Of a stretch of DNA of 64,000 nt, positions 1 to 64,000 are shown one piece after another. Numbering within the stretch: the stretch's first letter is position 1; each line of letters opens with the position of its first letter. Source of the stretch: an uncultured Eubacteriales bacterium (GTDB taxonomy: Bacteria > Bacillota > Clostridia > Oscillospirales > Oscillospiraceae); the NCBI GenBank assembly GCA_900544405.1, contig UQVA01000002.1, forward strand, positions 17,095 through 81,094, read 5' to 3'. A model generated the notes under the pieces. That model did no database searches. It was not told where the DNA came from and saw only the letters and a program-made list of their open reading frames with translations. The position numbers and the translations under genes were made by a program.

Positions 1-162
1 AACAAGGCCGTGGCCGAGGCGCTGGACGGTCTGCCTGCCCACAAGATGCACTGCTCCGTGCTGGCAGAGGAAGCCATCAAGAACGCCTTGGAAGATTACT
101 TCAAGAAGAATAACATTCCCTATGACGCTGCCACCCTGGCATGTGAGCACGTCCACGAATAA
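1..162 (+). CDS. nifU: Fe-S cluster assembly scaffold NifU/IscU, C-terminal fragment (5' end outside window)
   Basis: In-frame translation ...MHCSVLAEEAIKNALEDYFKKNN...* matches conserved IscU/NifU C-terminus; stop at 160-162. Confidence 0.7.
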   Translation, partial: NKAVAEALDGLPAHKMHCSVLAEEAIKNALEDYFKKNNIPYDAATLACEHVHE

Positions 163-168
163 AGGCTT

Positions 169-600
169 ATGATCGTTTCGACCAAAGGCCGGTATGCCCT
201 GCGGGTGATGGTATTCTTGGCGAAGAGGACGGATCGGGAGTATGTGCCCGTGAAGGAAATCGCCGAGCAGGAGGAGATCTCCCAGAAATATCTGGAATCC
301 ATTATGACCATCCTTTCCAAGGCGGGCTTTTTGCAGGCGGTTCAGGGCAAGGGCGGCGGCTACCGGCTCAGCCGGAACCCGTCGGAATATACCGTGGGCA
401 GCATTCTGAAGCTGACGGAGGGCAATCTGGCACCGGTTTCCTGCACTACCCATGGTCCTTCGGCCTGTTCCCGAACCGGCTGCTGCGACACATTGCCCAT
501 GTGGGAGAAGCTGGACAAGCTCATCGACGATTATTTCGAGAGCATCACCCTGGCGGACCTATTAAAAATGCCCCCCTGCCAACCGGCACCGGAAGAATAA
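169..600 (+). CDS. Rrf2 family transcriptional regulator (IscR/CymR-like)
   Basis: 143 aa; N-terminal wHTH 'TKGRYALRVMVFLA', Gly-rich 'QGKGGGYRL', C-terminal Cys cluster typical of Rrf2. Confidence 0.85.
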   Translation: MIVSTKGRYALRVMVFLAKRTDREYVPVKEIAEQEEISQKYLESIMTILSKAGFLQAVQGKGGGYRLSRNPSEYTVGSILKLTEGNLAPVSCTTHGPSACSRTGCCDTLPMWEKLDKLIDDYFESITLADLLKMPPCQPAPEE

Positions 601-605
601 ATCCA

Positions 606-644
606 AGGACAGTCTCCAAAAACGGGGGCTGTCCTTTTTTGCCC
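606..644 (+). terminator. Rho-independent terminator after Rrf2 gene
   Basis: ggacag...ctgtcc hairpin followed by tttttt. Confidence 0.5.
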
Positions 645-675
645 TTTGAAAAATTAGGAAAACCGTAAAAATAGG

Positions 676-704
676 TTGCTTTTTCGGGAAATCTTCTGTA
701 TAAT
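676..704 (+). promoter_or_regulatory. sigma-A type promoter (TTGCTT-17-TATAAT) for MATE gene
   Basis: -35 TTGCTT 676-681, 17-nt spacer, -10 TATAAT 699-704. Confidence 0.45.
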
Positions 705-743
705 AAATTAATTACTGATTTTTTAGAGAAAGAAGGCAGAGAT

Positions 744-2141
744 ATGACGAAACAAGCCCAAACGCCTTTGCAGCAGGAGAACAAAATGCGGACCATGCCT
801 CTTGGCAGGCTGCTTTTGACCATGGCACTGCCCCTGGTCATCTCCATGCTGGTGCAGGCCCTTTATAACGTGGTGGACAGCATTTACGTGTCCCGAATTT
901 CCGAGAGCGCCGTGACGGCCCTCTCCCTGGCATTCCCCGTGCAGAATCTGCTCATCGGCTTCGCCACCGGCGTGGGCGTGGGCGTAAATTCCCTGTTGAG
1001 CAAATCCTTGGGGGAGGGGAATAAAGAGCGGGCCAATGCCGCCGCAGGAAACGGCATCATCCTCATGCTCCTGTGCGTGCTGCTGTTCATGGCCTTCGGC
1101 GTTTTCGGCAGCCATCCCTATTTTGCCATCCAGTCCGAGGTGGAGGAGACCGTGGAGGGCGGCGCTTCCTATATTGCCATTTGCTGCATTTTCAGTCTTG
1201 GCATTTTCGTAGAGATTTTGGGGGAGCGTCTGCTGCAGGCTGCCGGCAAGACCGTGTACACCCTCTACACCCAGGGCATCGGTGCCATCATCAATATCAT
1301 CCTGGACCCGGTGTTCATTTTCGGTGTGCCTGCCATCGGCATTCCCGCCATGGGCATTTCCGGCGCTGCGGTGGCCACGGTCATCGGCCAGTGGGTGGCG
1401 GCCATTCTTTCCGTGTTCTTTAATTTGAAGCGCAACACCGATCTGGAATTCCACAAGCGCTATTTCCGGCTCCATGCCGACGTGGTGATGCCCATTCTCA
1501 CCGTGGGCGTGCCGTCCATCATTATGATGGCCATTGGTTCCGTGATGACCTTCGGCATGAACCAGATTTTGCAGGGCTTCAAGGACTACGGCGAGACGGC
1601 TACCGGCGTGTTCGGCATTTACTTCAAGCTGCAGAGTTTCTTCTTCATGCCCATTTACGGCCTGAACAACGCCAGTGTGTCCATTCTGGCCTATAACTAC
1701 GGAGCCCGGGAGCCGAAGCGCATCATCGGCACCCTGAAACGGGCTCTGGGCGTGGCGCTGAGCGTGATGATTTTGGGCCTGTTGGCCTTTCAGATCGTCC
1801 CCGGTGCGCTGCTGGACATTTTTGAGCCCTCCGAGCAGTTCAAGAGCATCGGATGCACCGCTCTGCGGATCATCAGCTGGTCCTTCCCCTTAGCGGCGGT
1901 GGGCATCGTCCTCAGTGCCAGCTTCCAGGCGCTGGGTACGGGCATTTACTCCACCATCATCTCCCTGTGCCGCCAGCTGGTGGTACTGCTGCCGGTGGCT
2001 TACTTCATGAGCCTGACCCGGGACTTGGATGCGGTGTGGTGGGCCTTCCCCATTGCGGAGGTGTTCAGTACGGCTCTGTCTATGTTGTATTACGGACGTA
2101 TTTACCGGAAGAAGATCAGGCCTCTGTACGAGGAAAACTGA
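744..2141 (+). CDS. MATE family efflux transporter
   Basis: 465 aa, 12 predicted TM helices, characteristic MATE N-terminus 'PLGRLLLTMALPLVISMLVQALYNVVDSIYVSR'. Confidence 0.85.
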   Translation: MTKQAQTPLQQENKMRTMPLGRLLLTMALPLVISMLVQALYNVVDSIYVSRISESAVTALSLAFPVQNLLIGFATGVGVGVNSLLSKSLGEGNKERANAAAGNGIILMLLCVLLFMAFGVFGSHPYFAIQSEVEETVEGGASYIAICCIFSLGIFVEILGERLLQAAGKTVYTLYTQGIGAIINIILDPVFIFGVPAIGIPAMGISGAAVATVIGQWVAAILSVFFNLKRNTDLEFHKRYFRLHADVVMPILTVGVPSIIMMAIGSVMTFGMNQILQGFKDYGETATGVFGIYFKLQSFFFMPIYGLNNASVSILAYNYGAREPKRIIGTLKRALGVALSVMILGLLAFQIVPGALLDIFEPSEQFKSIGCTALRIISWSFPLAAVGIVLSASFQALGTGIYSTIISLCRQLVVLLPVAYFMSLTRDLDAVWWAFPIAEVFSTALSMLYYGRIYRKKIRPLYEEN

Positions 2142-2236
2142 CAAATTTTGAAAACACCCCCGGGAACGGTTGTCCCCGGGGGCCTTTTGTGCTATAATGA
2201 AACAAATCGTCTGATCCTGTCAGGAAGGAAAGAACC

Positions 2237-3115
2237 ATGAATGTGAATGCCATTACGCTGCCCCAGCAGGATGCCAGGAAGCTGCTGGGTGCGGCCAACG
2301 CCGATGCAGCGCTGCTGTATCTGTATATTGCCGCAGGCAATGATCCCGGGAAGGCCGGGGAGGACCTGCGCCTGCCGGACAGCCGCCTGAACTGTGCCGG
2401 GGCCATTCTGCGTCAGCTGGGCCTGTGGCCGGAGGTGCTGCCTACGAAAATTTTGGCCGGGGAGCGACCCAATTATTCGGAAAACGATGTGCTGGATGCC
2501 ATGGAGCGGGACATGGACTTCCGGAGCCTTTACGGGGAGGTCCAGCGGCTGCTGGGCCGGAACCTGAACACCGAGGAACTGAAAATTTTGCTGGGCTTTG
2601 TGCGTTATCTGGGCCTGCCGGGGGACGTGATTTCCCTGCTGGTGTGCTACTGCAAGGAGCGGGCCAGGAAGCGGGGTTCCCTGCGGAATCCGTCTTTGCG
2701 GACCATTGAAAAGGAAGCCTATCAATGGGCAGAGCAGGGCATTGACACGCTGGAGGCTGCCTCTGCTTACATCCAGACCCAGAACCAGCGGGAGAGCCAG
2801 ATGACTTCCTTGATGTCCCTGCTGCAGATTCGTGGCCGGAACCTGACCGCAGCCGAGGAGCGCTACGCCGGGGCCTGGCTCACCATGGGCTTTGACGCCG
2901 ACGCCATTCGGGAGGCCTACGAGCGGACCTGCCTGAACACCGGCGGGCTGAACTGGGCGTACATGAACAAAATTCTCATCCGCTGGCAGCAGGCCGGGTT
3001 CCATACCCTGGAGCAGGTCCGTGCCGGGGACCAGAAGAATCTTCCCAAGGGCGCTTCCGGCCAGCTGGGCGAAGCGGAATTGGAAGCCATTCAGAGCATT
3101 TTGCAGGAGGGATAA
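2237..3115 (+). CDS. DnaD-domain replication initiation/membrane attachment protein (DnaB(Bsu)/DnaD-like)
   Basis: 292 aa; DnaD/DnaB_2 C-terminal domain pattern 'EELKILLGFVRYLGLPGDVISLLVCYC'; immediately followed by dnaI-like gene. Confidence 0.7.
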   Translation: MNVNAITLPQQDARKLLGAANADAALLYLYIAAGNDPGKAGEDLRLPDSRLNCAGAILRQLGLWPEVLPTKILAGERPNYSENDVLDAMERDMDFRSLYGEVQRLLGRNLNTEELKILLGFVRYLGLPGDVISLLVCYCKERARKRGSLRNPSLRTIEKEAYQWAEQGIDTLEAASAYIQTQNQRESQMTSLMSLLQIRGRNLTAAEERYAGAWLTMGFDADAIREAYERTCLNTGGLNWAYMNKILIRWQQAGFHTLEQVRAGDQKNLPKGASGQLGEAELEAIQSILQEG

Positions 3116-3118
3116 ACC

Positions 3119-4105
3119 ATGGCATACAGTTTGGAGGTGGTCCGCCGGGCACGGGAGCGGCTGGAGCAGCAGCGTGCCGACCGGGAATCGGAATATCGGG
3201 CCCACCTGGCGGAAGCCTATCGGGAGCAGCCCAGGCTGCGGGAAATTGACCGGCTGCTGCGGCAGACCATGGCCCAGGCGGCCCAGTGCGCCTTCCTGAA
3301 AGGGGAGGAGGGCACGGCCCTCATGGCCAAGGCCAAGGAGGCCAATCTGGCCCTGCAGGCCGAGCGCCGGGAACTGGTCAACACGTTCCCGGAGGGGTAT
3401 CTCAATGACCGGCCCGTCTGCGACAAGTGCGGCGGAACCGGGTACGTCGGCAGCCGGATGTGTTCCTGCCTAGAGGACCTGTGCCGCCAGGAACAGCGGC
3501 GGGAGTTGGCGGGCATGGGCATCCGTGCGGAGGATTTCCGGGATTTCCGGCTGGATTACTATTCCGAACAGATCGACCGGACCTACGGGGCCAGCCCCCG
3601 GATGATCATGGAGCGGAATCTGGAACGCTGCCGCCGGTTCGTCCGGGACTTCGGCGGAAAGCCGGAAAATCTGCTGTTCATCGGCAATACGGGCCTGGGC
3701 AAGACCTTCCTGTCCGCCTGCATCGCCGGAAGTGTGTCCCAGCAGGGGTTCAGCGTCAGCTATGAAAGTGCCGCACACCTGTTTTCCAAGCTGGAACGGG
3801 AGCGGTTTTCCCCCAGCGAGGAAAATAAGCAGGCGGCGGAGGCCATCCGCAATGCGGACCTGTTGATCCTGGACGACCTGGGTACGGAAATGCCCGGCCA
3901 GTTCGTCACGGCGGCCCTTTATACCCTGGTCAACGACCGCCTTATGGAGGGCAAGCCCATGATCATTTCCACCAACCTGAACATCGGGGAAGTGGCCCAG
4001 CGCTACAATCCCCAGATCGCCTCCCGCCTGCAGGGCAGCTTCACCCGGCTGACCTTCGTGGGGGAGGACATTCGCCTGATTATGAGCCGGGAGGGAAGAA
4101 GATGA
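3119..4105 (+). CDS. dnaI: Primosomal helicase loader DnaI/DnaC-like AAA+ ATPase
   Basis: 328 aa; N-terminal Zn-ribbon CDKCGGTGYV...CSC, Walker A 'GNTGLGKTFL', Walker B 'LLILDDLG'. Confidence 0.8.
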   Translation: MAYSLEVVRRARERLEQQRADRESEYRAHLAEAYREQPRLREIDRLLRQTMAQAAQCAFLKGEEGTALMAKAKEANLALQAERRELVNTFPEGYLNDRPVCDKCGGTGYVGSRMCSCLEDLCRQEQRRELAGMGIRAEDFRDFRLDYYSEQIDRTYGASPRMIMERNLERCRRFVRDFGGKPENLLFIGNTGLGKTFLSACIAGSVSQQGFSVSYESAAHLFSKLERERFSPSEENKQAAEAIRNADLLILDDLGTEMPGQFVTAALYTLVNDRLMEGKPMIISTNLNIGEVAQRYNPQIASRLQGSFTRLTFVGEDIRLIMSREGRR

Positions 4106-4755
4106 GTATTGGTGTTCTTTTTGATTTGGACGGAACCCTGCTGGACACCCTGGAGGACCTGAAAAACGCCACCAACGCCACCCTGCGTTCCTTCGGCTGC
4201 CCGGAACGGTCCCTGGAGGAGGTCCGGCAGTTCGTCGGCAACGGAGCCGGGGTGCTGATGAAGAAGGCCCTGCCCGGAAAGCCCACGGACCCGGACTGGC
4301 AGACGGCTCTGGATGCCTTTCATACCTATTACGATGCCCACTGCCGGGAAAAAACCGGTCCCTATCCCGGCGTGCCGGAGATGTTGGCGGAATTGCAAAA
4401 GCGCTATCCCGTGGCCATCGTGTCCAACAAGCCGGACAGCGCCGTGAAGCAGCTTTGCGCCTATTATTTCCCGGGGATTTTCGCCCGGGGGGAGGATGCG
4501 GACTGCCCCCGGAAGCCTGCGCCGGATATGCTCTATCAGGCCATGAGGGCCGTGGGGGCTGATGGCTGCATTTATGTGGGCGACAGCGACGTGGACATTG
4601 CCACGGCGAAAAACGCTGGTGTACCCTGTCTGAGTGTCCTGTGGGGCTTCCGGGACCGGGACTTCCTGAGGACCTCCGGGGCCACCCACTTCTGCGCCGA
4701 CCCCAGGGACCTTCCGGAAATGATCGAGAAGATGGGGGCGGAATATGGCAAATGA
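4102..4755 (+). CDS. HAD-family hydrolase (phosphoglycolate phosphatase-like)
   Basis: 217 aa; motif I 'LFDLDGTLLDT', motif IV 'VGDSDVDIATAKNAG'. Confidence 0.8.
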   Translation: MSIGVLFDLDGTLLDTLEDLKNATNATLRSFGCPERSLEEVRQFVGNGAGVLMKKALPGKPTDPDWQTALDAFHTYYDAHCREKTGPYPGVPEMLAELQKRYPVAIVSNKPDSAVKQLCAYYFPGIFARGEDADCPRKPAPDMLYQAMRAVGADGCIYVGDSDVDIATAKNAGVPCLSVLWGFRDRDFLRTSGATHFCADPRDLPEMIEKMGAEYGK

Positions 4756-5320
4756 GTTTTATGCCCTCTTGGGCCGAATGCGCTATATCACCCGCTGGGG
4801 CCTTATGCGGAATACCTTTTCCGAGAACATTCAGGAGCACAGCCATCAGGTGGCGGTGCTGGCCCATGCACTGGCGCTGATCAGACGGGAAATCCTTCAT
4901 CTGCCGGGGCCGGACCCGGACCGGTGCGCCGTGGCGGCATTGTATCACGACGCTTCGGAAATTCTCACCGGGGACCTGCCCACGCCCATCAAGTATTACA
5001 ACCCGGACATCAAGGATGCCTACAAGCAGGTGGAGCATATCGCCGGGAATCGGCTGCTGGAAATGCTGCCGGAAGCCCTGCGGGAGATCTATACGCCCCT
5101 GGTGATGGAATCCGACGAGGACTTGAACCCCATCGTCAAGGCGGCGGACAAGCTCAGTGCCTATATTAAGTGCGTGGAGGAGCAGAAGGCGGGCAATAAG
5201 GAGTTCGATTCTGCGGCGGAGCAGACCATGCAGGCCCTCCATGCCATGGACCGGCCGGAACTGGAATGGTTCCTGGACCAGTGCCTTCCGGCGTTTTCCA
5301 AGAATCTGGACCAGCTCTGA
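4745..5320 (+). CDS. HD-domain 5'-deoxynucleotidase YfbR-like
   Basis: 191 aa; 'RWGLMRNTFSENIQEHSHQVAVLAHALA...LYHDASEILTGDLPTPIK' YfbR signature. Confidence 0.8.
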   Translation: MANEFYALLGRMRYITRWGLMRNTFSENIQEHSHQVAVLAHALALIRREILHLPGPDPDRCAVAALYHDASEILTGDLPTPIKYYNPDIKDAYKQVEHIAGNRLLEMLPEALREIYTPLVMESDEDLNPIVKAADKLSAYIKCVEEQKAGNKEFDSAAEQTMQALHAMDRPELEWFLDQCLPAFSKNLDQL

Positions 5321-5323
5321 GCC

Positions 5324-5352
5324 TTGACGGCAGGGCAAAAGTGTGCTATTAT
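5324..5352 (+). promoter_or_regulatory. sigma-A type promoter (TTGACG-17-TATTAT) for tRNA-Leu
   Basis: -35 5324-5329, -10 5347-5352, ~28 nt upstream of tRNA 5' end. Confidence 0.5.
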
Positions 5353-5379
5353 GAACGGCGGTGAACACCACCGCCTTAC

Positions 5380-5465
5380 GCCGCTGTGGTGGAATCGGTA
5401 GACACAAGGGACTTAAAATCCCTCGGCCATAAACCGTGCGGGTTCGAGCCCCGCCAGCGGCACCA
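5380..5465 (+). tRNA. tRNA-Leu (anticodon TAA), class II with long variable arm, CCA encoded
   Basis: Acceptor stem GCCGCTG/CAGCGGC, anticodon loop CTTAAAA, T-loop GGTTCGAGCCC, ends CACCA. Confidence 0.9.
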
Positions 5466-5469
5466 AAAA

Positions 5470-5507
5470 ATCGGCAGGTCCCAGGAGCGGGACCTGCCGA
5501 TTTTTTC
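5470..5507 (+). terminator. Rho-independent terminator after tRNA-Leu
   Basis: atcggcaggtccc...gggacctgccgat hairpin + ttttt. Confidence 0.7.
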
Positions 5508-5572
5508 ATACAGAGGAACAAAATAGACGTGTTTCTTTCATAAAAAGCCCGTTCCGGCTGATTTTGGGCAGC

Positions 5573-5604
5573 AAAAAACGCCGCCCGGTCAGGCGGCGTT
5601 ATTG
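5573..5604 (-). terminator. Rho-independent terminator for rpmB (minus strand)
   Basis: aacgccgcc-cggtca-ggcggcgtt hairpin; T-run on minus strand. Confidence 0.6.
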
Positions 5605-5614
5605 TTGGCAGGAA

Positions 5615-5803
5615 TCAGATGGCCCGCTCAACCTTGTTGGAACGGAGGCATCTGGTACAAGCGTACACATGGCACGGAGTCCCGTTGACAATGGCCTTCA
5701 CCCGCTTCACATTGGGCTTCCAGGTCCGATTTGCACGTCTGTGGGAGTGGGAAACCTTAATACCGAAGGTCACGCCCTTGCCACAATAATCACATTTTGC
5801 CAT
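5615..5803 (-). CDS. rpmB: 50S ribosomal protein L28
   Basis: 62 aa 'MAKCDYCGKGVTFGIKVSHSHRRANRTWKPN'; RBS GGGAGGTG. Confidence 0.9.
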   Translation of the reverse strand: MAKCDYCGKGVTFGIKVSHSHRRANRTWKPNVKRVKAIVNGTPCHVYACTRCLRSNKVERAI

Positions 5804-5859
5804 TCACTGCACCTCCCATCCGCATGATGATTCATAGATACGCTTTTAAGCGCCCTGAT

Positions 5860-5888
5860 ATAATACCAGAGTTTGCCGAAAAATGCAA
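5860..5888 (-). promoter_or_regulatory. sigma-A promoter for rpmB (TTGCAT-17-TATTAT on minus strand)
   Basis: minus-strand -35 at 5883-5888, -10 at 5860-5865. Confidence 0.5.
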
Positions 5889-5927
5889 GTCTTTTTTTTA
5901 GATTTTTCTGATTTTTTGAAAAACGGC

Positions 5928-5956
5928 TTGCTATTCCATGGCCGGACCGGTATAAT
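5928..5956 (+). promoter_or_regulatory. sigma-A promoter for hprK (TTGCTA-17-TATAAT)
   Basis: -35 5928-5933, -10 5951-5956. Confidence 0.5.
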
Positions 5957-5998
5957 GAAGGAAAACATCCTACCCTTGGAAGAAAGAGGCGATGCAAT

Positions 5999-6952
5999 TT
6001 GTCAGAAGAATACAGCGTGGCCCTGACGGATGTGGTGAAGCGGTTCCATCTGGAGGTGCTTTTTGCAGCCACGGATTACGAATCCATCCGGCTGACTGTG
6101 GCCGACGTGGCCCGTCCCGGCCTGCAGCTGGCGGGATATTTCGACCACTTTGAGCCTATGCGCTTGCAGGTCATCGGCAACGTGGAGGAAAGCTACCTGC
6201 AAAAGCTCACTGCCACCGAGCGAGCCATGATCTTTGACCGGTTCTTTTCCTATAAATGTCCTGCGCTGCTGGTGGCCCGGAATATGGAGCCGCTGCCGGA
6301 GTGCCTGGAAATGGCGAAACGCCACAACGTGACCCTCCTGCGCTCTCAGGAGGCCACCAGCACCATCGTTTCCACCATCATCGCTTACCTGACCGGTGTG
6401 CTGGCCCCCTGCATCACTCGGCATGGTGTTATGATGGAGATTTACGGCGAAGGGGTCCTGCTGCTGGGTGAAAGCGGCATGGGCAAAAGCGAAGCCGCCA
6501 TCGAATTGGTGAAGCGTGGTCACCGGCTGGTGGCCGACGATGCTGTGGAAATCCGCAAGACCTCCGAAAGCACCCTGATGGCCACGGCCCCGGAGGTGGT
6601 GCGGAATTTCGTGGAACTTCGCGGCATTGGCATCATCAACGTGGCCCAGCTGTTCGGCGCCGGTGCCGTCCGGCGGGAGGTGGACATCGATCTGGTGGTG
6701 AACATCGTTCCCTGGAACCAGAACGAAAGCTATGACCGGCTGGGCATCGAGAGCCAGTATATGGAGATCATGGGCAACAAAATTCCCATGAACACCATCC
6801 CCATCACCCCCGGCCGAAACCTGGCGGTGATCCTGGAGGTGGCGGCCATGAACAACCGCCAGCGGAAAATGGGCTACAACCCTGGCCTGGACTTCACCAA
6901 TCAGATTTCCATGCGCATGGAGCAGGAAGCGGGGTACCGACTGCCGCTATGA
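5999..6952 (+). CDS. hprK: HPr kinase/phosphorylase
   Basis: 317 aa, TTG start; 'GVLLLGESGMGKSEAAIELVKRGHRLVADDAVEI' P-loop signature. Confidence 0.9.
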   Translation: MSEEYSVALTDVVKRFHLEVLFAATDYESIRLTVADVARPGLQLAGYFDHFEPMRLQVIGNVEESYLQKLTATERAMIFDRFFSYKCPALLVARNMEPLPECLEMAKRHNVTLLRSQEATSTIVSTIIAYLTGVLAPCITRHGVMMEIYGEGVLLLGESGMGKSEAAIELVKRGHRLVADDAVEIRKTSESTLMATAPEVVRNFVELRGIGIINVAQLFGAGAVRREVDIDLVVNIVPWNQNESYDRLGIESQYMEIMGNKIPMNTIPITPGRNLAVILEVAAMNNRQRKMGYNPGLDFTNQISMRMEQEAGYRLPL

Positions 6953-7911
6953 AAGAGTTTACCATCGGAAAAAACGATGCCGGTCAGCGGCTGGACCGGT
7001 ATCTTGCCAAGGCGGTGCCGCTGCTTCCGGCATCCCTGGCCCAGAAATATATCCGCATCAAGCGCATCAAGCGCAACGGCGGCCGCTGCCAGCGGGACGA
7101 CCGGCTGGAGATCGGCGACGTTTTGCAGCTCTATATCAATGACGAGTTTTTCGATGTACCCCGGGAGGACAATGCTTACTTGACCGTGGCGGCGCCGAAG
7201 CTGAATATCGTCTACGAGGACGACCAGATCATCCTGGTGGACAAGCGGCCCGGTCTGGCTGTCCATCCCCATGATGGGGCCGAGTATGGCCGGACCCTTA
7301 TTGACCACATTCAGGCGTATCTCTACCAGAAGCGGGAGTGGAACCCCAGAGGGGAGAATTCCTTTGCCCCGGCTCTGTGCAACCGCATTGACCGGAACAC
7401 CGGCGGCATTGTCATTGCGGCCAAGACCGCCGAGGCCCTGCGGGTGATGAACCAGAAGATCAAGGACCGGGAACTGGACAAGCGGTATCTGGCCATCGTG
7501 GAGGGGACCCCCAAGCCTCAGAAGGGGACATTGAAGGGCTATCTGTTCAAGGACGCCAAGAAAAACCGGGTATTCGTGACGGATACCCCCCAGACCGGTT
7601 CCAAAAGCTGCGAGACCCGCTATGAGGTCCAGGCCAGCCGCCAGGGGCTTTCTCTGGTGGAGTGCGAGCTGATCACCGGCCGGACCCACCAGATCCGTGC
7701 CCAGTTCGCCCACGCCGGGCATCCGCTCTTAGGCGACGGCAAATACGGCAAGCTGGACAAGCGCTTCGACCGGACCTACCAGGCCCTGTATTCCTATAAA
7801 CTCACCTTCCAGTTTACCACCGACGCCGGAGCTCTGGCCTACCTGGACGGCAAGTCCTTCCAGGTCCAGAAAGTGGACTTCGTGGAGGAGTATTTTCCGG
7901 AATATCGCTGA
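6949..7911 (+). CDS. RluA-family 23S rRNA/tRNA pseudouridine synthase
   Basis: 320 aa; S4-like N-term, catalytic 'HRLDRNTGG', 'RTHQIRAQFAHAGHPLLGD'. Confidence 0.85.
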   Translation: MKEFTIGKNDAGQRLDRYLAKAVPLLPASLAQKYIRIKRIKRNGGRCQRDDRLEIGDVLQLYINDEFFDVPREDNAYLTVAAPKLNIVYEDDQIILVDKRPGLAVHPHDGAEYGRTLIDHIQAYLYQKREWNPRGENSFAPALCNRIDRNTGGIVIAAKTAEALRVMNQKIKDRELDKRYLAIVEGTPKPQKGTLKGYLFKDAKKNRVFVTDTPQTGSKSCETRYEVQASRQGLSLVECELITGRTHQIRAQFAHAGHPLLGDGKYGKLDKRFDRTYQALYSYKLTFQFTTDAGALAYLDGKSFQVQKVDFVEEYFPEYR

Positions 7912-7950
7912 CATCCCAGGCAATTCCCGAAAGGGGAATTGCCTGGGATG
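7912..7950 (+). terminator. Perfect 16-bp inverted repeat immediately after pseudouridine synthase stop
   Basis: atcccaggcaattccc-gaaa-gggaattgcctgggat; no strong T-tract, boundary of AT-rich islet. Confidence 0.5.
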
Positions 7951-8051
7951 TTCATATAGTGTGAACTTTATCGCTTTTGCACAATCCGTTTCCGGATTTT
8001 TCAAAATCTGAGATTCTCATTTGTTCATTGTTACAATTGTTCAAAAAGCTA

Positions 8052-8079
8052 TTGCATTATCTTGTTTGTTCTGTATAAT
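8052..8079 (+). promoter_or_regulatory. sigma-A promoter (TTGCAT-16-TATAAT) for LRR surface protein gene
   Basis: -35 8052-8057, -10 8074-8079; RBS aaagggaagggg before ATG 8116. Confidence 0.5.
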
Positions 8080-8115
8080 TGTAGGTGAATTCAGAAAGGG
8101 AAGGGGTTATTCTCT

Positions 8116-10788
8116 ATGAAAACCAGGAAACTACTTCTTACGTTGCTGTTTTGCGTCATGCTGATTACAGCCCTGCTTCCAACGGCGGCCAATGCTGCAG
8201 AGGTTGCATCCGGAAGCTGCGGTGAAAATGCAGTCTGGTCTTTGGACGAAAACGGAACATTGACCATTTCCGGACAGGGGAAAATGGAATGGTCTGCTGA
8301 TCCATGGCTTTCCTACAAATCACAAATTAAGAAAATTGTGATTTGCCCAGGCATTACTGAAATCAAGCATGGTGCATTTATATATCTGAGCAGTGTTACG
8401 GATGTTTCCATCCCGGACAGTGTAACGAAGATCGGCGGGTATGCGTTTGCGGAATGTAACGGCCTTACCAGTATAAGACTTCCGGACACGGTTACAGAAA
8501 TTGATTCCTATGCATTCAATGGATGTCAGAATCTGTCGTCCATTACATTGCCGAAGAATTTAAAGACGATTGGTGATTATGTGTTTACGGATTGCTTTCA
8601 GCTGACCGATGTTTCCATTCCGAATGGTGTTGTCACTATCGGAAATTTCGCCTTTTGTCGCTGCAAAGCGCTGACGGAGATCCGACTTCCCGACAGCGTA
8701 ACAACGATTGGAACAGGGGCGTTTTCTGATTGCGAACAGCTTGAATCTGTCAAACTTCCTGCAGGTATTTCAAGCATCAATCAAAGCCTTTTTGAAGACT
8801 GTAAGCGCTTGAATAATGTTGTAATTCCGGACGGAGTGATCAGCATTGGCGAATGTGCATTTTCCGACTGTGAGAACCTGGAAAATATCACACTTCCGGG
8901 AAATCTGGAAACCATTGGATTCCGGGCGTTTAATAACTGTACGGCATTGAAAGCGATGACGTTTCCGGAAAAACTGAAAAAATTAAGCTGGGAAATTTTC
9001 GCTGCTTGCACCAATCTGCGTGAGCTTCATTTCACGGGCAGTATGCCGACGCTTGACGAGAAGGCTTTTAAAACGGCAGGATTTGTTGCTTTCTATCCGG
9101 TGAACGACAGCAGTTATGCTGATGCCGACAACTGCGGCGGAAATGTGATTTGGCTTCCGGAAGGCACTGCCTATCCGACATATTTCGGAACATGGCCTGT
9201 TTCCTGGACGATTTATCAGGATGGTGTGCTGACGATTATGAAATCGGATTTGTGGTACAGCGACAGCCGAATGGACGGCTTTACAAAACGATGCCCATGG
9301 TATCAGTATGATGGAATCATCAAAACTGTTGTCATAGAGCCAGGGGCAACGGTTATTGCGGAAGATGCGTTTGTAAACCTTGAGAGCTTGACAAATGTTA
9401 CCATCCCAGATACCGTCACACGAATCAGCTCTGGTGCTTTTGAAGGCTGTGTCAATTTGACGAGCATTACGATTCCGGGCAGCGTAGAGCATATTTCTAA
9501 CAAGGCATTTAAGAATTGTACGAGCCTTTCTTCTGTTGAACTTTCTAATGGTTTGCAATCTATCGGGTTGTCTGCATTTTATATGTGCAGCAGTCTGAAG
9601 GAAATTACCTTTCCGGAGACTTTGAGCCAAATTGAGGATCATGCCTTTTCGTACTGCAGGAGTATGAAGCAGGTGTGCTTTACCGGTGACTTGCCGACAG
9701 TGGGAAATATGGCATTTTATGAGGTGACAGCCACAGCCTATTACCCGGACGGGAATTCCACATACAATAAAGAGAATATCGATGCACAAGGATTTTATGG
9801 GAGTAATTTGACCTGGTGCGCCACGAACTATGGCCGCAGCGGCTGGGTCCAGAAGAATGGTGCTTGGTATTATTACGAGAACAACACTCCCGTTACCGGC
9901 TGGAAAACTATCGACGGTGCCCGGTACTATTTCAACACTTCCGGTATCATGCAGACCGGCTGGGTAAAGGACGGAATTAACTGGTACTACATGAACGGCT
10001 CCGGCGTGATGAAGACCGGTTGGCAGAAGCTTGCTGACGGAAACTGGTACTATTTCTATGAAGACGGACACATGGCCTGCAATGAAACCGTGAACATCGG
10101 CGGCTCGAATTACACGTTCAACGGTTCCGGTATCTGGGTGCAGAAAAAGAACGGTTGGGAGCAGAAGGACGGTGCCTGGTATTACTATGCAAATGGCGAA
10201 AAAGCCACCGGCTGGAAGCAACTGTCTGACGGAAATTGGTACTATTTCAACAGCGACGGGAAAATGCAGACCGGTTGGCTGAAACTGGGGAAATATTGGT
10301 ACTATTTGAACGGTTCCGGCATCATGGTCACAGGCTGGCAGAAGCTTGCTGACGGGAACTGGTACTATTTCTATCCCGGCGGAACCATGGCCTGCAACGA
10401 GACGCTGAACATCAACGGCGTTGATTATACCTTCAACGCCTCCGGTATCTGGGTGCAGGATCAGACGGTGAGAAGGAACGGCTGGGAGCAGAAGGACGGC
10501 GCTTGGTACTACTATGTGAATGGTGCAAAAGCCACCGGCTGGAAGCAGCTGCCGGACGGCAAGTGGTACTATTTCAACAGCGACGGGAAAATGCAGACCG
10601 GTTGGCTGAAACTTGGAAAATACTGGTACTATCTGAACGGTTCCGGTATTATGGTCACAGGCTGGCAGAAGCTGCCCGACGGGAACTGGTATTATTTCTA
10701 CCCCGGCGGGACCATGGCCTGCAATGAAACCGTGAACATCGGCGGCGTTGACTACACCTTCAATTCCTCCGGTATATGGGTGCATTGA
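8116..10788 (+). CDS. Secreted BspA-type leucine-rich-repeat (LRR_5) surface protein with C-terminal choline/cell-wall-binding repeats
   Basis: 890 aa; signal peptide MKTRKLLLTLLFCVMLITALLPTAANA; >15 LRR_5 units (IPDSVTxIGxxAFxxCxxLxSIxLP); C-terminal GW..DG.WYYF..G.M.TGW repeats in three ~105-aa tandem copies; markedly AT-richer than flanks. Confidence 0.85.
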   Translation: MKTRKLLLTLLFCVMLITALLPTAANAAEVASGSCGENAVWSLDENGTLTISGQGKMEWSADPWLSYKSQIKKIVICPGITEIKHGAFIYLSSVTDVSIPDSVTKIGGYAFAECNGLTSIRLPDTVTEIDSYAFNGCQNLSSITLPKNLKTIGDYVFTDCFQLTDVSIPNGVVTIGNFAFCRCKALTEIRLPDSVTTIGTGAFSDCEQLESVKLPAGISSINQSLFEDCKRLNNVVIPDGVISIGECAFSDCENLENITLPGNLETIGFRAFNNCTALKAMTFPEKLKKLSWEIFAACTNLRELHFTGSMPTLDEKAFKTAGFVAFYPVNDSSYADADNCGGNVIWLPEGTAYPTYFGTWPVSWTIYQDGVLTIMKSDLWYSDSRMDGFTKRCPWYQYDGIIKTVVIEPGATVIAEDAFVNLESLTNVTIPDTVTRISSGAFEGCVNLTSITIPGSVEHISNKAFKNCTSLSSVELSNGLQSIGLSAFYMCSSLKEITFPETLSQIEDHAFSYCRSMKQVCFTGDLPTVGNMAFYEVTATAYYPDGNSTYNKENIDAQGFYGSNLTWCATNYGRSGWVQKNGAWYYYENNTPVTGWKTIDGARYYFNTSGIMQTGWVKDGINWYYMNGSGVMKTGWQKLADGNWYYFYEDGHMACNETVNIGGSNYTFNGSGIWVQKKNGWEQKDGAWYYYANGEKATGWKQLSDGNWYYFNSDGKMQTGWLKLGKYWYYLNGSGIMVTGWQKLADGNWYYFYPGGTMACNETLNINGVDYTFNASGIWVQDQTVRRNGWEQKDGAWYYYVNGAKATGWKQLPDGKWYYFNSDGKMQTGWLKLGKYWYYLNGSGIMVTGWQKLPDGNWYYFYPGGTMACNETVNIGGVDYTFNSSGIWVH

Positions 10789-10818
10789 TTCGAAAAAAGG
10801 AAGCAGTGTGAATAGAGA

Positions 10819-10853
10819 AACCAGCCGGGATTCGATCGGGCCCCGGCTGGTTT
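10819..10853 (+). terminator. Rho-independent terminator after LRR gene
   Basis: ccagccggg...cccggctgg hairpin + ttttt. Confidence 0.6.
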
Positions 10854-11025
10854 TTGCACTTATGCGGGTATAGGCGTGAAGTCAACGGTTATACAAATAA
10901 TCAGAAACACCAAAATCGATGTTACCGGTGTGAAAAGCTCCTGTTGGGTTTCTCCAACAGGGGCTTGAAAAGAGAGAAACAGAAAGACCCCGGCGACTTT
11001 CTTACGAAAATCGCCGGGGTTTACC

Positions 11026-11101
11026 TGGTGGACTTGAAGGGATTCGAACCCTCGACCCCCACAATGCGAATGTGGTGCGCTCCCAACTGCGCTACAAGCC
11101 C
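11026..11101 (-). tRNA. tRNA-Ala (anticodon CGC), CCA encoded
   Basis: rc = GGGCTTGTAGCTCAG-like: acceptor GGGCTTG/CAAGTCC with G3:U70 Ala identity pair, anticodon loop TTCGCAT, T-loop GGTTCGAATCC. Confidence 0.9.
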
Positions 11102-11143
11102 ATCTCACGATCCATGCTATTATAGCGCCGGATCGTGGGTTTG

Positions 11144-12529
11144 TCAAGCCTCATTCTGGACCTGTTTTTCCCTGGCGGCCTGTCGGTCGAAGGCGTGCAT
11201 CCAGTCGGCGGCGTAGAAGTAGATGATGAACAGCACGCTGCTGGCGAACCAGGTGATGGGGTAGGCCATGGAGACGGTGTGCAATTCATTGACGTGCTGC
11301 ATGGCGATGGAAATGTAAGTGACCCGCAGCAGGCACCAGCACCCCAGCATGATGAACATGGGTACGGTGGCTTTACCTGCGCCCCGGAGAATGCCCGCAA
11401 TGCAGTGAGACAGGGCCAGCAGACAATAGAACAGGCAGATGGTCCGCATGTGGGCGGCGCCGTAGGCCACCACCTCCGGGGAATCGTTGAAAATGGAGAT
11501 CAGCTGGGGAGCCAGCAAATAGGAGGCCACGCCGATGAGCTCCGCCATGCTGACGCTGCAAATGACCGCAAAGCGCACGCCCTTTTTCACCCGGCCATAC
11601 TGCTGGGCACCCAGATTCTGGCCCACGAAGGTGGACAGGGCCTGGGCAAAGCAGGTGATAGGCAGGAAGGCGAAGCCTTCGATCTTGGAATAGGAGCCGC
11701 AGCCGGCCATGGCGGCCTTGCCGAAGCTGTTGATGTTGGTCTGGACCACCAGATTGGCCATGGCGATCACGCTGTTCTGCACGCCGGAGGGCAGGCCGTA
11801 GCGGACGATGTCCTTGAAGCTGTCCCAGTGATAGCGGATCTTCTTCAGCTCCACCCGGTAGGGCTCCTTGGTGGTCAGCAGCAGCCGGAAGCACAATAGG
11901 GCGCTGACGCCCTGGGAAATGGTGGTGGCGATGGCCGCAGACCCCACGCCCCAGCGGAACACCGCCACGAACAGCAGGTCCAGCACCACATTGACAAAGG
12001 ACGAGAAAATCAGGTAGTACAGCGGGTGGCGGCTGTCGCCCACGGCGTGGAGAATGCCCACCATGATGTTGTACATGACCGTAAAAATGGCTCCGCAGAA
12101 ATAATAGCGGAAATAGGAAATGGACTGGGGCAGTACGTCCTCCGGGGTGTCCATCCAGCGAAGGATCGTCGGCGTGAAGGCCACGCCCAAAGCCGTCAGG
12201 AGAATGCCCGCCGTCAGGCCGAAGGCCACGTCCGTATGGATGGCCCGGCGCATGGAATCGTAGTCCTTTGCTCCGTAGCACCGGGCGATGATGACGCCGG
12301 CACCCATGGCTACGCCGTTGAAGAAGCCAATCATCATAAAAATGAGGCTGCCGGAGGAGCTGACCGCCGCCAGGGCGTTGTCGCCCAAGTAGTTGCCCAC
12401 TACCCAGGAATCGAATGTGTTATAAAGCTGCTGGAACACGTTGCCCAGGAACACGGGCAGGGCGAAAAGCAGCATACTTTTCCAAATGGAACCTTCCGTC
12501 AGCGAACTGCCGCTGGATCTCAAAACCAT
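11144..12529 (-). CDS. MATE family efflux transporter
   Basis: 461 aa; 'LLFALPVFLGNVFQQLYNTFDSWVVGNYLGDNALAAV' MATE N-terminus, 12 TM. Confidence 0.85.
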   Translation of the reverse strand: MVLRSSGSSLTEGSIWKSMLLFALPVFLGNVFQQLYNTFDSWVVGNYLGDNALAAVSSSGSLIFMMIGFFNGVAMGAGVIIARCYGAKDYDSMRRAIHTDVAFGLTAGILLTALGVAFTPTILRWMDTPEDVLPQSISYFRYYFCGAIFTVMYNIMVGILHAVGDSRHPLYYLIFSSFVNVVLDLLFVAVFRWGVGSAAIATTISQGVSALLCFRLLLTTKEPYRVELKKIRYHWDSFKDIVRYGLPSGVQNSVIAMANLVVQTNINSFGKAAMAGCGSYSKIEGFAFLPITCFAQALSTFVGQNLGAQQYGRVKKGVRFAVICSVSMAELIGVASYLLAPQLISIFNDSPEVVAYGAAHMRTICLFYCLLALSHCIAGILRGAGKATVPMFIMLGCWCLLRVTYISIAMQHVNELHTVSMAYPITWFASSVLFIIYFYAADWMHAFDRQAAREKQVQNEA

Positions 12530-12566
12530 ACACTCCTTTCCAATTGTTGCAAATGCAACGATTGCT

Positions 12567-12594
12567 ATTATACTCCGGATTTCAGAAATGTCAA
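12567..12594 (-). promoter_or_regulatory. sigma-A promoter for MATE gene (TTGACA-16-TATAAT on minus strand)
   Basis: minus-strand -35 12589-12594, -10 12567-12572; palindrome ttgcaaatgcaa (12547-12558) between -10 and start codon. Confidence 0.45.
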
Positions 12595-12617
12595 TAGGCG
12601 GGAGAAATGGGAATTTC

Positions 12618-12646
12618 CTGTTGAAAAACCGGCAGCGTTCTGGTAT
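12618..12646 (+). promoter_or_regulatory. sigma-A promoter (TTGAAA-17-TATAAT) for E2-like gene
   Basis: divergent from MATE promoter. Confidence 0.45.
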
Positions 12647-12685
12647 AATTCAAAATTGGTATTTCAGAAGAAAGAGGGAAGACCA

Positions 12686-13567
12686 ATGGCAAAAAAGAAA
12701 CACGGCGACCGGAGAGACGGCATTTGGCTCCGGGACCTGCCTGCAATGAACCAAATCATGCCCACCATCATGCCCAACCGGGCGGATAACGAGGCATACA
12801 TCGACGTGGACGTGGATCTGCGTCCCCTGGAGGCCTATCTGGCCAGGAAAAACGAAGGCCGCACCGAGGATAAGATCACGTTCTTCCATGTCATCACGGC
12901 GGCCATCGGCAAGGCGTTCGTCCTGCGGCCCCGGATGAATCGTTTCATCTGCAACCATAAGGTTTACCAGCGGCGGAACATTACCGTGGCCTTCGTGGTG
13001 AAGAAAAAGTTCGAGGACAAGTCCGAGGAAGGACTGGCCTTCCTGGAATTTGAGCCGGAGGACACCATCGACACCTTCCACGATAAGATCATGCACATCA
13101 TTCATCAGACCCGCCGGAACGACGTGAAGGACGCCTCCTCAGGGGCCATGGACGTGCTCATCAGTATGCCCCACTTTATGACCGTGGCGGCGGTGAAGCT
13201 CATCCGCTGGCTGGATCAGTTCGGTGTTCTGCCGGATTCCATCATCGGCTCGGACCCCAACCATGCGGCCATTCTGCTGAGCAATCTGGGCTCCATCGGC
13301 CTGGAGGGCGGCTATCACCATCTGGTGAATTGGGGGACCAACTCCTGCTTCGTGGTGGTGGGCAAGAAGTTCCGCAAGGCGGATTATGACGAAAACGGCA
13401 ACGCCGACGTTCACGAGGTCATTCCCCTGGGCATCACCCTGGACGAGCGTATCGCCGACGGCTATTATTATTCCGGCACGGTGGCCCTGCTGAAAGAACT
13501 GCTGGAGCATCCGGAACTGCTGGAAATGCCCGCCAACACCCCGGTGGAGTATTCCATCAAACGGTAA
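12686..13567 (+). CDS. 2-oxoacid dehydrogenase E2 catalytic-domain-like protein (stand-alone; catalytic motif DERxxDG instead of DHRxxDG)
   Basis: 294 aa from ATG at 12686 with RBS agaaagaggga; C-terminal 'LGITLDERIADGYYYSGTVALLKELLEHPELL' aligns to E2/CAT 'LSLSxDHRVIDG...FL..L...LE.P..LL'. Confidence 0.65.
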   Translation: MAKKKHGDRRDGIWLRDLPAMNQIMPTIMPNRADNEAYIDVDVDLRPLEAYLARKNEGRTEDKITFFHVITAAIGKAFVLRPRMNRFICNHKVYQRRNITVAFVVKKKFEDKSEEGLAFLEFEPEDTIDTFHDKIMHIIHQTRRNDVKDASSGAMDVLISMPHFMTVAAVKLIRWLDQFGVLPDSIIGSDPNHAAILLSNLGSIGLEGGYHHLVNWGTNSCFVVVGKKFRKADYDENGNADVHEVIPLGITLDERIADGYYYSGTVALLKELLEHPELLEMPANTPVEYSIKR

Positions 13568-13575
13568 AAAAATCG

Positions 13576-13602
13576 CCTGCCGGAAATTTTCCGGCAGGCG
13601 AA
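13576..13602. terminator. Bidirectional terminator between convergent genes
   Basis: cgcctgccggaaa-ttttccggcaggcg palindrome. Confidence 0.55.
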
Positions 13603-13612
13603 GCTATCCGTA

Positions 13613-14551
13613 TCAGCCCACATAATCGTGGCCGCAGAGGGTCCACATGGTATCGATCTGGTCGTAAATTTCATAATAATCCCAGGTCTTTTCGGACCGG
13701 GTGCGGCTGTTGGAATCGTTGATGATGAGTTTCCCGTCCGAATCCATTCCGGCAATGACGATGAAGTGACCGTCGGTGGTGAAGGCACCGGGACCCACCA
13801 GGCAGATGATGACGTGTCCGCCTTCCAACTCCTCCTTCACGGAGGCGTAGCCCTTATCGATCTCCCACACGTCCAGACCCAGATCCTCACCGCCCTGATA
13901 AATCAGGGACCAGTAGGAGCCGTTGCCGGGGGCGCAGTAGCCATTGTCCAGGGCAAACTGGATGATCTTATCCGGGGTCATCTTCGGGTCGCCGCCGGTG
14001 AGATAGTAGGCGGCCATGGAGAGAGCCGTGGGACCGCAGGCAGTCAGACCGGCTACGTCGTTGCCATAAATGGTGTAGCCCCAGCGCTTGTCCCATTGCA
14101 GGAACAGGGGGACCTTGGAAAGGTCCGTGCCGGACAGATCGACGGTATGCTCCATGTCCTTTTCCAGGGGATAACTCAGCACGAAGTCCTCCGTCTCGGG
14201 ATTCCGGGCAAGCAGTTTCATCAGGCTCTCCGGGTAGTCCGCCAGAGACAGGCCGTTCTGGGCAGCAAAGGCGGAAACGGTGGTCTCCGCCCGTTCCTCA
14301 GGCGTGGTGGGAGCGGTAGGCTCCGTGGTGGCCTCGGTGGTCGGTTCGGTAGTGGCTTCCGTGGTCGGTTGGGTGGTGGCTTGGGTCGTTGCCTGGGTGG
14401 TGGGTGCGGTGGTACTGCCTGTGACGGGCGCAGGGTCCTTGGCAGGCAGAATGGTGGCCAGCCGGTCCTTGAACAGGAAGCCCAGTTCCCCAATCAAGAC
14501 CAAGACCAGTACCACCAGGATACCGATGAGAATGCCGCTGTTCTTTTTCAT
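13613..14551 (-). CDS. Membrane-anchored peptidase C39-like (YvpB/BtrH-type) domain protein with Thr/Pro-rich linker
   Basis: 312 aa; N-terminal TM helix, TTQATTQATTQPTTEATTEPTTEATTEPT linker, 'QWDKRWGYTIYGNDVAGLTACGPTALSMAAYYLTG' catalytic Cys region, downstream His 'DGHFIVIAG'. Confidence 0.7.
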   Translation of the reverse strand: MKKNSGILIGILVVLVLVLIGELGFLFKDRLATILPAKDPAPVTGSTTAPTTQATTQATTQPTTEATTEPTTEATTEPTAPTTPEERAETTVSAFAAQNGLSLADYPESLMKLLARNPETEDFVLSYPLEKDMEHTVDLSGTDLSKVPLFLQWDKRWGYTIYGNDVAGLTACGPTALSMAAYYLTGGDPKMTPDKIIQFALDNGYCAPGNGSYWSLIYQGGEDLGLDVWEIDKGYASVKEELEGGHVIICLVGPGAFTTDGHFIVIAGMDSDGKLIINDSNSRTRSEKTWDYYEIYDQIDTMWTLCGHDYVG

Positions 14552-14652
14552 TGGCGTATGCCTCTTTTCGTAGCGTTTGCCTCATTATAACACACCGTGT
14601 GCTGCACTTGCAAGAACAAATGTTCCCGATTTTTGAAAAAAGGAGCTAAAAA

Positions 14653-15383
14653 ATGACACGTTTTTTCGTATCAGAAGGGGAATTGGGTCTGAACCGGGCG
14701 GTTTTGACCGGAGAAAATCTGGCCCATGCCAAGGTCCTGCGGCTGAAAGCAGGGGAGAAGCTGCTGCTCTGCGACGGAGCGGGCCGGGAAAGCCTGGCCA
14801 CCGTCCGGGAGGTGGGAGCCAATGAAATACTGCTGGATCTGGAGCCGCCGGTGCCTTCCGCTTCCGAAGCGGCGGTGCGGGTCAGTGTATATATGGCCTT
14901 TTCCAAGGGGGACAAGCTGGAACACGTCATTCAGAAGGCCACGGAATTGGGGGCCTACGAGATCGTGGCCTTTCCCAGCGCCCGGTGCGTGTCCCGCCCC
15001 GATGAAAAAAGCCTGAAAAAGAAGCTGGAAGCTGGCAGAAAATTGCTGCCTCGGCGGCGGAGCAGTCCGGCCGGGGGCGCATCCCGCAGGTGGTGGTCTG
15101 CGATTCCTATGCCGCTGCTCTGCACCGGGGCGCACAGGCCGACAAGGCCCTGCTGTTCTACGAAAACGAGCAGGCAACGACCCTGAAAATGGCCCTGCAG
15201 TCCGGCCCTTACAGGTCCGTGAGCCTGCTGACCGGACCGGAAGGGGGCTTGGAGGAGCAGGAGGTGGCGGAGGCCCGGAAAATGGGCTTTGCCGTCTGCA
15301 CCTTGGGAAAGCGCATTCTGCGCTGCGAGACTGCCCCGCTGTGCGCCCTGTCCGCCGTCATGTACGACGCCGGAGAGTTCTGA
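14653..15383 (+). pseudogene. rsmE: 16S rRNA (uracil1498-N3)-methyltransferase RsmE, interrupted by a -1 frameshift near 15030
   Basis: N-terminal part (14653-~15030) and C-terminal part (to 15383, '...RIPQVVVCDSYAAAL...GPEGGLEEQEV...') are both RsmE but in different frames; junction at direct repeat aagctggaagctgg where ...KKLE(R)WQKI... requires one extra nucleotide. Confidence 0.7.
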
Positions 15384-15404
15384 TATTTTCTGAAAATGCA
15401 CCCC

Positions 15405-15445
15405 CGATGCCGTTTTTCGGTATCGGGGGTGTCTGTTTTTTGCTT
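15405..15445. terminator. Bidirectional terminator
   Basis: acccccgat...atcgggggt hairpin followed by ctgtttttt. Confidence 0.6.
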
Positions 15446-16875
15446 TAGAATGTGCCGCTCTGACGGATGCGGAGATCGCCGGACACGCTGTCCATGCTGA
15501 TCTTGCAGGCACCGTCCAGGTAGCGCATGGTGTCGTCCTGGTAAGTGGTGGCGAAATCGCTGTACAGCTTGCCGCTGAGACTGTCCAGATTGGCGGTAAA
15601 GCCCGTGTTTTCCGGCAGGGCCACCACCAGTTGCCCGGAAACGCTGTCCAGGTCGATGGAGTTGGGAGCGGCGGTGAGGGTCAGAGTGCAGTCTCCGGAG
15701 ACGGTATCGACCTTGGCCGTGCGGCAGGAGCCGGAGAAATCCAGTTCACCGGAAACATTGCTCACCGTCAGGTCGGTTACGTCTATGTCCGTCAGGGTCA
15801 TGTCGCCGGAAACATTGTCGATGCTGATGTCCTGAGCGGCCCACCCGGCGGGGACCGTCACCACCAGGTCCTTTCGGCGGACGTTCACGCTGATGGGGAT
15901 TTTGTTGGTCTGGGTGTAGGACAAGATCAGGGTGTCACCGGACTGGCTCCAGACCATGGGGAATTTGGCATCGTCTTCGCCGGTCAGGCGGAAGGAGATG
16001 TCCGTGGTGTTCTCCGACGGCTCCACACGGATACTCCCGGCCACCCAGTGGATGGCCAGCCGGGAGACTTCCTCCGCCGATACGGAGCCGGAGGGGGAGG
16101 GAATGCCGTCCACCTGGGAAGAGGTCCAGATGCAGAAAAGGTCGCTTATGGGACCGGAGGTACTGCTAAAGCCAACGCTAAAGACCAACGCCGCGACCAG
16201 CGCCAGGGCCAGCAGGGTGAAGATTACGATCCGCACCACTCCGGAGGCTGTTCTGCCCCTTTGAATACACAGGTCCCAGACGGCCATGACCAGGCCGGAA
16301 ACGCAGCCCGTCAGGGGAAAGACGAGCCAGGTAAGCCACCAGGCACGGGTAGCAAAGCTGACAGCCAGATAGAAAGCCAGGCCGGTGATTCCAATCAGGC
16401 TTCGCACGGCCTGTCGGGGGGCGCTGACTTCTTTTCCGGTGGTTTCCGACTCCGAATTGCCTTTCCCGGGGCTGGCCAGCATTCCCAGGGCCACGCCCAG
16501 CGCCACCATCACCAGCAGCAGGCACAGTCCCACCTCATCCTGAATGAGAAACAGGGGCAGGGGACAGAGAATGTAGCACACGATGGACAGCACACGCAGC
16601 AGCGGCTGCCATTTGGCGTCTACCACGCCTTTCTGAACCGGCTGGGGGACCGCCCCAGTGGCTTTGGGCGCAGCGCCGCCGGCGCTGCCCAGAATTTCGT
16701 TGATGTCTCCGATGCCGGAAATGGCCAGCCGATAGGCTGCCTCCGGAGTTTTGCCCTGGGCAATCAGGTCGTCATAGCGATCCAGGGTATTTTGCAGAAT
16801 TTCCTGCTGAATGTCTCCGGCGTTTTCCGCACCGGCAAACAGCAGCTCCACATAGCGTATCAGTTGTTCCCGCAT
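15445..16875 (-). CDS. Membrane protein with N-terminal DUF1700-like segment and C-terminal DUF4097 (putative adhesin/beta-helix) domain
   Basis: 476 aa; N-terminal 'RYVELLFAGAENAGDIQQEIL...', central TM helices, C-terminal repetitive VSGD/LSG beta-strand repeats typical of DUF4097; downstream of PadR regulator. Confidence 0.7.
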   Translation of the reverse strand: MREQLIRYVELLFAGAENAGDIQQEILQNTLDRYDDLIAQGKTPEAAYRLAISGIGDINEILGSAGGAAPKATGAVPQPVQKGVVDAKWQPLLRVLSIVCYILCPLPLFLIQDEVGLCLLLVMVALGVALGMLASPGKGNSESETTGKEVSAPRQAVRSLIGITGLAFYLAVSFATRAWWLTWLVFPLTGCVSGLVMAVWDLCIQRGRTASGVVRIVIFTLLALALVAALVFSVGFSSTSGPISDLFCIWTSSQVDGIPSPSGSVSAEEVSRLAIHWVAGSIRVEPSENTTDISFRLTGEDDAKFPMVWSQSGDTLILSYTQTNKIPISVNVRRKDLVVTVPAGWAAQDISIDNVSGDMTLTDIDVTDLTVSNVSGELDFSGSCRTAKVDTVSGDCTLTLTAAPNSIDLDSVSGQLVVALPENTGFTANLDSLSGKLYSDFATTYQDDTMRYLDGACKISMDSVSGDLRIRQSGTF

Positions 16876-17210
16876 TGATTATCCGCTCCTCTCAGCAGTT
16901 GATCCATGATCTCTTTCGTTTCCTGCCACTCGCCCAAGAGGCGATAGCAGGCTTCCCGTCCTTCCGGGGTGATGGTGTAGTACCGCCGTCGGGCCCCGGC
17001 TCCGCTGCTGCCCCAGTAGGAAGCGATGCAGCCGGTCTCCTCCAATCGCTTGAAGGCGGTGTAGAGGGTGGCTTCCTTCAGTTCGAAGCGCCCGCCGGAC
17101 AGGGTGGAGATGGTTTTGTTGATCTCATAGCCGTAGCTGTCTCCCTGAAGGAGCCGGGCCAGAATGATGGCGTCCGTGTGGCCCCGGATCAGGTCTCCGG
17201 CAATGGACAT
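16860..17210 (-). CDS. PadR family transcriptional regulator
   Basis: 117 aa from ATG with RBS AAGGAGG; 'LIRGHTDAIILARLLQGDSYGYEINKTI...YYTITPEGREA' PadR wHTH. Confidence 0.8.
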   Translation of the reverse strand: MSIAGDLIRGHTDAIILARLLQGDSYGYEINKTISTLSGGRFELKEATLYTAFKRLEETGCIASYWGSSGAGARRRYYTITPEGREACYRLLGEWQETKEIMDQLLRGADNQCGNN

Positions 17211-17282
17211 GGCGTATCCCTCCTTTGCAGTCGCCATTGTATCACATGGTACCTCACCTGTCAAGGTATCTCTGCAAAAAAG

Positions 17283-17302
17283 ATACCGCCCCGAGTAGGG
17301 GC
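17283..17302 (-). terminator. Terminator for AI-2E transporter gene
   Basis: ccgcccc-gagta-ggggcgg hairpin, T-run on minus strand. Confidence 0.5.
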
Positions 17303-17310
17303 GGTCGTTG

Positions 17311-18567
17311 TTATTTGTTCTGCTTCGCCTGGAAGCGCAGGAGCTTTTTTCGGGCCCTCTTTTGTTTGGAGGCTTCCCGTTTTTCCTTGAATTTCGACTG
17401 CAATTCCGGGGGCTGGTCCTGGACCTTCTCGTCGGGGATGTTCCGCTCCTTCAGGCGACGGTCCGTGAATTCCCGGGCCAGGGTATAGGCCACGCTGGCC
17501 AGCGGGATCATCAGAAGCATACCGCCGACACCCATAAGATTGCCGCCGATGGTTACTGCCATCAGCACCCACATTCCCGGCAGGCCGATGGAGGTCCCCA
17601 CCACGCGGGGGTAGATCATATTGTTTTCAATTTGCTGCAATACCTGGAACATGACCACAAACCAGACCGCCTGGAGGGGATTGTCCACCAGAATGAAGAA
17701 CGCACCCAGCACGCAGCCCACGAAGGCACCCACCACCGGCACCAGGGCCGTCACGGCGATGAGAACGCTGACCAGAGGCACATAGGGCATCCGGAAAATC
17801 GCCATGGTTACGGCGAACATACTGCCCAGAATGCAGGCCTCCACGCACTGGCCGGAAATGAAGTTGGAGAACGTGGAATTGGTGAGCCGGAGAATGCGGA
17901 TCAGCCCGTCGCAGAATTTTTCAGGCAGGATAGAATAAATGACCCGCCGGCCCTGCCGGGCCAGAATCTCCTTCCGGGACAGGCAGTAGAAAGAGAATAC
18001 GATGGCAATGACCAGATTCACGATGGCGCCGGTGACGCTGCCAATGGCGCTGACAGCTCCGTTGGCAATGGCCGTCAGGCTGTTGCCCAGAATGGCCCCG
18101 GCCTTTTGCAGGATGGTGTTCCAGTCCAGTTTTTCCAGGTCCGTGTTGGCAGTGACCCATTCCATAATGTCGGGATGCTCCAGAAGATACTCGTTGAACC
18201 GATCCTGGACCTGCTTGAAGAAGGCAGGCAGTTGGGCCACCAGTGCCTCCACGGTGGATCCAACCTGGGGAATGAGCATATAGAATACAAAAGCCAACAC
18301 AAGCAGCAGAGCAACCAATGTCAACACGATGGACAAGATGCGTCGTGCGCCGGGGTTCGGTATCTTTTTCAGCAGCCGCTCGATGCCCCGCATGGGGACG
18401 TTCAGGATGAACGCCAGGGCGGCGCCGATGATGAAGGGGGCAAACAGGGTCTCCAGGGTCGTAAAGACGCTTTTCACCCGCTCCGTCTCGTGGAGCAGCC
18501 AATAGAGCAGAATACAGGAGGCCACGCCGATAAAAATACGCTGCAATGTCTTTTTACTGATCTCCAT
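17311..18567 (-). CDS. AI-2E family transporter (PerM/YhhT/UPF0118)
   Basis: ~418 aa from ATG at 18567 with RBS GGAGG; 8 TM, 'MIYPRVVGTSIGLPGMWVLMAVTIGG' family signature. Confidence 0.8.
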   Translation of the reverse strand: MEISKKTLQRIFIGVASCILLYWLLHETERVKSVFTTLETLFAPFIIGAALAFILNVPMRGIERLLKKIPNPGARRILSIVLTLVALLLVLAFVFYMLIPQVGSTVEALVAQLPAFFKQVQDRFNEYLLEHPDIMEWVTANTDLEKLDWNTILQKAGAILGNSLTAIANGAVSAIGSVTGAIVNLVIAIVFSFYCLSRKEILARQGRRVIYSILPEKFCDGLIRILRLTNSTFSNFISGQCVEACILGSMFAVTMAIFRMPYVPLVSVLIAVTALVPVVGAFVGCVLGAFFILVDNPLQAVWFVVMFQVLQQIENNMIYPRVVGTSIGLPGMWVLMAVTIGGNLMGVGGMLLMIPLASVAYTLAREFTDRRLKERNIPDEKVQDQPPELQSKFKEKREASKQKRARKKLLRFQAKQNK

Positions 18568-18633
18568 AGTGCCTCCTGCCCGGATGTGGGCTTTTTCTTT
18601 TATTTTAGCGGATACGCCCCCGGCTGTCAACGC

Positions 18634-18660
18634 ATATTTCCGCTTTCCAAGGCATAGAGT
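18634..18660 (+). promoter_or_regulatory. Candidate sigma-E type sporulation promoter upstream of spoIIID (ATATT-14-CATAGAGT)
   Basis: -35 ATATT 18634-18638, 14-nt spacer, -10 CATAGAGT 18653-18660 vs Bacillus sigma-E consensus ATATT-N13-15-CATACAnT. Confidence 0.4.
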
Positions 18661-18693
18661 TTCTCAGCGCACAGCAGTATGGGAGGGAAGCCT

Positions 18694-18942
18694 ATGGAGC
18701 GTACCATGGAGGATCGGGCCCAAAAGCTGGCTGTGTACATGATCGAGACCGGGGGGACCGTCCGCTCCGCTGCCCGGCAGTTCGGGATTTCCAAATCCAC
18801 GGTCCATAAGGACCTGCAGCAGCGCCTGCCCAAGTGCGACCCGGTTTTGTATCGGAAGGTCCGGGCAGTGCTGGACGTGAACAAGGCCCAGCGGCATCTG
18901 CGGGGCGGGGCGGCCACCCGGGAAAAATACCGTAAAAAATGA
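18694..18942 (+). CDS. spoIIID: Stage III sporulation transcriptional regulator SpoIIID
   Basis: 82 aa from ATG 18694 (RBS gggaggga); '...IETGGTVRSAARQFGISKSTVHKDL...RLP...VLDVNKAQRHLRGGAATREKYRK' highly conserved SpoIIID HTH. Confidence 0.85.
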   Translation: MERTMEDRAQKLAVYMIETGGTVRSAARQFGISKSTVHKDLQQRLPKCDPVLYRKVRAVLDVNKAQRHLRGGAATREKYRKK

Positions 18943-18946
18943 GGAA

Positions 18947-18972
18947 GGGCGGAAAAATTCCGCCCTTGCTGC
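18947..18972. terminator. Bidirectional terminator after spoIIID
   Basis: aagggcggaaaaattccgccctt palindrome. Confidence 0.55.
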
Positions 18973-18977
18973 GTATT

Positions 18978-19124
18978 TTACAGGTCGTCCGCATCCTGCA
19001 CGGGAACTTCCCAGGGGACCTCCGGGATGCCGGTCCAGCTGCCCTGGGGGTCCGTGTGGATGACGCTGTCCAGGCCCGTGGGGCCCTCCGGGGTCAGTAC
19101 GGGGATAATTTTCTTCTTTTTCAT
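18978..19124 (-). CDS. Hypothetical small acidic protein (48 aa), not in ORF track
   Basis: ATG preceded by GGAGGTG RBS at proper spacing; MKKKKIIPVLTPEGPTGLDSVIHTDPQGSWTGIPEVPWEVPVQDADDL; ends at bidirectional terminator. Confidence 0.4.
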   Translation of the reverse strand: MKKKKIIPVLTPEGPTGLDSVIHTDPQGSWTGIPEVPWEVPVQDADDL

Positions 19125-19220
19125 GGTCCTTCACCTCCGGCCTTAGTGTACCCGGAATCGGCCAGGTAAGTTGCGTTTCGGAGAGGAATATGCTATACTT
19201 TTCCCAAAGGAGTGGGAGCG

Positions 19221-19703
19221 ATGTTTTCAATGACCCTTATTGCCATGGGCAAGCTGAAGGAAAAATTTTATTTGTCCGCTGCGGCGGAGTACGAAAAGCG
19301 GCTGAAGGGCTACTGTGCTTTTCAGCTTCTGGAGCTGCCGGAGTGCCGTCTGCCGGAGGACCCCAGCCCGGCGGAAATTACGGCGGGACTGGAAAAAGAG
19401 GCGGATGTGATTCTTTCCAAAATTCCGAAGGGGGCGTGGTTCTGCGTGCTGACGCCGGAGGGGAAGCTGCTGTCCTCGGAAAAGCTGGCGGAAAAGCTGG
19501 GGGAAGTGAAGCTCAGCGGCAAAAGCAGCGCCGTTTTTCTCATTGGCTCGTCCTTCGGCATGGCCCAAAGGGTGAAGGATCGGGCGGACCTGCGGCTTTC
19601 CATGAGTCCTATGACGTTCCCCCATCATCTGGCCCGGATCATGGTGCTGGAACAGCTCTACCGTGCCGAGGCTATCCAAGCCGGGAGCAAGTACCATAAG
19701 TGA
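19221..19703 (+). CDS. rlmH: 23S rRNA (pseudouridine1915-N3)-methyltransferase RlmH
   Basis: 160 aa from ATG 19221 (RBS AAAGGAG); 'MTLIAMGKLKEKFY...AAEYEKRL...AVFLIGSSFGM...LSMSPMTFPHHLARIMVLEQLYRA' SPOUT family. Confidence 0.85.
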   Translation: MFSMTLIAMGKLKEKFYLSAAAEYEKRLKGYCAFQLLELPECRLPEDPSPAEITAGLEKEADVILSKIPKGAWFCVLTPEGKLLSSEKLAEKLGEVKLSGKSSAVFLIGSSFGMAQRVKDRADLRLSMSPMTFPHHLARIMVLEQLYRAEAIQAGSKYHK

Positions 19704-20002
19704 AGGTATTTTCTTGGTGTGTCGGTATTTCTGAGGGGAGCCTTAACGCAGAGAAACCGGCCCGTTACTTCTGAGGAAAGGCTTCTCCTGGAGGAGAAGC
19801 AGTCAGCCCTTTAGGGCTGACTGATGAGGTCGAAATTACCGACTATTGCCATGGGTTGATACGAAGCTGTTACCTTCGACCTCATCCGGTCCGGCTTGAG
19901 CCGGACCACCTTCCCCTCCAGGGGAAGGCTTTGGCCGGTGCTTCGTCGAAAGCCTCTGCCGCCCCTCATCCGGCCCTGCGGGCCACCTTCCCCAAACACG
20001 CA
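19704..20002. other. Highly structured GC-rich intergenic element (multiple nested/tandem hairpins) between convergent rlmH and vanW-like genes; function unknown
   Basis: hairpins gcttctcc/ggagaagc, cagtcagccc/gggctgactg, 12-bp long-range stem tgatgaggtcgaa/ttcgacctcatc enclosing 40 nt, ggtccggc/gccggacc, ccttcccc/ggggaagg, ggccc/gggcc; duplicated module 'cctcatccgg-hairpin-accttcccc'. Confidence 0.35.
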
Positions 20003-20048
20003 AAACACCCCCGATCGGAAGTTCTTTTCCGACCGGGGGTGAAATTTT
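20003..20048. terminator. Bidirectional terminator
   Basis: cacccccgatcgg...ccgaccgggggtg hairpin flanked by T-runs on both strands. Confidence 0.6.
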
Positions 20049-21764
20049 TTAGCCGCCGGGGTCCTCGTGAACGCCGCCGCCAATGATGATATTGGGCGGT
20101 TCGGTGGTCTCCGGAGTGGTAATGCGGGCGATGACCGCATCCCGTGCGTCATAAATGGAGGAGGTCTCATAGACCCGTGTCTGCAGGGCATTGGTCGCTT
20201 TGTCGTAGCGGCAGCGGTAGGTCTCCACATAGTAGCCCTCTACGCCTTCCACGATGGTGTCCCCGTTCCGGTAGCCCTCGGCGTTGTCCTTGTCCAGGTC
20301 CCGGTAGTAGGTGCTGAAATCGTAGGTCCGCAGGATGTCGTACTCCATCTTTACATAGTAGTCCTTGTCATCCGTGCCCAGCAGCTTGACGGTGACATTG
20401 TAGCCGTCCAGGGAGGCTTCAATGCGGATGGCGTGGCCGGAGGAATTGCGGAACCGGAAATCCAGGGTCCCCCAGTTCACGGCGCAGTCCAGACCGGGGT
20501 CCACATAGCCCGGATAGAACATGTGATTCTCCCGTTCCAACACTTCCAGGTCGGCGGTGAGAACGCAGTTGTAGAGGGTGGAGGATACCTGACAGATGCC
20601 GCCGCCGATCTCCTGGACTACTTCGCCATTGACATAAGAAGGACCCAACTGATAGCCCTTTTCCTCGGTCCGCTCGCCCAGGGTATCATTATAGGAGAAC
20701 ACGTCTCCGGGCTGCAATACAAGCCCGTCGATGGCCTTGCAGGCCAGTTCCAGATTGGTGGTCCGGCCGGTCTCATCGGCATCGTAGGGGGTCTCGCAGG
20801 AGGCCAGCACGTCCTTGAACAGCTGATTTTCCAGTTCTTCCGCTGTGACGGCGGGGGCGATGGGCTTCAGGGTCAGCGTCAGCACATCCCCTTCGTCAGC
20901 GGCTGCCAATGCGGCCTTGGCATCGTCCAGATCGAAGCCGTAGCCATACTTGGCCGGGGTGACGGTGCCGTTGGAGCCTTCCGCAGCGTCCACGGGGGCG
21001 GTGCAGTGCTTGGCCCACAGAGCATCCAGGTCCACGTCCCTGGGGTCCTGACTGGCGGTATCGTAGGAGACGGTAAAGACGTTGTTGTTGTAGGCAGTGA
21101 GCATTTCGTCATACAACCCGGCCAGGGACACGCCGCTGCGGCCCACGGTCACGGTAATTGTCTGCACTTCCGTGTTTTCGTCGATGGTCTCCGGCATGGT
21201 CACGTCCGAGTCATCGACCTGGGCGGGAACGAAATCCGAAGGATACCGGGCCTCCAGATCTGCAACAAAGCTGCGGATGGCGGCGGTGTCCAGACCCAGA
21301 TAGGGGAGAATGTCCATGATCTGGGCATCCCCGGCGGGCAGGGTCATGGCCTTGTCCAGCAGGGCATCCACGTCCAGCAGGCTCCCGGAGACGGCAGGGG
21401 AGAGGGTATAAACATCCTCCCCCACATGGACCTCCATGGGGGTCCGGGAATAGGTGGTGTCCGTGGCTTCGTGGAGGGCTGCTGCGGCGTCTTCTCTGGA
21501 CAGCCCGCCGATGTTTACCCCGGCAGCGGTCAGACCGGCGGGGATAGTGTTGGAGGCCCCACCGGTGAACAGCTTCCCGGCGGCGAACACCAGCCCTAAG
21601 ATCAGGACCACCGCCAGCACGCACAGGGCAATGCTCAGGGCGTTGGAATTCTTCTTTTTCTTCTTTTTGGAGCCGTACAGGGCGGCATAGCTTCTTTCCA
21701 GATCATCGTCCCGTTGGCGGGACTTGGAACGGGTGGTTTTCTTTTTTGCGTCGTATTTTCCCAT
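20049..21764 (-). CDS. VanW family protein (membrane-anchored, extracellular VanW domain)
   Basis: 571 aa; N-terminal Lys-rich tail + TM, 'GGGICQVSSTLYNCVLTADLEVLERENH' VanW core. Confidence 0.85.
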   Translation of the reverse strand: MGKYDAKKKTTRSKSRQRDDDLERSYAALYGSKKKKKKNSNALSIALCVLAVVLILGLVFAAGKLFTGGASNTIPAGLTAAGVNIGGLSREDAAAALHEATDTTYSRTPMEVHVGEDVYTLSPAVSGSLLDVDALLDKAMTLPAGDAQIMDILPYLGLDTAAIRSFVADLEARYPSDFVPAQVDDSDVTMPETIDENTEVQTITVTVGRSGVSLAGLYDEMLTAYNNNVFTVSYDTASQDPRDVDLDALWAKHCTAPVDAAEGSNGTVTPAKYGYGFDLDDAKAALAAADEGDVLTLTLKPIAPAVTAEELENQLFKDVLASCETPYDADETGRTTNLELACKAIDGLVLQPGDVFSYNDTLGERTEEKGYQLGPSYVNGEVVQEIGGGICQVSSTLYNCVLTADLEVLERENHMFYPGYVDPGLDCAVNWGTLDFRFRNSSGHAIRIEASLDGYNVTVKLLGTDDKDYYVKMEYDILRTYDFSTYYRDLDKDNAEGYRNGDTIVEGVEGYYVETYRCRYDKATNALQTRVYETSSIYDARDAVIARITTPETTEPPNIIIGGGVHEDPGG

Positions 21765-21834
21765 GGGGAACCACTCCTTTCATGGGGGTATTGTATCACG
21801 ATTCCTGAAAAATGCAAGAAAACGGGAAGAAAGT

Positions 21835-24800
21835 TTACATTTGGCAGCAATTCCGGAAGTGTTCCAGGAACACCTTGCTCTGCCGGAGGCTGTCCACGCC
21901 GGTGGAGAGCTTCAAGCGCAGAGTGGGTTCTTTGGCGGTAGCCACGAACTGCACCCGGTTCTTGTAATCCGGCTGAGCGCACAGGGCGCTGACCGCCTCA
22001 AAATCCAGCCGGGACAGGGTGAACAGCACGTCCCCGGCCTTCTGGCGGATGTCGGTGATGCCCACTTTCTTGGCGTTGGCCCGGAGCAGTGCGATCTCTA
22101 CCAGATTCAGTACGCCCTTGGGTGGCTCGCCGTACCGGTCCACGATCTCGTCCAGCAGGTCGTCCGCATCCTCCTGGGACCGGATGGCGGCCATGCGCCG
22201 GTACAGGTCCATTCGCTCCTCGCCGCTGGACACGAAATCCTTGTCCACGTTGGCAGTAACGTTCAGGTCGGCGGTGCATTCCGGCTCTCTGGGGGCCTTG
22301 CCCTGTTCCTCCAGCACGGCCTCGTCCAGCAATTTCAGGTACATATCGTAGCCCACGCTCATCATGTGGCCGGACTGCTCGGCGCCTAAGAGATTGCCGG
22401 CACCCCGAATTTCTAGGTCCCGCATGGCGATTTTGAAGCCGGAGCCAAATTCCGCAAAATCCCGGATGGCGGAAAGCCGTTTTTCGGCAATTTCCGAAAG
22501 GTTTTTGTCGGGCCGGTAGGTGAAATAGGCGTAGGCATGGCGGGTGGACCGGCCTACCCGGCCCCGCAGCTGATGCAGCTGGGAAAGGCCGAACCGGTCG
22601 GCGTTTTCGATAATCAATGTGTTGGCGTTGGGGATATCCAGACCCGTCTCAATAATGGTAGTACACACCAGCACCTGAATATCTCCGTCGGACATGGCCT
22701 GCATGACCTCGCCCAGGGCATCCTCGGTCATTTTTCCGTGGGCTACGCCCACGGTGACGCCGGGAATGCGCTTTTTGATGGCGGAGGCACACTGGTCGAT
22801 GGTCTCCACCCGGTTGTGCAGGTAGTAGACCTGGCCGCCCCGGTCGATTTCCCGGCGGATGGCGTCGTCCAGAATGGCGGTGTTGTGTTCCAGCACATAG
22901 GTCTGCACGGGATACCGGTCCGCAGGCGGTTCTTCAATGGTGGACATATCCCGGATGCCGGACAGGGCCATGTTCAATGTTCTCGGAATGGGGGTGGCGG
23001 ACAGGGTCAGCACGTCCACGCCCTTGGAAATTTCCTTCAGCCGCTCTTTATGGCTCACGCCGAAGCGCTGCTCCTCGTCCACGATGAGCAGGCCTAGGTC
23101 CTTGAATTCCACGCTTTTTTGCAGCAGCTTATGGGTGCCGATAATTAAGTCCACCCCGCCGGTGCGGAGTTTTTCCAGCGTGGCGTGCTGCTGCTTCGTG
23201 GTGCGGAACCGGCTCAGCACGTCGATGTTCACCGGGAAGCCCCGGAACCGGGATACGGCGGTCTGATAATGCTGCTGGGCCAGCACGGTGGTAGGCACCA
23301 GAATGGCCACCTGCTTGCCGTCCATGACGGCCTTCATCACCGCCCGGAGGGCCACTTCGGTCTTGCCGAAGCCTACGTCGCCGCAGAGCAGCCGGTCCAT
23401 GGGGGTGGGGGATTCCATGTCGGATTTGATCTCGGCGATGCAGCGAAGCTGATCGTCGGTCTCCGGATAGGGGAAGCTGTCCTCAAATTCCTGCTGCCAG
23501 GGGGAGTCCGCCGCAAAGGCAAAGCCGGACTGCCGCTTCCGGGCGGCATAAAGCTGGATGAGCTCCCCGGCCATGTCTTTTGCGGCCTTCCGGGCCTTGG
23601 CCTTGGTTTTCTGCCAGGCGTCGGAACCGATTTTATTCAGCCGGACGGTGGTATCCTCGCCGCCGCCACCGATGTACTTGCTGACCAGGTCCAGCTGGGT
23701 GGCGGGAACGAACAGGGTATCGGACCCCTGATAGGCGATTTTGACATAGTCCTTGACGGCCCCGTCCACTTTGATCTGTTCCATGGCCACGAACCGGCCG
23801 ATGCCGTAATTTTCGTGGACCACCAGATCGCCGGGGGTCAGGTCCGTGAAGGAGCGCAGTTTTTGACGGTTTGTGGAGCCGGATTTGGCGGCTTTCCGTT
23901 TCGTCGGAGCCTGCCGGGTGGTCAGCTGGCCCTCGGTCAGGACTGCCAGCTTGATCTCCGGGTACTCCATGCCGTAGGGCAGGGTATCCTCCGTCAGGAG
24001 AATTTGCCCCGGCTTGGGCATGGTGGTCAGGGGAATGCAGAGCATGGCGGAAACGTTCCGCTCCCGGAGCATATTCTGCAAAATTTCCGCCCGGTGGCGG
24101 GTGCCGCAGAGAACCAGAGTGGAAAATTCCATTTTCTGGTAATGGGCCAGATCGCTGACGGCGCTGTCCAGATTGCCCCCGTAGCCGGGAAGCTGCTTGG
24201 CCGTGATTGGCAGCAGCTGGGCGGGCGGGGCGTCGTCCGGGTAAGCGGAGCCGGAAAAAGCGTCCAGATACAGTACGGTTTTGCCCCGAAGCCCGGCGCA
24301 GAAATCCTCCCAGCTGACGCTGTAATCGCACAGTTCTCCGGCCACCAGCCCGGCCTGCAGCATGGAATCCAGCTGCATTCCCAGGGCTTCCGTGGCGGTC
24401 CGGGCGGACCGGCGCAGGCTGCTCTGCTCGCAGAGGATGACCAGGGCATCCTTCGGCACATAGTCCATGGCGCAGGCAAACTCCGGATAGATCAGGGACA
24501 TATACCGGTCGGAAGCGGCGTTGGCAATGCCATTTTCGTATTTTTCCAGGTCGGCGGACAGGGTCTTCAGCAATAATTCATTGGGCGTTTTCCGGCGCTT
24601 CTGCCGGGCAATGAGATTCCGCAGATCCTTGCAAAGCCCTTCGGCACCGCTGGGGTGGAGCCGGGGCAGACTTTCCGCCACCGGCAGCAGCACCGCTTCC
24701 GAGGCATTGTCCACCCGGCGCTGGGTGTCCGGGTCGAAGAAGCCCATGGTGTCCAGCTCGTCTCCGAAGAATTCCGCCCGGATGGGCCGGGGGGCGGCAG

Positions 24801-25392
24801 GGGAGTACACGTCCAGAATGCCGCCCCGGAGGGCGTATTGACCGGCGCCCTCCACCATGGTGCAGTGGGCATAGCCCATCTGTTCCAGCCGGGTCACCAG
24901 GTCGTCCATGGCGTACTCCTTGCCCACTTCTAGCCGGAAAGCGCACCGGGCCATAACGGCCTTGGGCATGGTCCGCTGGCAGAGGCTCTCCCAGGAGAAG
25001 ATTTGCAGAGGGGTGTTGCCCTCGGCCAGGTCATAAAGCTGGCGCAGGCGCTTCTGCTCCCAGGACCGGGAAACGGCGGCAGAATCATACAGGGTCAGTT
25101 CCCGGCTGGGCAGCACGGGGACATCTTCCTTCAGAAAGGCCCGCAGTTCCTCCGAAAGCCGCTTGGCGGCGCTGTCGTCCGGACACAGGACCACCACCGG
25201 CTGGGCCAGCTGTTGGCTCAGGGCGGCGATGATGTGGCTCCGGTTGATCTGGCCCGCACCGGTGATGGCGGCGGACTGACGGCTGCGGAGGGCCTCCAGC
25301 AGCAGGGGATATTCCGGGATGGCTTTCAAAGCGGATAAGAGTTTTTCCATGGTTTTCCTCCACGCAGAAACGCGGAAAGGGGTCAAAGACAC
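21835..25392 (-). CDS. mfd: Transcription-repair coupling factor Mfd
   Basis: 1185 aa; UvrB-homology N-term, RNAP-interacting domain, SF2 helicase motifs 'LLCGDVGFGKTEVA', 'DEEQRFG', TRG motif, C-terminal D7. Confidence 0.9.
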   Translation of the reverse strand: MSLTPFRVSAWRKTMEKLLSALKAIPEYPLLLEALRSRQSAAITGAGQINRSHIIAALSQQLAQPVVVLCPDDSAAKRLSEELRAFLKEDVPVLPSRELTLYDSAAVSRSWEQKRLRQLYDLAEGNTPLQIFSWESLCQRTMPKAVMARCAFRLEVGKEYAMDDLVTRLEQMGYAHCTMVEGAGQYALRGGILDVYSPAAPRPIRAEFFGDELDTMGFFDPDTQRRVDNASEAVLLPVAESLPRLHPSGAEGLCKDLRNLIARQKRRKTPNELLLKTLSADLEKYENGIANAASDRYMSLIYPEFACAMDYVPKDALVILCEQSSLRRSARTATEALGMQLDSMLQAGLVAGELCDYSVSWEDFCAGLRGKTVLYLDAFSGSAYPDDAPPAQLLPITAKQLPGYGGNLDSAVSDLAHYQKMEFSTLVLCGTRHRAEILQNMLRERNVSAMLCIPLTTMPKPGQILLTEDTLPYGMEYPEIKLAVLTEGQLTTRQAPTKRKAAKSGSTNRQKLRSFTDLTPGDLVVHENYGIGRFVAMEQIKVDGAVKDYVKIAYQGSDTLFVPATQLDLVSKYIGGGGEDTTVRLNKIGSDAWQKTKAKARKAAKDMAGELIQLYAARKRQSGFAFAADSPWQQEFEDSFPYPETDDQLRCIAEIKSDMESPTPMDRLLCGDVGFGKTEVALRAVMKAVMDGKQVAILVPTTVLAQQHYQTAVSRFRGFPVNIDVLSRFRTTKQQHATLEKLRTGGVDLIIGTHKLLQKSVEFKDLGLLIVDEEQRFGVSHKERLKEISKGVDVLTLSATPIPRTLNMALSGIRDMSTIEEPPADRYPVQTYVLEHNTAILDDAIRREIDRGGQVYYLHNRVETIDQCASAIKKRIPGVTVGVAHGKMTEDALGEVMQAMSDGDIQVLVCTTIIETGLDIPNANTLIIENADRFGLSQLHQLRGRVGRSTRHAYAYFTYRPDKNLSEIAEKRLSAIRDFAEFGSGFKIAMRDLEIRGAGNLLGAEQSGHMMSVGYDMYLKLLDEAVLEEQGKAPREPECTADLNVTANVDKDFVSSGEERMDLYRRMAAIRSQEDADDLLDEIVDRYGEPPKGVLNLVEIALLRANAKKVGITDIRQKAGDVLFTLSRLDFEAVSALCAQPDYKNRVQFVATAKEPTLRLKLSTGVDSLRQSKVFLEHFRNCCQM

Positions 25393-25424
25393 CCCTTTCC
25401 GTGTTTATGTTCCTGAATTCGGCG

Positions 25425-26015
25425 TCATGCGCCTTTGCCGTTGAAGCGGTTGGCGGCTTCACTGACGCCGTGGTCGCACACGCACAGAGCTGCTTCTCCG
25501 GCCCATTTCAAAGAGTCGGCCAGCAGCTTTTCATCCTGGGCCGAGAAGCTGCCCAGGACCCATGCGGCCAGATCGTATTCCGGTGTGGGCTTGGCCCCCA
25601 CGCCGATTTTGACCCGCGGGAAGTTCTGGCTTCCCAGGCGGGCGATGATGGACTTGATGCCGTTGTGTCCGCCGGCGGACCCGTCTCCCCGGACCCGCAG
25701 ACGGCCGGGGGAGAGGGAAATGTCGTCGAACATCACAACGATACGCTCCGGCGGAATTTTGAAGAAGGCCGAGGCCTGCAATACGGAATCCCCGGAGAGA
25801 TTCATAAAGGTCTGGGGTTTCAGCAGGATCAGCTTTTTCTCGCCGTAGGTGCATTGACCGTACAGACCCTGGAATTTCAGCCGGTCTACCTTGCAGCCCA
25901 GCTTGTCCGCCAGCAGGTCCATGGCCCGGAAGCCGCAGTTATGACGGCTTTTTTCATACTCCCTGCCGGGATTGCCCAGCCCAACGATGAGCCAGGTCTC
26001 CTGCGTCGGCCCCAT
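25425..26015 (-). CDS. pth: Peptidyl-tRNA hydrolase
   Basis: 196 aa; 'LIVGLGNPGREYEKSRHNCGF', 'GGHNGIKSI'. Confidence 0.9.
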   Translation of the reverse strand: MGPTQETWLIVGLGNPGREYEKSRHNCGFRAMDLLADKLGCKVDRLKFQGLYGQCTYGEKKLILLKPQTFMNLSGDSVLQASAFFKIPPERIVVMFDDISLSPGRLRVRGDGSAGGHNGIKSIIARLGSQNFPRVKIGVGAKPTPEYDLAAWVLGSFSAQDEKLLADSLKWAGEAALCVCDHGVSEAANRFNGKGA

Positions 26016-26021
26016 CGTTCT

Positions 26022-26990
26022 TTAGAACAGGTCGGCGATGGAGGTGCCGCCGTGGATGTGGGAGATGGCCCGGGCGAAGATGGGAGCAACGTCCAGCTGT
26101 TTGATTTTATCGCAGGGCATATTCTCGGGCAGGGGAATGGTGTTGTGGATGACCAGCTCCTTCAGCACGCTGTTCTGAATGCGCTCGTAAGCGGGACCGG
26201 ACAGCACGCCGTGGGTGGCGCAGGCATACACGTCCTTGGCTCCGCCCACTTCCACCAGAGCGGCAGCGGCGTTGCACAGGGAACCGGCGGTATCCACCAT
26301 GTCGTCATAGATGATGCAGGTCTTGCCCCGCACGTCGCCGATGACGTTCATGACCTCGCAGACATTGGCCTTCTGACGGCGCTTGTCCACGATGGCCAGG
26401 CCCATGTGGACCTTCCCGGCGAACACACGGGCACGGCTCACGCTGCCCACGTCCGGGGAGACAACCACGAACTCGTCATGGTTGTACTTCTCCTCCGGGA
26501 ACTTCTCCAGGAAGTAGTTCACGAAGGTGGGGTTGCCCAGCAGATGGTCCACGGGAATGTCGAAGAAGCCCTGGATCTGGGCGGCATGGAGGTCCATGGT
26601 CAGCACCCGATCCGCACCGGCGGCGGTGATCATGTTGGCCACCAGCTTGGCGGAGATGGGGTCCCGGCTCTTGGCCTTCCGATCCTGACGGGCGTAGCCG
26701 TAGTAGGGAATCACGGCGGTGATCCGACCGGCGGAAGCACGGCGGCAGGCGTCGATCATGACCAGCAGCTCCATCAGGTTGTCATTCACGGGCTTGCAGG
26801 TGGACTGAACCAGAAATACGTCCGCACCGCGGACGGTCTCTTCCAGGGCCACGGAAACTTCTCCGTCCGAAAAGGTCTTTACTGTGCTCTTGCCCATGGG
26901 GATACCCAGTTCCTTGCAGATGGTCTCAGCGAATTGGGGGTTGGAATTGCCGCAGAAAACTTGAATGTGATCTCCGTACGCAATCATCAA
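26022..26990 (-). CDS. prs: Ribose-phosphate pyrophosphokinase
   Basis: 322 aa; 'VIPYYGYARQDRK', PRPP-binding 'IIYDDMVDTAGS'. Confidence 0.9.
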   Translation of the reverse strand: MMIAYGDHIQVFCGNSNPQFAETICKELGIPMGKSTVKTFSDGEVSVALEETVRGADVFLVQSTCKPVNDNLMELLVMIDACRRASAGRITAVIPYYGYARQDRKAKSRDPISAKLVANMITAAGADRVLTMDLHAAQIQGFFDIPVDHLLGNPTFVNYFLEKFPEEKYNHDEFVVVSPDVGSVSRARVFAGKVHMGLAIVDKRRQKANVCEVMNVIGDVRGKTCIIYDDMVDTAGSLCNAAAALVEVGGAKDVYACATHGVLSGPAYERIQNSVLKELVIHNTIPLPENMPCDKIKQLDVAPIFARAISHIHGGTSIADLF

Positions 26991-27197
26991 TGAATACCTC
27001 GCTTTATTCTATTTCTGCCCCGGTCATACCCGTGACATTCTTAGTCTAATTATATCTGCCCCGGCAAAAAAAAGCAACCGGTTGCACAAGAAAATATCGA
27101 CAAAAAACATTCGTCCAATTCGGCCTATTCCGGCAACTGCCACATAAATCCCGCCCGGATGGAAAATTGACCGGGAGAAATTGCAACTAGCCGAAAT

Positions 27198-27227
27198 TAT
27201 GTTTGCATTTCTACTTGTAAGAATGGC
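27198..27227 (+). promoter_or_regulatory. Candidate uvrA promoter (TTGTAA-17-TAAAAT) with possible degenerate LexA/Cheo-like box cgaaattatgtttg just upstream
   Basis: sequence gccgaaattatgtttgcatttctacttgtaagaatggcgagactgtggtaaaat; GAAA-N4-GTTT resembles GAAC-N4-GTTC but is imperfect. Confidence 0.25.
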
Positions 27228-27278
27228 GAGACTGTGGTAAAATAAGAGAATCGAAACCAAGAGAATTGGAGAGCGGAA

Positions 27279-30104
27279 ATGAACGATACCATTCGCATCC
27301 GGGGGGCCAGGGAAAACAACCTGAAAAATGTGGACCTGACCATTCCGAGAGATAAATTGGTGGTCTTTACGGGCCTGTCCGGCTCCGGAAAGTCCAGCCT
27401 TGCCTTCGACACCATTTATGCCGAGGGCCAGCGGCGCTATGTGGAGAGCCTCAGCTCCTACGCCCGGCAATTCCTGGGGCAAATGGACAAGCCGGACGTG
27501 GACGCCATCGACGGCCTGTCCCCGGCCATCTCCATCGACCAGAAAACAACATCCAAGAACCCCCGCTCCACCGTGGGCACGGTGACGGAAATTTACGACT
27601 ACCTCCGGCTCCTCTGGGCCAGAGTGGGCGTGCCTCACTGCCCCAAGTGCGGCAAGGAAATTCGCCGCCAGACCGTCGACCAGATCGTGGACCGGGTGGA
27701 GCAGCTGGAACCGGGGACAAAGTTCCTGGTGCTTTCTCCGGTGATCCGGGGGAAGAAGGGCGAGCATGCCAAGGTCTTTGAGGACGCCCGGAAGGGGGGC
27801 TTCGCCCGTGTCCGGCTGGACGGTATTCTTTACGACCTGAACGAGCAAATTCCCTGCGAGAAAAACAAAAAGCACACCATTGAACTGGTGGTGGACCGGC
27901 TGGTGATGAAGGAAGGCCAGCGCCGCCGCTTGACGGACTCCATCGAGACGGCCTGTTCCCACTCCGGCGGCCTTGTGACCATCGAACTGCCGGGGACCGG
28001 GGAGGAACTGACCTTTTCCCAGAATTACGCCTGCGAGGACTGCGGCATCAGCCTGACGGAGTTGGAGCCGAGAATGTTTTCCTTCAACAATCCGGCGGGA
28101 GCCTGCCCGGTGTGTACCGGCCTGGGCTTCCAGCTGGAACCCAGCGCCGACCTGGTCATCCCGGACCGGAACAAGAGCATCCTGGAGGGGGCCATTCAGG
28201 CCTCCGGCTGGAACAGCGTCCGGACGGATTCCATTTTCCGGATGTATTTTGAAGCGCTGGCTCAGAAATATCATTTTTCCCTGTCCGTTCCCGTGAAGGA
28301 CCTGCCGGAAAGTGCGCTGGACGTGATTCTCCACGGCACCCGTGGGGAAAAGCTGAAAATGACCTACAACCGGGGCAACGGCATGGGGGTCCTGGAACAG
28401 CCCTTTGAGGGCATCCTGCCCAATATCGCCCGCCGGTTTCGGGAGACCCAGTCCGATGCGGCCCGGAAGGAACTGGAGGAGTGTATGTCCACGGCACCCT
28501 GTCCCGCCTGCCACGGCCAGCGGCTCTCGGAGATCGCCCGTGCGGTGACGGTGGGGGGCCTGGGCATCATGGATTTCTGCTCTATGAGTGTTTCCAAAGA
28601 GCTGGAATTTATGAAAGATCTGAAACTGGAGGGCAATCTGGCCCTCATCGCCCAGCAGATCGTCCGGGAGATTCGCTCCCGGCTGCAATTCCTGTCGGAT
28701 GTGGGCCTGCAATACCTGACCCTGAACCGGGCGGCGGCCACTCTGTCCGGCGGCGAGAGCCAGCGTATCCGGCTGGCCACCCAGATCGGTTCCTCCCTGA
28801 TGGGTGTTCTGTATATTCTTGACGAGCCTTCCATTGGCCTTCATCAGCGGGACAACGACCGGCTTCTGGAGACGTTGAAGCACCTGCGGGACCTGGGCAA
28901 CACGCTGATCGTGGTGGAGCATGACGAGGACACCATGCGTGCGGCGGATTTCATCGTGGACGTGGGCCCCGGAGCGGGCAGCCACGGCGGCGAAATTGTT
29001 GCGGCGGGGACCTTGCAGGATATTATTGCCAATCCCCGGTCCATCACGGGCCAGTACCTGTCCGGCGTGAAGAAAATTCCCGTTCCCACCACCCGCCGCC
29101 CCGGCAACGGCAAGTTCCTGACGGTCCGGGGAGCCACGGAAAATAATCTGAAAAACATCGACGTTTCCATTCCTTTGGGGACCTTCACCTGCGTCACCGG
29201 TGTGTCTGGCTCCGGCAAGTCCAGCCTGGTGGGAGAGGTGCTGAACAAGACCCTCCTGAGCCGATTGAATCACGCACGGGTCCGGCCCGGTGCCTGCAAA
29301 TGCGTGGAGGGCCTGGAAAATCTGGACAAGGTCATTGACATTGACCAAAGCCCCATCGGCCGGACGCCCCGGTCCAACCCAGCCACCTACACGGGCCTGT
29401 TCAACGATATTCGGGACCTGTTTGCCTCCACGGCGGACGCCAAAGCCCGGGGCTACGGCCCGGGACGGTTCTCTTTCAACGTGAAGGGCGGCCGGTGCGA
29501 GGCCTGCTGCGGCGACGGCCTGGTGAAGATCGAAATGCACTTCCTGGCGGACGTGTACGTGCCCTGTGACGTGTGCCACGGCCAGCGGTACAACCGGGAG
29601 ACCCTGGAGGTTCATTATAAGGGCAAAAATATCGCCCAGGTGCTGGACATGACTGCTGAGGAAGCGGTGGATTTTTTCGAGAATCTGCCGAAAATTCGCA
29701 GAAAGGCCCAGACTTTGGTGGAAGTGGGTCTGGGCTACGTGAAGCTGGGTCAATCCAGCACCACCCTGTCCGGCGGCGAGGCCCAGCGGGTGAAGCTGGC
29801 CACGGAGCTGGCCAGAGTATCCACGGGCCGGACCATTTACGTGCTGGACGAGCCGACGACCGGTCTCCATTCGGCGGATGTGCATAAGCTTATCGACGTG
29901 CTGCAGCAGCTTGTGGAGGCGGGCAATACGGTGCTGGTCATCGAGCACAATCTGGACATGATCAAGACTGCCGACTATCTCATCGACCTGGGTCCCGAAG
30001 GGGGCGACGGCGGCGGCACGCTGGTAGCGGCGGGAACGCCGGAGGAAGTGGCTGCCGTGCAGGAAAGCTACACGGGCCAGTATCTGAAAAAGTACCTGAA
30101 ATAA
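27279..30104 (+). CDS. uvrA: Excinuclease ABC subunit A
   Basis: 941 aa; two ABC ATPase modules '[14 protein letters not shown]' and '[11 protein letters not shown]', zinc fingers CPKCG / CEACCGDG. Confidence 0.9.
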
Positions 30105-30108
30105 GAAA

Positions 30109-30133
30109 AAGCCTGCCCCGAATGGGGCAGGCC
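30109..30133. terminator. Bidirectional terminator between uvrA and histidine-kinase gene
   Basis: gcctgccccgaatggggcaggc palindrome. Confidence 0.55.
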
Positions 30134-30142
30134 AGATAGATT

Positions 30143-31219
30143 TTAGTTGATTTCGTCGGGACCGTAGAAGCTGGCGGGCAGGATGTCCGCAAATTCCAGC
30201 AGCCGGTGGTCCCGCTCTCCGGCATAGTCCACCCGCAGGGTGGGACTGCGGAGTGTATTGTCCACAGGCTTACGAATTTCAATGCTCATGGTGATGCGGA
30301 AGCCACCGTTTTCCGGCTGTTCCAGCAGCACCGTGCCTCCGTGAAGGGTGGCGGCGGTGCGGATGAGCAGCATCCCCAGGCCCAGGCCGTAGCGGCTGTC
30401 TTCGATGCCGGGGGAGCGCAGATACCGGGAGAACGCCGTGGACCGCAGGGCCGGATCCATGCCGCTGCCGTTGTCCTGAACGCTCAGGTACAGCTTGTTC
30501 CCGTTCCGGGTCAGCTTGACCTTGATGGTGCTGCCGGACGGGGCGAACTTCATGGCGTTGGAGAGCATATTGTACACGGCCCGCTCCATTTTATCCGTGT
30601 CGATGAGGGAGAAGATGGGGCCGGAGATCAGATCATATTCCAGCTGCGTCCCGAAGCCATCGGCCAGAGGCTCCAACCCTTCCAGAATTTCGGCAAGAGC
30701 ACCCTGCACGTCCCGCAGCTCCGGATGAAAAGCACCGGAGGCCCACAGAAAGGCGTCGGACATATTGCCCAGCACCCGCAGCATCTGGAAAAGCCGCCGG
30801 TTCATCTGGGAGACCTGATCCTGGGTGTCGGAATCGTCGGGGAGCCGGGGAAACATCCGGTCGGCAGCGCTCATGACGTTGGCCAGGGGCTGGCGCAGTT
30901 CCTGAGCGGCCAGGGCCATGGCCTGCAGGGCCTTCTGGTCCTCCGCATCTTCCAGAATGAAGATGTCCACGTCGTCTATCCGGTTGACGGAAGCGCCTGT
31001 GACCTCCCCCATGAGGTTCAGGGATAGGAACAGCTTTCCGCCGTCCAGTGCGGCGTATTCCGCATGGCCGGTCTGGAGCAATGCCTGGATTTGCGTGCCT
31101 TCAGAGATCATCCGCTGGGCGGCACCGCTGTTCACGGCGGTAATGAGCCCACCCCGGACACTGAAGGCCGGAGGGATCATCAGATCGAGGATTTGCAGAA
31201 TTGTTTTCTTTTCTTTCAT
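30143..31219 (-). CDS. Orphan cytoplasmic sensor histidine kinase-like protein with degenerate H-box (His replaced by Gln)
   Basis: ~358 aa from ATG 31219 (RBS GGAGG); no TM; PAS-like N-term; DHp 'AAQELRQPLANV' where consensus is HELRTPL (CAG codon at the His position); intact N/G1/G2 boxes 'NMLSNAMKFAP','DNGSGMD','GLGLGM'; no adjacent response regulator. Confidence 0.7.
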   Translation of the reverse strand: MKEKKTILQILDLMIPPAFSVRGGLITAVNSGAAQRMISEGTQIQALLQTGHAEYAALDGGKLFLSLNLMGEVTGASVNRIDDVDIFILEDAEDQKALQAMALAAQELRQPLANVMSAADRMFPRLPDDSDTQDQVSQMNRRLFQMLRVLGNMSDAFLWASGAFHPELRDVQGALAEILEGLEPLADGFGTQLEYDLISGPIFSLIDTDKMERAVYNMLSNAMKFAPSGSTIKVKLTRNGNKLYLSVQDNGSGMDPALRSTAFSRYLRSPGIEDSRYGLGLGMLLIRTAATLHGGTVLLEQPENGGFRITMSIEIRKPVDNTLRSPTLRVDYAGERDHRLLEFADILPASFYGPDEIN

Positions 31220-31345
31220 GGATATCCTCCTTATGCGTTTAGGGTGTCCGGAATGAAAGATTTCTTGCGTCACGGAACGGATCATTCCTATTTTATCATC
31301 TTTCACGAAAATAGCAAGGGGTCAACCCGGATCGGAGGGAAAAAT

Positions 31346-32041
31346 ATGTCGATTCATGAGGGACACAGGCAGCGGCTCCGTCAGCGCTTCCGCCAGGAGG
31401 GGCTGGACCACTTCGACGAGCGGCAGGTGCTGGAGCTTCTGCTCTTTTACGCCGTGCCCCGGCAGGACACTGCCCCCATGGCCCAGGCCCTGCTGGATGC
31501 CTTCGGCTCCCTGGCGCAGGTGCTGGAAGCCCCGCGGGAGGCACTGGAAAAAGTCAGCGGGGTAGGGGAAAGCGCCTCCACGCTGCTGACCCTGACCACG
31601 GCGGTGGGGCGGTACTATCTGGTGAACCGGTCCGCCCAGAGCGTCATTCTGAATACCACCGGCAAATGCGGGGCTTACCTGCTGCCCTATTTCTATGCCA
31701 AGCGGCACGAAACGGTGATGCTGCTGTGCCTGGATGCCAAGTGCAAGGTCCTTTGCTGCAAGGAAGTCACCGAGGGCAGCGTGAACAGCGCATCCATTTC
31801 CGTCCGGCGGGTGGTGGAGACGGCCCTGGGGGCCAACGCCAGCACTGTGGTCCTGGCCCATAACCATCCCAGCGGCCTGGCCATCCCCTCGGCGGAGGAC
31901 GTGCAGACCACCCGGCGCATCGCCAAGGCACTATCTCTGGTGGAGATCACCCTGGCGGACCACATCGTGGTAGCGGAAGATGATTTCGTGTCTCTGGCCC
32001 AGTCGGGACTGTTCCATCCCGGCGTGGACTTTGAGGACTGA
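31346..32041 (+). CDS. radC: RadC-family JAB/MPN domain protein (UPF0758)
   Basis: 231 aa from ATG 31346 (RBS GGAGGGA); HhH N-term, JAMM '[25 protein letters not shown]'. Confidence 0.85.
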
Positions 32042-32054
32042 AAGGAGACAAACC

Positions 32055-34019
32055 ATGGACCGTTTTGAATTGGTTTCCGAATTCAAGCCCTCCGGCGACC
32101 AACCGGAGGCTATCGAGGCCCTGGCCAATGGCGTGAATCTGGGCCTGGAGGAGCAGACACTGCTGGGCGTTACCGGCTCCGGCAAGACCTTCACTATGGC
32201 CAGCGTCATTGAAAAGGTCAACAAGCCTACCCTGGTGCTGGCCCATAACAAGACCCTGGCCGCCCAGCTTTATTCGGAATTCAAGGAGTTTTTTCCCAAT
32301 AATGCGGTGGAATACTTCATTTCCTACTACGATTACTACCAGCCGGAGGCCTATATCCCCCACACGGACACCTATATTGAAAAGGACGCTTCCGTGAACG
32401 ATGAAATTGACCGGCTACGGCTTTCCGCCACGGCGTCTCTGCTGGAACGGCGGGATGTGATCGTGGTGTCCTCAGTGTCCTGCATTTACGGCCTGGGCGA
32501 GCCGGAGGATTTTGCGGCCATGATGGTCTCCCTGCGGGTTGGGGCCACAATGGAGCGGGACACCCTGCTGAAAAAGCTGGTGGACATCCGCTATGAGCGC
32601 AACGACATTGCCTTCGAGCGGAACGCCTTCCGGGTCCGGGGGGACACCGTGGAGGTGTGGCCTGCCTACTGGAAGGACACGGCCCTGCGGATCGAGTTCT
32701 TCGGGGACGAGATCGACGCCATTTCCGAGATCAACGCCGTGACCGGCACCCCCATGCGGCGGCTCACCAATATCCCCATCTGGCCCGCCGCCCACTATGT
32801 GACCCCCAAGGAGAAAATGGACAAGGCCATTCAGGAGATTTACAAAGAGATGGAGGAACGGGTGGCCTACTTTGAGAAGGAAAAGAAGCTCATCGAGGCC
32901 CAGCGTATTCGCCAGCGGACCATGTACGACATTGAAATGATGCAGGAGGTGGGCTATTGCTCCGGCATCGAGAATTACTCCCGGGTCATTGAAAACCGGC
33001 CGGTGGGTTCTCCCCCTAAGACGCTGCTGGATTATTTCCCCAAGGATTTCCTGATGTTCATTGACGAAAGCCATGTGACCCTGCCCCAGGTCCGGGCCAT
33101 GTACAACGGCGACCGGGCCAGAAAGACCTCCCTGGTGGAGTACGGCTTCCGGCTGCCCTGTGCCTACGATAACCGCCCCCTGCAATTCCATGAATTTCAG
33201 CAGCGGGTGAATCAGGTGGTGTATGTGTCGGCCACCCCCGGCGACTATGAGCGGCAGCGGTCCGGCCAGATCGTGGAGCAGGTCATCCGTCCCACGGGCC
33301 TGCTGGACCCCCTGGTGGAGGTCCGACCCATCGATGGGCAGATCGACGACCTGATTGGGGAGATCAACGCCCGTGCCGCCCGGAACGAGCGGGTGCTGGT
33401 AACGACCCTGACCAAGAAAATGGCCGAGGACCTGACCCAGTATCTGCAAAAAGCGGGCATCCGGGTCCGGTATATGCACTCGGACATTGCTTCCCTGGAA
33501 CGGATGGAAATTATCCGGGACCTACGGCTGGCAAAATTCGACGTGCTGGTGGGTATCAACCTGCTGCGGGAGGGCCTGGACCTGCCGGAGGTCAGTCTGG
33601 TGGCTATTCTGGATGCGGACAAAGAAGGCTTCCTCCGATCCGAGACCAGTCTCATCCAGACCATCGGCCGTGCGGCCCGAAATGCCGACGGCAAGGTCAT
33701 CATGTATGCCGACAACGAAACGCCTTCCATGAAAGCGGCCATCGAGGAGACGGAGCGCCGCCGGAAAATTCAGGACGCCTTCAACAAGGCCCACGGCATC
33801 ACCCCCAAGACGGTCATCAAGTCCGTCCGGGACCTGTTGGAAATCTCCCAGCCTGCCGACGAGAAGAAGGGCCGCAGCGGCATCAAGATGACCAAGGCTG
33901 AGAAGGAAAAAGAGATCGCCCGGCTGGAAAAACAGATGAAGGAAGCTGCAAAGATGATGGAGTACGAATATGCGGCGGTCTTACGGGATCAGATCATCGA
34001 ATTGCGGGGAAAAAGTTGA
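32055..34019 (+). CDS. uvrB: Excinuclease ABC subunit B
   Basis: 654 aa from ATG 32055 (RBS AAAGGAG); '[12 protein letters not shown]', beta-hairpin region, C-terminal UVR domain '[17 protein letters not shown]'. Confidence 0.9.
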
Positions 34020-34159
34020 GAAAACTCGGAAATCAACCGAAAGTTGATAGAAAATCAACCGCCGCTTGACAAGAAAAGGCGCCCAATTAACGGATAAGTG
34101 ATAGCTTTTTGGGGGGACTTGTGGCACAATGGACCCATCAAAACGAGGGAGGAATTCCT

Positions 34160-35155
34160 ATGGAACAAACATTGGGAAAACGGATCATGGAGAACCGGAA
34201 GCGGCTGGGATGGACCCAGGACCGGCTGGCGGAGCAGATGGGCGTGTTCGCCCAGGCGGTCAGCAAATGGGAAAACGACCAGTCCTGCCCGGATATTTCG
34301 CTGCTGCCCAAGCTGGCGGAGCTGTTCGGTATCACGGTGGACGAGCTGCTGGGGCATAAGACCGAGAAGGTTTATGAGGCGGAAGTGGTCCGGGAGGATG
34401 AGAAGGACGAGGATAAGGGCATCACCTTGAATTGGGAGGGCGGCAAGACCTGGGGCGTTGCCGCCGGGTTGACGGTGCTGCTGACGGCGGCGCTGATGAT
34501 CGCAGCCAATTTTATACCAAATCTCCACGCACCCTTCTGGGGGACCTTGTGGCCTGCTGCCATGCTGGTGGGCGGTCTGGTGTATACGGTCGAGGGCTTT
34601 TCTTTCCTGAAGCTGGGCGTGGCCGTCATGGGCGGCTATTTCCTGCTGGACCATCTGGGCGTATTTGCTGTCGATCTCGGAAATCTGGTTTTCCCTGTGC
34701 TGCTGGTGATCCTTGGCCTTTCCCTGCTGGCGGATGCCCTGAAAAAGAAGCAGAAGCGGGGCAAGTGGCAGGTTCAGGGGAGGAGCAGTAAAGAGAAAAA
34801 GAGCTTTACCTGCTCCGAGCAGGAGGGGACCTTCCGGGCGGAGAATTCCTTCGGGGAGCAGACTTTCCTGGTGACCGTGAGCAAGCTGAACCGTGGCCGG
34901 GCGGAAGTCAATTTCGGCAATAGCATCGTGGATCTGACTGGCGTGGATAGCGTTGGTGAGAACTGCCGCCTAGAAGCGGACGTTTCCTTCGGGGAAATGA
35001 CCATCCGCTGTCCCCGGCGGTTCCGGATGGTCTGCAACAATTCCGGCAGCTTCGGCGGCATGGAATATCACGGCAACCCGGACGAGGAGCCTCAGGGGGT
35101 CATTACCCTGGACGGCAGCACCAGCTTCGGCAGTCTGGTCATTGAGTACATATAA
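34160..35155 (+). CDS. XRE-family HTH regulator fused to membrane domain and C-terminal LiaF/DUF4097-like domain
   Basis: 331 aa from ATG 34160 (RBS gagggagg); 'LGKRIMENRKRLGWTQDRLAEQMGVFAQAVSKWENDQSCPDISLLPKLAELFGITVDELL' HTH_XRE; 3-4 TM helices; C-terminal beta-rich 'FGEMTIRCP...FGSLVIEYI'. Confidence 0.7.
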   Translation: MEQTLGKRIMENRKRLGWTQDRLAEQMGVFAQAVSKWENDQSCPDISLLPKLAELFGITVDELLGHKTEKVYEAEVVREDEKDEDKGITLNWEGGKTWGVAAGLTVLLTAALMIAANFIPNLHAPFWGTLWPAAMLVGGLVYTVEGFSFLKLGVAVMGGYFLLDHLGVFAVDLGNLVFPVLLVILGLSLLADALKKKQKRGKWQVQGRSSKEKKSFTCSEQEGTFRAENSFGEQTFLVTVSKLNRGRAEVNFGNSIVDLTGVDSVGENCRLEADVSFGEMTIRCPRRFRMVCNNSGSFGGMEYHGNPDEEPQGVITLDGSTSFGSLVIEYI

Positions 35156-35161
35156 AAAGGA

Positions 35162-35197
35162 CCTCCGCAAGGACGAAACACCGTCTTTGCGGAGGAA
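35162..35197. terminator. Bidirectional terminator
   Basis: cctccgcaaggacg-aaacac-cgtctttgcggagg hairpin + T-run. Confidence 0.6.
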
Positions 35198-35201
35198 TTT
35201 T

Positions 35202-36140
35202 TTACTTTTTCGTGTTGTCCAGGACTTCTTTGGCGATGTAAATGGGGCGGTCCTTGCTTTGCTCGAAGGTCCGGCCCACGTATTCGCCGATGATGCCGAT
35301 GCAGATGAGTTGAATGGCGGCAAAAAACAGGATAAGAACAATAATGGAAGCGTAGCCCGGCACATCGATGCCGTGGATGAGGGTCCGCAGCAGCACCACG
35401 ATCAGGTAAATGACCGCCGCCAGGGCCGTGCAGCCGCCCAGATATGTGGCCAGCCGCAGGGGAGCGGTGGAGTAGCCGATGATGCCCTCAATGGCGTAAT
35501 TCAGCAGCTTCCGGAAGTTCCATTTGGTGGTCCCGGCGTTCCGCTCGCAGGCGGTGTAGGGAATATAGCAGGTGTCATAGCCCACCCAGGCGAAAATGCC
35601 CTTGGAGAACCGGTGATATTCGGTCAGTTCCAGAATGCTGTCCCGGACGCTGCGGCGGAAGGTGCGGAAATCGCTGGCGTCCGCATGAAGCTTTACGGTG
35701 GACATTTTATTGATGATGCGGTAAAAGCTCTTTTTGAAGAAGGAAAGGGTCTTGCTTTCCCCGCGGCGGTCCTGATAGGCGGCAACAATGTCATATTGGG
35801 GCTGGTTGTCCAGAATATTCACCATATCCCGGACGATCTCTGGCCGCTGCTGCAGGTCCGCATCGATGAGGGAGATATATTCCCCGTCGGCGTGCTGCAA
35901 TCCGGCGTAAAGCCCTGCTTCCTTGCCAAAATTCCGGGAGAAGCTGATGATCTTCATGGGACATTCCCCGGCGGCATAGAGCTTTTTCAGGTTGTGGAGG
36001 GTGGCGTCGGAGCTGCCGTCGTCCACATAGATGATCTCGTAGTCATAGCCGCAGTCCTGAAAGGCGGACCGGACGGCCGCCTGAAAGGGGGCCACATTCT
36101 CGGCCTCGTTGAAGCAGGGAACGATCAGAGACAGTTTCAT
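35202..36140 (-). CDS. Family-2 glycosyltransferase (polyprenyl-phosphate sugar transferase, GtrB/ArnC/DPM1-like) with C-terminal TM helices
   Basis: ~312 aa from ATG 36140; 'LSLIVPCFNEAENV', 'YVDDGSSD', 'DADLQ' DxD, two C-terminal TM. Confidence 0.8.
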   Translation of the reverse strand: MKLSLIVPCFNEAENVAPFQAAVRSAFQDCGYDYEIIYVDDGSSDATLHNLKKLYAAGECPMKIISFSRNFGKEAGLYAGLQHADGEYISLIDADLQQRPEIVRDMVNILDNQPQYDIVAAYQDRRGESKTLSFFKKSFYRIINKMSTVKLHADASDFRTFRRSVRDSILELTEYHRFSKGIFAWVGYDTCYIPYTACERNAGTTKWNFRKLLNYAIEGIIGYSTAPLRLATYLGGCTALAAVIYLIVVLLRTLIHGIDVPGYASIIVLILFFAAIQLICIGIIGEYVGRTFEQSKDRPIYIAKEVLDNTKK

Positions 36141-36206
36141 AGGGCATCCTTCCAATCGTAAAGATAGGTCTATTATAGCAGTATTCCGGCAAAAGTCAAC
36201 GGCGCA

Positions 36207-36362
36207 TCAGACCTTGGAGTAGCTGAAATCTTCAAAGAGCAGCCGGTCGCCGGTGTCGATGTCCTCCGGCAGCAGAGCCAAGGCCACGGAGCGTTCCAGG
36301 CCAGACTCCTCGCTGCGAAGCACGGCGTAATCGCCGGAAATTTCCGATACGGTGTAGTACAT
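36207..36362 (-). CDS. DUF3006-like small protein (51 aa), not in ORF track
   Basis: MYYTVSEISGDYAVLRSEESGLERSVALALLPEDIDTGDRLLFEDFSYSKV; pattern M.YTV..I.GDYAVL....G.....LP.....GD.L matches DUF3006; start abuts gtrA stop. Confidence 0.5.
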   Translation of the reverse strand: MYYTVSEISGDYAVLRSEESGLERSVALALLPEDIDTGDRLLFEDFSYSKV

Positions 36363-36770
36363 TTATGGTTCCTTTCCTGTGTCCAGGCTGTCCCGGAACA
36401 CGAAATAGCGGTCGTAGAGATATTCCAGAACGAAGTTGGCAATCATGTTGAGAACTGTCACCAGAAATTCGTTCCAGCCCAGATTCTCGGCGGCGTAATT
36501 GCCAAGAAAGGTAGATACCGGGGTGAAAATGGCGTAGAAAACAACCACCTTGACCATGGCCACCGGCACGTTGGCGGCGGACTGAAAGGTGAATTTCCGG
36601 TTTAGGGTGAAGTTCCAGAGAACGGAAAGCACCAGCGCCGTCAGATAGCAGCCCCAGTAATTCCAGGTCGTCAGGCCGGTGAGCAGGGCGAACACGCCCA
36701 TTTCGATGACACCGGCGGAGAGGGAGAAGGCGGTAAATTTTACCGCCCGCAGGATTTCACTTTTTTTCAT
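36363..36770 (-). CDS. GtrA family membrane protein (polyprenyl-phosphate-sugar flippase-like)
   Basis: 135 aa, 4 TM; 'FTAFSLSAGVIEMGVFALL...WNFTLNRKFTF' GtrA signature. Confidence 0.8.
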   Translation of the reverse strand: MKKSEILRAVKFTAFSLSAGVIEMGVFALLTGLTTWNYWGCYLTALVLSVLWNFTLNRKFTFQSAANVPVAMVKVVVFYAIFTPVSTFLGNYAAENLGWNEFLVTVLNMIANFVLEYLYDRYFVFRDSLDTGKEP

Positions 36771-36796
36771 AGTCCGATTCCTAAAAATCCGCCCCC

Positions 36797-36821
36797 GTAT
36801 GACCGGGGGCGGAAAAATTGT
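36797..36821 (-). terminator. Terminator for PFOR gene
   Basis: ccgcccccg-tatgac-cgggggcgg hairpin, T-run on minus strand. Confidence 0.55.
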
Positions 36822-36844
36822 ATTGGGCAGGGGAGATCAGGAAC

Positions 36845-39800
36845 TTAGTCCTTGTACATCTCCACCAGCTTCAGCAGGTGCTCGTAGCGCTCCTTGGCAG
36901 CGGCCTCGTTCTTTGCAAACAGGACGTTGGCACGCTCCGGGAACTCACGGGTCAGACGGCTGTAACGGGCCTCGTTCATCAGGAACTCCTGATAGCCGCC
37001 CTTGGGGGCCTTGGAATCCAGGGTGAACTTGCCGGTTTCCTTGGAGGGATCGAAGCGGAACAGATTCCAGTAGCCGCACTCGACAGCCTTCTTCATCTCC
37101 TCCTGGCAGTGCATCATGCCGCCCTTGATGGAATGCATCTCACAGGGAGCATAGCCGATGATGAGGGAGGGACCGTGGTAAGCCTCGGCCTCGGTGATGG
37201 CCTTGATGGTCTGAGCGGGGTTGGCGCCCATGGCGATCTGAGCCACATAGATGTAGCCGTAGGACATGGCAATCTCGGAGAGGCTCTTCTTCTTGGTCTC
37301 CTTACCGGCAGCGGCAAACTGAGCCACCTGACCGATGTTGGAAGCCTTGGAAGCCTGTCCGCCGGTGTTGGAGTAGACCTCGGTATCAAAGACGAAGATG
37401 TTGACGTCCTTGTTGGAAGCCAGCACATGGTCCACGCCGCCGAAGCCGATGTCGTAAGCCCAGCCGTCGCCGCCGAAGATCCACACGGACTTCTTGGACA
37501 GGTACTGCTTCTGGCTCAGGATCTCCTTCACGGTGTCGCAGCAGACATGAGCCTCCAGATTGGCGACCAGAGCCTTGGTAGCGGCCTTGTTGGCCTCGCC
37601 GTCGTCGAAGGTATCCAGCCAGTTCTGGCAGGCGGCCTTCCGGTCGGCATCCTCGGTGTTCTCCAGAACGGCCTTGACCTTGTTGGCCAGGGACTCCCGG
37701 ATGACAGCCTGTGCGGTGTACATACCCAGACCGTGCTCGGCGTTGTCCTCGAACAGGGAGTTCGCCCAGGCGGGGCCGTGGCCCTCGGCATTCACGGTGT
37801 AAGGTGCGGTAGCGGCAGGACCGCCCCAGATGGAGGAGCAGCCGGTGGCGTTGGAAATGTACATCCGATCGCCGAACAGCTGGGTCACCAGACGGGCGTA
37901 GCTGGTCTCGGCGCAGCCGGCGCAGGAGCCGGAGAACTCCAGCAGAGGCTTGCGGAACTGGCTGCCCTTGACGGTGTTGTCCTCCATGTCGGGCTTCTCA
38001 GCGACCTTGGAGACCATGTAGTTGAACACGTCCTGCTGATCCAGCTGGGTTTCCTGAGGCACCATGGTGATGGCCTGAGTGGGGCAGACGCCTACGCATA
38101 CGCCGCAGCCCATGCAGTCCAGAGGAGACACGGCCATGGTGTAGGAGTACACGCCCTTGCCCTTGCCGGCCTTCACGGGCACGATCTTGGCAGCAGCGGG
38201 AGCCGCAGCGGCCTCGGCCTCGGTGAGGGCGTAGGGACGGATGGTGGCGTGGGGGCAGACATAAGCACAGTTGTTGCACTGGATGCACTTGGAAGCGTCC
38301 CAGGCGGGAACGGTCACGGCAACGCCGCGCTTCTCATAAGCGGAAGCGCCCAGAGCAAACTGGCCGTCCACATACTTCTCGAAGGCAGAAACGGGCAGAC
38401 TGTAGCCGTCCATCCGGCCCACGGGATGCAGGATATTCTTGACCACTTCCACGGTAGCGGCGGGGCCTTCCAGAGCGACCTCGGGCTTGTGGTCCTCGGC
38501 GGTAGCCCAGGAAGCAGGCACGTCGATCTTGGTGTAAGCGGTAGCACCGGCATCGATGGCGTTCCAGTTCTTCTCGACCACGTCACGGCCCTTCTTCAGG
38601 TAGGAGTGCTCGGCGGCATCCTTCATGTACTGAATGGCCTCTGCCTCGGGCATGACCTTTGCCAGGGAGAAGAAAGCGGACTGCAGGATGGTGTTGGTGC
38701 GCTTGCCCATGCCCACCTTGATGGCCAGGTCGATGGCGTTAATGGTGTAGAGCTGAATGTTGTTGTTGGCAATGTAGCGCTTGGAAGCGGCATCCAGATG
38801 ATGCTCCAGCTCTTCCAGGGTCCACTGGCAGTTGATGAGGAACACGCCGCCGGGCTTCACGTCCTGAACGATCTTAAAGCCCTTGGTGATGTAGGAGGGG
38901 TTGTGGCAGGCCACGAAGTCCGCCTTGTTGATGTAGTAGGGGGACTTGATGGGCTTGTCGCCGAAGCGCAGGTGGGACACGGTGACACCGCCGGTCTTCT
39001 TGGAGTCGTACTGGAAGTAAGCCTGTACATACTTGTCGGTGTGGTCGCCGATGATCTTGATGGAGTTCTTGTTGGCGCCGACGGTGCCGTCACCGCCCAG
39101 GCCCCAGAACTTGCACTCGATGGTGCCTTCTGCGGCGGTGTTGGGGGAGACGGTCTCCTCCAGGGACAGGTGGGTCACATCGTCCACGATGCCGATGGTG
39201 AACTCGTTCTTGGGAGCGTCCTTCTTCAGCTCGTCGTACACGGCGAACACGGAAGCGGGATGGGTGTCCTTGGAACCCAGACCGTAACGGCCGCCGATGA
39301 CGGTGACATCGTTCCGGCCGGCCTTGGCCAAAGCCATGACCACATCCTGGTACAGAGGCTCACCCTGGGAGCCGGGCTCCTTGGTGCGGTCCAGAACGGC
39401 GATCTTCTTGGCGGTAGCGGGGATGGCGGCAAGCAGCTTCTCCGGGCAGAAGGGCCGGAACAGACGGACCTTCACCAGGCCCACCTTCTCGCCGTGGGCG
39501 TTCAGGTAGTCGATGACTTCCTCGGCCACGTCGTTGATGGAGCCCATGGCCACGATGATGCGGTCGGCATCGGGAGCGCCGTAGTAGTTGAACAGCTTGT
39601 AGTCGGTGCCCAGCTTCTCGTTGACCTTGTCCATGTACTTCTCGACCACTGCGGGCAGTGCCTGATAGTACTTGTTGCAGGCCTCACGATGCTGGAAGAA
39701 GATGTCGTCGTTCTCGTGGGAACCACGCATGGCGGGGTTCTCGGGGTTCAGGGCGTGGGCCCGGAAGGCGTTGACGGCGTCCATGTTCACCATGTCCTTC

Positions 39801-40372
39801 AGATCGTCATAATCCCAGATGGCGACCTTCTGGATCTCGTGAGAGGTACGGAAACCGTCGAAGAAGTTGATGAAGGGAACACGGCCCTCGATGGCGGCCA
39901 GATGGGCCACGGCACCCAGGTCCATGACTTCCTGCACGTTGGTCTCGCACAGCATGGCGAAGCCGGTCTGACGGCAGGCGTACACGTCGGAGTGGTCACC
40001 GAAGATGTTCAGAGACTGGGCGGCCACGGTACGGGCGGACACATGGAACACGCAGGGCAGCAGCTCGCCGGCGATCTTGTACATGTTGGGGATCATCAGC
40101 AGCAGGCCCTGAGAGGCCGTGTAGGTGGTGGTCAGCGCACCGGCGGCCAGGGAGCCATGGACGGTACCGGCGGCACCGGCCTCGGACTGCATCTCGACCA
40201 CCTTGACGGTGTTGCCGAAGATGTTCTTCCGGCCTGCGGCGGACCACTGGTCAACGTTGTCTGCCATGGGGCTGGAGGGGGTGATGGGGTAGATGCCAGC
40301 GACCTCGGTAAAGGCATAGCTGACGTGGGCGGCAGCAGTATTGCCGTCCATAGTTTTGAATTTTCTAGCCAA
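36845..40372 (-). CDS. nifJ: Pyruvate:ferredoxin (flavodoxin) oxidoreductase
   Basis: ~1175 aa; start assigned to TTG 40372 (RBS GGAGGT, gives M-ARKFKTMDGNTAAAHVSYAF typical PFOR N-term); 4Fe-4S 'CIQCNNCAYVCPHA','CMGCGVCVGVCP'; TPP domain 'GGDGWAYDIG'. Confidence 0.9.
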   Translation of the reverse strand: MARKFKTMDGNTAAAHVSYAFTEVAGIYPITPSSPMADNVDQWSAAGRKNIFGNTVKVVEMQSEAGAAGTVHGSLAAGALTTTYTASQGLLLMIPNMYKIAGELLPCVFHVSARTVAAQSLNIFGDHSDVYACRQTGFAMLCETNVQEVMDLGAVAHLAAIEGRVPFINFFDGFRTSHEIQKVAIWDYDDLKDMVNMDAVNAFRAHALNPENPAMRGSHENDDIFFQHREACNKYYQALPAVVEKYMDKVNEKLGTDYKLFNYYGAPDADRIIVAMGSINDVAEEVIDYLNAHGEKVGLVKVRLFRPFCPEKLLAAIPATAKKIAVLDRTKEPGSQGEPLYQDVVMALAKAGRNDVTVIGGRYGLGSKDTHPASVFAVYDELKKDAPKNEFTIGIVDDVTHLSLEETVSPNTAAEGTIECKFWGLGGDGTVGANKNSIKIIGDHTDKYVQAYFQYDSKKTGGVTVSHLRFGDKPIKSPYYINKADFVACHNPSYITKGFKIVQDVKPGGVFLINCQWTLEELEHHLDAASKRYIANNNIQLYTINAIDLAIKVGMGKRTNTILQSAFFSLAKVMPEAEAIQYMKDAAEHSYLKKGRDVVEKNWNAIDAGATAYTKIDVPASWATAEDHKPEVALEGPAATVEVVKNILHPVGRMDGYSLPVSAFEKYVDGQFALGASAYEKRGVAVTVPAWDASKCIQCNNCAYVCPHATIRPYALTEAEAAAAPAAAKIVPVKAGKGKGVYSYTMAVSPLDCMGCGVCVGVCPTQAITMVPQETQLDQQDVFNYMVSKVAEKPDMEDNTVKGSQFRKPLLEFSGSCAGCAETSYARLVTQLFGDRMYISNATGCSSIWGGPAATAPYTVNAEGHGPAWANSLFEDNAEHGLGMYTAQAVIRESLANKVKAVLENTEDADRKAACQNWLDTFDDGEANKAATKALVANLEAHVCCDTVKEILSQKQYLSKKSVWIFGGDGWAYDIGFGGVDHVLASNKDVNIFVFDTEVYSNTGGQASKASNIGQVAQFAAAGKETKKKSLSEIAMSYGYIYVAQIAMGANPAQTIKAITEAEAYHGPSLIIGYAPCEMHSIKGGMMHCQEEMKKAVECGYWNLFRFDPSKETGKFTLDSKAPKGGYQEFLMNEARYSRLTREFPERANVLFAKNEAAAKERYEHLLKLVEMYKD

Positions 40373-40605
40373 AATGAAATACCTCCTGAAGGATTCAAAT
40401 TTGTCGGTTTCTATAATAGCATTTTTCCGGCCGTTTGTAAAGCGAAGAATCCCCCGGAAATGAAAAATTTCTTTCAATTCCGCCGGGAAGTGAAAAATCC
40501 TGCCCATGGCGGCGGGAAAATCCCGGCGGAAAACGAAAATGGGATTGCCTTTTTCCTTAAAATAAGGTATTATGAATGGAAAGACACAGAAAAGGGAGTG
40601 GTCAG

Positions 40606-42117
40606 ATGATCTGCAGTGTGCGGACGCTGGGCATCAGCGGCCTGCGGGGCAGCGCCGTGACGGCGGAGTGCTTCATTTCCAACGGCCTTCCGGGCTTCGA
40701 CATCGTCGGTCTGCCGGATACGGCGGTGAAGGAGGCCCGGGAGCGGGTCCGGGCGGCCATCAAGACGGCGGGCATGAGCTTCCCGCCCAGCCGCATCACC
40801 GTGAATCTGGCACCGGCCAACCTGAAGAAGGCCGGGACCCATTACGACCTGCCCATTCTGCTGGGCATTCTGATCGCCAGCGGACAGGTCCGCCGCCCCC
40901 GGGGCAAGTGGGCCTTCCTGGGAGAGGTGAGCCTGGACGGCGGCGTGCGGCCGGTGTCCGGAGTCCTGCCCATGGTCCTCAGCGCCAAGGACAACGGCAT
41001 TGAGGCGGTTTTTGTGCCGAAGGAGAATGCGGCGGAGGCTACCCTGGCCCACGGACCGGCCATTTACCCGGTGTGTACGGTCCGGGAACTGGCGGATATG
41101 CTCAACGGAGAGCGGGAACTGGTGGAGGAACCCATCTGGGTCCCCACGCCGGAGGAGCGGACCCTGCCGGACTTCAAGGACGTGCTGGGTCAGGAGCAGG
41201 TGAAGCGGGCCTTGGAAATTGCCGCCGCAGGCGGCCACAATGTGTTGCTTATCGGCCCGCCGGGGTCCGGTAAAAGCATGCTCAGCAAGCGCCTGCCTTC
41301 TATCCTGCCGGATATGACCTGGGAGGAGTCCCTGGAAGTGAGCCAGATCTATTCCGTGCTGGGTCTGCTGGATGCGAAAACGCCCCTGGTCCGGTCCAGA
41401 CCCTTCCGGTCGCCCCACCATACCATTTCCGCGGCGGGCCTCACCGGCGGCGGCAGTACCCCCCGGCCTGGTGAAATTTCCATGGCCCATAAAGGGGTGC
41501 TGTTCCTGGATGAGGTCCCGGAGTTCGGAAAGAATACCCTGGACCTGATGCGCCAGCCCTTGGAGGACGGGTGCGTGACCATTTCCCGGATGTCCGGCAC
41601 GGTGACGTACCCGGCGGAATTTATGCTGGTGTGCGCCATGAATCCCTGCAAATGCGGCTATTACGGGGACCCCTCCGGCCGCTGCACCTGCTCGGAAAGC
41701 GCCGTAAGGGCCTACCGGAGCCGCATTTCCGGGCCGCTATTGGACCGTATCGACATTGTGGTAGAGGTCCCGGCGGTGAAATTTGAGGAACTGCGGACCC
41801 GTGCGGAGGCGGAGCCTTCCGCCAAGGTCAAGGAGCGGGTGGATGCCGCCCGGAAAATTCAGAATGAACGCTACGGCGGCGGGCTGTGCAATGCACGGCT
41901 GGGGCCGGAGGAGCTACGGCGGTACTGTATGCTGGATGAAGAATCCAATGCCCTGTTCCGCCGGGCTTACGATGCTCTGCACCTGACCGCCAGAAGCTAT
42001 GACCGCATCGTGAAGGTGGCCCGGACCATTGCCGACCTGGCGGGCAGCGAGGACATTCGCCCCGCCCATCTGGCGGAGGCGTTGCGCTACCGGGCCCAGA
42101 ATGTGGGAGAAGAATAA
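40606..42117 (+). CDS. comM: YifB/ComM family Mg-chelatase-like AAA+ ATPase
   Basis: 503 aa from ATG 40606 (RBS aaagggag); Lon-protease-like N-term, 'LLIGPPGSGKSML', 'GVLFLDEVPEF'. Confidence 0.85.
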   Translation: MICSVRTLGISGLRGSAVTAECFISNGLPGFDIVGLPDTAVKEARERVRAAIKTAGMSFPPSRITVNLAPANLKKAGTHYDLPILLGILIASGQVRRPRGKWAFLGEVSLDGGVRPVSGVLPMVLSAKDNGIEAVFVPKENAAEATLAHGPAIYPVCTVRELADMLNGERELVEEPIWVPTPEERTLPDFKDVLGQEQVKRALEIAAAGGHNVLLIGPPGSGKSMLSKRLPSILPDMTWEESLEVSQIYSVLGLLDAKTPLVRSRPFRSPHHTISAAGLTGGGSTPRPGEISMAHKGVLFLDEVPEFGKNTLDLMRQPLEDGCVTISRMSGTVTYPAEFMLVCAMNPCKCGYYGDPSGRCTCSESAVRAYRSRISGPLLDRIDIVVEVPAVKFEELRTRAEAEPSAKVKERVDAARKIQNERYGGGLCNARLGPEELRRYCMLDEESNALFRRAYDALHLTARSYDRIVKVARTIADLAGSEDIRPAHLAEALRYRAQNVGEE

Positions 42118-42132
42118 AAAGGAGTAAACGAT

Positions 42133-43323
42133 ATGAACGAGATGTTTTTGATGAAGCTGGGCGAGGTGGTGCTGAAGGGTGCCAACAAACGGCAGTTTGA
42201 GAACCGTCTGCGGCACAACGTCCGTCGCCGGATGGAGCCCTTCGGCAATTTCGACGTATATATCCTCCAATCCACCGTGTATATCCAGCCCATGGACGAT
42301 CAGGCGGACCTGGACGGGGCCTGGGAGGCCTGCCACAACATTTTCGGCGTGGTGAGCCTGTGTCGCTGCCGCCCTTGTGAGAAAAATGTGGACGTCATTT
42401 ATGATGCCGTGGAAGCCTATCTGGGGGACGACCTGGATATGGCGGAGTCCTTTAAGGTGGAGTCCAAGCGGTCTGATAAGGCCTTCCCTCTGACCTCCAT
42501 TGCCCTTTCCCAGGAGATCGGCGGGCGGCTGGCGGAGGCCCACCCCAACTGCCTGGTGGACGTGCATCACCCGGCTTACACCGTCTATGTGGAGGTCCGG
42601 GACCTGGCGGCTTACGTCCACGGTCCTGCGGAGCCGGGTGCTGGCGGCCTGCCCACCGGCGTGGGCGGACGGGGCATGTGCCTGCTGTCCGGCGGTATCG
42701 ATTCTCCTGTGGCGGCCTATATGATGGCCCGCCGGGGCATGGAAATTGAGTGCGTCCACTTCTTCTCCTATCCCTATACCTCCCAGCTGGCCAAGGACAA
42801 GGTCCTGGAGTTGGCCCGGCTGGTGACGAAGTATTGCGGCCGGATGACTGTGAACGTGGTCCCCTTTACGGAAATTCAGGAGGCTATCCGGGACAACTGC
42901 CCGGAGGAGTATTTCACCCTCATCATGCGCCGGTTCATGATGGAGATTTCCCAGCGCATCGGCCGGAATGACGGCTGCGGGGCACTCATTACCGGCGAAA
43001 ATCTGGGCCAGGTGGCCAGTCAGACCATGGAGGCTATGGCCGTCACCGGGGCCGTGGTGGATATGCCCATTTTCATGCCGCTGGTGGGCATGGACAAGGA
43101 GCAGATTGTCACTATTGCCAGACACATCGGTACCATGGACACATCAATCCTGCCATACGAGGACTGCTGCACGGTATTCACCCCCAAGCATCCCAAGACC
43201 AAGCCTACGCTGGGCCAGGTGGAGCACGCCGAGCGGAAGCTGGACCGGGAGGCCCTGATTCAGCGGGCCATCGAAGGTGTGGAGAAAGTGACGGTTCGCT
43301 ATGCAGACGCTCCTTTGCTCTGA
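42133..43323 (+). CDS. thiI: tRNA 4-thiouridine(8) synthase ThiI
   Basis: 396 aa; THUMP + PP-loop 'LLSGGIDSPVAAY'. Confidence 0.9.
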   Translation: MNEMFLMKLGEVVLKGANKRQFENRLRHNVRRRMEPFGNFDVYILQSTVYIQPMDDQADLDGAWEACHNIFGVVSLCRCRPCEKNVDVIYDAVEAYLGDDLDMAESFKVESKRSDKAFPLTSIALSQEIGGRLAEAHPNCLVDVHHPAYTVYVEVRDLAAYVHGPAEPGAGGLPTGVGGRGMCLLSGGIDSPVAAYMMARRGMEIECVHFFSYPYTSQLAKDKVLELARLVTKYCGRMTVNVVPFTEIQEAIRDNCPEEYFTLIMRRFMMEISQRIGRNDGCGALITGENLGQVASQTMEAMAVTGAVVDMPIFMPLVGMDKEQIVTIARHIGTMDTSILPYEDCCTVFTPKHPKTKPTLGQVEHAERKLDREALIQRAIEGVEKVTVRYADAPLL

Positions 43324-43774
43324 GGTCCTGACGGCCTTGCGGGGCCGGACCCTTTCCACGGCGGAAAGCCTCACCGGCGGCGGCATCGGCGCAGCGCTGA
43401 CGGCCGTGCCGGGAGCCTCGGAGGTCTACCGGGGCGGGGTCATTTCCTACGTAAATGACGTAAAGCACCGGGTTCTCGGCGTTTCTGCAGAGGATTTGAA
43501 AAAATTCGGAGCCGTTTCCGAGCCGGTGGCCCGGCAGATGGCGGCGGGGGCGAGAAGAATTACCGGCAGCGACGTGGCGGTCAGCGTCACGGGCCTGGCC
43601 GGTCCCGGCGGGGACGAGTTCGGCAATAGTGTCGGCACGGTGTTCATCGGCTATGCCGACGAGCAGAAAAATTTTGCAAGGGAATACCACTTTGACGGGG
43701 ACCGGGAAGCGGTCCGAAGCCAGACCGTCCGGGCGGCCCTGGAACTGGTGCTGGCAGAAAACGGAGCGGAATGA
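43301..43774 (+). CDS. CinA C-terminal domain protein (PncC-like nicotinamide-nucleotide amidohydrolase)
   Basis: 157 aa; 'TLSTAESLTGGGIGAALTAVPGASEVYRGGVISY...VSVTGLAGPGG'; overlaps thiI by 23 nt. Confidence 0.8.
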   Translation: MQTLLCSEVLTALRGRTLSTAESLTGGGIGAALTAVPGASEVYRGGVISYVNDVKHRVLGVSAEDLKKFGAVSEPVARQMAAGARRITGSDVAVSVTGLAGPGGDEFGNSVGTVFIGYADEQKNFAREYHFDGDREAVRSQTVRAALELVLAENGAE

Positions 43775-44445
43775 TGTATCGCATTTTTGTAGTGGAGGAC
43801 GATCCGGGCATTGCCGGGGCCGTCTGCGCCCAGGGAAAAAACTGGGGCCTGGAAATGCGGGCCTGCGAGGATTTTCAAAACGTTATGGGGGAGTTCTCGG
43901 CCTTTTCGCCTCATCTGGTTCTGATGGACATTGGCCTGCCCTTCTATAACGGATATTACTGGTGCCAGGAGATTCGGAAGGTGTCCAGCCTGCCGGTGAT
44001 TTTTCTGTCCTCGGCGTCGGACAATATGAACATCATTATGGCCATGAACATGGGTGGGGACGATTTTATTCCCAAGCCCTTTGATCTGACGGTGCTCATT
44101 GCCAAAATCCAGGCCATGCTCCGCCGGGCTTACGATTTCGGCGGCAGTCTGCCGGTGCTGGAACACCGGGGGGCCATGCTCTCCACCGGGGACCATACCC
44201 TGACTTACGGGGAGGCCAAGCTGGAGCTTTCCAAGAACGAATACGGAATCTTGCTGACCCTGATGGAAAACAAGGGCAAAGTCATCAGCCGGGAGAAGCT
44301 TATGGAGCGGCTGTGGGAAACGGACAGCTTCGTGGACGAGAACACCCTGACGGTGAACGTGAACCGGCTCCGGAAGAAACTGGAAGGCATCGGCCTGACG
44401 GATTTCATTGCCACGAAATTCGGCGTGGGCTATCTGGTGGGGTGA
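43771..44445 (+). CDS. OmpR-family response regulator (BceR-like)
   Basis: 224 aa; receiver 'IFVVEDD...LVLMDIGLP', wHTH 'KLELSKNEYGILLTLMENKGKVISREKLMERLW'. Confidence 0.85.
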   Translation: MMYRIFVVEDDPGIAGAVCAQGKNWGLEMRACEDFQNVMGEFSAFSPHLVLMDIGLPFYNGYYWCQEIRKVSSLPVIFLSSASDNMNIIMAMNMGGDDFIPKPFDLTVLIAKIQAMLRRAYDFGGSLPVLEHRGAMLSTGDHTLTYGEAKLELSKNEYGILLTLMENKGKVISREKLMERLWETDSFVDENTLTVNVNRLRKKLEGIGLTDFIATKFGVGYLVG

Positions 44446-44449
44446 GGCC

Positions 44450-45442
44450 ATGAACGGGTTTCTGCGGGCTTACCTGCGGCAGAAAAAGAACGGAATACTG
44501 GCCTTTTTCCTCTGCTGCGGCATCTTTGCGCTGTGCTTTTACCTCTACGACCTGCCCTTGGCGGCAGTGCTGTACCCGGCGGGACTGGCGGGACTGCTGC
44601 TTTTTGGCTTCCTGACGGCGGACCTCTGCAAATGTTGGAAGCATTACCGGCTTTTGCAGGAGTTGGCCAAGCTGCCGGGACCTCTGATGGAGCATTTTCC
44701 GGAGGAGATTTTTCCGGGGGAGGAGCAGTACCGGGCCATGATCGAAAAACTCCGCCGGGAACAGGCGGAGGACCGGGCGGAACTGGAACGGCGCTATCAG
44801 GACCGGATGGATTACTATACCCTCTGGGTCCATCAGATCAAGGTCCCCATTGCGTCCATGGACCTGCAGCTGCAAAGCGCCGATTCGGACCTGTCCCGGA
44901 GCTTGTCGGAGGACCTGCAGCGCATCGAGCAGTACACCCAGATGGTGCTGGTGTACCTGCGGCTGGACTCGGACACCTCCGATTATGTGCTGCGGGAGCA
45001 GGAACTGGACGGAATTCTGCGCACCTGCGTGAAAAAATTCTCCACCCAGTTCATCCGGCGGCACCTGAGCCTTACCTACGCGCCGGTGCATACAAAAGTG
45101 CTCACCGACGGCAAATGGCTGGCCTTCGTCATTGAACAGCTGCTTTCCAACGCCGTGAAGTACACGAAAACCGGCGGCGTGGAGATTTTTATGGCCCAGC
45201 CGGGGGTGCTGTGCATCCGGGATTCCGGTGTGGGCATCCGTCCGGAGGACCTGCCCCGAATTTTCGAGCGAGGCTACACGGGCACCAACGGCCGGGCGGA
45301 GCAGCGGTCCAGCGGTATTGGGCTGTATCTCTGCAAGCGGGTCTGCAATAACCTGAACCACGGTCTCCGGGTGGAGTCCCGGTCCGGGCAGGGGACGGCA
45401 GTCTATCTGGACCTGCGGCGGAAAAATTCCCGGCCGGAGTAA
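44450..45442 (+). CDS. Sensor histidine kinase, intramembrane-sensing BceS-like
   Basis: 330 aa from ATG 44450 overlapping RR stop; 2 TM with minimal loop, DHp, HATPase 'RDSGVGIRPEDLPRIFERGYTG'. Confidence 0.8.
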   Translation: MNGFLRAYLRQKKNGILAFFLCCGIFALCFYLYDLPLAAVLYPAGLAGLLLFGFLTADLCKCWKHYRLLQELAKLPGPLMEHFPEEIFPGEEQYRAMIEKLRREQAEDRAELERRYQDRMDYYTLWVHQIKVPIASMDLQLQSADSDLSRSLSEDLQRIEQYTQMVLVYLRLDSDTSDYVLREQELDGILRTCVKKFSTQFIRRHLSLTYAPVHTKVLTDGKWLAFVIEQLLSNAVKYTKTGGVEIFMAQPGVLCIRDSGVGIRPEDLPRIFERGYTGTNGRAEQRSSGIGLYLCKRVCNNLNHGLRVESRSGQGTAVYLDLRRKNSRPE

Positions 45443-45551
45443 AAACGAACAACAATGTAAGATTTGCCGGAGGAAATGTAAGGGGAATCCCATGCGAAGC
45501 ATTTCCTCCGGTGTTATAATTTCCTCAGAAATTCCAAGGAGGAAACAAAGT

Positions 45552-46317
45552 ATGGCAATTCTGGAAGTAACGGACCTGAAAAAAGGTCTATACCACCCGG
45601 CTGGGGGGCCAGCAGGTGGAAGCACTGAAAAACGTGAGCTTTTCCGTGGACCAGGGGGAATATGTGGCGGTGATGGGCGAGTCCGGCTCCGGCAAGACCA
45701 CCCTGTTGAACATTCTGGCAGCGCTGGACAGCCCCACCGCCGGCAGCGTGAAGCTGGACGGCCAGGACCTGACGAAAATTCCGCAGAAGGACCTGGCGGC
45801 CTTCCGCCGGGACCACCTGGGCTTTGTGTTCCAGGACTTCAATCTGCTGGATACCTTCACCATTGAGGACAATATCTATCTGCCGTTGGTGTTGGCGGGA
45901 AAGTCCTACCGGGAAATGCGGGAGCGGCTGACCCCCATTGCCCAGGAATTGGGCATCGGGGCTATCCTGAAAAAGTACCCTTACGAAGTCTCAGGCGGAC
46001 AGAAGCAGCGCTCCGCCGTGGCCCGGGCCATCATCACCAATCCCCGACTGCTGCTGGCCGACGAACCCACCGGCGCACTGGATTCCAAGGCTACCGATGA
46101 ACTGCTGCGGCTTTTTGACGATGTGAACCGGGTGGGCCACACCATTATTATGGTGACGCACTCGGTGAAGGCCGCCAGTCACGCCGGGCGGGTGCTGTTC
46201 ATCCGGGACGGCGAGGTGTTCCACCAGCTTTACCGGGGGGAGAACACCACGGAGCAGATGTACCAGCGGATCACGGACACCCTGACGGTGCTGACGACGG
46301 ACGGTGAGCGGCAATGA
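45552..46317 (+). CDS. ABC transporter ATP-binding protein (BceA-like), reading frame broken by +1 shift in A6 run at 45579-45584
   Basis: ATG 45552 with RBS AAGGAGG; 'MAILEVTDLKK' then frame changes; with A5 instead of A6 reads ...KKVYTTRLGGQQVEALKNVSFSVDQGEYVAVMGESGSGKTT...; Walker A/B, signature 'VSGGQKQRSAVARA' downstream. Confidence 0.75.
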
Positions 46318-48356
46318 AAACAGGCTTCTATCCCGGCTTCGCCTTCAGCGGCATCCGGAAAAATAAGCGGCTGTATGTGCCGTATCTGCTCACCTGCATT
46401 GGTGCGGTAATGATGTTTTATATTTTGAACTCCCTGTCCCGGTTTATGATCACCAGCGGCAGCTTCGGCGGCGGGACCACCGGGTCACTGCTGGAACTGG
46501 GCACCTGGGTCATGGGATTCTTTTCCCTTATCTTCCTGTTTTATACCAATTCTTTCCTGATTCGTCGCCGGAAGAAGGAATTCGGCCTGTATAATGTCCT
46601 GGGCATGGGCAAGGGAAACATTGCCCGTATCCTGCTCTGGGAGACGGTCATTCTGCTGGCAGTATCGTTGGCTGCCGGGCTTGGTCTGGGCATTGCACTG
46701 AGCAAGCTGTTTGAATTGGGCCTGGGCCGCATCATCCGGATGGAGAATCTGGACCATGTGCTGCGGGTGGACGGGAGAGGCGTCCTGCACACCGTGGTGA
46801 TCTACGGCGTGATTTTCTTCCTGATCTATCTGAATAGCCTCCGGCAAATTCATTTTGGTTCCCCGGTGGAACTGCTCCGGGGGGAGAATCTGGGGGAAAA
46901 GCCTCCCAAGGCCAACTGGCTGGTGGCCTTGCTGGGCGTGGTTCTACTGGCGGCGGCTTACCATCTGGCTGTGACCATCGAGGACCCCATTCTGGCCATG
47001 ACCTGGTTCTTTGTGGCGGTGCTGCTGGTCATTGCGGCTACCTACCTGCTGTTCATAGCCGGGTCCGTGACCTTGTGCCGTCTGCTGCAAAAGTGCAAGG
47101 GTTACTATTATCAGTCCCGCCACTTCGTCTCCGTGTCCTCCATGGCCTACCGGATGAAGCGCAACGGTGCAGGCCTGGCTTCCATCTGCATTCTGGCCAC
47201 TATGGTGCTGGTCATTGCCTCCACCACCGTCTCCTTGTACAGCGGCATCGAACAGAATCTCGCGGAGCGCTATCCCCGGGAGTTGAATATTGAACTGGTC
47301 AATTATGAGCCGGGGACCGAGGAAGACCTGCGGCGGGAGCAGGAGATGCTCCGTTCTGCCGTCATGGAGCAATTGGAAAAACGGGGCCTGAAGCCTGAAA
47401 ATATCATGGAATACCGGGCCAGCTCCACTACCGGCGTGTTTCGGGATAAGACGTTCCTGCTCAATGAGCCGGATACGCTTTCCAATGCGGCCATTACAGG
47501 CACTCTGTTGCTGATTCCTCTGGACGCTTACAACAGTCTGACCGGTTCTCAGGAGACCTTGAAGCCCGGGGAGGCCCTCATCAAGAACTACCGCATGGAC
47601 TACCAGCCCTCTGAGCTGACCGTGGCGGGCCATACCTACGCCCTGCGCCGTCTGCCGGACGGCCAGATCGGTGGAGGAGAGTCCCTTACTTATCTGGTGG
47701 GGACCGTGTATCTTGTCGTGCCGGACTATGAAGAAGCGGCACGGGACCTGCACCAGGCGCAGATGGAGGCGGATAACGGTCTGACCGGAATGCGCTGGCA
47801 CTTTAACTTTGACCTGGATGTCCCCGAGGAGGAGCGGAATGCGATCATGAGCGATGCGTTCCATACGTTCCGGGAGGATGAAAGCATCCGTAACTCCGGC
47901 TGCTCCGTCACTGTGGACAGTCGGGAGGCCAACCGGCAGGATTATTACGGCCTTTACGGCGGGCTGCTGTTCCTGGGAGCTGTGCTGAGCGTGGTATTCA
48001 CGGCAGCGGCGGTGCTCATCATCTACTATAAGCAGCTTTGCGAGGGCTACGAGGACCAGGCCCGGTTCTCTATCATGCGGAAAGTGGGCATGACGGACCG
48101 GGAAATTCGCCGGTCGGTGAATTCCCAGATGCTGACGGTGTTCTTCCTGCCGCTGGTGGCGGCGGGGGTCCATCTGGCCTTTGCCTTCCCCATGCTGACC
48201 AAGATCCTGGCGTTGCTGAATATGACGGACCGGAATTGGTTGCTGCTGATGACGGCGGCCAGCTTCCTGGTGTTTGGATTGTTCTACTTGGTGGTGTACC
48301 GCCTGACCTCCAACACCTATTATAAGATCGTTGTGAGCCGCTCCGAGCGGGAATAA
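46314..48356 (+). CDS. ABC transporter permease, FtsX-like (BceB-like, 10 TM)
   Basis: 680 aa; two FtsX/MacB-like 4-TM bundles separated by large extracellular domain. Confidence 0.85.
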   Translation: MKTGFYPGFAFSGIRKNKRLYVPYLLTCIGAVMMFYILNSLSRFMITSGSFGGGTTGSLLELGTWVMGFFSLIFLFYTNSFLIRRRKKEFGLYNVLGMGKGNIARILLWETVILLAVSLAAGLGLGIALSKLFELGLGRIIRMENLDHVLRVDGRGVLHTVVIYGVIFFLIYLNSLRQIHFGSPVELLRGENLGEKPPKANWLVALLGVVLLAAAYHLAVTIEDPILAMTWFFVAVLLVIAATYLLFIAGSVTLCRLLQKCKGYYYQSRHFVSVSSMAYRMKRNGAGLASICILATMVLVIASTTVSLYSGIEQNLAERYPRELNIELVNYEPGTEEDLRREQEMLRSAVMEQLEKRGLKPENIMEYRASSTTGVFRDKTFLLNEPDTLSNAAITGTLLLIPLDAYNSLTGSQETLKPGEALIKNYRMDYQPSELTVAGHTYALRRLPDGQIGGGESLTYLVGTVYLVVPDYEEAARDLHQAQMEADNGLTGMRWHFNFDLDVPEEERNAIMSDAFHTFREDESIRNSGCSVTVDSREANRQDYYGLYGGLLFLGAVLSVVFTAAAVLIIYYKQLCEGYEDQARFSIMRKVGMTDREIRRSVNSQMLTVFFLPLVAAGVHLAFAFPMLTKILALLNMTDRNWLLLMTAASFLVFGLFYLVVYRLTSNTYYKIVVSRSERE

Positions 48357-48363
48357 AAACAAA

Positions 48364-48396
48364 GCCCCCGGCGGGAATCTTCCCGCCGGGGGCGTT
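48364..48396 (+). terminator. Terminator after permease gene
   Basis: agcccccggcggga-atc-ttcccgccgggggcg hairpin. Confidence 0.55.
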
Positions 48397-48453
48397 GCAT
48401 CCGGGTGATTTCAAAAGGAAAAGCGGCAAGTCTCTTTCGAGGCTTGCCGCTTT

Positions 48454-48529
48454 TGGAGCTGGAAACGTGACTTGAACACGCGACCTGCTGATTACGAATC
48501 AGCTGCTCTACCGACTGAGCTATTCCAGC
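48454..48529 (-). tRNA. tRNA-Thr (anticodon CGT), CCA encoded
   Basis: rc GCTGGAATAGCTCAGTCGGTAGAGCAGCTGATTCGTAATCAGCAGGTCGCGTGTTCAAGTCACGTTTCCAGCTCCA; anticodon loop TTCGTAA. Confidence 0.9.
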
Positions 48530-48597
48530 AAAGGCACGATCCTTATTATATAGGCTTTCTTCGAAAATGTCAACTGCTTTTTCTTTTGAATCGCATC

Positions 48598-48627
48598 TTG
48601 CAAAACCAGGAGAAAATGATATACTAT
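48598..48627 (+). promoter_or_regulatory. sigma-A promoter (TTGCAA-18-TATACT) for heterodimeric ABC exporter operon
   Basis: -35 48598-48603, -10 48622-48627. Confidence 0.45.
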
Positions 48628-48656
48628 ACTCGAATTTAATAGGGAGCGTGATAGAT

Positions 48657-50381
48657 GTGAGAAAACTCCTGCGCTACATGAAGGGCTTCGGCAAGGAATG
48701 CGTGCTGGGGCCGCTGTTCAAGCTGTTGGAAGCCACCTTTGAACTTTTGGTGCCGCTGGTGGTGGCCAACATCGTGGACAAGGGCATTGCAAACGGGGAT
48801 ACCCCCTACATTATCAAGATGTGTCTCGTGATGGTGCTGTTGGGCGTTGTGGGCCTGGCCAGCAGTGTGACGGCACAGTATTTTTCTGCCCGTGCAGCGG
48901 TGGGATTTGCCTCCCGGCTGCGCCATGCGGTCATGCAGCGGACCCTGCGGCTGGGCTACGGGGAAATCGACCGGCTGGGCACTTCCACGCTGGTGACCCG
49001 GATGACCTCCGACATCAACCAGGTCCAGAACGGCGTGAACCTGACCCTGCGGCTGCTGCTCCGGTCCCCCTTCGTGGTGTTCGGCGCTATGGTCATGGCC
49101 TTTACCATCGATACCCAGGCGGCGCTGGTGTTCGCCGGGGTCATTCCCATTCTGTGCATTGTGGTGTTCGGCATCATGCTCATCACCATGCCCATGTACA
49201 AGCGGGTTCAGCAGCGGCTGGACAGCGTCACCGGCAAAGCCCGGCAGAATCTCTCCGGCGTCCGGGTGCTGCGGGCATTCAATATGGAAAAGAGCCAAAT
49301 CCAGGGCTTTGACGACAGCACGGCGGCCCTGACTGCCAGCCAGATGGCGGCCGGACGGGTGTCGGGCCTGCTGAACCCCCTGACGTTCGTCATTGTGAAC
49401 CTGGCGGTCATCGTGCTCATTCGGGTGGGGGCCGTGAAGGTGGATGGCGGGGTGCTGACCCAAGGCCTGGTCATCGCCCTGTACAACTATATGTCCCAGA
49501 TTTTGGTAGAGCTTATCAAGATGGCCAATCTCATCATCAACATCACCAAGGCCGTGGCCTGTGGCAACCGGGTGGAGGCCCTGCTGGAGGTCCGGCCCGG
49601 ACAGAAGAACGGTGAAAAGACCGATGCCATTCTGGGCGGCGTGACCTTTGAGAACGTGGCGGCAGGCTATCCCGGCGCAGCGGCCCATTCTCTGGAGGGC
49701 GTGTCCTTTACGGCCAAGCCCGGCCAGACCGTGGGCATCATCGGCGGCACCGGCTCCGGTAAAACGACTTTGGTGAACCTGATCCCCCGGTTCTATGATG
49801 CCCAGGAGGGCACCGTGACCATCGACGGCACGGACGTGAAGGAACTGGACCAGGAGACCCTCCGTTCCGCCATCGGCGTGGTGCCCCAGAAAGCAGTCCT
49901 GTTCCACGGAACCATCCGGGAGAACCTCCGCTGGGGCAAGGAAGATGCTACCGACGAGGAGCTTTGGGATGCCCTGGACGTGGCCCAGGCCCGGGAAGTG
50001 GTCAAGGACAAGGAAGGGGAACTGGATGCTCCGGTGGAGCAGGGGGGAACCAATTTCTCCGGCGGCCAGAAGCAGCGGCTGACCATCGCCCGTGCTTTGG
50101 TCCGCAAGCCCCGCATCCTGATTCTGGACGACAGCGCTTCGGCCCTGGACTATGCCACCGACGCCCGGCTGCGGATGGCCATTCGGAATATGAAAAATCC
50201 GCCTACGACCTTCATCGTCTCCCAGCGGTCCTCCGCCGTGCGGTACGCCGACGAAATTCTGGTGCTGGACGACGGGAAACTGGTGGGCAAGGGCACCCAC
50301 GAGGAATTGCTGAAAAATTGCCCTGTGTACCGGGAGATCGTGCGCTCCCAGTTCCCGGAGGAGGTGAAGGACAATGGCTAA
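48657..50381 (+). CDS. ABC transporter ATP-binding/permease protein (type I exporter half-transporter, subunit 1)
   Basis: ~574 aa, GTG start at 48657 after AGGGAG; 6 TM + NBD 'GGTGSGKTTLVNL','FSGGQKQRLTIARAL','ILILDDSASALD'. Confidence 0.85.
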   Translation: MRKLLRYMKGFGKECVLGPLFKLLEATFELLVPLVVANIVDKGIANGDTPYIIKMCLVMVLLGVVGLASSVTAQYFSARAAVGFASRLRHAVMQRTLRLGYGEIDRLGTSTLVTRMTSDINQVQNGVNLTLRLLLRSPFVVFGAMVMAFTIDTQAALVFAGVIPILCIVVFGIMLITMPMYKRVQQRLDSVTGKARQNLSGVRVLRAFNMEKSQIQGFDDSTAALTASQMAAGRVSGLLNPLTFVIVNLAVIVLIRVGAVKVDGGVLTQGLVIALYNYMSQILVELIKMANLIINITKAVACGNRVEALLEVRPGQKNGEKTDAILGGVTFENVAAGYPGAAAHSLEGVSFTAKPGQTVGIIGGTGSGKTTLVNLIPRFYDAQEGTVTIDGTDVKELDQETLRSAIGVVPQKAVLFHGTIRENLRWGKEDATDEELWDALDVAQAREVVKDKEGELDAPVEQGGTNFSGGQKQRLTIARALVRKPRILILDDSASALDYATDARLRMAIRNMKNPPTTFIVSQRSSAVRYADEILVLDDGKLVGKGTHEELLKNCPVYREIVRSQFPEEVKDNG

Positions 50382-52119
50382 GACAACGCAACCGGGGACC
50401 CTTTCTAAAGTCCTGCTGCGGGTAAAGCGGTATTGGGCCGCCATGATCGGCTCCATTGCTCTGTCCGCCGTGTATGTGGCCATGAGCCTGTATATCCCCA
50501 TTCTGGTGGGCGATGCCATTGACTGCATCGTGGAGGCCGGCCATGTGGACTTTACCAAAATGGGAGAATATCTCCTGAAAGTGGCCATCTGCGCCGGAGC
50601 GGCGGGCCTTTCCCAGTGGGTCATGAACGTACTGAACAACCATGTGACCTACCGGGTGACGCAGGACCTGCGCCAGGAGGCCTTCCGGCATATTCAGGAC
50701 CTGCCCCTGAGCTATCTGGACACCCATCCCCAGGGGGATATGGTGAGCCGGATGGTGGCGGATGTGGATACCTTCGCCGACGGCCTGCTCATGGGCTTCA
50801 CCCAGTTCTTTACCGGTGCGCTGACCATTCTAGGAACCCTGTTCATTATGATGACCATTCGCTGGCAGATTGCCCTGGTGGTGCTGTGCATCACCCCGGT
50901 ATCTCTGCTGGTGGCCCGGTTCATTTCCAAGCGGACCTATTCCATGTTCCGGCTCCAGAGCCAGACCCGCGGCGAGCAGACGGCCCTCATTGACGAGACC
51001 GTGGGCGAATTGAAAGTGGTCCAGGCCTTCGGCCATGAGAATGCCTCTCTGGCGGAGTTCGATGAGGTCAACGACCGGCTGGAAAAATGCTCTTTGCAGG
51101 CCATTTTCTTCTCCTCTCTGGTGAATCCCGCCACCCGGTTCGTGAACTCCCTGGTCTACGCCTGCGTGGGCCTGGTGGGCGCCCTCAGCGCCATCGGCGG
51201 AGCCATCACTCCGGGCGTGCTGACCATTTTCCTCAGCTATGCCAACCAGTACACCAAGCCCTTCAATGAAATTTCCGGCGTGGTGACGGAATTGCAGAAC
51301 GCCCTGGCCTGCGCCGCACGGGTGTTCGAGCTGATCGAAGAAAAGCCCCAGACGGCGGACCCGGCGGACCCCAAGGTTCCCGAAACCGTGGAGGGGGCCA
51401 TGGAGATTTCTCATGTGGACTTCTCCTATGTGCCGGAAAAGCCCCTCATCCGGGACTTCAACCTGTCCGTGAAGCCCGGCGAGCGGGTGGCCATTGTCGG
51501 TCCCACGGGCTGCGGCAAGACGACCATGATCAACCTGCTCATGCGCTTCTATGATCCCCAGCAGGGTACCATCACCCTGGACGGGGTGAACACCCGGGAA
51601 ATGGCGAGGGGCGACCTGCGCCGGTGCGTGGGCATGGTGCTGCAGGATACCTGGCTCATGTCCGGCACCATCCGGGATAATATTGCCATGGGCAAGCCGG
51701 ACGCGACCCTGGAGGAAATTCAGGAGGCGGCGAAAAAGGCCCATGCGGACAGCTTTATCCGCCGGATGCCCCAGGGCTACGATACCCAGGTGGGCGAGGG
51801 CGGCGGCAGCCTGTCCCAGGGCCAGAAGCAGCTTCTGTGCATCGCACGGGTGATGCTGTGTCTGCCACCCATGCTGATTCTGGACGAGGCTACGTCCTCC
51901 ATCGATACCCGCACGGAGATGAAAGTCCAGAATGCGTTCCAGACCATGATGGAAGGCCGGACCAGCTTCATCGTGGCCCATCGGCTCTCCACCATCCAGA
52001 ATGCGGATGTGATTCTGGTCATGCGGGACGGGCAGATCATCGAGCAGGGTACCCATCAGGAACTCCTTGCCAAGAGGGGCTTCTACGAGCAGCTGTACCA
52101 GAGCCAGTTTGCCCATTAA
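50374..52119 (+). CDS. ABC transporter ATP-binding/permease protein (type I exporter half-transporter, subunit 2)
   Basis: 581 aa; overlaps upstream partner by 8 nt; 'GPTGCGKTTMINL','LSQGQKQLLCIARV','LILDEATSSID'. Confidence 0.85.
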   Translation: MAKTTQPGTLSKVLLRVKRYWAAMIGSIALSAVYVAMSLYIPILVGDAIDCIVEAGHVDFTKMGEYLLKVAICAGAAGLSQWVMNVLNNHVTYRVTQDLRQEAFRHIQDLPLSYLDTHPQGDMVSRMVADVDTFADGLLMGFTQFFTGALTILGTLFIMMTIRWQIALVVLCITPVSLLVARFISKRTYSMFRLQSQTRGEQTALIDETVGELKVVQAFGHENASLAEFDEVNDRLEKCSLQAIFFSSLVNPATRFVNSLVYACVGLVGALSAIGGAITPGVLTIFLSYANQYTKPFNEISGVVTELQNALACAARVFELIEEKPQTADPADPKVPETVEGAMEISHVDFSYVPEKPLIRDFNLSVKPGERVAIVGPTGCGKTTMINLLMRFYDPQQGTITLDGVNTREMARGDLRRCVGMVLQDTWLMSGTIRDNIAMGKPDATLEEIQEAAKKAHADSFIRRMPQGYDTQVGEGGGSLSQGQKQLLCIARVMLCLPPMLILDEATSSIDTRTEMKVQNAFQTMMEGRTSFIVAHRLSTIQNADVILVMRDGQIIEQGTHQELLAKRGFYEQLYQSQFAH

Positions 52120-52130
52120 GTGAATTTACG

Positions 52131-52164
52131 AGCCAAGGCTCCCTGGAAGGGGAGCCTTGTTTTT
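52131..52164 (+). terminator. Terminator after ABC exporter operon
   Basis: caaggctcccc-tggaa-ggggagccttg + tttttt. Confidence 0.65.
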
Positions 52165-52471
52165 TAAGAGAAAAGAGAAGAGAGAATAGAGAAAAGCCGA
52201 AATGCTGCGACGGGGGCAATGTGCGGGAAAATTTCGAGAAGCCCCCGGCGGAGCATGGTAGGGGCGAGGCGTGCCTCGCCCCTACAGTGCCTCGCCGGGA
52301 GTGCCCATAGGGCAGTCACTTAGTAGTGGTATGACTGCCACCGGCAGTCATAATCATTTTTATTCGCTGCGCGGGGCACACCCCCCTACACGCCGGGAGG
52401 CAAGCGCCTCGCCGGAGGATTTTCAAAATACGATGTGCTGCCTCTGCAACGCCTCTCTCTATCCTCAATCG

Positions 52472-52500
52472 TTGACTTTCCTGAAGAAAATGCGTATAAT
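52472..52500 (+). promoter_or_regulatory. Near-consensus sigma-A promoter (TTGACT-17-TATAAT) for topoisomerase operon
   Basis: -35 52472-52477, -10 52495-52500. Confidence 0.55.
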
Positions 52501-52541
52501 AGGAGAAAATACAATGGAGCAATATGGCAGGTAGGAGTATT

Positions 52542-54524
52542 ATGGCTGCAAAAAAACAGGAACAATACGGAAATTCCAGCATTTCCATGCTGAAGGGGGA
52601 GGACCGGGTCCGCAAACGCCCGGCGGTCATCTTCGGGTCCGACGACTTGGAGGGCTGCAAACATGCCGTCTTTGAGATTCTCTCCAACGCCATTGACGAA
52701 GCCCGTGAGGGCCATGGCGACACCATCATCGTCACCCGCTACGAGGACCTGAGCGTCGAGGTGGAGGACTTCGGCCGGGGCTGCCCGGTGGACTACAACG
52801 AAAAGGAAAAGCGCTACAACTGGGAACTGGTGTTCTGCGAAATGTACGCCGGCGGCAAGTACGGCGAAAACGGAGAAAACTATGAGTATTCCCTGGGCCT
52901 GAACGGCCTGGGCTCCTGCGCTACCCAGTACGCTTCGGAATTTTTCGATGCGGTCATCCGCCGGGACGGTTTCAAGTACACCCTTCACTTTGAAAAGGGC
53001 AAGAACATCGGCGGCCTTCACAAAGAACCCACGGACAGGAAAAAGACCGGCTCCCTGTTCCGCTGGCGGCCGGACAAGGAAGTATTCACGGACATCAACA
53101 TCCCCGTGGAATACTACCGGGACGTGCTGCGCCGTCAGGCCGTGGTGAACAAGGGCGTGACCTTCCGCTTCCGCAATCAGGTGGGCGGCAAGTTCGAGAC
53201 GGAAGAGTATTGCTATCCCGACGGCATCAAGCAGTACCTGGAAGAGCTGGTAGGGGAGAATGCCTTCACCATGCCTGTATTCTGGGAGGCCGAGCGCCGG
53301 GGCCGGGACGCGGAGAACCGGCCGGAAATGAAGCTGAAAATTACGGCTTCCTTCTGCTTCTCCAAGCAGGTGAGCCACATTGAATACTATCACAATTCTT
53401 CCTGGCTGGAATACGGCGGCAGCCCGGATAAGGCGGTGCGCTCCGGCTTCACGGCGGCCTTCGACAAGTATCTGCGGGATACCAACAAATACACCAAGAA
53501 CGAGAGCAAGATTTTGTTCCAGGACATCCAGGACAGCCTGGTGCTGGTGACCAACTGCTTCTCCACCATCGGCTGCTTTGAGAACCAGACCAAAAAGTCC
53601 GTGAACTCCAAGTTCACCCAGGAGGCCATGACCGCTTTCTTCAAGGAAAAGCTGCAGGTCTGGTTCCTTGAGAACAAGCAGGAGGCGGACCGGGCGGCGG
53701 AGCAAATTCTTGTGAACAAGCGTTCCCGGGAATCCGCCGAAAAGACCCGGACCAGTGTGAAAAAGAAGCTGTCCGGCACTATTGACATTGCTAACCGGGT
53801 CCAGAAATTCGTGGACTGCCGGAGCCGGGACGCCGCCGTCCGGGAATTGTATATCGTGGAGGGCGATTCCGCACTGGGCAGCGTGAAAATGTCCCGGGAT
53901 GCGGAATTCCAGGGCATCATGCCTGTTCGTGGCAAAATTCTGAACTGCCTGAAAGCGGATTACAATAAAATCTTCGCCTCGCCCATTATCACGGACCTGA
54001 TGAAGGTCCTGGGCTGCGGCGTAGAGGTCCAGGGGAAGAAGGGCAAGGAACTGTCCTCCTTCGACCTGTCTGCCCTGCGCTGGAACAAGGTCGTGATCTG
54101 CACCGATGCGGATTACGACGGCTTCCAGATACGGACCCTGATTCTGACCATGCTCTACCGGCTCTGCCCCACGCTGATCCGGGACGGGTATGTGTATATC
54201 GCAGAATCGCCGCTTTTTGAGATCACCTGCAAGGACAAGACTTGGTTTGCCTATAATGAGCAGGAAAAAGCCGCCATTCTGAAAGAACTGAACGGGAAAA
54301 AAGTCAACATCCAGCGCTCCAAAGGTCTTGGCGAAAACGACCCGGAGATGATGTGGATGACCACCATGAACCCGGAGACCCGGCGGCTCATCAAGGTCAT
54401 GCCGGAGGAAGCGGAGCGGACCGCTTACTATTTCGACATTCTGCTGGGGGACAACCTGACCGAGCGGAAGAATTTCATTGCAGAAAACGGCGCCAGATAT
54501 CTGGAACTGGCGGATATTTCCTAA
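52542..54524 (+). CDS. Type IIA DNA topoisomerase subunit B (GyrB/ParE family)
   Basis: 660 aa from ATG 52542 (RBS AGGTAGGAG); GHKL ATPase 'LEGCKHAVFEILSNAIDEA','GLNGLGS'; TOPRIM 'LYIVEGDSA', 'PVRGKILN'. Confidence 0.85.
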   Translation: MAAKKQEQYGNSSISMLKGEDRVRKRPAVIFGSDDLEGCKHAVFEILSNAIDEAREGHGDTIIVTRYEDLSVEVEDFGRGCPVDYNEKEKRYNWELVFCEMYAGGKYGENGENYEYSLGLNGLGSCATQYASEFFDAVIRRDGFKYTLHFEKGKNIGGLHKEPTDRKKTGSLFRWRPDKEVFTDINIPVEYYRDVLRRQAVVNKGVTFRFRNQVGGKFETEEYCYPDGIKQYLEELVGENAFTMPVFWEAERRGRDAENRPEMKLKITASFCFSKQVSHIEYYHNSSWLEYGGSPDKAVRSGFTAAFDKYLRDTNKYTKNESKILFQDIQDSLVLVTNCFSTIGCFENQTKKSVNSKFTQEAMTAFFKEKLQVWFLENKQEADRAAEQILVNKRSRESAEKTRTSVKKKLSGTIDIANRVQKFVDCRSRDAAVRELYIVEGDSALGSVKMSRDAEFQGIMPVRGKILNCLKADYNKIFASPIITDLMKVLGCGVEVQGKKGKELSSFDLSALRWNKVVICTDADYDGFQIRTLILTMLYRLCPTLIRDGYVYIAESPLFEITCKDKTWFAYNEQEKAAILKELNGKKVNIQRSKGLGENDPEMMWMTTMNPETRRLIKVMPEEAERTAYYFDILLGDNLTERKNFIAENGARYLELADIS

Positions 54525-54533
54525 GGAGGAGCT

Positions 54534-56777
54534 ATGGCAAAGAAAAAACAGGAACCCTCCAAGAAGAAGGTCAATACCGAGGGCGTGGTGGGCCTTCACG
54601 GCTCCACCACCGAGCAGCCCATCTCCGAGACGCTGGAGATCAACTATATGCCCTACGCCATGTCCGTCATCGTCTCCCGGGCCATTCCGGAAATTGACGG
54701 CTTCAAGCCCAGCCATCGGAAGCTGCTCTATACCATGTATAAAATGGGCCTGCTCACCGGCGGACGGACCAAATCCGCCAACATCGTGGGTCAGACCATG
54801 CACCTGAACCCCCACGGCGATGCGGCCATTTACGAGACCATGGTCCGTCTGGCCCGGAGCAATGAAACGCTCCTGCATCCCTTCGTGGACTCCAAGGGCA
54901 ACTTCGGCAAGGTCTACTCCCGGGACATGGCCTACGCCGCCTCCCGTTACACCGAGGCCAAGCTGGAACCCATCTGCGCCGAGCTGTTCCGGGACATCGA
55001 TTCCGACACGGTGGATATGGTGGACAACTACGATGCCACCACCAAGGAGCCGACCCTGCTGCCCACCACCTTCCCCAATGTGCTGGTCAGCGCCAATCAG
55101 GGCATTGCCGTGGGCATGGCCAGCAATATCTGTTCTTTCAATTTGAAAGAGGTCTGCGACACCACCATCGCCCTGCTGCAAAATCCCAATCACGACATTC
55201 TGGAGACCTTGCCTGGACCGGATTTTTCCACCGGCGGACAAGTACTCTTTGACGAGGCCGCCACCCGTGATATTTACGCCACGGGCCGGGGCAGCTTCAA
55301 GCTCCGGGCCAAGTGGCAGTATGTCAAAGAAGGCAACCGCATCGAGATCCTGGAAATTCCCTACACCACCGCCACGGAGACCATCATGGACAAGGTGGAG
55401 GAACTCATTCGGGCGGGCAAAATCCGGGAAATTTCCGATATGCGGGACGAAACGGACCTGGGCGGCCTGAAGCTGACCATCGACCTGAAACGGGGCGTGG
55501 ACCCGGATGCCCTTATGCGCAAGCTTATGCGGCTGACGCCATTGCAGGATTCTTTCCCCTGCAACTTCAACATCCTGGTGGCCGGTATGCCCCGGGTCAT
55601 GGGCGTTGGGGAAATTCTGGAGGAGTGGTGCGCCTGGCGGACCGACTGCATCAAGCGCCGCATCTTCTTCCAAATCAAAAAGAAGCAGGACCGGCTCCAT
55701 TTGCTCAAGGGCCTGGAGCGCATCCTGCTGGACATCGACAAGGCCATTTCCATCATCCGGGAGACGGAACTGGAAAGCGAAGTGGTGCCGAATCTGATGA
55801 TCGGCTTCGGCATTGACGAGATTCAGGCCAATTTCGTGGCGGAGATCAAGCTGCGGAACATCAATAAAGAGTATATTCTTCGGCAGACCAAGGCTATCTC
55901 CGATTTGGAGAAGGAAATTGCGGACCTGGACGCCACGCTGAACAGCCCCCGTCGACTGAAAAACGTGATGATCGCAGAGCTGAAGCAGGTGTCGGAGAAG
56001 TATGGCCAGCCCCGCAAGACCGAAATTATTTACCAGACCGAGGAGGAGACCCCAGAGGAGCCGGAGGAGCAGATTCCCGACTACCCGGTGACGGTATTCG
56101 TCTCCAAGGAGGGCTATCTGAAAAAAATTACCGCTCAGTCCCTGCGGATGTCCGGAGAGCAGAAGTTCAAGGAAGGGGATTCTCTGGCCTTCTCCAGGGA
56201 GACCAGCAACCGGGGCGAAATTCTGGTGTTCACGGACAAATTCCAGTGCTATAAGGCAAGGATTGCCGACTTCCCCGACGGAAAAGCCTCCCAGCTGGGA
56301 GATTATTTGCCCCAGAAGCTGGAAATGGAGCCGGGTGAGAATCTTTTGCAGGTGGTTTTGCCGGAGGACTACAAGGGCTTCCTGATGTTCTTCTTTGAAA
56401 ACGGCAAGGCCGCCAAGGTCCCCATGTCCGCCTATGAGACCAAGACCAACCGCCGGAAGCTTACCGGCGCTTACTCCGACAAGAGTCCCCTGCGGACCAT
56501 CCTGGCCATGCAGGCAGATGCGGAGGTGGCCCTGTACGCCACCGACGGCCGGGCGGTCATATTCTCCACGGCGCTGCTGCTGCCCAAGACCACCCGGAAC
56601 ACCCAGGGCGTGGCGGTAATGAGCCTGAAAAAGAAGGCGCTGGCGGACCGGGCGGTGCTGCTGGCCGACAGCGGCATTGCCAACGCTGCCCGCTACCGCT
56701 GCAAAGCGGTGCCCGCTGCGGGGGCTTTGGTGAAAGAGGAAGATTCCGGCAACAAGCAAATTGAATTTGCACTGTAA
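54534..56777 (+). CDS. Type IIA DNA topoisomerase subunit A (GyrA/ParC family), short C-terminal domain
   Basis: 747 aa; 'YAMSVIVSRAIPEIDGFKPSHRKLLYTMY', active-site 'ASRYTE(A)' Tyr region. Confidence 0.85.
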   Translation: MAKKKQEPSKKKVNTEGVVGLHGSTTEQPISETLEINYMPYAMSVIVSRAIPEIDGFKPSHRKLLYTMYKMGLLTGGRTKSANIVGQTMHLNPHGDAAIYETMVRLARSNETLLHPFVDSKGNFGKVYSRDMAYAASRYTEAKLEPICAELFRDIDSDTVDMVDNYDATTKEPTLLPTTFPNVLVSANQGIAVGMASNICSFNLKEVCDTTIALLQNPNHDILETLPGPDFSTGGQVLFDEAATRDIYATGRGSFKLRAKWQYVKEGNRIEILEIPYTTATETIMDKVEELIRAGKIREISDMRDETDLGGLKLTIDLKRGVDPDALMRKLMRLTPLQDSFPCNFNILVAGMPRVMGVGEILEEWCAWRTDCIKRRIFFQIKKKQDRLHLLKGLERILLDIDKAISIIRETELESEVVPNLMIGFGIDEIQANFVAEIKLRNINKEYILRQTKAISDLEKEIADLDATLNSPRRLKNVMIAELKQVSEKYGQPRKTEIIYQTEEETPEEPEEQIPDYPVTVFVSKEGYLKKITAQSLRMSGEQKFKEGDSLAFSRETSNRGEILVFTDKFQCYKARIADFPDGKASQLGDYLPQKLEMEPGENLLQVVLPEDYKGFLMFFFENGKAAKVPMSAYETKTNRRKLTGAYSDKSPLRTILAMQADAEVALYATDGRAVIFSTALLLPKTTRNTQGVAVMSLKKKALADRAVLLADSGIANAARYRCKAVPAAGALVKEEDSGNKQIEFAL

Positions 56778-56792
56778 TTGGGGGCGTTTGCT

Positions 56793-57656
56793 GTGAAAAA
56801 AATCAAAGACCAGGCGCTTTGGATGGGAAAGATCATCCTGGGCTGCGCCCTGTTTGCCGTAAGCTTCGATTTGTTCCTGGAGCCAAACGACCTGAACGCC
56901 GGCGGCGTGTCGGGCCTTGCCATGGTGCTGGTGCAGATTCTGGGCTTCGGCAGCGTGGGCGTGGTGACGGCGCTGATGAACCTGCCCCTGTTCGCTCTGG
57001 GCGGCATGAAGATCGGCAAGAATTTCTTCTGGGGGTCTCTGGCGGGCATGATCGCCAGTTCGGCCCTGCTGGACCTTTTGACCTTCATCCCCATTCCGAA
57101 AACGGAGCCGCTGCTGGGCGCATTGTACGGCGGTGTCCTCTGCGGCTTGGGCTTGGGCCTGGTGTTTACCGCCGGGGCTTCTACCGGCGGCTCGGACATC
57201 GTGGTGCGGCTGCTGAAAATGAAGTGGCAGAGCGTCCCCATCGGCACCATCAATATCTGCTTTGATATGACCGTAGCCGTGCTGACGGGCATCGTGTTCA
57301 AGGATTTCACCCGGACCCTCTATTCCGGCGTGGCGGTGTTCGTCACCGGGCAGGTCATCGATGCCGTCGTTTACCGCTTCGATTATTCCAAAGTGGCGCT
57401 CATTATTTCCAAGTACCATGAGAAAATTGCCCAAATGATCTCCGACGACCTGGGCCGGGGGGCTACCTACCTCCACGGCGAAGGCTCTTACAGCCGGGAG
57501 CCTACCGAAGTGGTGCTGACGGCAGTGAAGAAGCAGCAGATCGCCGACCTGAAACGAATGGTGTCCGAGATCGACCCGGATGCCTTCATCATCGTCCAGG
57601 AGGCCCATCAGGTCCTGGGCGACGGCTTCTCCCGATACAGCAAGGATTCCCTGTAA
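56793..57656 (+). CDS. YitT family membrane protein (DUF161/DUF2179)
   Basis: ~287 aa (start uncertain: TTG 56778 or GTG 56793); 'GGVSGLAMVL', 'TAGASTGGSDIVV', C-terminal DUF2179 'TYLHGEGSYS...TAVKKQQIADLKRMVSEIDPDAFIIV'. Confidence 0.7.
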   Translation: MKKIKDQALWMGKIILGCALFAVSFDLFLEPNDLNAGGVSGLAMVLVQILGFGSVGVVTALMNLPLFALGGMKIGKNFFWGSLAGMIASSALLDLLTFIPIPKTEPLLGALYGGVLCGLGLGLVFTAGASTGGSDIVVRLLKMKWQSVPIGTINICFDMTVAVLTGIVFKDFTRTLYSGVAVFVTGQVIDAVVYRFDYSKVALIISKYHEKIAQMISDDLGRGATYLHGEGSYSREPTEVVLTAVKKQQIADLKRMVSEIDPDAFIIVQEAHQVLGDGFSRYSKDSL

Positions 57657-57679
57657 ATTCCGAAAAGGAGGTATTTCCT

Positions 57680-58807
57680 ATGAAACGCCTGGCGGCTTGC
57701 CTGTTGGCCCTTGTGCTGCTGCTTTCCGGCTGCACGGAGGGCAGCTATGTGTCCGTGAAGCCTCATCAGGGGGAAAATACCTCCGGCAATGCCCAGGCGG
57801 TGGCAGTGGGTAATTATGAGGAAATGTTGGCTGCCTTAAAAGAAATGGTGGCCGGGGCCGTGGAGCAGCAGGTTTTGAGCGTTGCGGACATGGACGAGAA
57901 TGCCGTGACGGCTACGCTGGACCAGGCCATCCGGACGGCCTGCCGCACGGACCCCATGGGGGCCTACGCCGTGGAGGAAATTACCTATGAGCGGGGTCAG
58001 AGCGGCAATCTGCCCGCCGTGGCGGTGAGCATCCGCTACAACCGGACCCGCCGGGAAATCCTGCAAATGCCCACGGCGGCGGATATGGACCAGGCGGCCT
58101 CCCGTATCCAGGTGGCCCTGAACGGCTGCAATTCCAGCGTGGTGATGCTGGTGGAGCAGTATGAGGCTACGGATTTCGTGCAGCTGATCGAGGACTATGC
58201 GGCATCTTACCCGGAGTGGGTCATTGAAATCCCAACGGTGGCGGAGGCTACCTACCCGGAAGCCGGGGACCGGCGCATCCTGGAACTGAAATTTTCCTAC
58301 CAGACCAGCCGGGAGTCTCTGCGGACCATGCAGAGCCGGGTCCAGTCGGTGTTTGATTCCGCACGGCTCTACGTTCAGGGGGACAGCTCCGACCATGAAA
58401 AATACAATCAGCTTTTCTCCTTCCTGACCCAGCGGTTCGATTACAAGGCCGAGACGTCCATCACGGCGCCATACAGCCTTCTCTGCCACGGGGTAGGGGA
58501 CAGTCGGGCCTTTGCCACCTGCTATGCGGCTATGTGCGCCCGGGCGGGACTTTCGGCCCTGGTGGTCTCCGGCACCCGGAACGGGGAACCCTGGTTCTGG
58601 AACATCGTAGAGGACAACGGGGACTATTATCATGTGGACCCGGCGGCTTCGCTGCTGGGGGGCGACTTCCGGGAACTGCGGGATGAGGAAATGGAAGGCT
58701 ATGTGTGGGATTACTCCGAATATCCCGCCTGCGTGGGCCATGAGGCACCGCCGGAACCGGCAGCGGAAACGGAAACAACAGCGCCGGTGGGGGAGAACGA
58801 AAAATAA
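57680..58807 (+). CDS. Lipoprotein with C-terminal transglutaminase-like (Cys-His-Asp) domain
   Basis: 375 aa; lipobox 'LLLSGC'; 'GDSRAFATCYAAMCARAGL...WFWNIVEDNGDYYHVDP'. Confidence 0.7.
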   Translation: MKRLAACLLALVLLLSGCTEGSYVSVKPHQGENTSGNAQAVAVGNYEEMLAALKEMVAGAVEQQVLSVADMDENAVTATLDQAIRTACRTDPMGAYAVEEITYERGQSGNLPAVAVSIRYNRTRREILQMPTAADMDQAASRIQVALNGCNSSVVMLVEQYEATDFVQLIEDYAASYPEWVIEIPTVAEATYPEAGDRRILELKFSYQTSRESLRTMQSRVQSVFDSARLYVQGDSSDHEKYNQLFSFLTQRFDYKAETSITAPYSLLCHGVGDSRAFATCYAAMCARAGLSALVVSGTRNGEPWFWNIVEDNGDYYHVDPAASLLGGDFRELRDEEMEGYVWDYSEYPACVGHEAPPEPAAETETTAPVGENEK

Positions 58808-58831
58808 TTTGCGGAATTTTGAAATAAGCTA

Positions 58832-58859
58832 TTGACATTTCGGGAAATTCTGCTATAAT
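58832..58859 (+). promoter_or_regulatory. sigma-A promoter (TTGACA-16-TATAAT) for tRNA-Gly
   Basis: -35 58832-58837, -10 58854-58859. Confidence 0.55.
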
Positions 58860-58873
58860 ACATATCGTTCGTT

Positions 58874-58949
58874 GCGGGTGTAGCTCATCCGGTAGAGCGC
58901 CACCTTGCCAAGGTGGAGGTAGCGAGTTCGAGCCTCGTCACCCGCTCCA
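58874..58949 (+). tRNA. tRNA-Gly (anticodon GCC), CCA encoded
   Basis: GCGGGTGTAGCTCATCCGGTAGAGCGCCACCTTGCCAAGGTGGAGGTAGCGAGTTCGAGCCTCGTCACCCGCTCCA. Confidence 0.9.
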
Positions 58950-58951
58950 TA

Positions 58952-58990
58952 AAAGCCTGATTTGCGTTTTGCAAATCAGGCTTTTTCTTC
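58952..58990 (+). terminator. Terminator after tRNA-Gly
   Basis: aaagcctgatttgc-gttt-tgcaaatcaggcttt + ttcttc. Confidence 0.65.
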
Positions 58991-59070
58991 GCAGAGCCGT
59001 CCTTTTTGAAAAAATCGGAAGGAATCGGCGGTGCGCGGCAGATTTTTCCCGGAAAAAGGAAAAATAATGT

Positions 59071-59099
59071 TTGACAAAACCGGGAAAACCCATTATAAT
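59071..59099 (+). promoter_or_regulatory. Consensus sigma-A promoter (TTGACA-17-TATAAT) for yceD-rpmF
   Basis: -35 59071-59076, -10 59094-59099. Confidence 0.6.
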
Positions 59100-59129
59100 A
59101 TCTAAGCATGATTGTGAGGAGGAAAGCGT

Positions 59130-59630
59130 ATGCTGCTAGGACTTGCGAAAATCATAGACTGTCCCGGTGCATCCGTCCCCTTTTCTTATAGTGCAGACTT
59201 GCGGGATCTTCGATATGGCAACAGCTTCCCGGTGACTGAGCCCGTTGTGGCGGAGGGCACCGTGCGGAACACCGCCGGAGTGCTGGTGATGACGGGCAAC
59301 GTGAAAACCACTCTCCATGGCGTGTGCGACCGCTGCGCTGCGGACTTTGTGAAAGAGGTTTCTTTTCCAATTGACGTGGTGCTGGTAACGGAGCTGGCCG
59401 ACGAGGAGAACGAGGATGAGTGGGTATTTTCTCTGGAAGGCGACAGCGCCGACCTGGACGACATCGTTCGGACGGTTTTCGTCCTGAACATGGACTCCAA
59501 GCTGCTGTGCAGACCGGACTGCAAGGGTATTTGCTGCAGATGCGGCAAGAACCTGAACGACGGTCCCTGCGACTGCCCGAAGGAAGTAGATCCCCGACTT
59601 GCTGCTTTGAAGCAGCTTCTGAACAAGTAA
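59130..59630 (+). CDS. yceD: YceD family (DUF177) large-ribosomal-subunit accumulation protein
   Basis: 166 aa; C-terminal 'CRPDCKGICCRCGKNLNDGPCDC'; immediately upstream of rpmF. Confidence 0.8.
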   Translation: MLLGLAKIIDCPGASVPFSYSADLRDLRYGNSFPVTEPVVAEGTVRNTAGVLVMTGNVKTTLHGVCDRCAADFVKEVSFPIDVVLVTELADEENEDEWVFSLEGDSADLDDIVRTVFVLNMDSKLLCRPDCKGICCRCGKNLNDGPCDCPKEVDPRLAALKQLLNK

Positions 59631-59681
59631 AACCACTAACGATGCTGTCTGAAAAGCAGTTTGACCAAGGAGGTGTCATCC

Positions 59682-59867
59682 ATGGCTGTTCCCAAGTGTA
59701 AAGTGTCCAAGGCCCGCCGTGATAAGCGCCGTGGCTCCAACTGGAAGCTGTCTGCTCCCAGCGTGGCGGTTTGCCCCAAGTGCGGCGAGCCCGTTATGCC
59801 CCACAGAGCCTGCAAGGCCTGCGGTACCTACAATGGCCGTCAGGTTCTTGCTGCCAAGGCTGACTAA
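59682..59867 (+). CDS. rpmF: 50S ribosomal protein L32
   Basis: 61 aa 'MAVPKCKVSKARRDKRRGSNWKL...CPKCGEPVMPHRACKACGTYNGRQV'; RBS AAGGAGG. Confidence 0.9.
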   Translation: MAVPKCKVSKARRDKRRGSNWKLSAPSVAVCPKCGEPVMPHRACKACGTYNGRQVLAAKAD

Positions 59868-59892
59868 GGCAGGAAAAAGCGCAAGCGCAGCG

Positions 59893-59918
59893 GAAGGCAG
59901 TCTCGCCTTCCGCTTTTT
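59893..59918 (+). terminator. Terminator after rpmF
   Basis: gcggaaggc-agtctc-gccttccgc + ttttt. Confidence 0.6.
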
Positions 59919-59985
59919 CCTTTATTTGGCGCAATTTGACGAAGAACATCCTGCCATTTTTGGCAGCGAGAAAGGATGATTGTAT

Positions 59986-61317
59986 ATGAGCAAGCCTTTG
60001 GTAGCCATTGTGGGCAGACCCAACGTGGGCAAATCCATGCTCTTTAATAAACTTACCGGCCGGCGGACCTCCATCGTGGAGGATACCCCCGGCGTGACCC
60101 GTGACCGCATTTACGGCGACTGCGAGTGGTGCGGACGGAAATTCTCTCTGGTGGATACCGGCGGCATTGAGCCGGGCACCGAGAACGATATGCTGAAATT
60201 CATGCGCCGTCAGGCGGAGATCGGCATTCTGCTGGCCGATTGCATCATAATGGTCGTGGACGTTCGCTCCGGCGTGACCGCCGCCGATATGGACGTGGCC
60301 ACCATGCTCCGCAAGTCCGGCAAGCCCATGGCCCTGGCGGTGAACAAGTGCGACAGCGTGGGTCCCACCAACCCGGACGTGTACGAGTTCTACGCTCTGG
60401 GCATCGGGGACCTGTTCGAGACCTCCGCCGTCCACGGACACGGTACCGGCGACCTGCTGGACTGGTGCCTGGCGCAGTTCCCGGAGGAGACCGAGGAGGA
60501 AGAGGAGACCGACGTGGTCAGCGTGGCCATCGTGGGCAAGCCCAACGTGGGCAAATCCAGCCTTCTGAACCGGATCCTTGGGGAGGAGCGGGTCATCGTG
60601 TCCAATGTGGCCGGAACTACCCGGGACGCCATCGACAGCTATTTTGAAAACGAGACTGGCAAGTATTGCTTCATCGATACCGCCGGTATGCGCCGGAAAA
60701 GCAAGGTGGATGACGCCATCGAGAAGTTCTCCAACTTGCGCTCCATTGGCGCCATCGAGCGCAGCGATGTTTGCCTGATCCTGATCGACGCCAACGAGGG
60801 TGTTACTGAGCAGGATACGAAAATCGCTGGCCTCGTTCACGAGGCGGGCAAGGCCGCTATCATCGTCGTGAACAAGTGGGACGCCGTGGAGGACAAGCAG
60901 ACCAATACCATGCGGGACAAGGAAGCGGAAATTCGCCGGGACCTGAGCTATATGACCTATGCGCCGGTGGTATTCCTGTCGGCCCTGACCGGCCAGCGGG
61001 TGGACAAGCTTTTTGAGGTCATTCAGGAGGTCCACAAGCAGAATACCAGCCGGGTGACCACCGGTGCGCTGAACAGCGTGCTGGCCGAGGCTACGGCACG
61101 GGTGCAGCCGCCTACGGATAAGGGCCGCCGCCTGAAAATCTACTATATGACCCAGGCGGGGACCAAGCCGCCCCATTTCGTCATTTTCTGCAACGATGCC
61201 CGGCTGTTCCACTTCTCCTATCAGCGATACCTGGAAAACCAGATCCGGGAAGTGTTCGGCCTCCAGGGTACACCCATTCGCATCACCATCCGCCAGAAGG
61301 GCGACAAGGAGGAATAA
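59986..61317 (+). CDS. der: Ribosome biogenesis GTPase Der (EngA)
   Basis: 443 aa; two GTPase domains 'GRPNVGKS' x2, KH-like C-term. Confidence 0.9.
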   Translation: MSKPLVAIVGRPNVGKSMLFNKLTGRRTSIVEDTPGVTRDRIYGDCEWCGRKFSLVDTGGIEPGTENDMLKFMRRQAEIGILLADCIIMVVDVRSGVTAADMDVATMLRKSGKPMALAVNKCDSVGPTNPDVYEFYALGIGDLFETSAVHGHGTGDLLDWCLAQFPEETEEEEETDVVSVAIVGKPNVGKSSLLNRILGEERVIVSNVAGTTRDAIDSYFENETGKYCFIDTAGMRRKSKVDDAIEKFSNLRSIGAIERSDVCLILIDANEGVTEQDTKIAGLVHEAGKAAIIVVNKWDAVEDKQTNTMRDKEAEIRRDLSYMTYAPVVFLSALTGQRVDKLFEVIQEVHKQNTSRVTTGALNSVLAEATARVQPPTDKGRRLKIYYMTQAGTKPPHFVIFCNDARLFHFSYQRYLENQIREVFGLQGTPIRITIRQKGDKEE

Positions 61318-61320
61318 GCC

Positions 61321-61947
61321 ATGGCATACGCCATTGTCATTGCTGTGCTGGCCAGCTATCTGCTGGGCAATCTGAACGGCGCTGTGTGTATGTCCACGCT
61401 TCTGAGCCATGAGGATGTACGGGAGCATGGCAGCGGTAACGCCGGACTGACCAATTTTGCCAGAAATTACGGAGGCTGGAACTCCCTTTTGGTTGTTCTG
61501 ATCGACGGAGGCAAGGCAGTCATTGCTACCATGCTCTCCGGTCTTCTGCTGAAGCCCTACGGCCTGGAAGCCGAGGGCATGATGCTTGGGGCTGTAGCGG
61601 TGTCCTTGGGCCATGATTTCCCGGCGCTGCTGGGCTTCCGGGGCGGCAAGGGCATCCTCAGCGGCTTCCTGTGCGCCGTGGTCATGGACTGGCGGGTGGC
61701 CCTGCTGGTGGTGAGTCTGTTCGCCCTGGCCTATGTGCTGTCCGGCTATGTGTCTTTGGGGTCCATTATGGGAGCCATCAGCTACGCTGCCGGATTTGCG
61801 ATTTGGCATCACAGCCAGCCCTGGGTCATGGCCGGAGGTATCTTCATTGGGGTACTGGCCCTCTTTATGCACCGGTCCAATATTTCTCGCCTCATCCACG
61901 GAACGGAAAGCAAGACCAATCTTTTTAAGGGGAGGAAGCGGAAATGA
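61321..61947 (+). CDS. plsY: Glycerol-3-phosphate acyltransferase PlsY
   Basis: 208 aa; 'HGSGNAGLTN', 'GFRGGKG' motifs. Confidence 0.9.
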   Translation: MAYAIVIAVLASYLLGNLNGAVCMSTLLSHEDVREHGSGNAGLTNFARNYGGWNSLLVVLIDGGKAVIATMLSGLLLKPYGLEAEGMMLGAVAVSLGHDFPALLGFRGGKGILSGFLCAVVMDWRVALLVVSLFALAYVLSGYVSLGSIMGAISYAAGFAIWHHSQPWVMAGGIFIGVLALFMHRSNISRLIHGTESKTNLFKGRKRK

Positions 61948-62942
61948 AAGCGGCAGTCATCGGCAGCGGCGGCTGGGGCACGGCTCTGGCCATGCGGCTG
62001 CAGGCCAACGGTATAGAAACGTTTCTCTGGTCCCATAACCTGAAAAAAGCGGCGGAAATGGCCGAAACCAGACAAAATCCCATGCTTTCCGGGGTGACGC
62101 TGCCGGAAAACCTGACCATCACGGCGGACCCTGCCTGCGTGGCCGAGTGTGATTTGGTCACGGTGGCCTGTCCGTCCTTTGCGGTCCGCAGTGTGGCGAC
62201 GCAAATTGCCCCCTATTTGCAGGAACGTACCGTCGTGGCTTCCGCCACCAAGGGCATCGAGCCGGGGACCCTCCTGCGGATGTCCCAAATCGACGAGGAA
62301 GTGCTTCGCCATCCGGTCGTGGCCCTGACCGGCCCCAGCCACGCCGAAGAAGTGGCCCGGATGCAGCCCACCGGCTGTCTGACGGCTTGCGCCGATAAGG
62401 CATTGGCCGAATATGTGCAGGATGCCTTCATGGCCGATGTGTTCCGGGTGTACACCAGCCCGGATGTGGTGGGTGCCGAGTTGGGCGGCGCTTTGAAAAA
62501 CGTCATTGCCCTGTGCGTAGGCGCCTGCGACGGCCTGGGCTACGGGGACAACGCCAAGGCCATGCTGATGACCCGCGGCCTGACGGAGATCGCCCGGCTG
62601 GGTGTGGCCATGGGCGCCCACCGGGAGACTTTTGCGGGTCTGGCCGGTGTGGGCGACCTGATCGTCACCGGCACGTCTCTCCATTCCCGGAATCGCCGGG
62701 CGGGCATCCTGCTGGGGCAGGGGAGAAGCGTGGAGGAAGCTATGCAGGAAGTGGGTGCCGTGGTGGAGGGCTACTATTGCGCCCGGTCCGCCTACGAACT
62801 TTGCCAAAAGCAGGGCGTGGAAATGCCCATTGTGGAGGCGGCCTACGGGGTCCTCTACCGGGGGTGGAACGCCCGGGATACCGTCAATCAACTGCTCATG
62901 CGTCGGAAAAAACAGGAATCCGAGGACGTGGGCTGGAACTAA
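61944..62942 (+). CDS. gpsA: NAD(P)H-dependent glycerol-3-phosphate dehydrogenase
   Basis: 332 aa; 'VIGSGGWGTALA' Rossmann, 'GALKNVIAL'. Confidence 0.9.
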   Translation: MKAAVIGSGGWGTALAMRLQANGIETFLWSHNLKKAAEMAETRQNPMLSGVTLPENLTITADPACVAECDLVTVACPSFAVRSVATQIAPYLQERTVVASATKGIEPGTLLRMSQIDEEVLRHPVVALTGPSHAEEVARMQPTGCLTACADKALAEYVQDAFMADVFRVYTSPDVVGAELGGALKNVIALCVGACDGLGYGDNAKAMLMTRGLTEIARLGVAMGAHRETFAGLAGVGDLIVTGTSLHSRNRRAGILLGQGRSVEEAMQEVGAVVEGYYCARSAYELCQKQGVEMPIVEAAYGVLYRGWNARDTVNQLLMRRKKQESEDVGWN

Positions 62943-62960
62943 CGAAAGGAAGGCGACCCA

Positions 62961-63872
62961 ATGACCAAGACGAAACTTACCAATAAGCTGGGGCTTGAAG
63001 CCCTGCGGAAGCTCAAGTGGCAGAATTTCCTCTTTCTGGCCCTTGCAGGCGCCATCAATGCCGTGGGCGTGACCATGTTCCTGGCACCGGTGAATCTCTA
63101 CGACAGCGGCATTTCCGGCACCTCCATGCTGTTGTGGCAGGTGACGCCGGAGCAGTTCAACCTGTCTCTGTTCCTGGTGCTGTTGAACGTACCGCTCTTT
63201 CTGTTCGGCCTGAAACGGCAGGGCTGGTGCTTTACCGTGTACTCCCTGTTCGCCGTGGGCATTTATTCCCTGGTATCCTTTTTGATCACGGACGTGTTTC
63301 CGGTGGACGTGGCCAACGCCTCGCCCTTTGCGGGCCAGGACCTGCTGCTGTGCGCCGTGTTTGGAGGCCTGATCTCCGGCGTAGGCAGTGGCCTGACCAT
63401 CCGTTTCGGCGGCGCCATCGACGGCATGGAGGTCTTGGGCGTGATTTTCGCCAAGAGCCTGGGTCTGACCGTGGGCAGCTTCGTTATGGCCTATAACGTG
63501 GTGCTGTATTTGCTCATCGGCATCGTGTTCAACAGCTGGGTGCTGCCGCTGTACTCCATCGTGACCTATGCCGTGGGCAACAAGACCGTGGACTTCGTGG
63601 TGGAGGGCTTCGACAAGGCCAAATCCGTGATGATCGTCACCTCCATGGAGGAGGCGGTGTGCAAGGCACTGTCCGAGGAATTCGGCCGGGGCATTACCCA
63701 GCTTCATGGCCGGGGGTATTATTCCGGCGCAGACAAGTGCGTTATTTACTTCGTGGTGAACCGGTTCCAGATCCCCAAGGTCAAGACCCTGGTCACGGAG
63801 ATCGACCCCAATGCCTTTATCACCATTTCGGAAATTTCTGACGTGCTGGGCACCAGCCTGAAAACAAAATAA
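62961..63872 (+). CDS. YitT family membrane protein (DUF161/DUF2179), second paralog
   Basis: 303 aa; 'GGLISGVGSGLTIRFGGAIDGMEV', C-terminal DUF2179. Confidence 0.8.
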   Translation: MTKTKLTNKLGLEALRKLKWQNFLFLALAGAINAVGVTMFLAPVNLYDSGISGTSMLLWQVTPEQFNLSLFLVLLNVPLFLFGLKRQGWCFTVYSLFAVGIYSLVSFLITDVFPVDVANASPFAGQDLLLCAVFGGLISGVGSGLTIRFGGAIDGMEVLGVIFAKSLGLTVGSFVMAYNVVLYLLIGIVFNSWVLPLYSIVTYAVGNKTVDFVVEGFDKAKSVMIVTSMEEAVCKALSEEFGRGITQLHGRGYYSGADKCVIYFVVNRFQIPKVKTLVTEIDPNAFITISEISDVLGTSLKTK

Positions 63873-63887
63873 AATGCACACTATGAA

Positions 63888-63928
63888 GCCGCCCCCGGAA
63901 CAGAAGAGCCTTCTGTCCGGGGGCGAAG
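63888..63928. terminator. Bidirectional terminator
   Basis: cgcccccggacagaag-gctct-tctgttccgggggcg type hairpin. Confidence 0.5.
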
Positions 63929-63930
63929 TG

Positions 63931-64000
63931 TTACGTTTTCTTCTTCCTTTGAAAACTGCTGACGAGCAGGTAAATGGCTGCGGCGATTACCGGCAGCAGG
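63931..64000 (-). CDS. C-terminal end of a membrane protein (partial; rest outside window)
   Basis: rc reads ...LLPVIAAAIYLLVSSFQRKKKT*; stop at 63931-63933. Confidence 0.3.
   Translation of the reverse strand, partial: LLPVIAAAIYLLVSSFQRKKKT

Follow-up and report, generated by a model that had tools for sequence, protein, structure and literature searches.

Known systems and the present locus

PcpA (CbpN) of Streptococcus pneumoniae, reported from virtually all clinical isolates, consists of an LRR module and a choline-binding module, with non-covalent attachment to the wall (PMC7924319). Of two further pneumococcal genes, pspC (cbpA) occurs as 11 allelic groups and pspA is mosaic (PMC7924319). 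PcpA is the closest characterised protein to the one encoded by the locus described here, which lies in a stretch of 64,000 nucleotides (the whole stretch analysed, hereafter called the window); both have an N-terminal LRR functional module followed by C-terminal choline-binding-type wall-attachment repeats. In its behaviour the locus is closest to pspC/pspA, with which it shares a fixed site, a variable head exchanged among strains and a retained choline-binding tail.

BspA-type LRR_5 proteins, such as Tannerella forsythia BspA, Treponema LrrA/TpLRR, HupY/LrrG and the proteins of structures 4fs7, 4gt6 and 4h09, belong to the same repeat family as the LRR part of the present protein and are typically surface adhesins. 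In its tail, short and long repeats follow a pattern similar to that of the CROP, glucan-binding and cell-wall-binding repeats of Clostridioides difficile TcdA/TcdB, TcsH and streptococcal glucansucrases. The repeats of these CROP and glucansucrase proteins bind carbohydrates, not choline, and the tail may therefore have a ligand other than that suggested by the name "choline-binding". A likeness to tRNA-linked genomic islands is seen in strain-specific DNA that adjoins a tRNA 3' end and in mobile-element remnants in one allele. For Faecousia and its relatives among the gut Oscillospiraceae, which are abundant and mostly uncultured, we know of nothing that has been described about attachment.

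Organization of the locus and the predicted protein

The LRR gene is the sole gene between rluA and tRNA-Ala(CGC), the 3' end of which faces it (Table 1). The earlier note had described a secreted 890-aa protein with BspA-type LRR and choline-binding repeats, an architecture with which the Pfam matches agree. LRR_5 (PF13306) was found in three stretches with 353 bits (cut-off 27.7, E = 5e-107), Choline_bind_3 (PF19127) with 164 bits (cut-off 27, E = 9e-49) and Choline_bind_1 (PF01473) with 154 bits (cut-off 20.5, E = 2e-46), all exceeding the gathering scores. The LRR_5 part is made up of two blocks with, in all, 13 regular 23-aa units of the pattern V.IP..V..IG..AF..C..L, and the tail has 12 GW units and 3 long units. 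These form super-repeats of 300-327 nt (9828-10127, 10143-10442 and 10470-10769), and each of them contains four GW-type repeats of 20 aa as well as one long repeat. By eye, the N-terminus (MKTRK, a hydrophobic core of 17 residues and ANA-AE) has the pattern of a Sec signal peptide; neither an LPXTG motif nor a lipobox was seen on inspection of the 890-aa sequence.

Among sequences of solved structures, matches were obtained with the gut-bacterial LRR_5 proteins 4fs7 (E = 1e-58), 4gt6 (3e-54) and 4h09, with the PcpA LRR domain (4cp6, residues 118-222 of the 890-aa protein, E = 6e-21), with CbpF/CbpJ and with the TcdA CROPs, the last being the best matches for residues 560-861 (E = 8e-58). The likeness of the repeat tail to the carbohydrate-binding CROPs is at least equal to that to the pneumococcal modules. 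On the basis of family membership only, we infer that the gene product is a Sec-secreted surface protein, probably anchored non-covalently to the cell wall by its C-terminal repeats, in which the two BspA-type LRR_5 solenoids would be the ligand-binding head of an adhesin.

The promoter assigned to the LRR gene is putative and was read by eye, and a scan for consensus promoters near the gene gave only a weaker site at 8008-8037.

Table 1 Features of the region between rluA and tRNA-Ala, in positions of the window
Feature	Position	Strand	Remarks
18-bp perfect inverted repeat, 5-nt loop	7911..7951	+	Single copy in the window
Putative LRR-gene promoter: TTGCAT, 16 nt, extended -10 TGTATAAT	8052..8079	+	Read by eye
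Putative LRR-gene ribosome-binding site GGGAAGGGG	~8098-8106	+	
Gene of predicted 890-aa surface protein, allele A	8116..10788	+	Signal peptide, LRR_5 modules 1 and 2, choline-binding-type repeat tail
Putative signal peptide, aa 1-27	8116..8196	+	Cleavage after ANA; sequence inspection
LRR cassette	8132..9863	+	Foreign-like codon usage, diversity trough, swapped whole in allele C
LRR module 1, aa 28-337	8197..9126	+	N-cap W41..., about ten 23-aa LRR_5 units, C-cap ending FYPVNDSSY
LRR module 2, aa 338-582	9127..9861	+	N-cap W364..., about five LRR_5 units, C-cap with YYPDGNSTY
Allele-B replacement, 8.4 kb	replaces 9128..11020	+	Comparison of A with B
Predicted wall-binding tail, aa 583-890	9862..10788	+	Three super-repeats
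LRR-gene terminator-like hairpin	10818..10853	+	12-bp arms, then T-run
tRNA-Ala intrinsic terminator	10987..11020	-	Allele-specific; different hairpin in allele B
tRNA-Ala(CGC)	11026..11101	-	Variable region bounded on the right by its 3' end
tRNA-Ala promoter, perfect sigma-70 consensus TTGACA-17-TATAAT	11119..11147	-	

Alleles and breakpoints

Conspecific metagenome contigs, with flanks 97-99 % identical, carry at least three alleles of the locus, of which A is the form present in the window. About 35 samples were informative (29 with A, 2 with B and 4 with C), the comparison sequences being metagenome assemblies from exact-protein look-ups, which skews the allele frequencies towards A.

Between A and B, homology ends at 9127 and restarts at 11021, 5 nt past the 3' end of tRNA-Ala, in two independent assemblies (ENA ERZ28570193 and NCBI GCA_003555845.1). 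LRR1 is retained in B and is nearly identical to that of A (in the low-coverage contig L127 LRR1 identity is only 97 %), while LRR2 is found only in A. LRR1 of allele B is followed by a Big_2 tail and 7.5 kb of extra genes. Besides this tail, the 8.4 kb code for an HTH_36 protein similar to a replication initiator, a protein of 99 aa, two membrane-size proteins without annotation, an ABC ATPase, a protein of 246 aa, an ECF sigma factor and a fragment of ParE. Between A and C, homology ends at 8131 and restarts at 9864, and C-type sequence was present in four samples (ERZ27302978, GCA_964310205.1 and two Logan runs). The LRR block of allele C is unrelated to that of A and stands between the same promoter and repeat tail, and the putative promoter region is common to all three alleles. 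The locus is strain-variable, as had been proposed earlier, in the make-up of its modules and not in presence or absence, the LRR gene being present in every conspecific contig that reaches the site.

We consider it probable, at roughly 0.7, that this is a chimeric surface-protein gene in which an imported LRR cassette is carried on a resident promoter and tail and modules are swapped between strains. Old resident DNA at a fixed site would make up the promoter, the 5'UTR, the first five codons and the repeat tail. The LRR modules would have been imported by horizontal transfer, the cassette at 8132-9863 being foreign-like and young within the species. Homologous recombination in the conserved arms and at conserved module-end motifs would spread and exchange modules among strains, and the outcome would be a host- or partner-binding adhesin that is polymorphic at the population level. 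The direction of this transfer is inferred, as is the part played by recombination.

Base composition, diversity and origin of the LRR cassette

The 1-kb windows 8001-9000 and 9001-10000 have the two lowest GC contents in the 64 kb (0.431 and 0.472, z = -6.4 and -4.8), the remaining 61 having a mean of 0.589 ± 0.025 and a minimum of 0.530. The deepest GC trough covers the LRR gene, in agreement with the AT-rich region claimed before; the 60-nt stretch 8281-8340 is indeed AT-rich, with 21 G+C on recount and not 22. Compared with 30 host genes (GC3 0.773 ± 0.038), GC3 was 0.463 in LRR1 (z = -8.2) and 0.510 in LRR2 (z = -6.9) of allele A and 0.477 in the LRR block of C (z = -7.8), whereas the repeat tail of A and C has host-like codon usage (0.718-0.727, the A tail 0.718; z = -1.5 to -1.2). 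GC3 of the Big_2 tail of B was 0.775 (z = 0.0). The description of the whole islet as foreign-looking is thus borne out for the LRR cassette and not for the tail, whose share of the GC trough is an effect of amino-acid composition only.

The Karlin B value of the cassette was 0.66-0.72 (0.27 ± 0.10 for comparison), and the GC3 expected from its amino-acid content was 0.77. For the whole LRR gene, the observed GC content was 0.479 and that predicted by amino-acid content 0.553, so that most of the deficit lies in the choice of codons. The atypical composition is genuine, and the codon usage of the cassette is, as would be expected of horizontally acquired DNA, unlike that of the host; amino-acid content alone does not account for it.

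It is also conceivable, although unlikely, that nothing was acquired, LRR_5 coding sequence being intrinsically AT-rich through its amino-acid content or through codons for slow translation or solenoid folding, and the alleles being old and kept by balancing selection. A deficit of the same kind is seen in another high-GC genome, in an unrelated LRR_5 gene (GC3 0.545, with 0.74-0.88 in its neighbours), so AT-richness could be a property of the family and not proof of transfer. The C-type cassettes of two samples are 2.6 % apart, near the 3.5 % of the flanks, which is also in keeping with old alleles. Amino-acid content, however, covers only about 0.045 of the GC deficit of 0.12, and the A and C LRR regions have a protein identity of only 26-34 %, being as dissimilar as LRR_5 proteins of unrelated organisms.

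Diversity within allele A argues further against alleles of great age. In 11 A haplotypes, chosen independently of the LRR protein, four-fold-site pi was 0.046 in hprK, 0.048 in rluA, 0.042 in the repeat tail and 0.042 in MATE, and 0.0095 in LRR1 and 0.0031 in LRR2. The trough in nucleotide diversity extends over 8200-9800. Within the cassette 5 of 262 four-fold sites were segregating, as against 90 of 682 elsewhere (Fisher p = 1e-8). Neutral-site diversity of the A cassette is about 7-fold lower than that of the flanks and of its own tail, from which the cassette is taken to be young; under long-term balancing selection the reverse would be predicted. The diversity could also have been lowered by a selective sweep of an older allele. 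The upstream intergenic region and the repeat tail, which are common to alleles and as diverse as the flanks, are old, host-like DNA.

The earlier note had considered the gene a candidate for horizontal acquisition, and its presence is not conserved across relatives: in 80 related species no such gene was found at this position, nor tRNA-Ala with MATE, nor an LRR gene downstream of rluA, which speaks against the absence of any acquisition. Homology with the sister species ends at the rluA stop codon. No relative of LRR2 above 49 % identity was found among 5.8 billion protein clusters except a fragment of LRR2 itself. A donor of the LRR modules was not found among these clusters, phages and plasmids, the best identity being 41-49 % when allele B and the self fragment are left out; that databases of this size yielded no donor sequence favours a gene that was never acquired. 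The best non-self relative of LRR2 is located within an integrative conjugative element, gut phages and plasmids contain LRR_5 proteins with family-level similarity, and the LRR_5 family is mobile.

The tRNA-Ala site and other explanations

A more specialised role of the site appears doubtful. The rluA-tRNA-Ala site would then be a dedicated holder, in which a resident 5' arm of promoter and five codons and a wall-anchor 3' arm are kept for unrelated LRR heads, with the (F/Y)YPxxxSxY motifs as splice points. Mobile elements, or silent copies at other places in the genome, would be the source of the captured heads, and this would mean modular, possibly within-strain, adhesin switching in an uncultured gut commensal.

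The earlier note had interpreted 7912-11143 as an islet with the hairpin and the tRNA as its limits. That an integrase placed this whole segment, with one cargo gene, at the tRNA-Ala 3' end, the hairpin being the far end, is improbable and for allele A largely refuted. The orientation of the tRNA, with its 3' end pointing at the LRR gene, the drop in GC over the span, and the replication-initiator-like HTH_36 protein and ParE fragment as mobile-element debris in allele B would suit such an event. The tRNA is the limit of strain-variable content, the variable DNA of allele B stopping at most 5 nt short of its 3' end, and to this extent its proposed role as an edge stands. The integrase and att repeat of an islet are nevertheless lacking: no ORF for a tyrosine or serine recombinase occurs in allele A from rluA to the tRNA, neither an integrase gene nor a remnant of one was found in the window or in the 8.4 kb of allele B, including the ORFs of its non-coding stretch, and there are no flanking direct repeats. 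The suggested duplicate of the tRNA 3' end was searched for in the window and allele B and was not found, a 25-nt pattern with up to 3 mismatches having only a single occurrence each in the window and in L095.

The boundaries also disagree with an islet. The boundaries in composition, recombination and diversity all fall within the ORF (8131/8132, 9127/9128 and 9863/9864), atypical composition is limited to the LRR cassette, and the upstream intergenic region and tail are, as described above, like the host. The perfect inverted repeat reported at the rluA stop is present, with arms of 18 bp and not 16 (7911-7928 and 7934-7951, 100 % complementary), the first arm including the last base of the stop codon. 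Its folding energy is -39.7 kcal/mol (z = -6.5) and it has no T-tail. The hairpin is kept in alleles A, B and C and is missing from the sister species L001, and rluA-terminator hairpins occupy the equivalent position in about half of the related species, which speaks against it as the start of an islet. It is probably a terminator or 3' stabiliser of the hprK-rluA operon.

Programmed antigenic variation within the cell, in which silent LRR cassettes located elsewhere would be gene-converted into the site with the 5' end and tail as arms, is very unlikely. The geometry is that of an expression site, with a precise 5' arm (promoter and five codons) and 3' arm (tail) enclosing unrelated cassettes, but neither B- or C-type sequence nor a second LRR_5 copy occurs in the 64-kb window, no recombinase or invertase is found in the vicinity, and the A cassette is almost invariant over about 29 samples, a poor fit with frequent switching. 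That the alleles are artefacts, chimeric metagenome contigs or repeat-rich mis-assemblies, is hardly credible: the comparison sequences are exclusively metagenome assemblies, the repeat tail breaks many short contigs and L121 may be chimeric, but breakpoints are identical across independent samples and assemblers and the ORFs are uninterrupted over the junctions (643, 880 and 890 aa).

Significance and comparison with known systems

The locus supplies a concrete candidate adhesin for a Faecousia-like gut bacterium. As a chimeric gene with an imported cassette, it would be a clear example of a surface protein in which only the ligand-binding head is imported and exchanged and the wall anchor is native. 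The three alleles, with their defined breakpoints, are a usable marker for the tracking of strains in metagenomes. The locus also gives a methodological warning, since a tRNA with a GC trough beside it does not suffice for calling an integrated island, the trough here being a sub-genic cassette.

In contrast to tRNA-linked islands, the locus has neither an integrase nor an att duplication, and a compositional signature extending over the whole island is likewise absent. Unlike the CROP proteins, the protein lacks a toxin or enzyme domain. With the BspA-type proteins the repeat family alone is in common and the ligand is not transferable; the HupY/LrrG equivalog model gave 173 bits, below its cut-off of 1250. 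The NCBIfam models PspA (204 bits, cut-off 850), PspC (189, cut-off 700) and PspC-related (185, cut-off 850) also remained below their cut-offs, those of PspA and PspC matching the repeat tail only.

The protein differs from PcpA, to which it is not orthologous, in having two separate LRR_5 modules and a tail of 3 x (4 short + 1 long) repeats with the top score to clostridial toxin CROPs. The locus differs in that whole modules are swapped and the host is a high-GC gut anaerobe. Compared with pspC and pspA, the heads are LRR solenoids and not coiled coils, and their codon usage is sharply unlike that of the host. Some pspC alleles are reported by Iannelli et al. 2002 to have a different anchor, and if this holds, the Big_2 tail of allele B would be a parallel. 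The locus is a case of ordinary surface-protein variability and not a new kind of system.

Protein architecture and setting of the gene

The protein encoded by the LRR gene matched the Pfam families LRR_5 (BspA type, E = 5e-107), Choline_bind_3 (9e-49) and Choline_bind_1 (2e-46), bearing out the earlier note on this DNA, which had described BspA-type LRR_5 and choline-binding-type repeats in one protein of 890 amino acids. Sequence support for the folds is overwhelming. The super-repeats of its tail are also visible in the DNA, as three copies of 300 nt. The hprK-rluA operon lies upstream of the gene, and a MATE transporter gene follows beyond tRNA-Ala(CGC), which is a solitary tRNA gene.

Features of the locus and its surroundings (positions in the window unless marked aa, residues of the 890-aa protein)
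Feature	Position	Strand	Description
LRR gene	8116-10788	+	ORF, 890 aa
Sec-type signal peptide	aa 1-27		by inspection of the sequence
LRR module 1 (LRR1)	aa 28-337		N-cap, about ten 23-aa units, C-cap ending FYPVNDSSY; by inspection
LRR module 2 (LRR2)	aa 338-582		N-cap, about five units, C-cap with YYPDGNSTY; by inspection
Repeat tail	aa 583-890		three super-repeats, each of four GW-type 20-aa repeats and one long repeat; by inspection
LRR cassette	8132-9863		
Perfect inverted repeat	7911-7951		18-bp arms; overlaps the rluA stop codon
tRNA-Ala(CGC)	11026-11101	-	downstream of the LRR gene; own terminator
Sigma-70 promoter of tRNA-Ala(CGC)	11119-11147	-	matches consensus 12/12
rsmE (16S rRNA methyltransferase)	14653-15386	+	frameshift after about residue 125; called as 177 + 64 aa
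DUF4097 gene	15445-16875	-	intact in the window

Relatives of the RluA protein pointed to a Faecousia-like member of the Oscillospiraceae, the best matches being mostly MAGs labelled Faecousia sp., and positions 6000-13000 (7 kb compared) were 100% identical to the ENA human-gut scaffold ERZ28582214 scaffold_58. The rpmB-hprK-rluA block was kept in 80/80 species representatives, whereas the DNA after rluA differed: the LRR gene, tRNA-Ala plus MATE, or any LRR gene at all was found downstream of rluA in 0/80. Homology to the nearest species, L001 (93% identical in nucleotides), ends at the rluA stop codon, and L061, another species, has ddl and murC between rluA and tRNA-Ala. Within the genus, gene order generally breaks at the end of rluA and, since the DNA downstream of it was different and without an LRR gene in the 80 representatives, the gene at this site is species-specific. 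In the same loci (L001-L080, compared with window 5999-7911) RluA was 84-89% identical to the window protein and the adjacent HprK 64-74%; part of this gap is selection bias, the loci having been picked by RluA similarity, yet it is still large.

With tRNA-Ala and MATE absent from that position in 80/80 species, synteny from rluA to tRNA-Ala was uninformative as a test across species, and conspecific contigs were therefore used instead, obtained by exact-protein look-ups that started from the LRR protein, the MATE protein and a number of RluA variants. About 35 samples were informative, with contig flanks 97-100% identical to the window.

Three builds of the gene within the species

The LRR gene was present in every conspecific contig reaching the site, in three builds. 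The suggestion that it is a strain-variable determinant thus holds for its modules and not for its presence. Allele A, the window form (890 aa, at most 12 amino-acid differences), was found in 29 samples. Allele B (643 aa, 2 samples) has the window sequence through 9127, that is the promoter, signal peptide and LRR1, and then runs into a Big_2 tail, followed by 7.5 kb of additional genes, coding for an HTH_36 protein that weakly resembles the replication initiators of phages and plasmids, a 99-aa protein, a pair of unannotated proteins (380-392 aa), an ABC ATPase, a 246-aa protein, an ECF sigma factor and a ParE fragment. Its homology to the window picks up at 11021, five bases past the tRNA-Ala 3' end, and the tRNA-Ala terminator differs between alleles A and B. 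Allele C (880 aa, 4 samples) matches the window as far as 8131 (codon 5) and from 9864 onward, where the repeat tail lies; between them it has another signal peptide and LRR_5 block, with 26-34% protein identity to A. Assemblies carrying B are ERZ28570193 and GCA_003555845.1, and those carrying C include ERZ27302978 and GCA_964310205.1. Allele A is therefore a mosaic of three parts, with LRR1 common to B, a unique LRR2 and a tail common to C. The A/B junction falls within a (F/Y)YPxxxSxY motif that is kept at the end of every LRR module.

Predicted proteins of 811 and 834 aa, which could have indicated N-terminal truncation and disrupted signal peptides, were due to the start-codon choice of the gene caller, the ORFs being intact. 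The sole metagenome DNA scan added only two further A-type (or A/B-type) contigs, and Rfam, run on the locus and on alleles B and C, gave tRNAs only.

Several single variants were seen among these contigs. A nonsense mutation, W596* (codon 596, about 9901-9903), occurs in A-type genes from two runs (L104/L109, ERZ28659152, and L115, SRR12234630); its product, with both LRR modules and without the wall-binding tail, might be a released protein, unless the allele is null. In L121 (Logan ERR11570360, 2716-4744) a C-type LRR ORF of about 1.3 kb is followed by unrelated DNA with a TetR-family gene on the opposite strand; either the locus has a fourth arrangement here or this short contig is chimeric. 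LRR1 of L127 (ERZ779896, 1053 nt, coverage 1.45x) is 97% identical to the window and more divergent than that of the other A/B contigs, representing a rarer cassette lineage or sequencing error. In the allele B contig (L095, about 14030-14175, minus strand) the B-specific DNA by tRNA-Ala contains a TTGACA-17-TAGAAT promoter, about 90 nt and a GC hairpin followed by six T's, which may be a small RNA gene, although without an Rfam match. Outside the LRR gene, rsmE is intact (243 aa) in most conspecific contigs, the window form being a real pseudogene or an assembly error, and the DUF4097 gene, with equivalents in L089, L098, L105 and L106, is split into two ORFs in several conspecific contigs.

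Base composition and codon usage

Mean GC of the window is 58-59%. GC content by 1-kb windows confirmed the AT-rich region proposed earlier, those from 8001 and 9001 having GC of 0.431 and 0.472 (z = -6.4 and -4.8) vs 0.589 ± 0.025 in the remaining 61, none of which was below 0.530. The stretch 8281-8340 is indeed AT-rich, with 21 G+C counted instead of the 22 first given.

Relative to 30 genes of the window (GC3 0.773 ± 0.038, minimum 0.639), GC3 was 0.463 in LRR1 (z -8.2) and 0.510 in LRR2 (z -6.9) of allele A, and 0.477 in the LRR block of C (z -7.8). The repeat tail of A and C (0.718-0.727, z -1.5 to -1.2) and the Big_2 tail of B (0.775, z 0.0) were host-like, and the extra genes of B intermediate (0.59-0.74). 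Overall GC of the tail was 0.52 vs 0.536 predicted from its amino-acid content, and that of the whole LRR gene 0.479 vs 0.553. Because low GC3 is confined to the LRR segments and the GC of the tail is explained by its amino acids, only the LRR cassette looks foreign; the atypical codon usage expected for the gene is found in the cassette (0.46-0.51) and not in the tail. The compositional edges of the cassette coincide with the recombination breakpoints.

Other surface-protein genes of the window did not serve as a compositional control, the low-GC3 long ORFs without Pfam matches being antisense shadows. These ORFs, at 52386-57608 (-), 36818-40609 (+), 27024-29948 (-), 48636-50639 (-) and 59794-61899 (-), have GC3 of about 0.55-0.64 and reach 1740 aa, with real genes opposite, in a high-GC genome.

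Diversity and age of the cassette

Diversity was calculated from 11 distinct A-type haplotypes, none chosen via the LRR protein. At four-fold sites it was 0.046 for hprK, 0.048 for rluA, 0.042 for the repeat tail and 0.042 for MATE, with 0.0095 for LRR1 and 0.0031 for LRR2, and in a sliding window the trough lay exactly across 8200-9800. Segregating four-fold sites numbered 5/262 in the cassette vs 90/682 elsewhere (Fisher p = 1e-8). The common ancestor of the A cassette is therefore much younger than the surrounding DNA, including the rest of its own gene. The low diversity fits either a recent arrival or a sweep, with later spread over strain backgrounds by recombination in the conserved arms. 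The C sequences were more diverse, two samples differing by 2.6% in the cassette vs 3.5% in the flanks; judged from this one pair of contigs, allele C may be an older resident.

Origin of the cassette and the question of an island

Searches gave no donor. When the full protein was searched, only allele B (88% over LRR1) exceeded 41% identity, in a ranking swamped by long multi-repeat proteins. A search with LRR2 alone likewise turned up no close relative, nothing exceeding 49% identity except a fragment of itself (98%). LRR_5 genes do travel, though: the closest non-self match to LRR2, P0145 (40% identity), sits as cargo within an integrative conjugative element (L129, 3984-15263) that carries an integrase, MazE, RepA_N, TopoIII, TraG, Maff2 and TrbL and whose host has about 35% GC, and two PHROG families match the cassette strongly. 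Phages or plasmids as vector were set aside, the collections giving family-level matches only (25-36% identity).

As a control, an unrelated stand-alone LRR_5 gene in a high-GC genome (L130, 7001-7837) had GC3 of 0.545 vs 0.74-0.88 in its neighbours. LRR_5 genes may be shifted towards AT in high-GC Clostridia generally, and the data fit both a family habitually imported into high-GC hosts and one that is intrinsically AT-biased. The LRR cassette was probably imported; the proposal of horizontal acquisition is retained to that extent, with no donor found and a host-like repeat tail.

An islet running from the hairpin to an integration target at the tRNA was not borne out, the foreign-looking part being the cassette only. 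Neither an integrase nor a remnant of one was found in the window locus or allele B, including the non-coding DNA of B; the att duplicate proposed as a check, which would repeat the tRNA 3' end, was absent from the window and the allele B contig, and there were no meaningful flanking repeats. The hairpin after rluA is a perfect inverted repeat, as had been noticed, with longer arms than the 16 bp reported (-39.7 kcal/mol, z = -6.5). It is present in a single copy in the window, is kept in alleles A, B and C, lacks a proper T-tail and is missing in L001. Strong GC-rich hairpins lie directly 3' of the rluA stop in about half of 32 related species, different in sequence in each and with a T-tail in most. 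The window hairpin occupies the expected site of the operon terminator and no feature marks it as an island end, so it was rejected as the edge of an islet.

The sole feature fitting an island is that the B-specific DNA, with its mobile-element debris, stops at the tRNA 3' end. The tRNA-proximal side is read as having once received mobile DNA, since decayed, and the present polymorphism as the work of homologous recombination rather than site-specific integration. No silent LRR cassettes were found within the 64-kb window.

Likely function and known counterparts

From its family membership the protein is predicted to be Sec-exported, and its LRR solenoids offer a putative binding surface. The top-scoring match of the tail was to the CROPs of clostridial toxins. 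CROPs bind carbohydrates, and the ligand of the tail may for this reason be a wall glycan, not phosphocholine. The nearest characterised protein of this architecture is PcpA, in which an LRR head is combined with a choline-binding module (match to PDB 4cp6, E = 6e-21). The tail would hold the protein on the wall non-covalently, as in pneumococcal choline-binding proteins (PMC7924319).

None of the curated cut-offs of PspA, PspC and HupY/LrrG was reached, the repeat families alone being in common. Resolution of composition, breakpoints and diversity at the sub-genic level is useful for strain tracking, if unsurprising to the specialist. The locus belongs to a well-known kind, the modular and mosaic adhesins on the surface of Gram-positive bacteria. 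As in pspC and pspA of pneumococci, the head is exchanged between strains and the anchor kept, a pattern that fits selection on the ligand bound, or on exposure to host immunity or phages.
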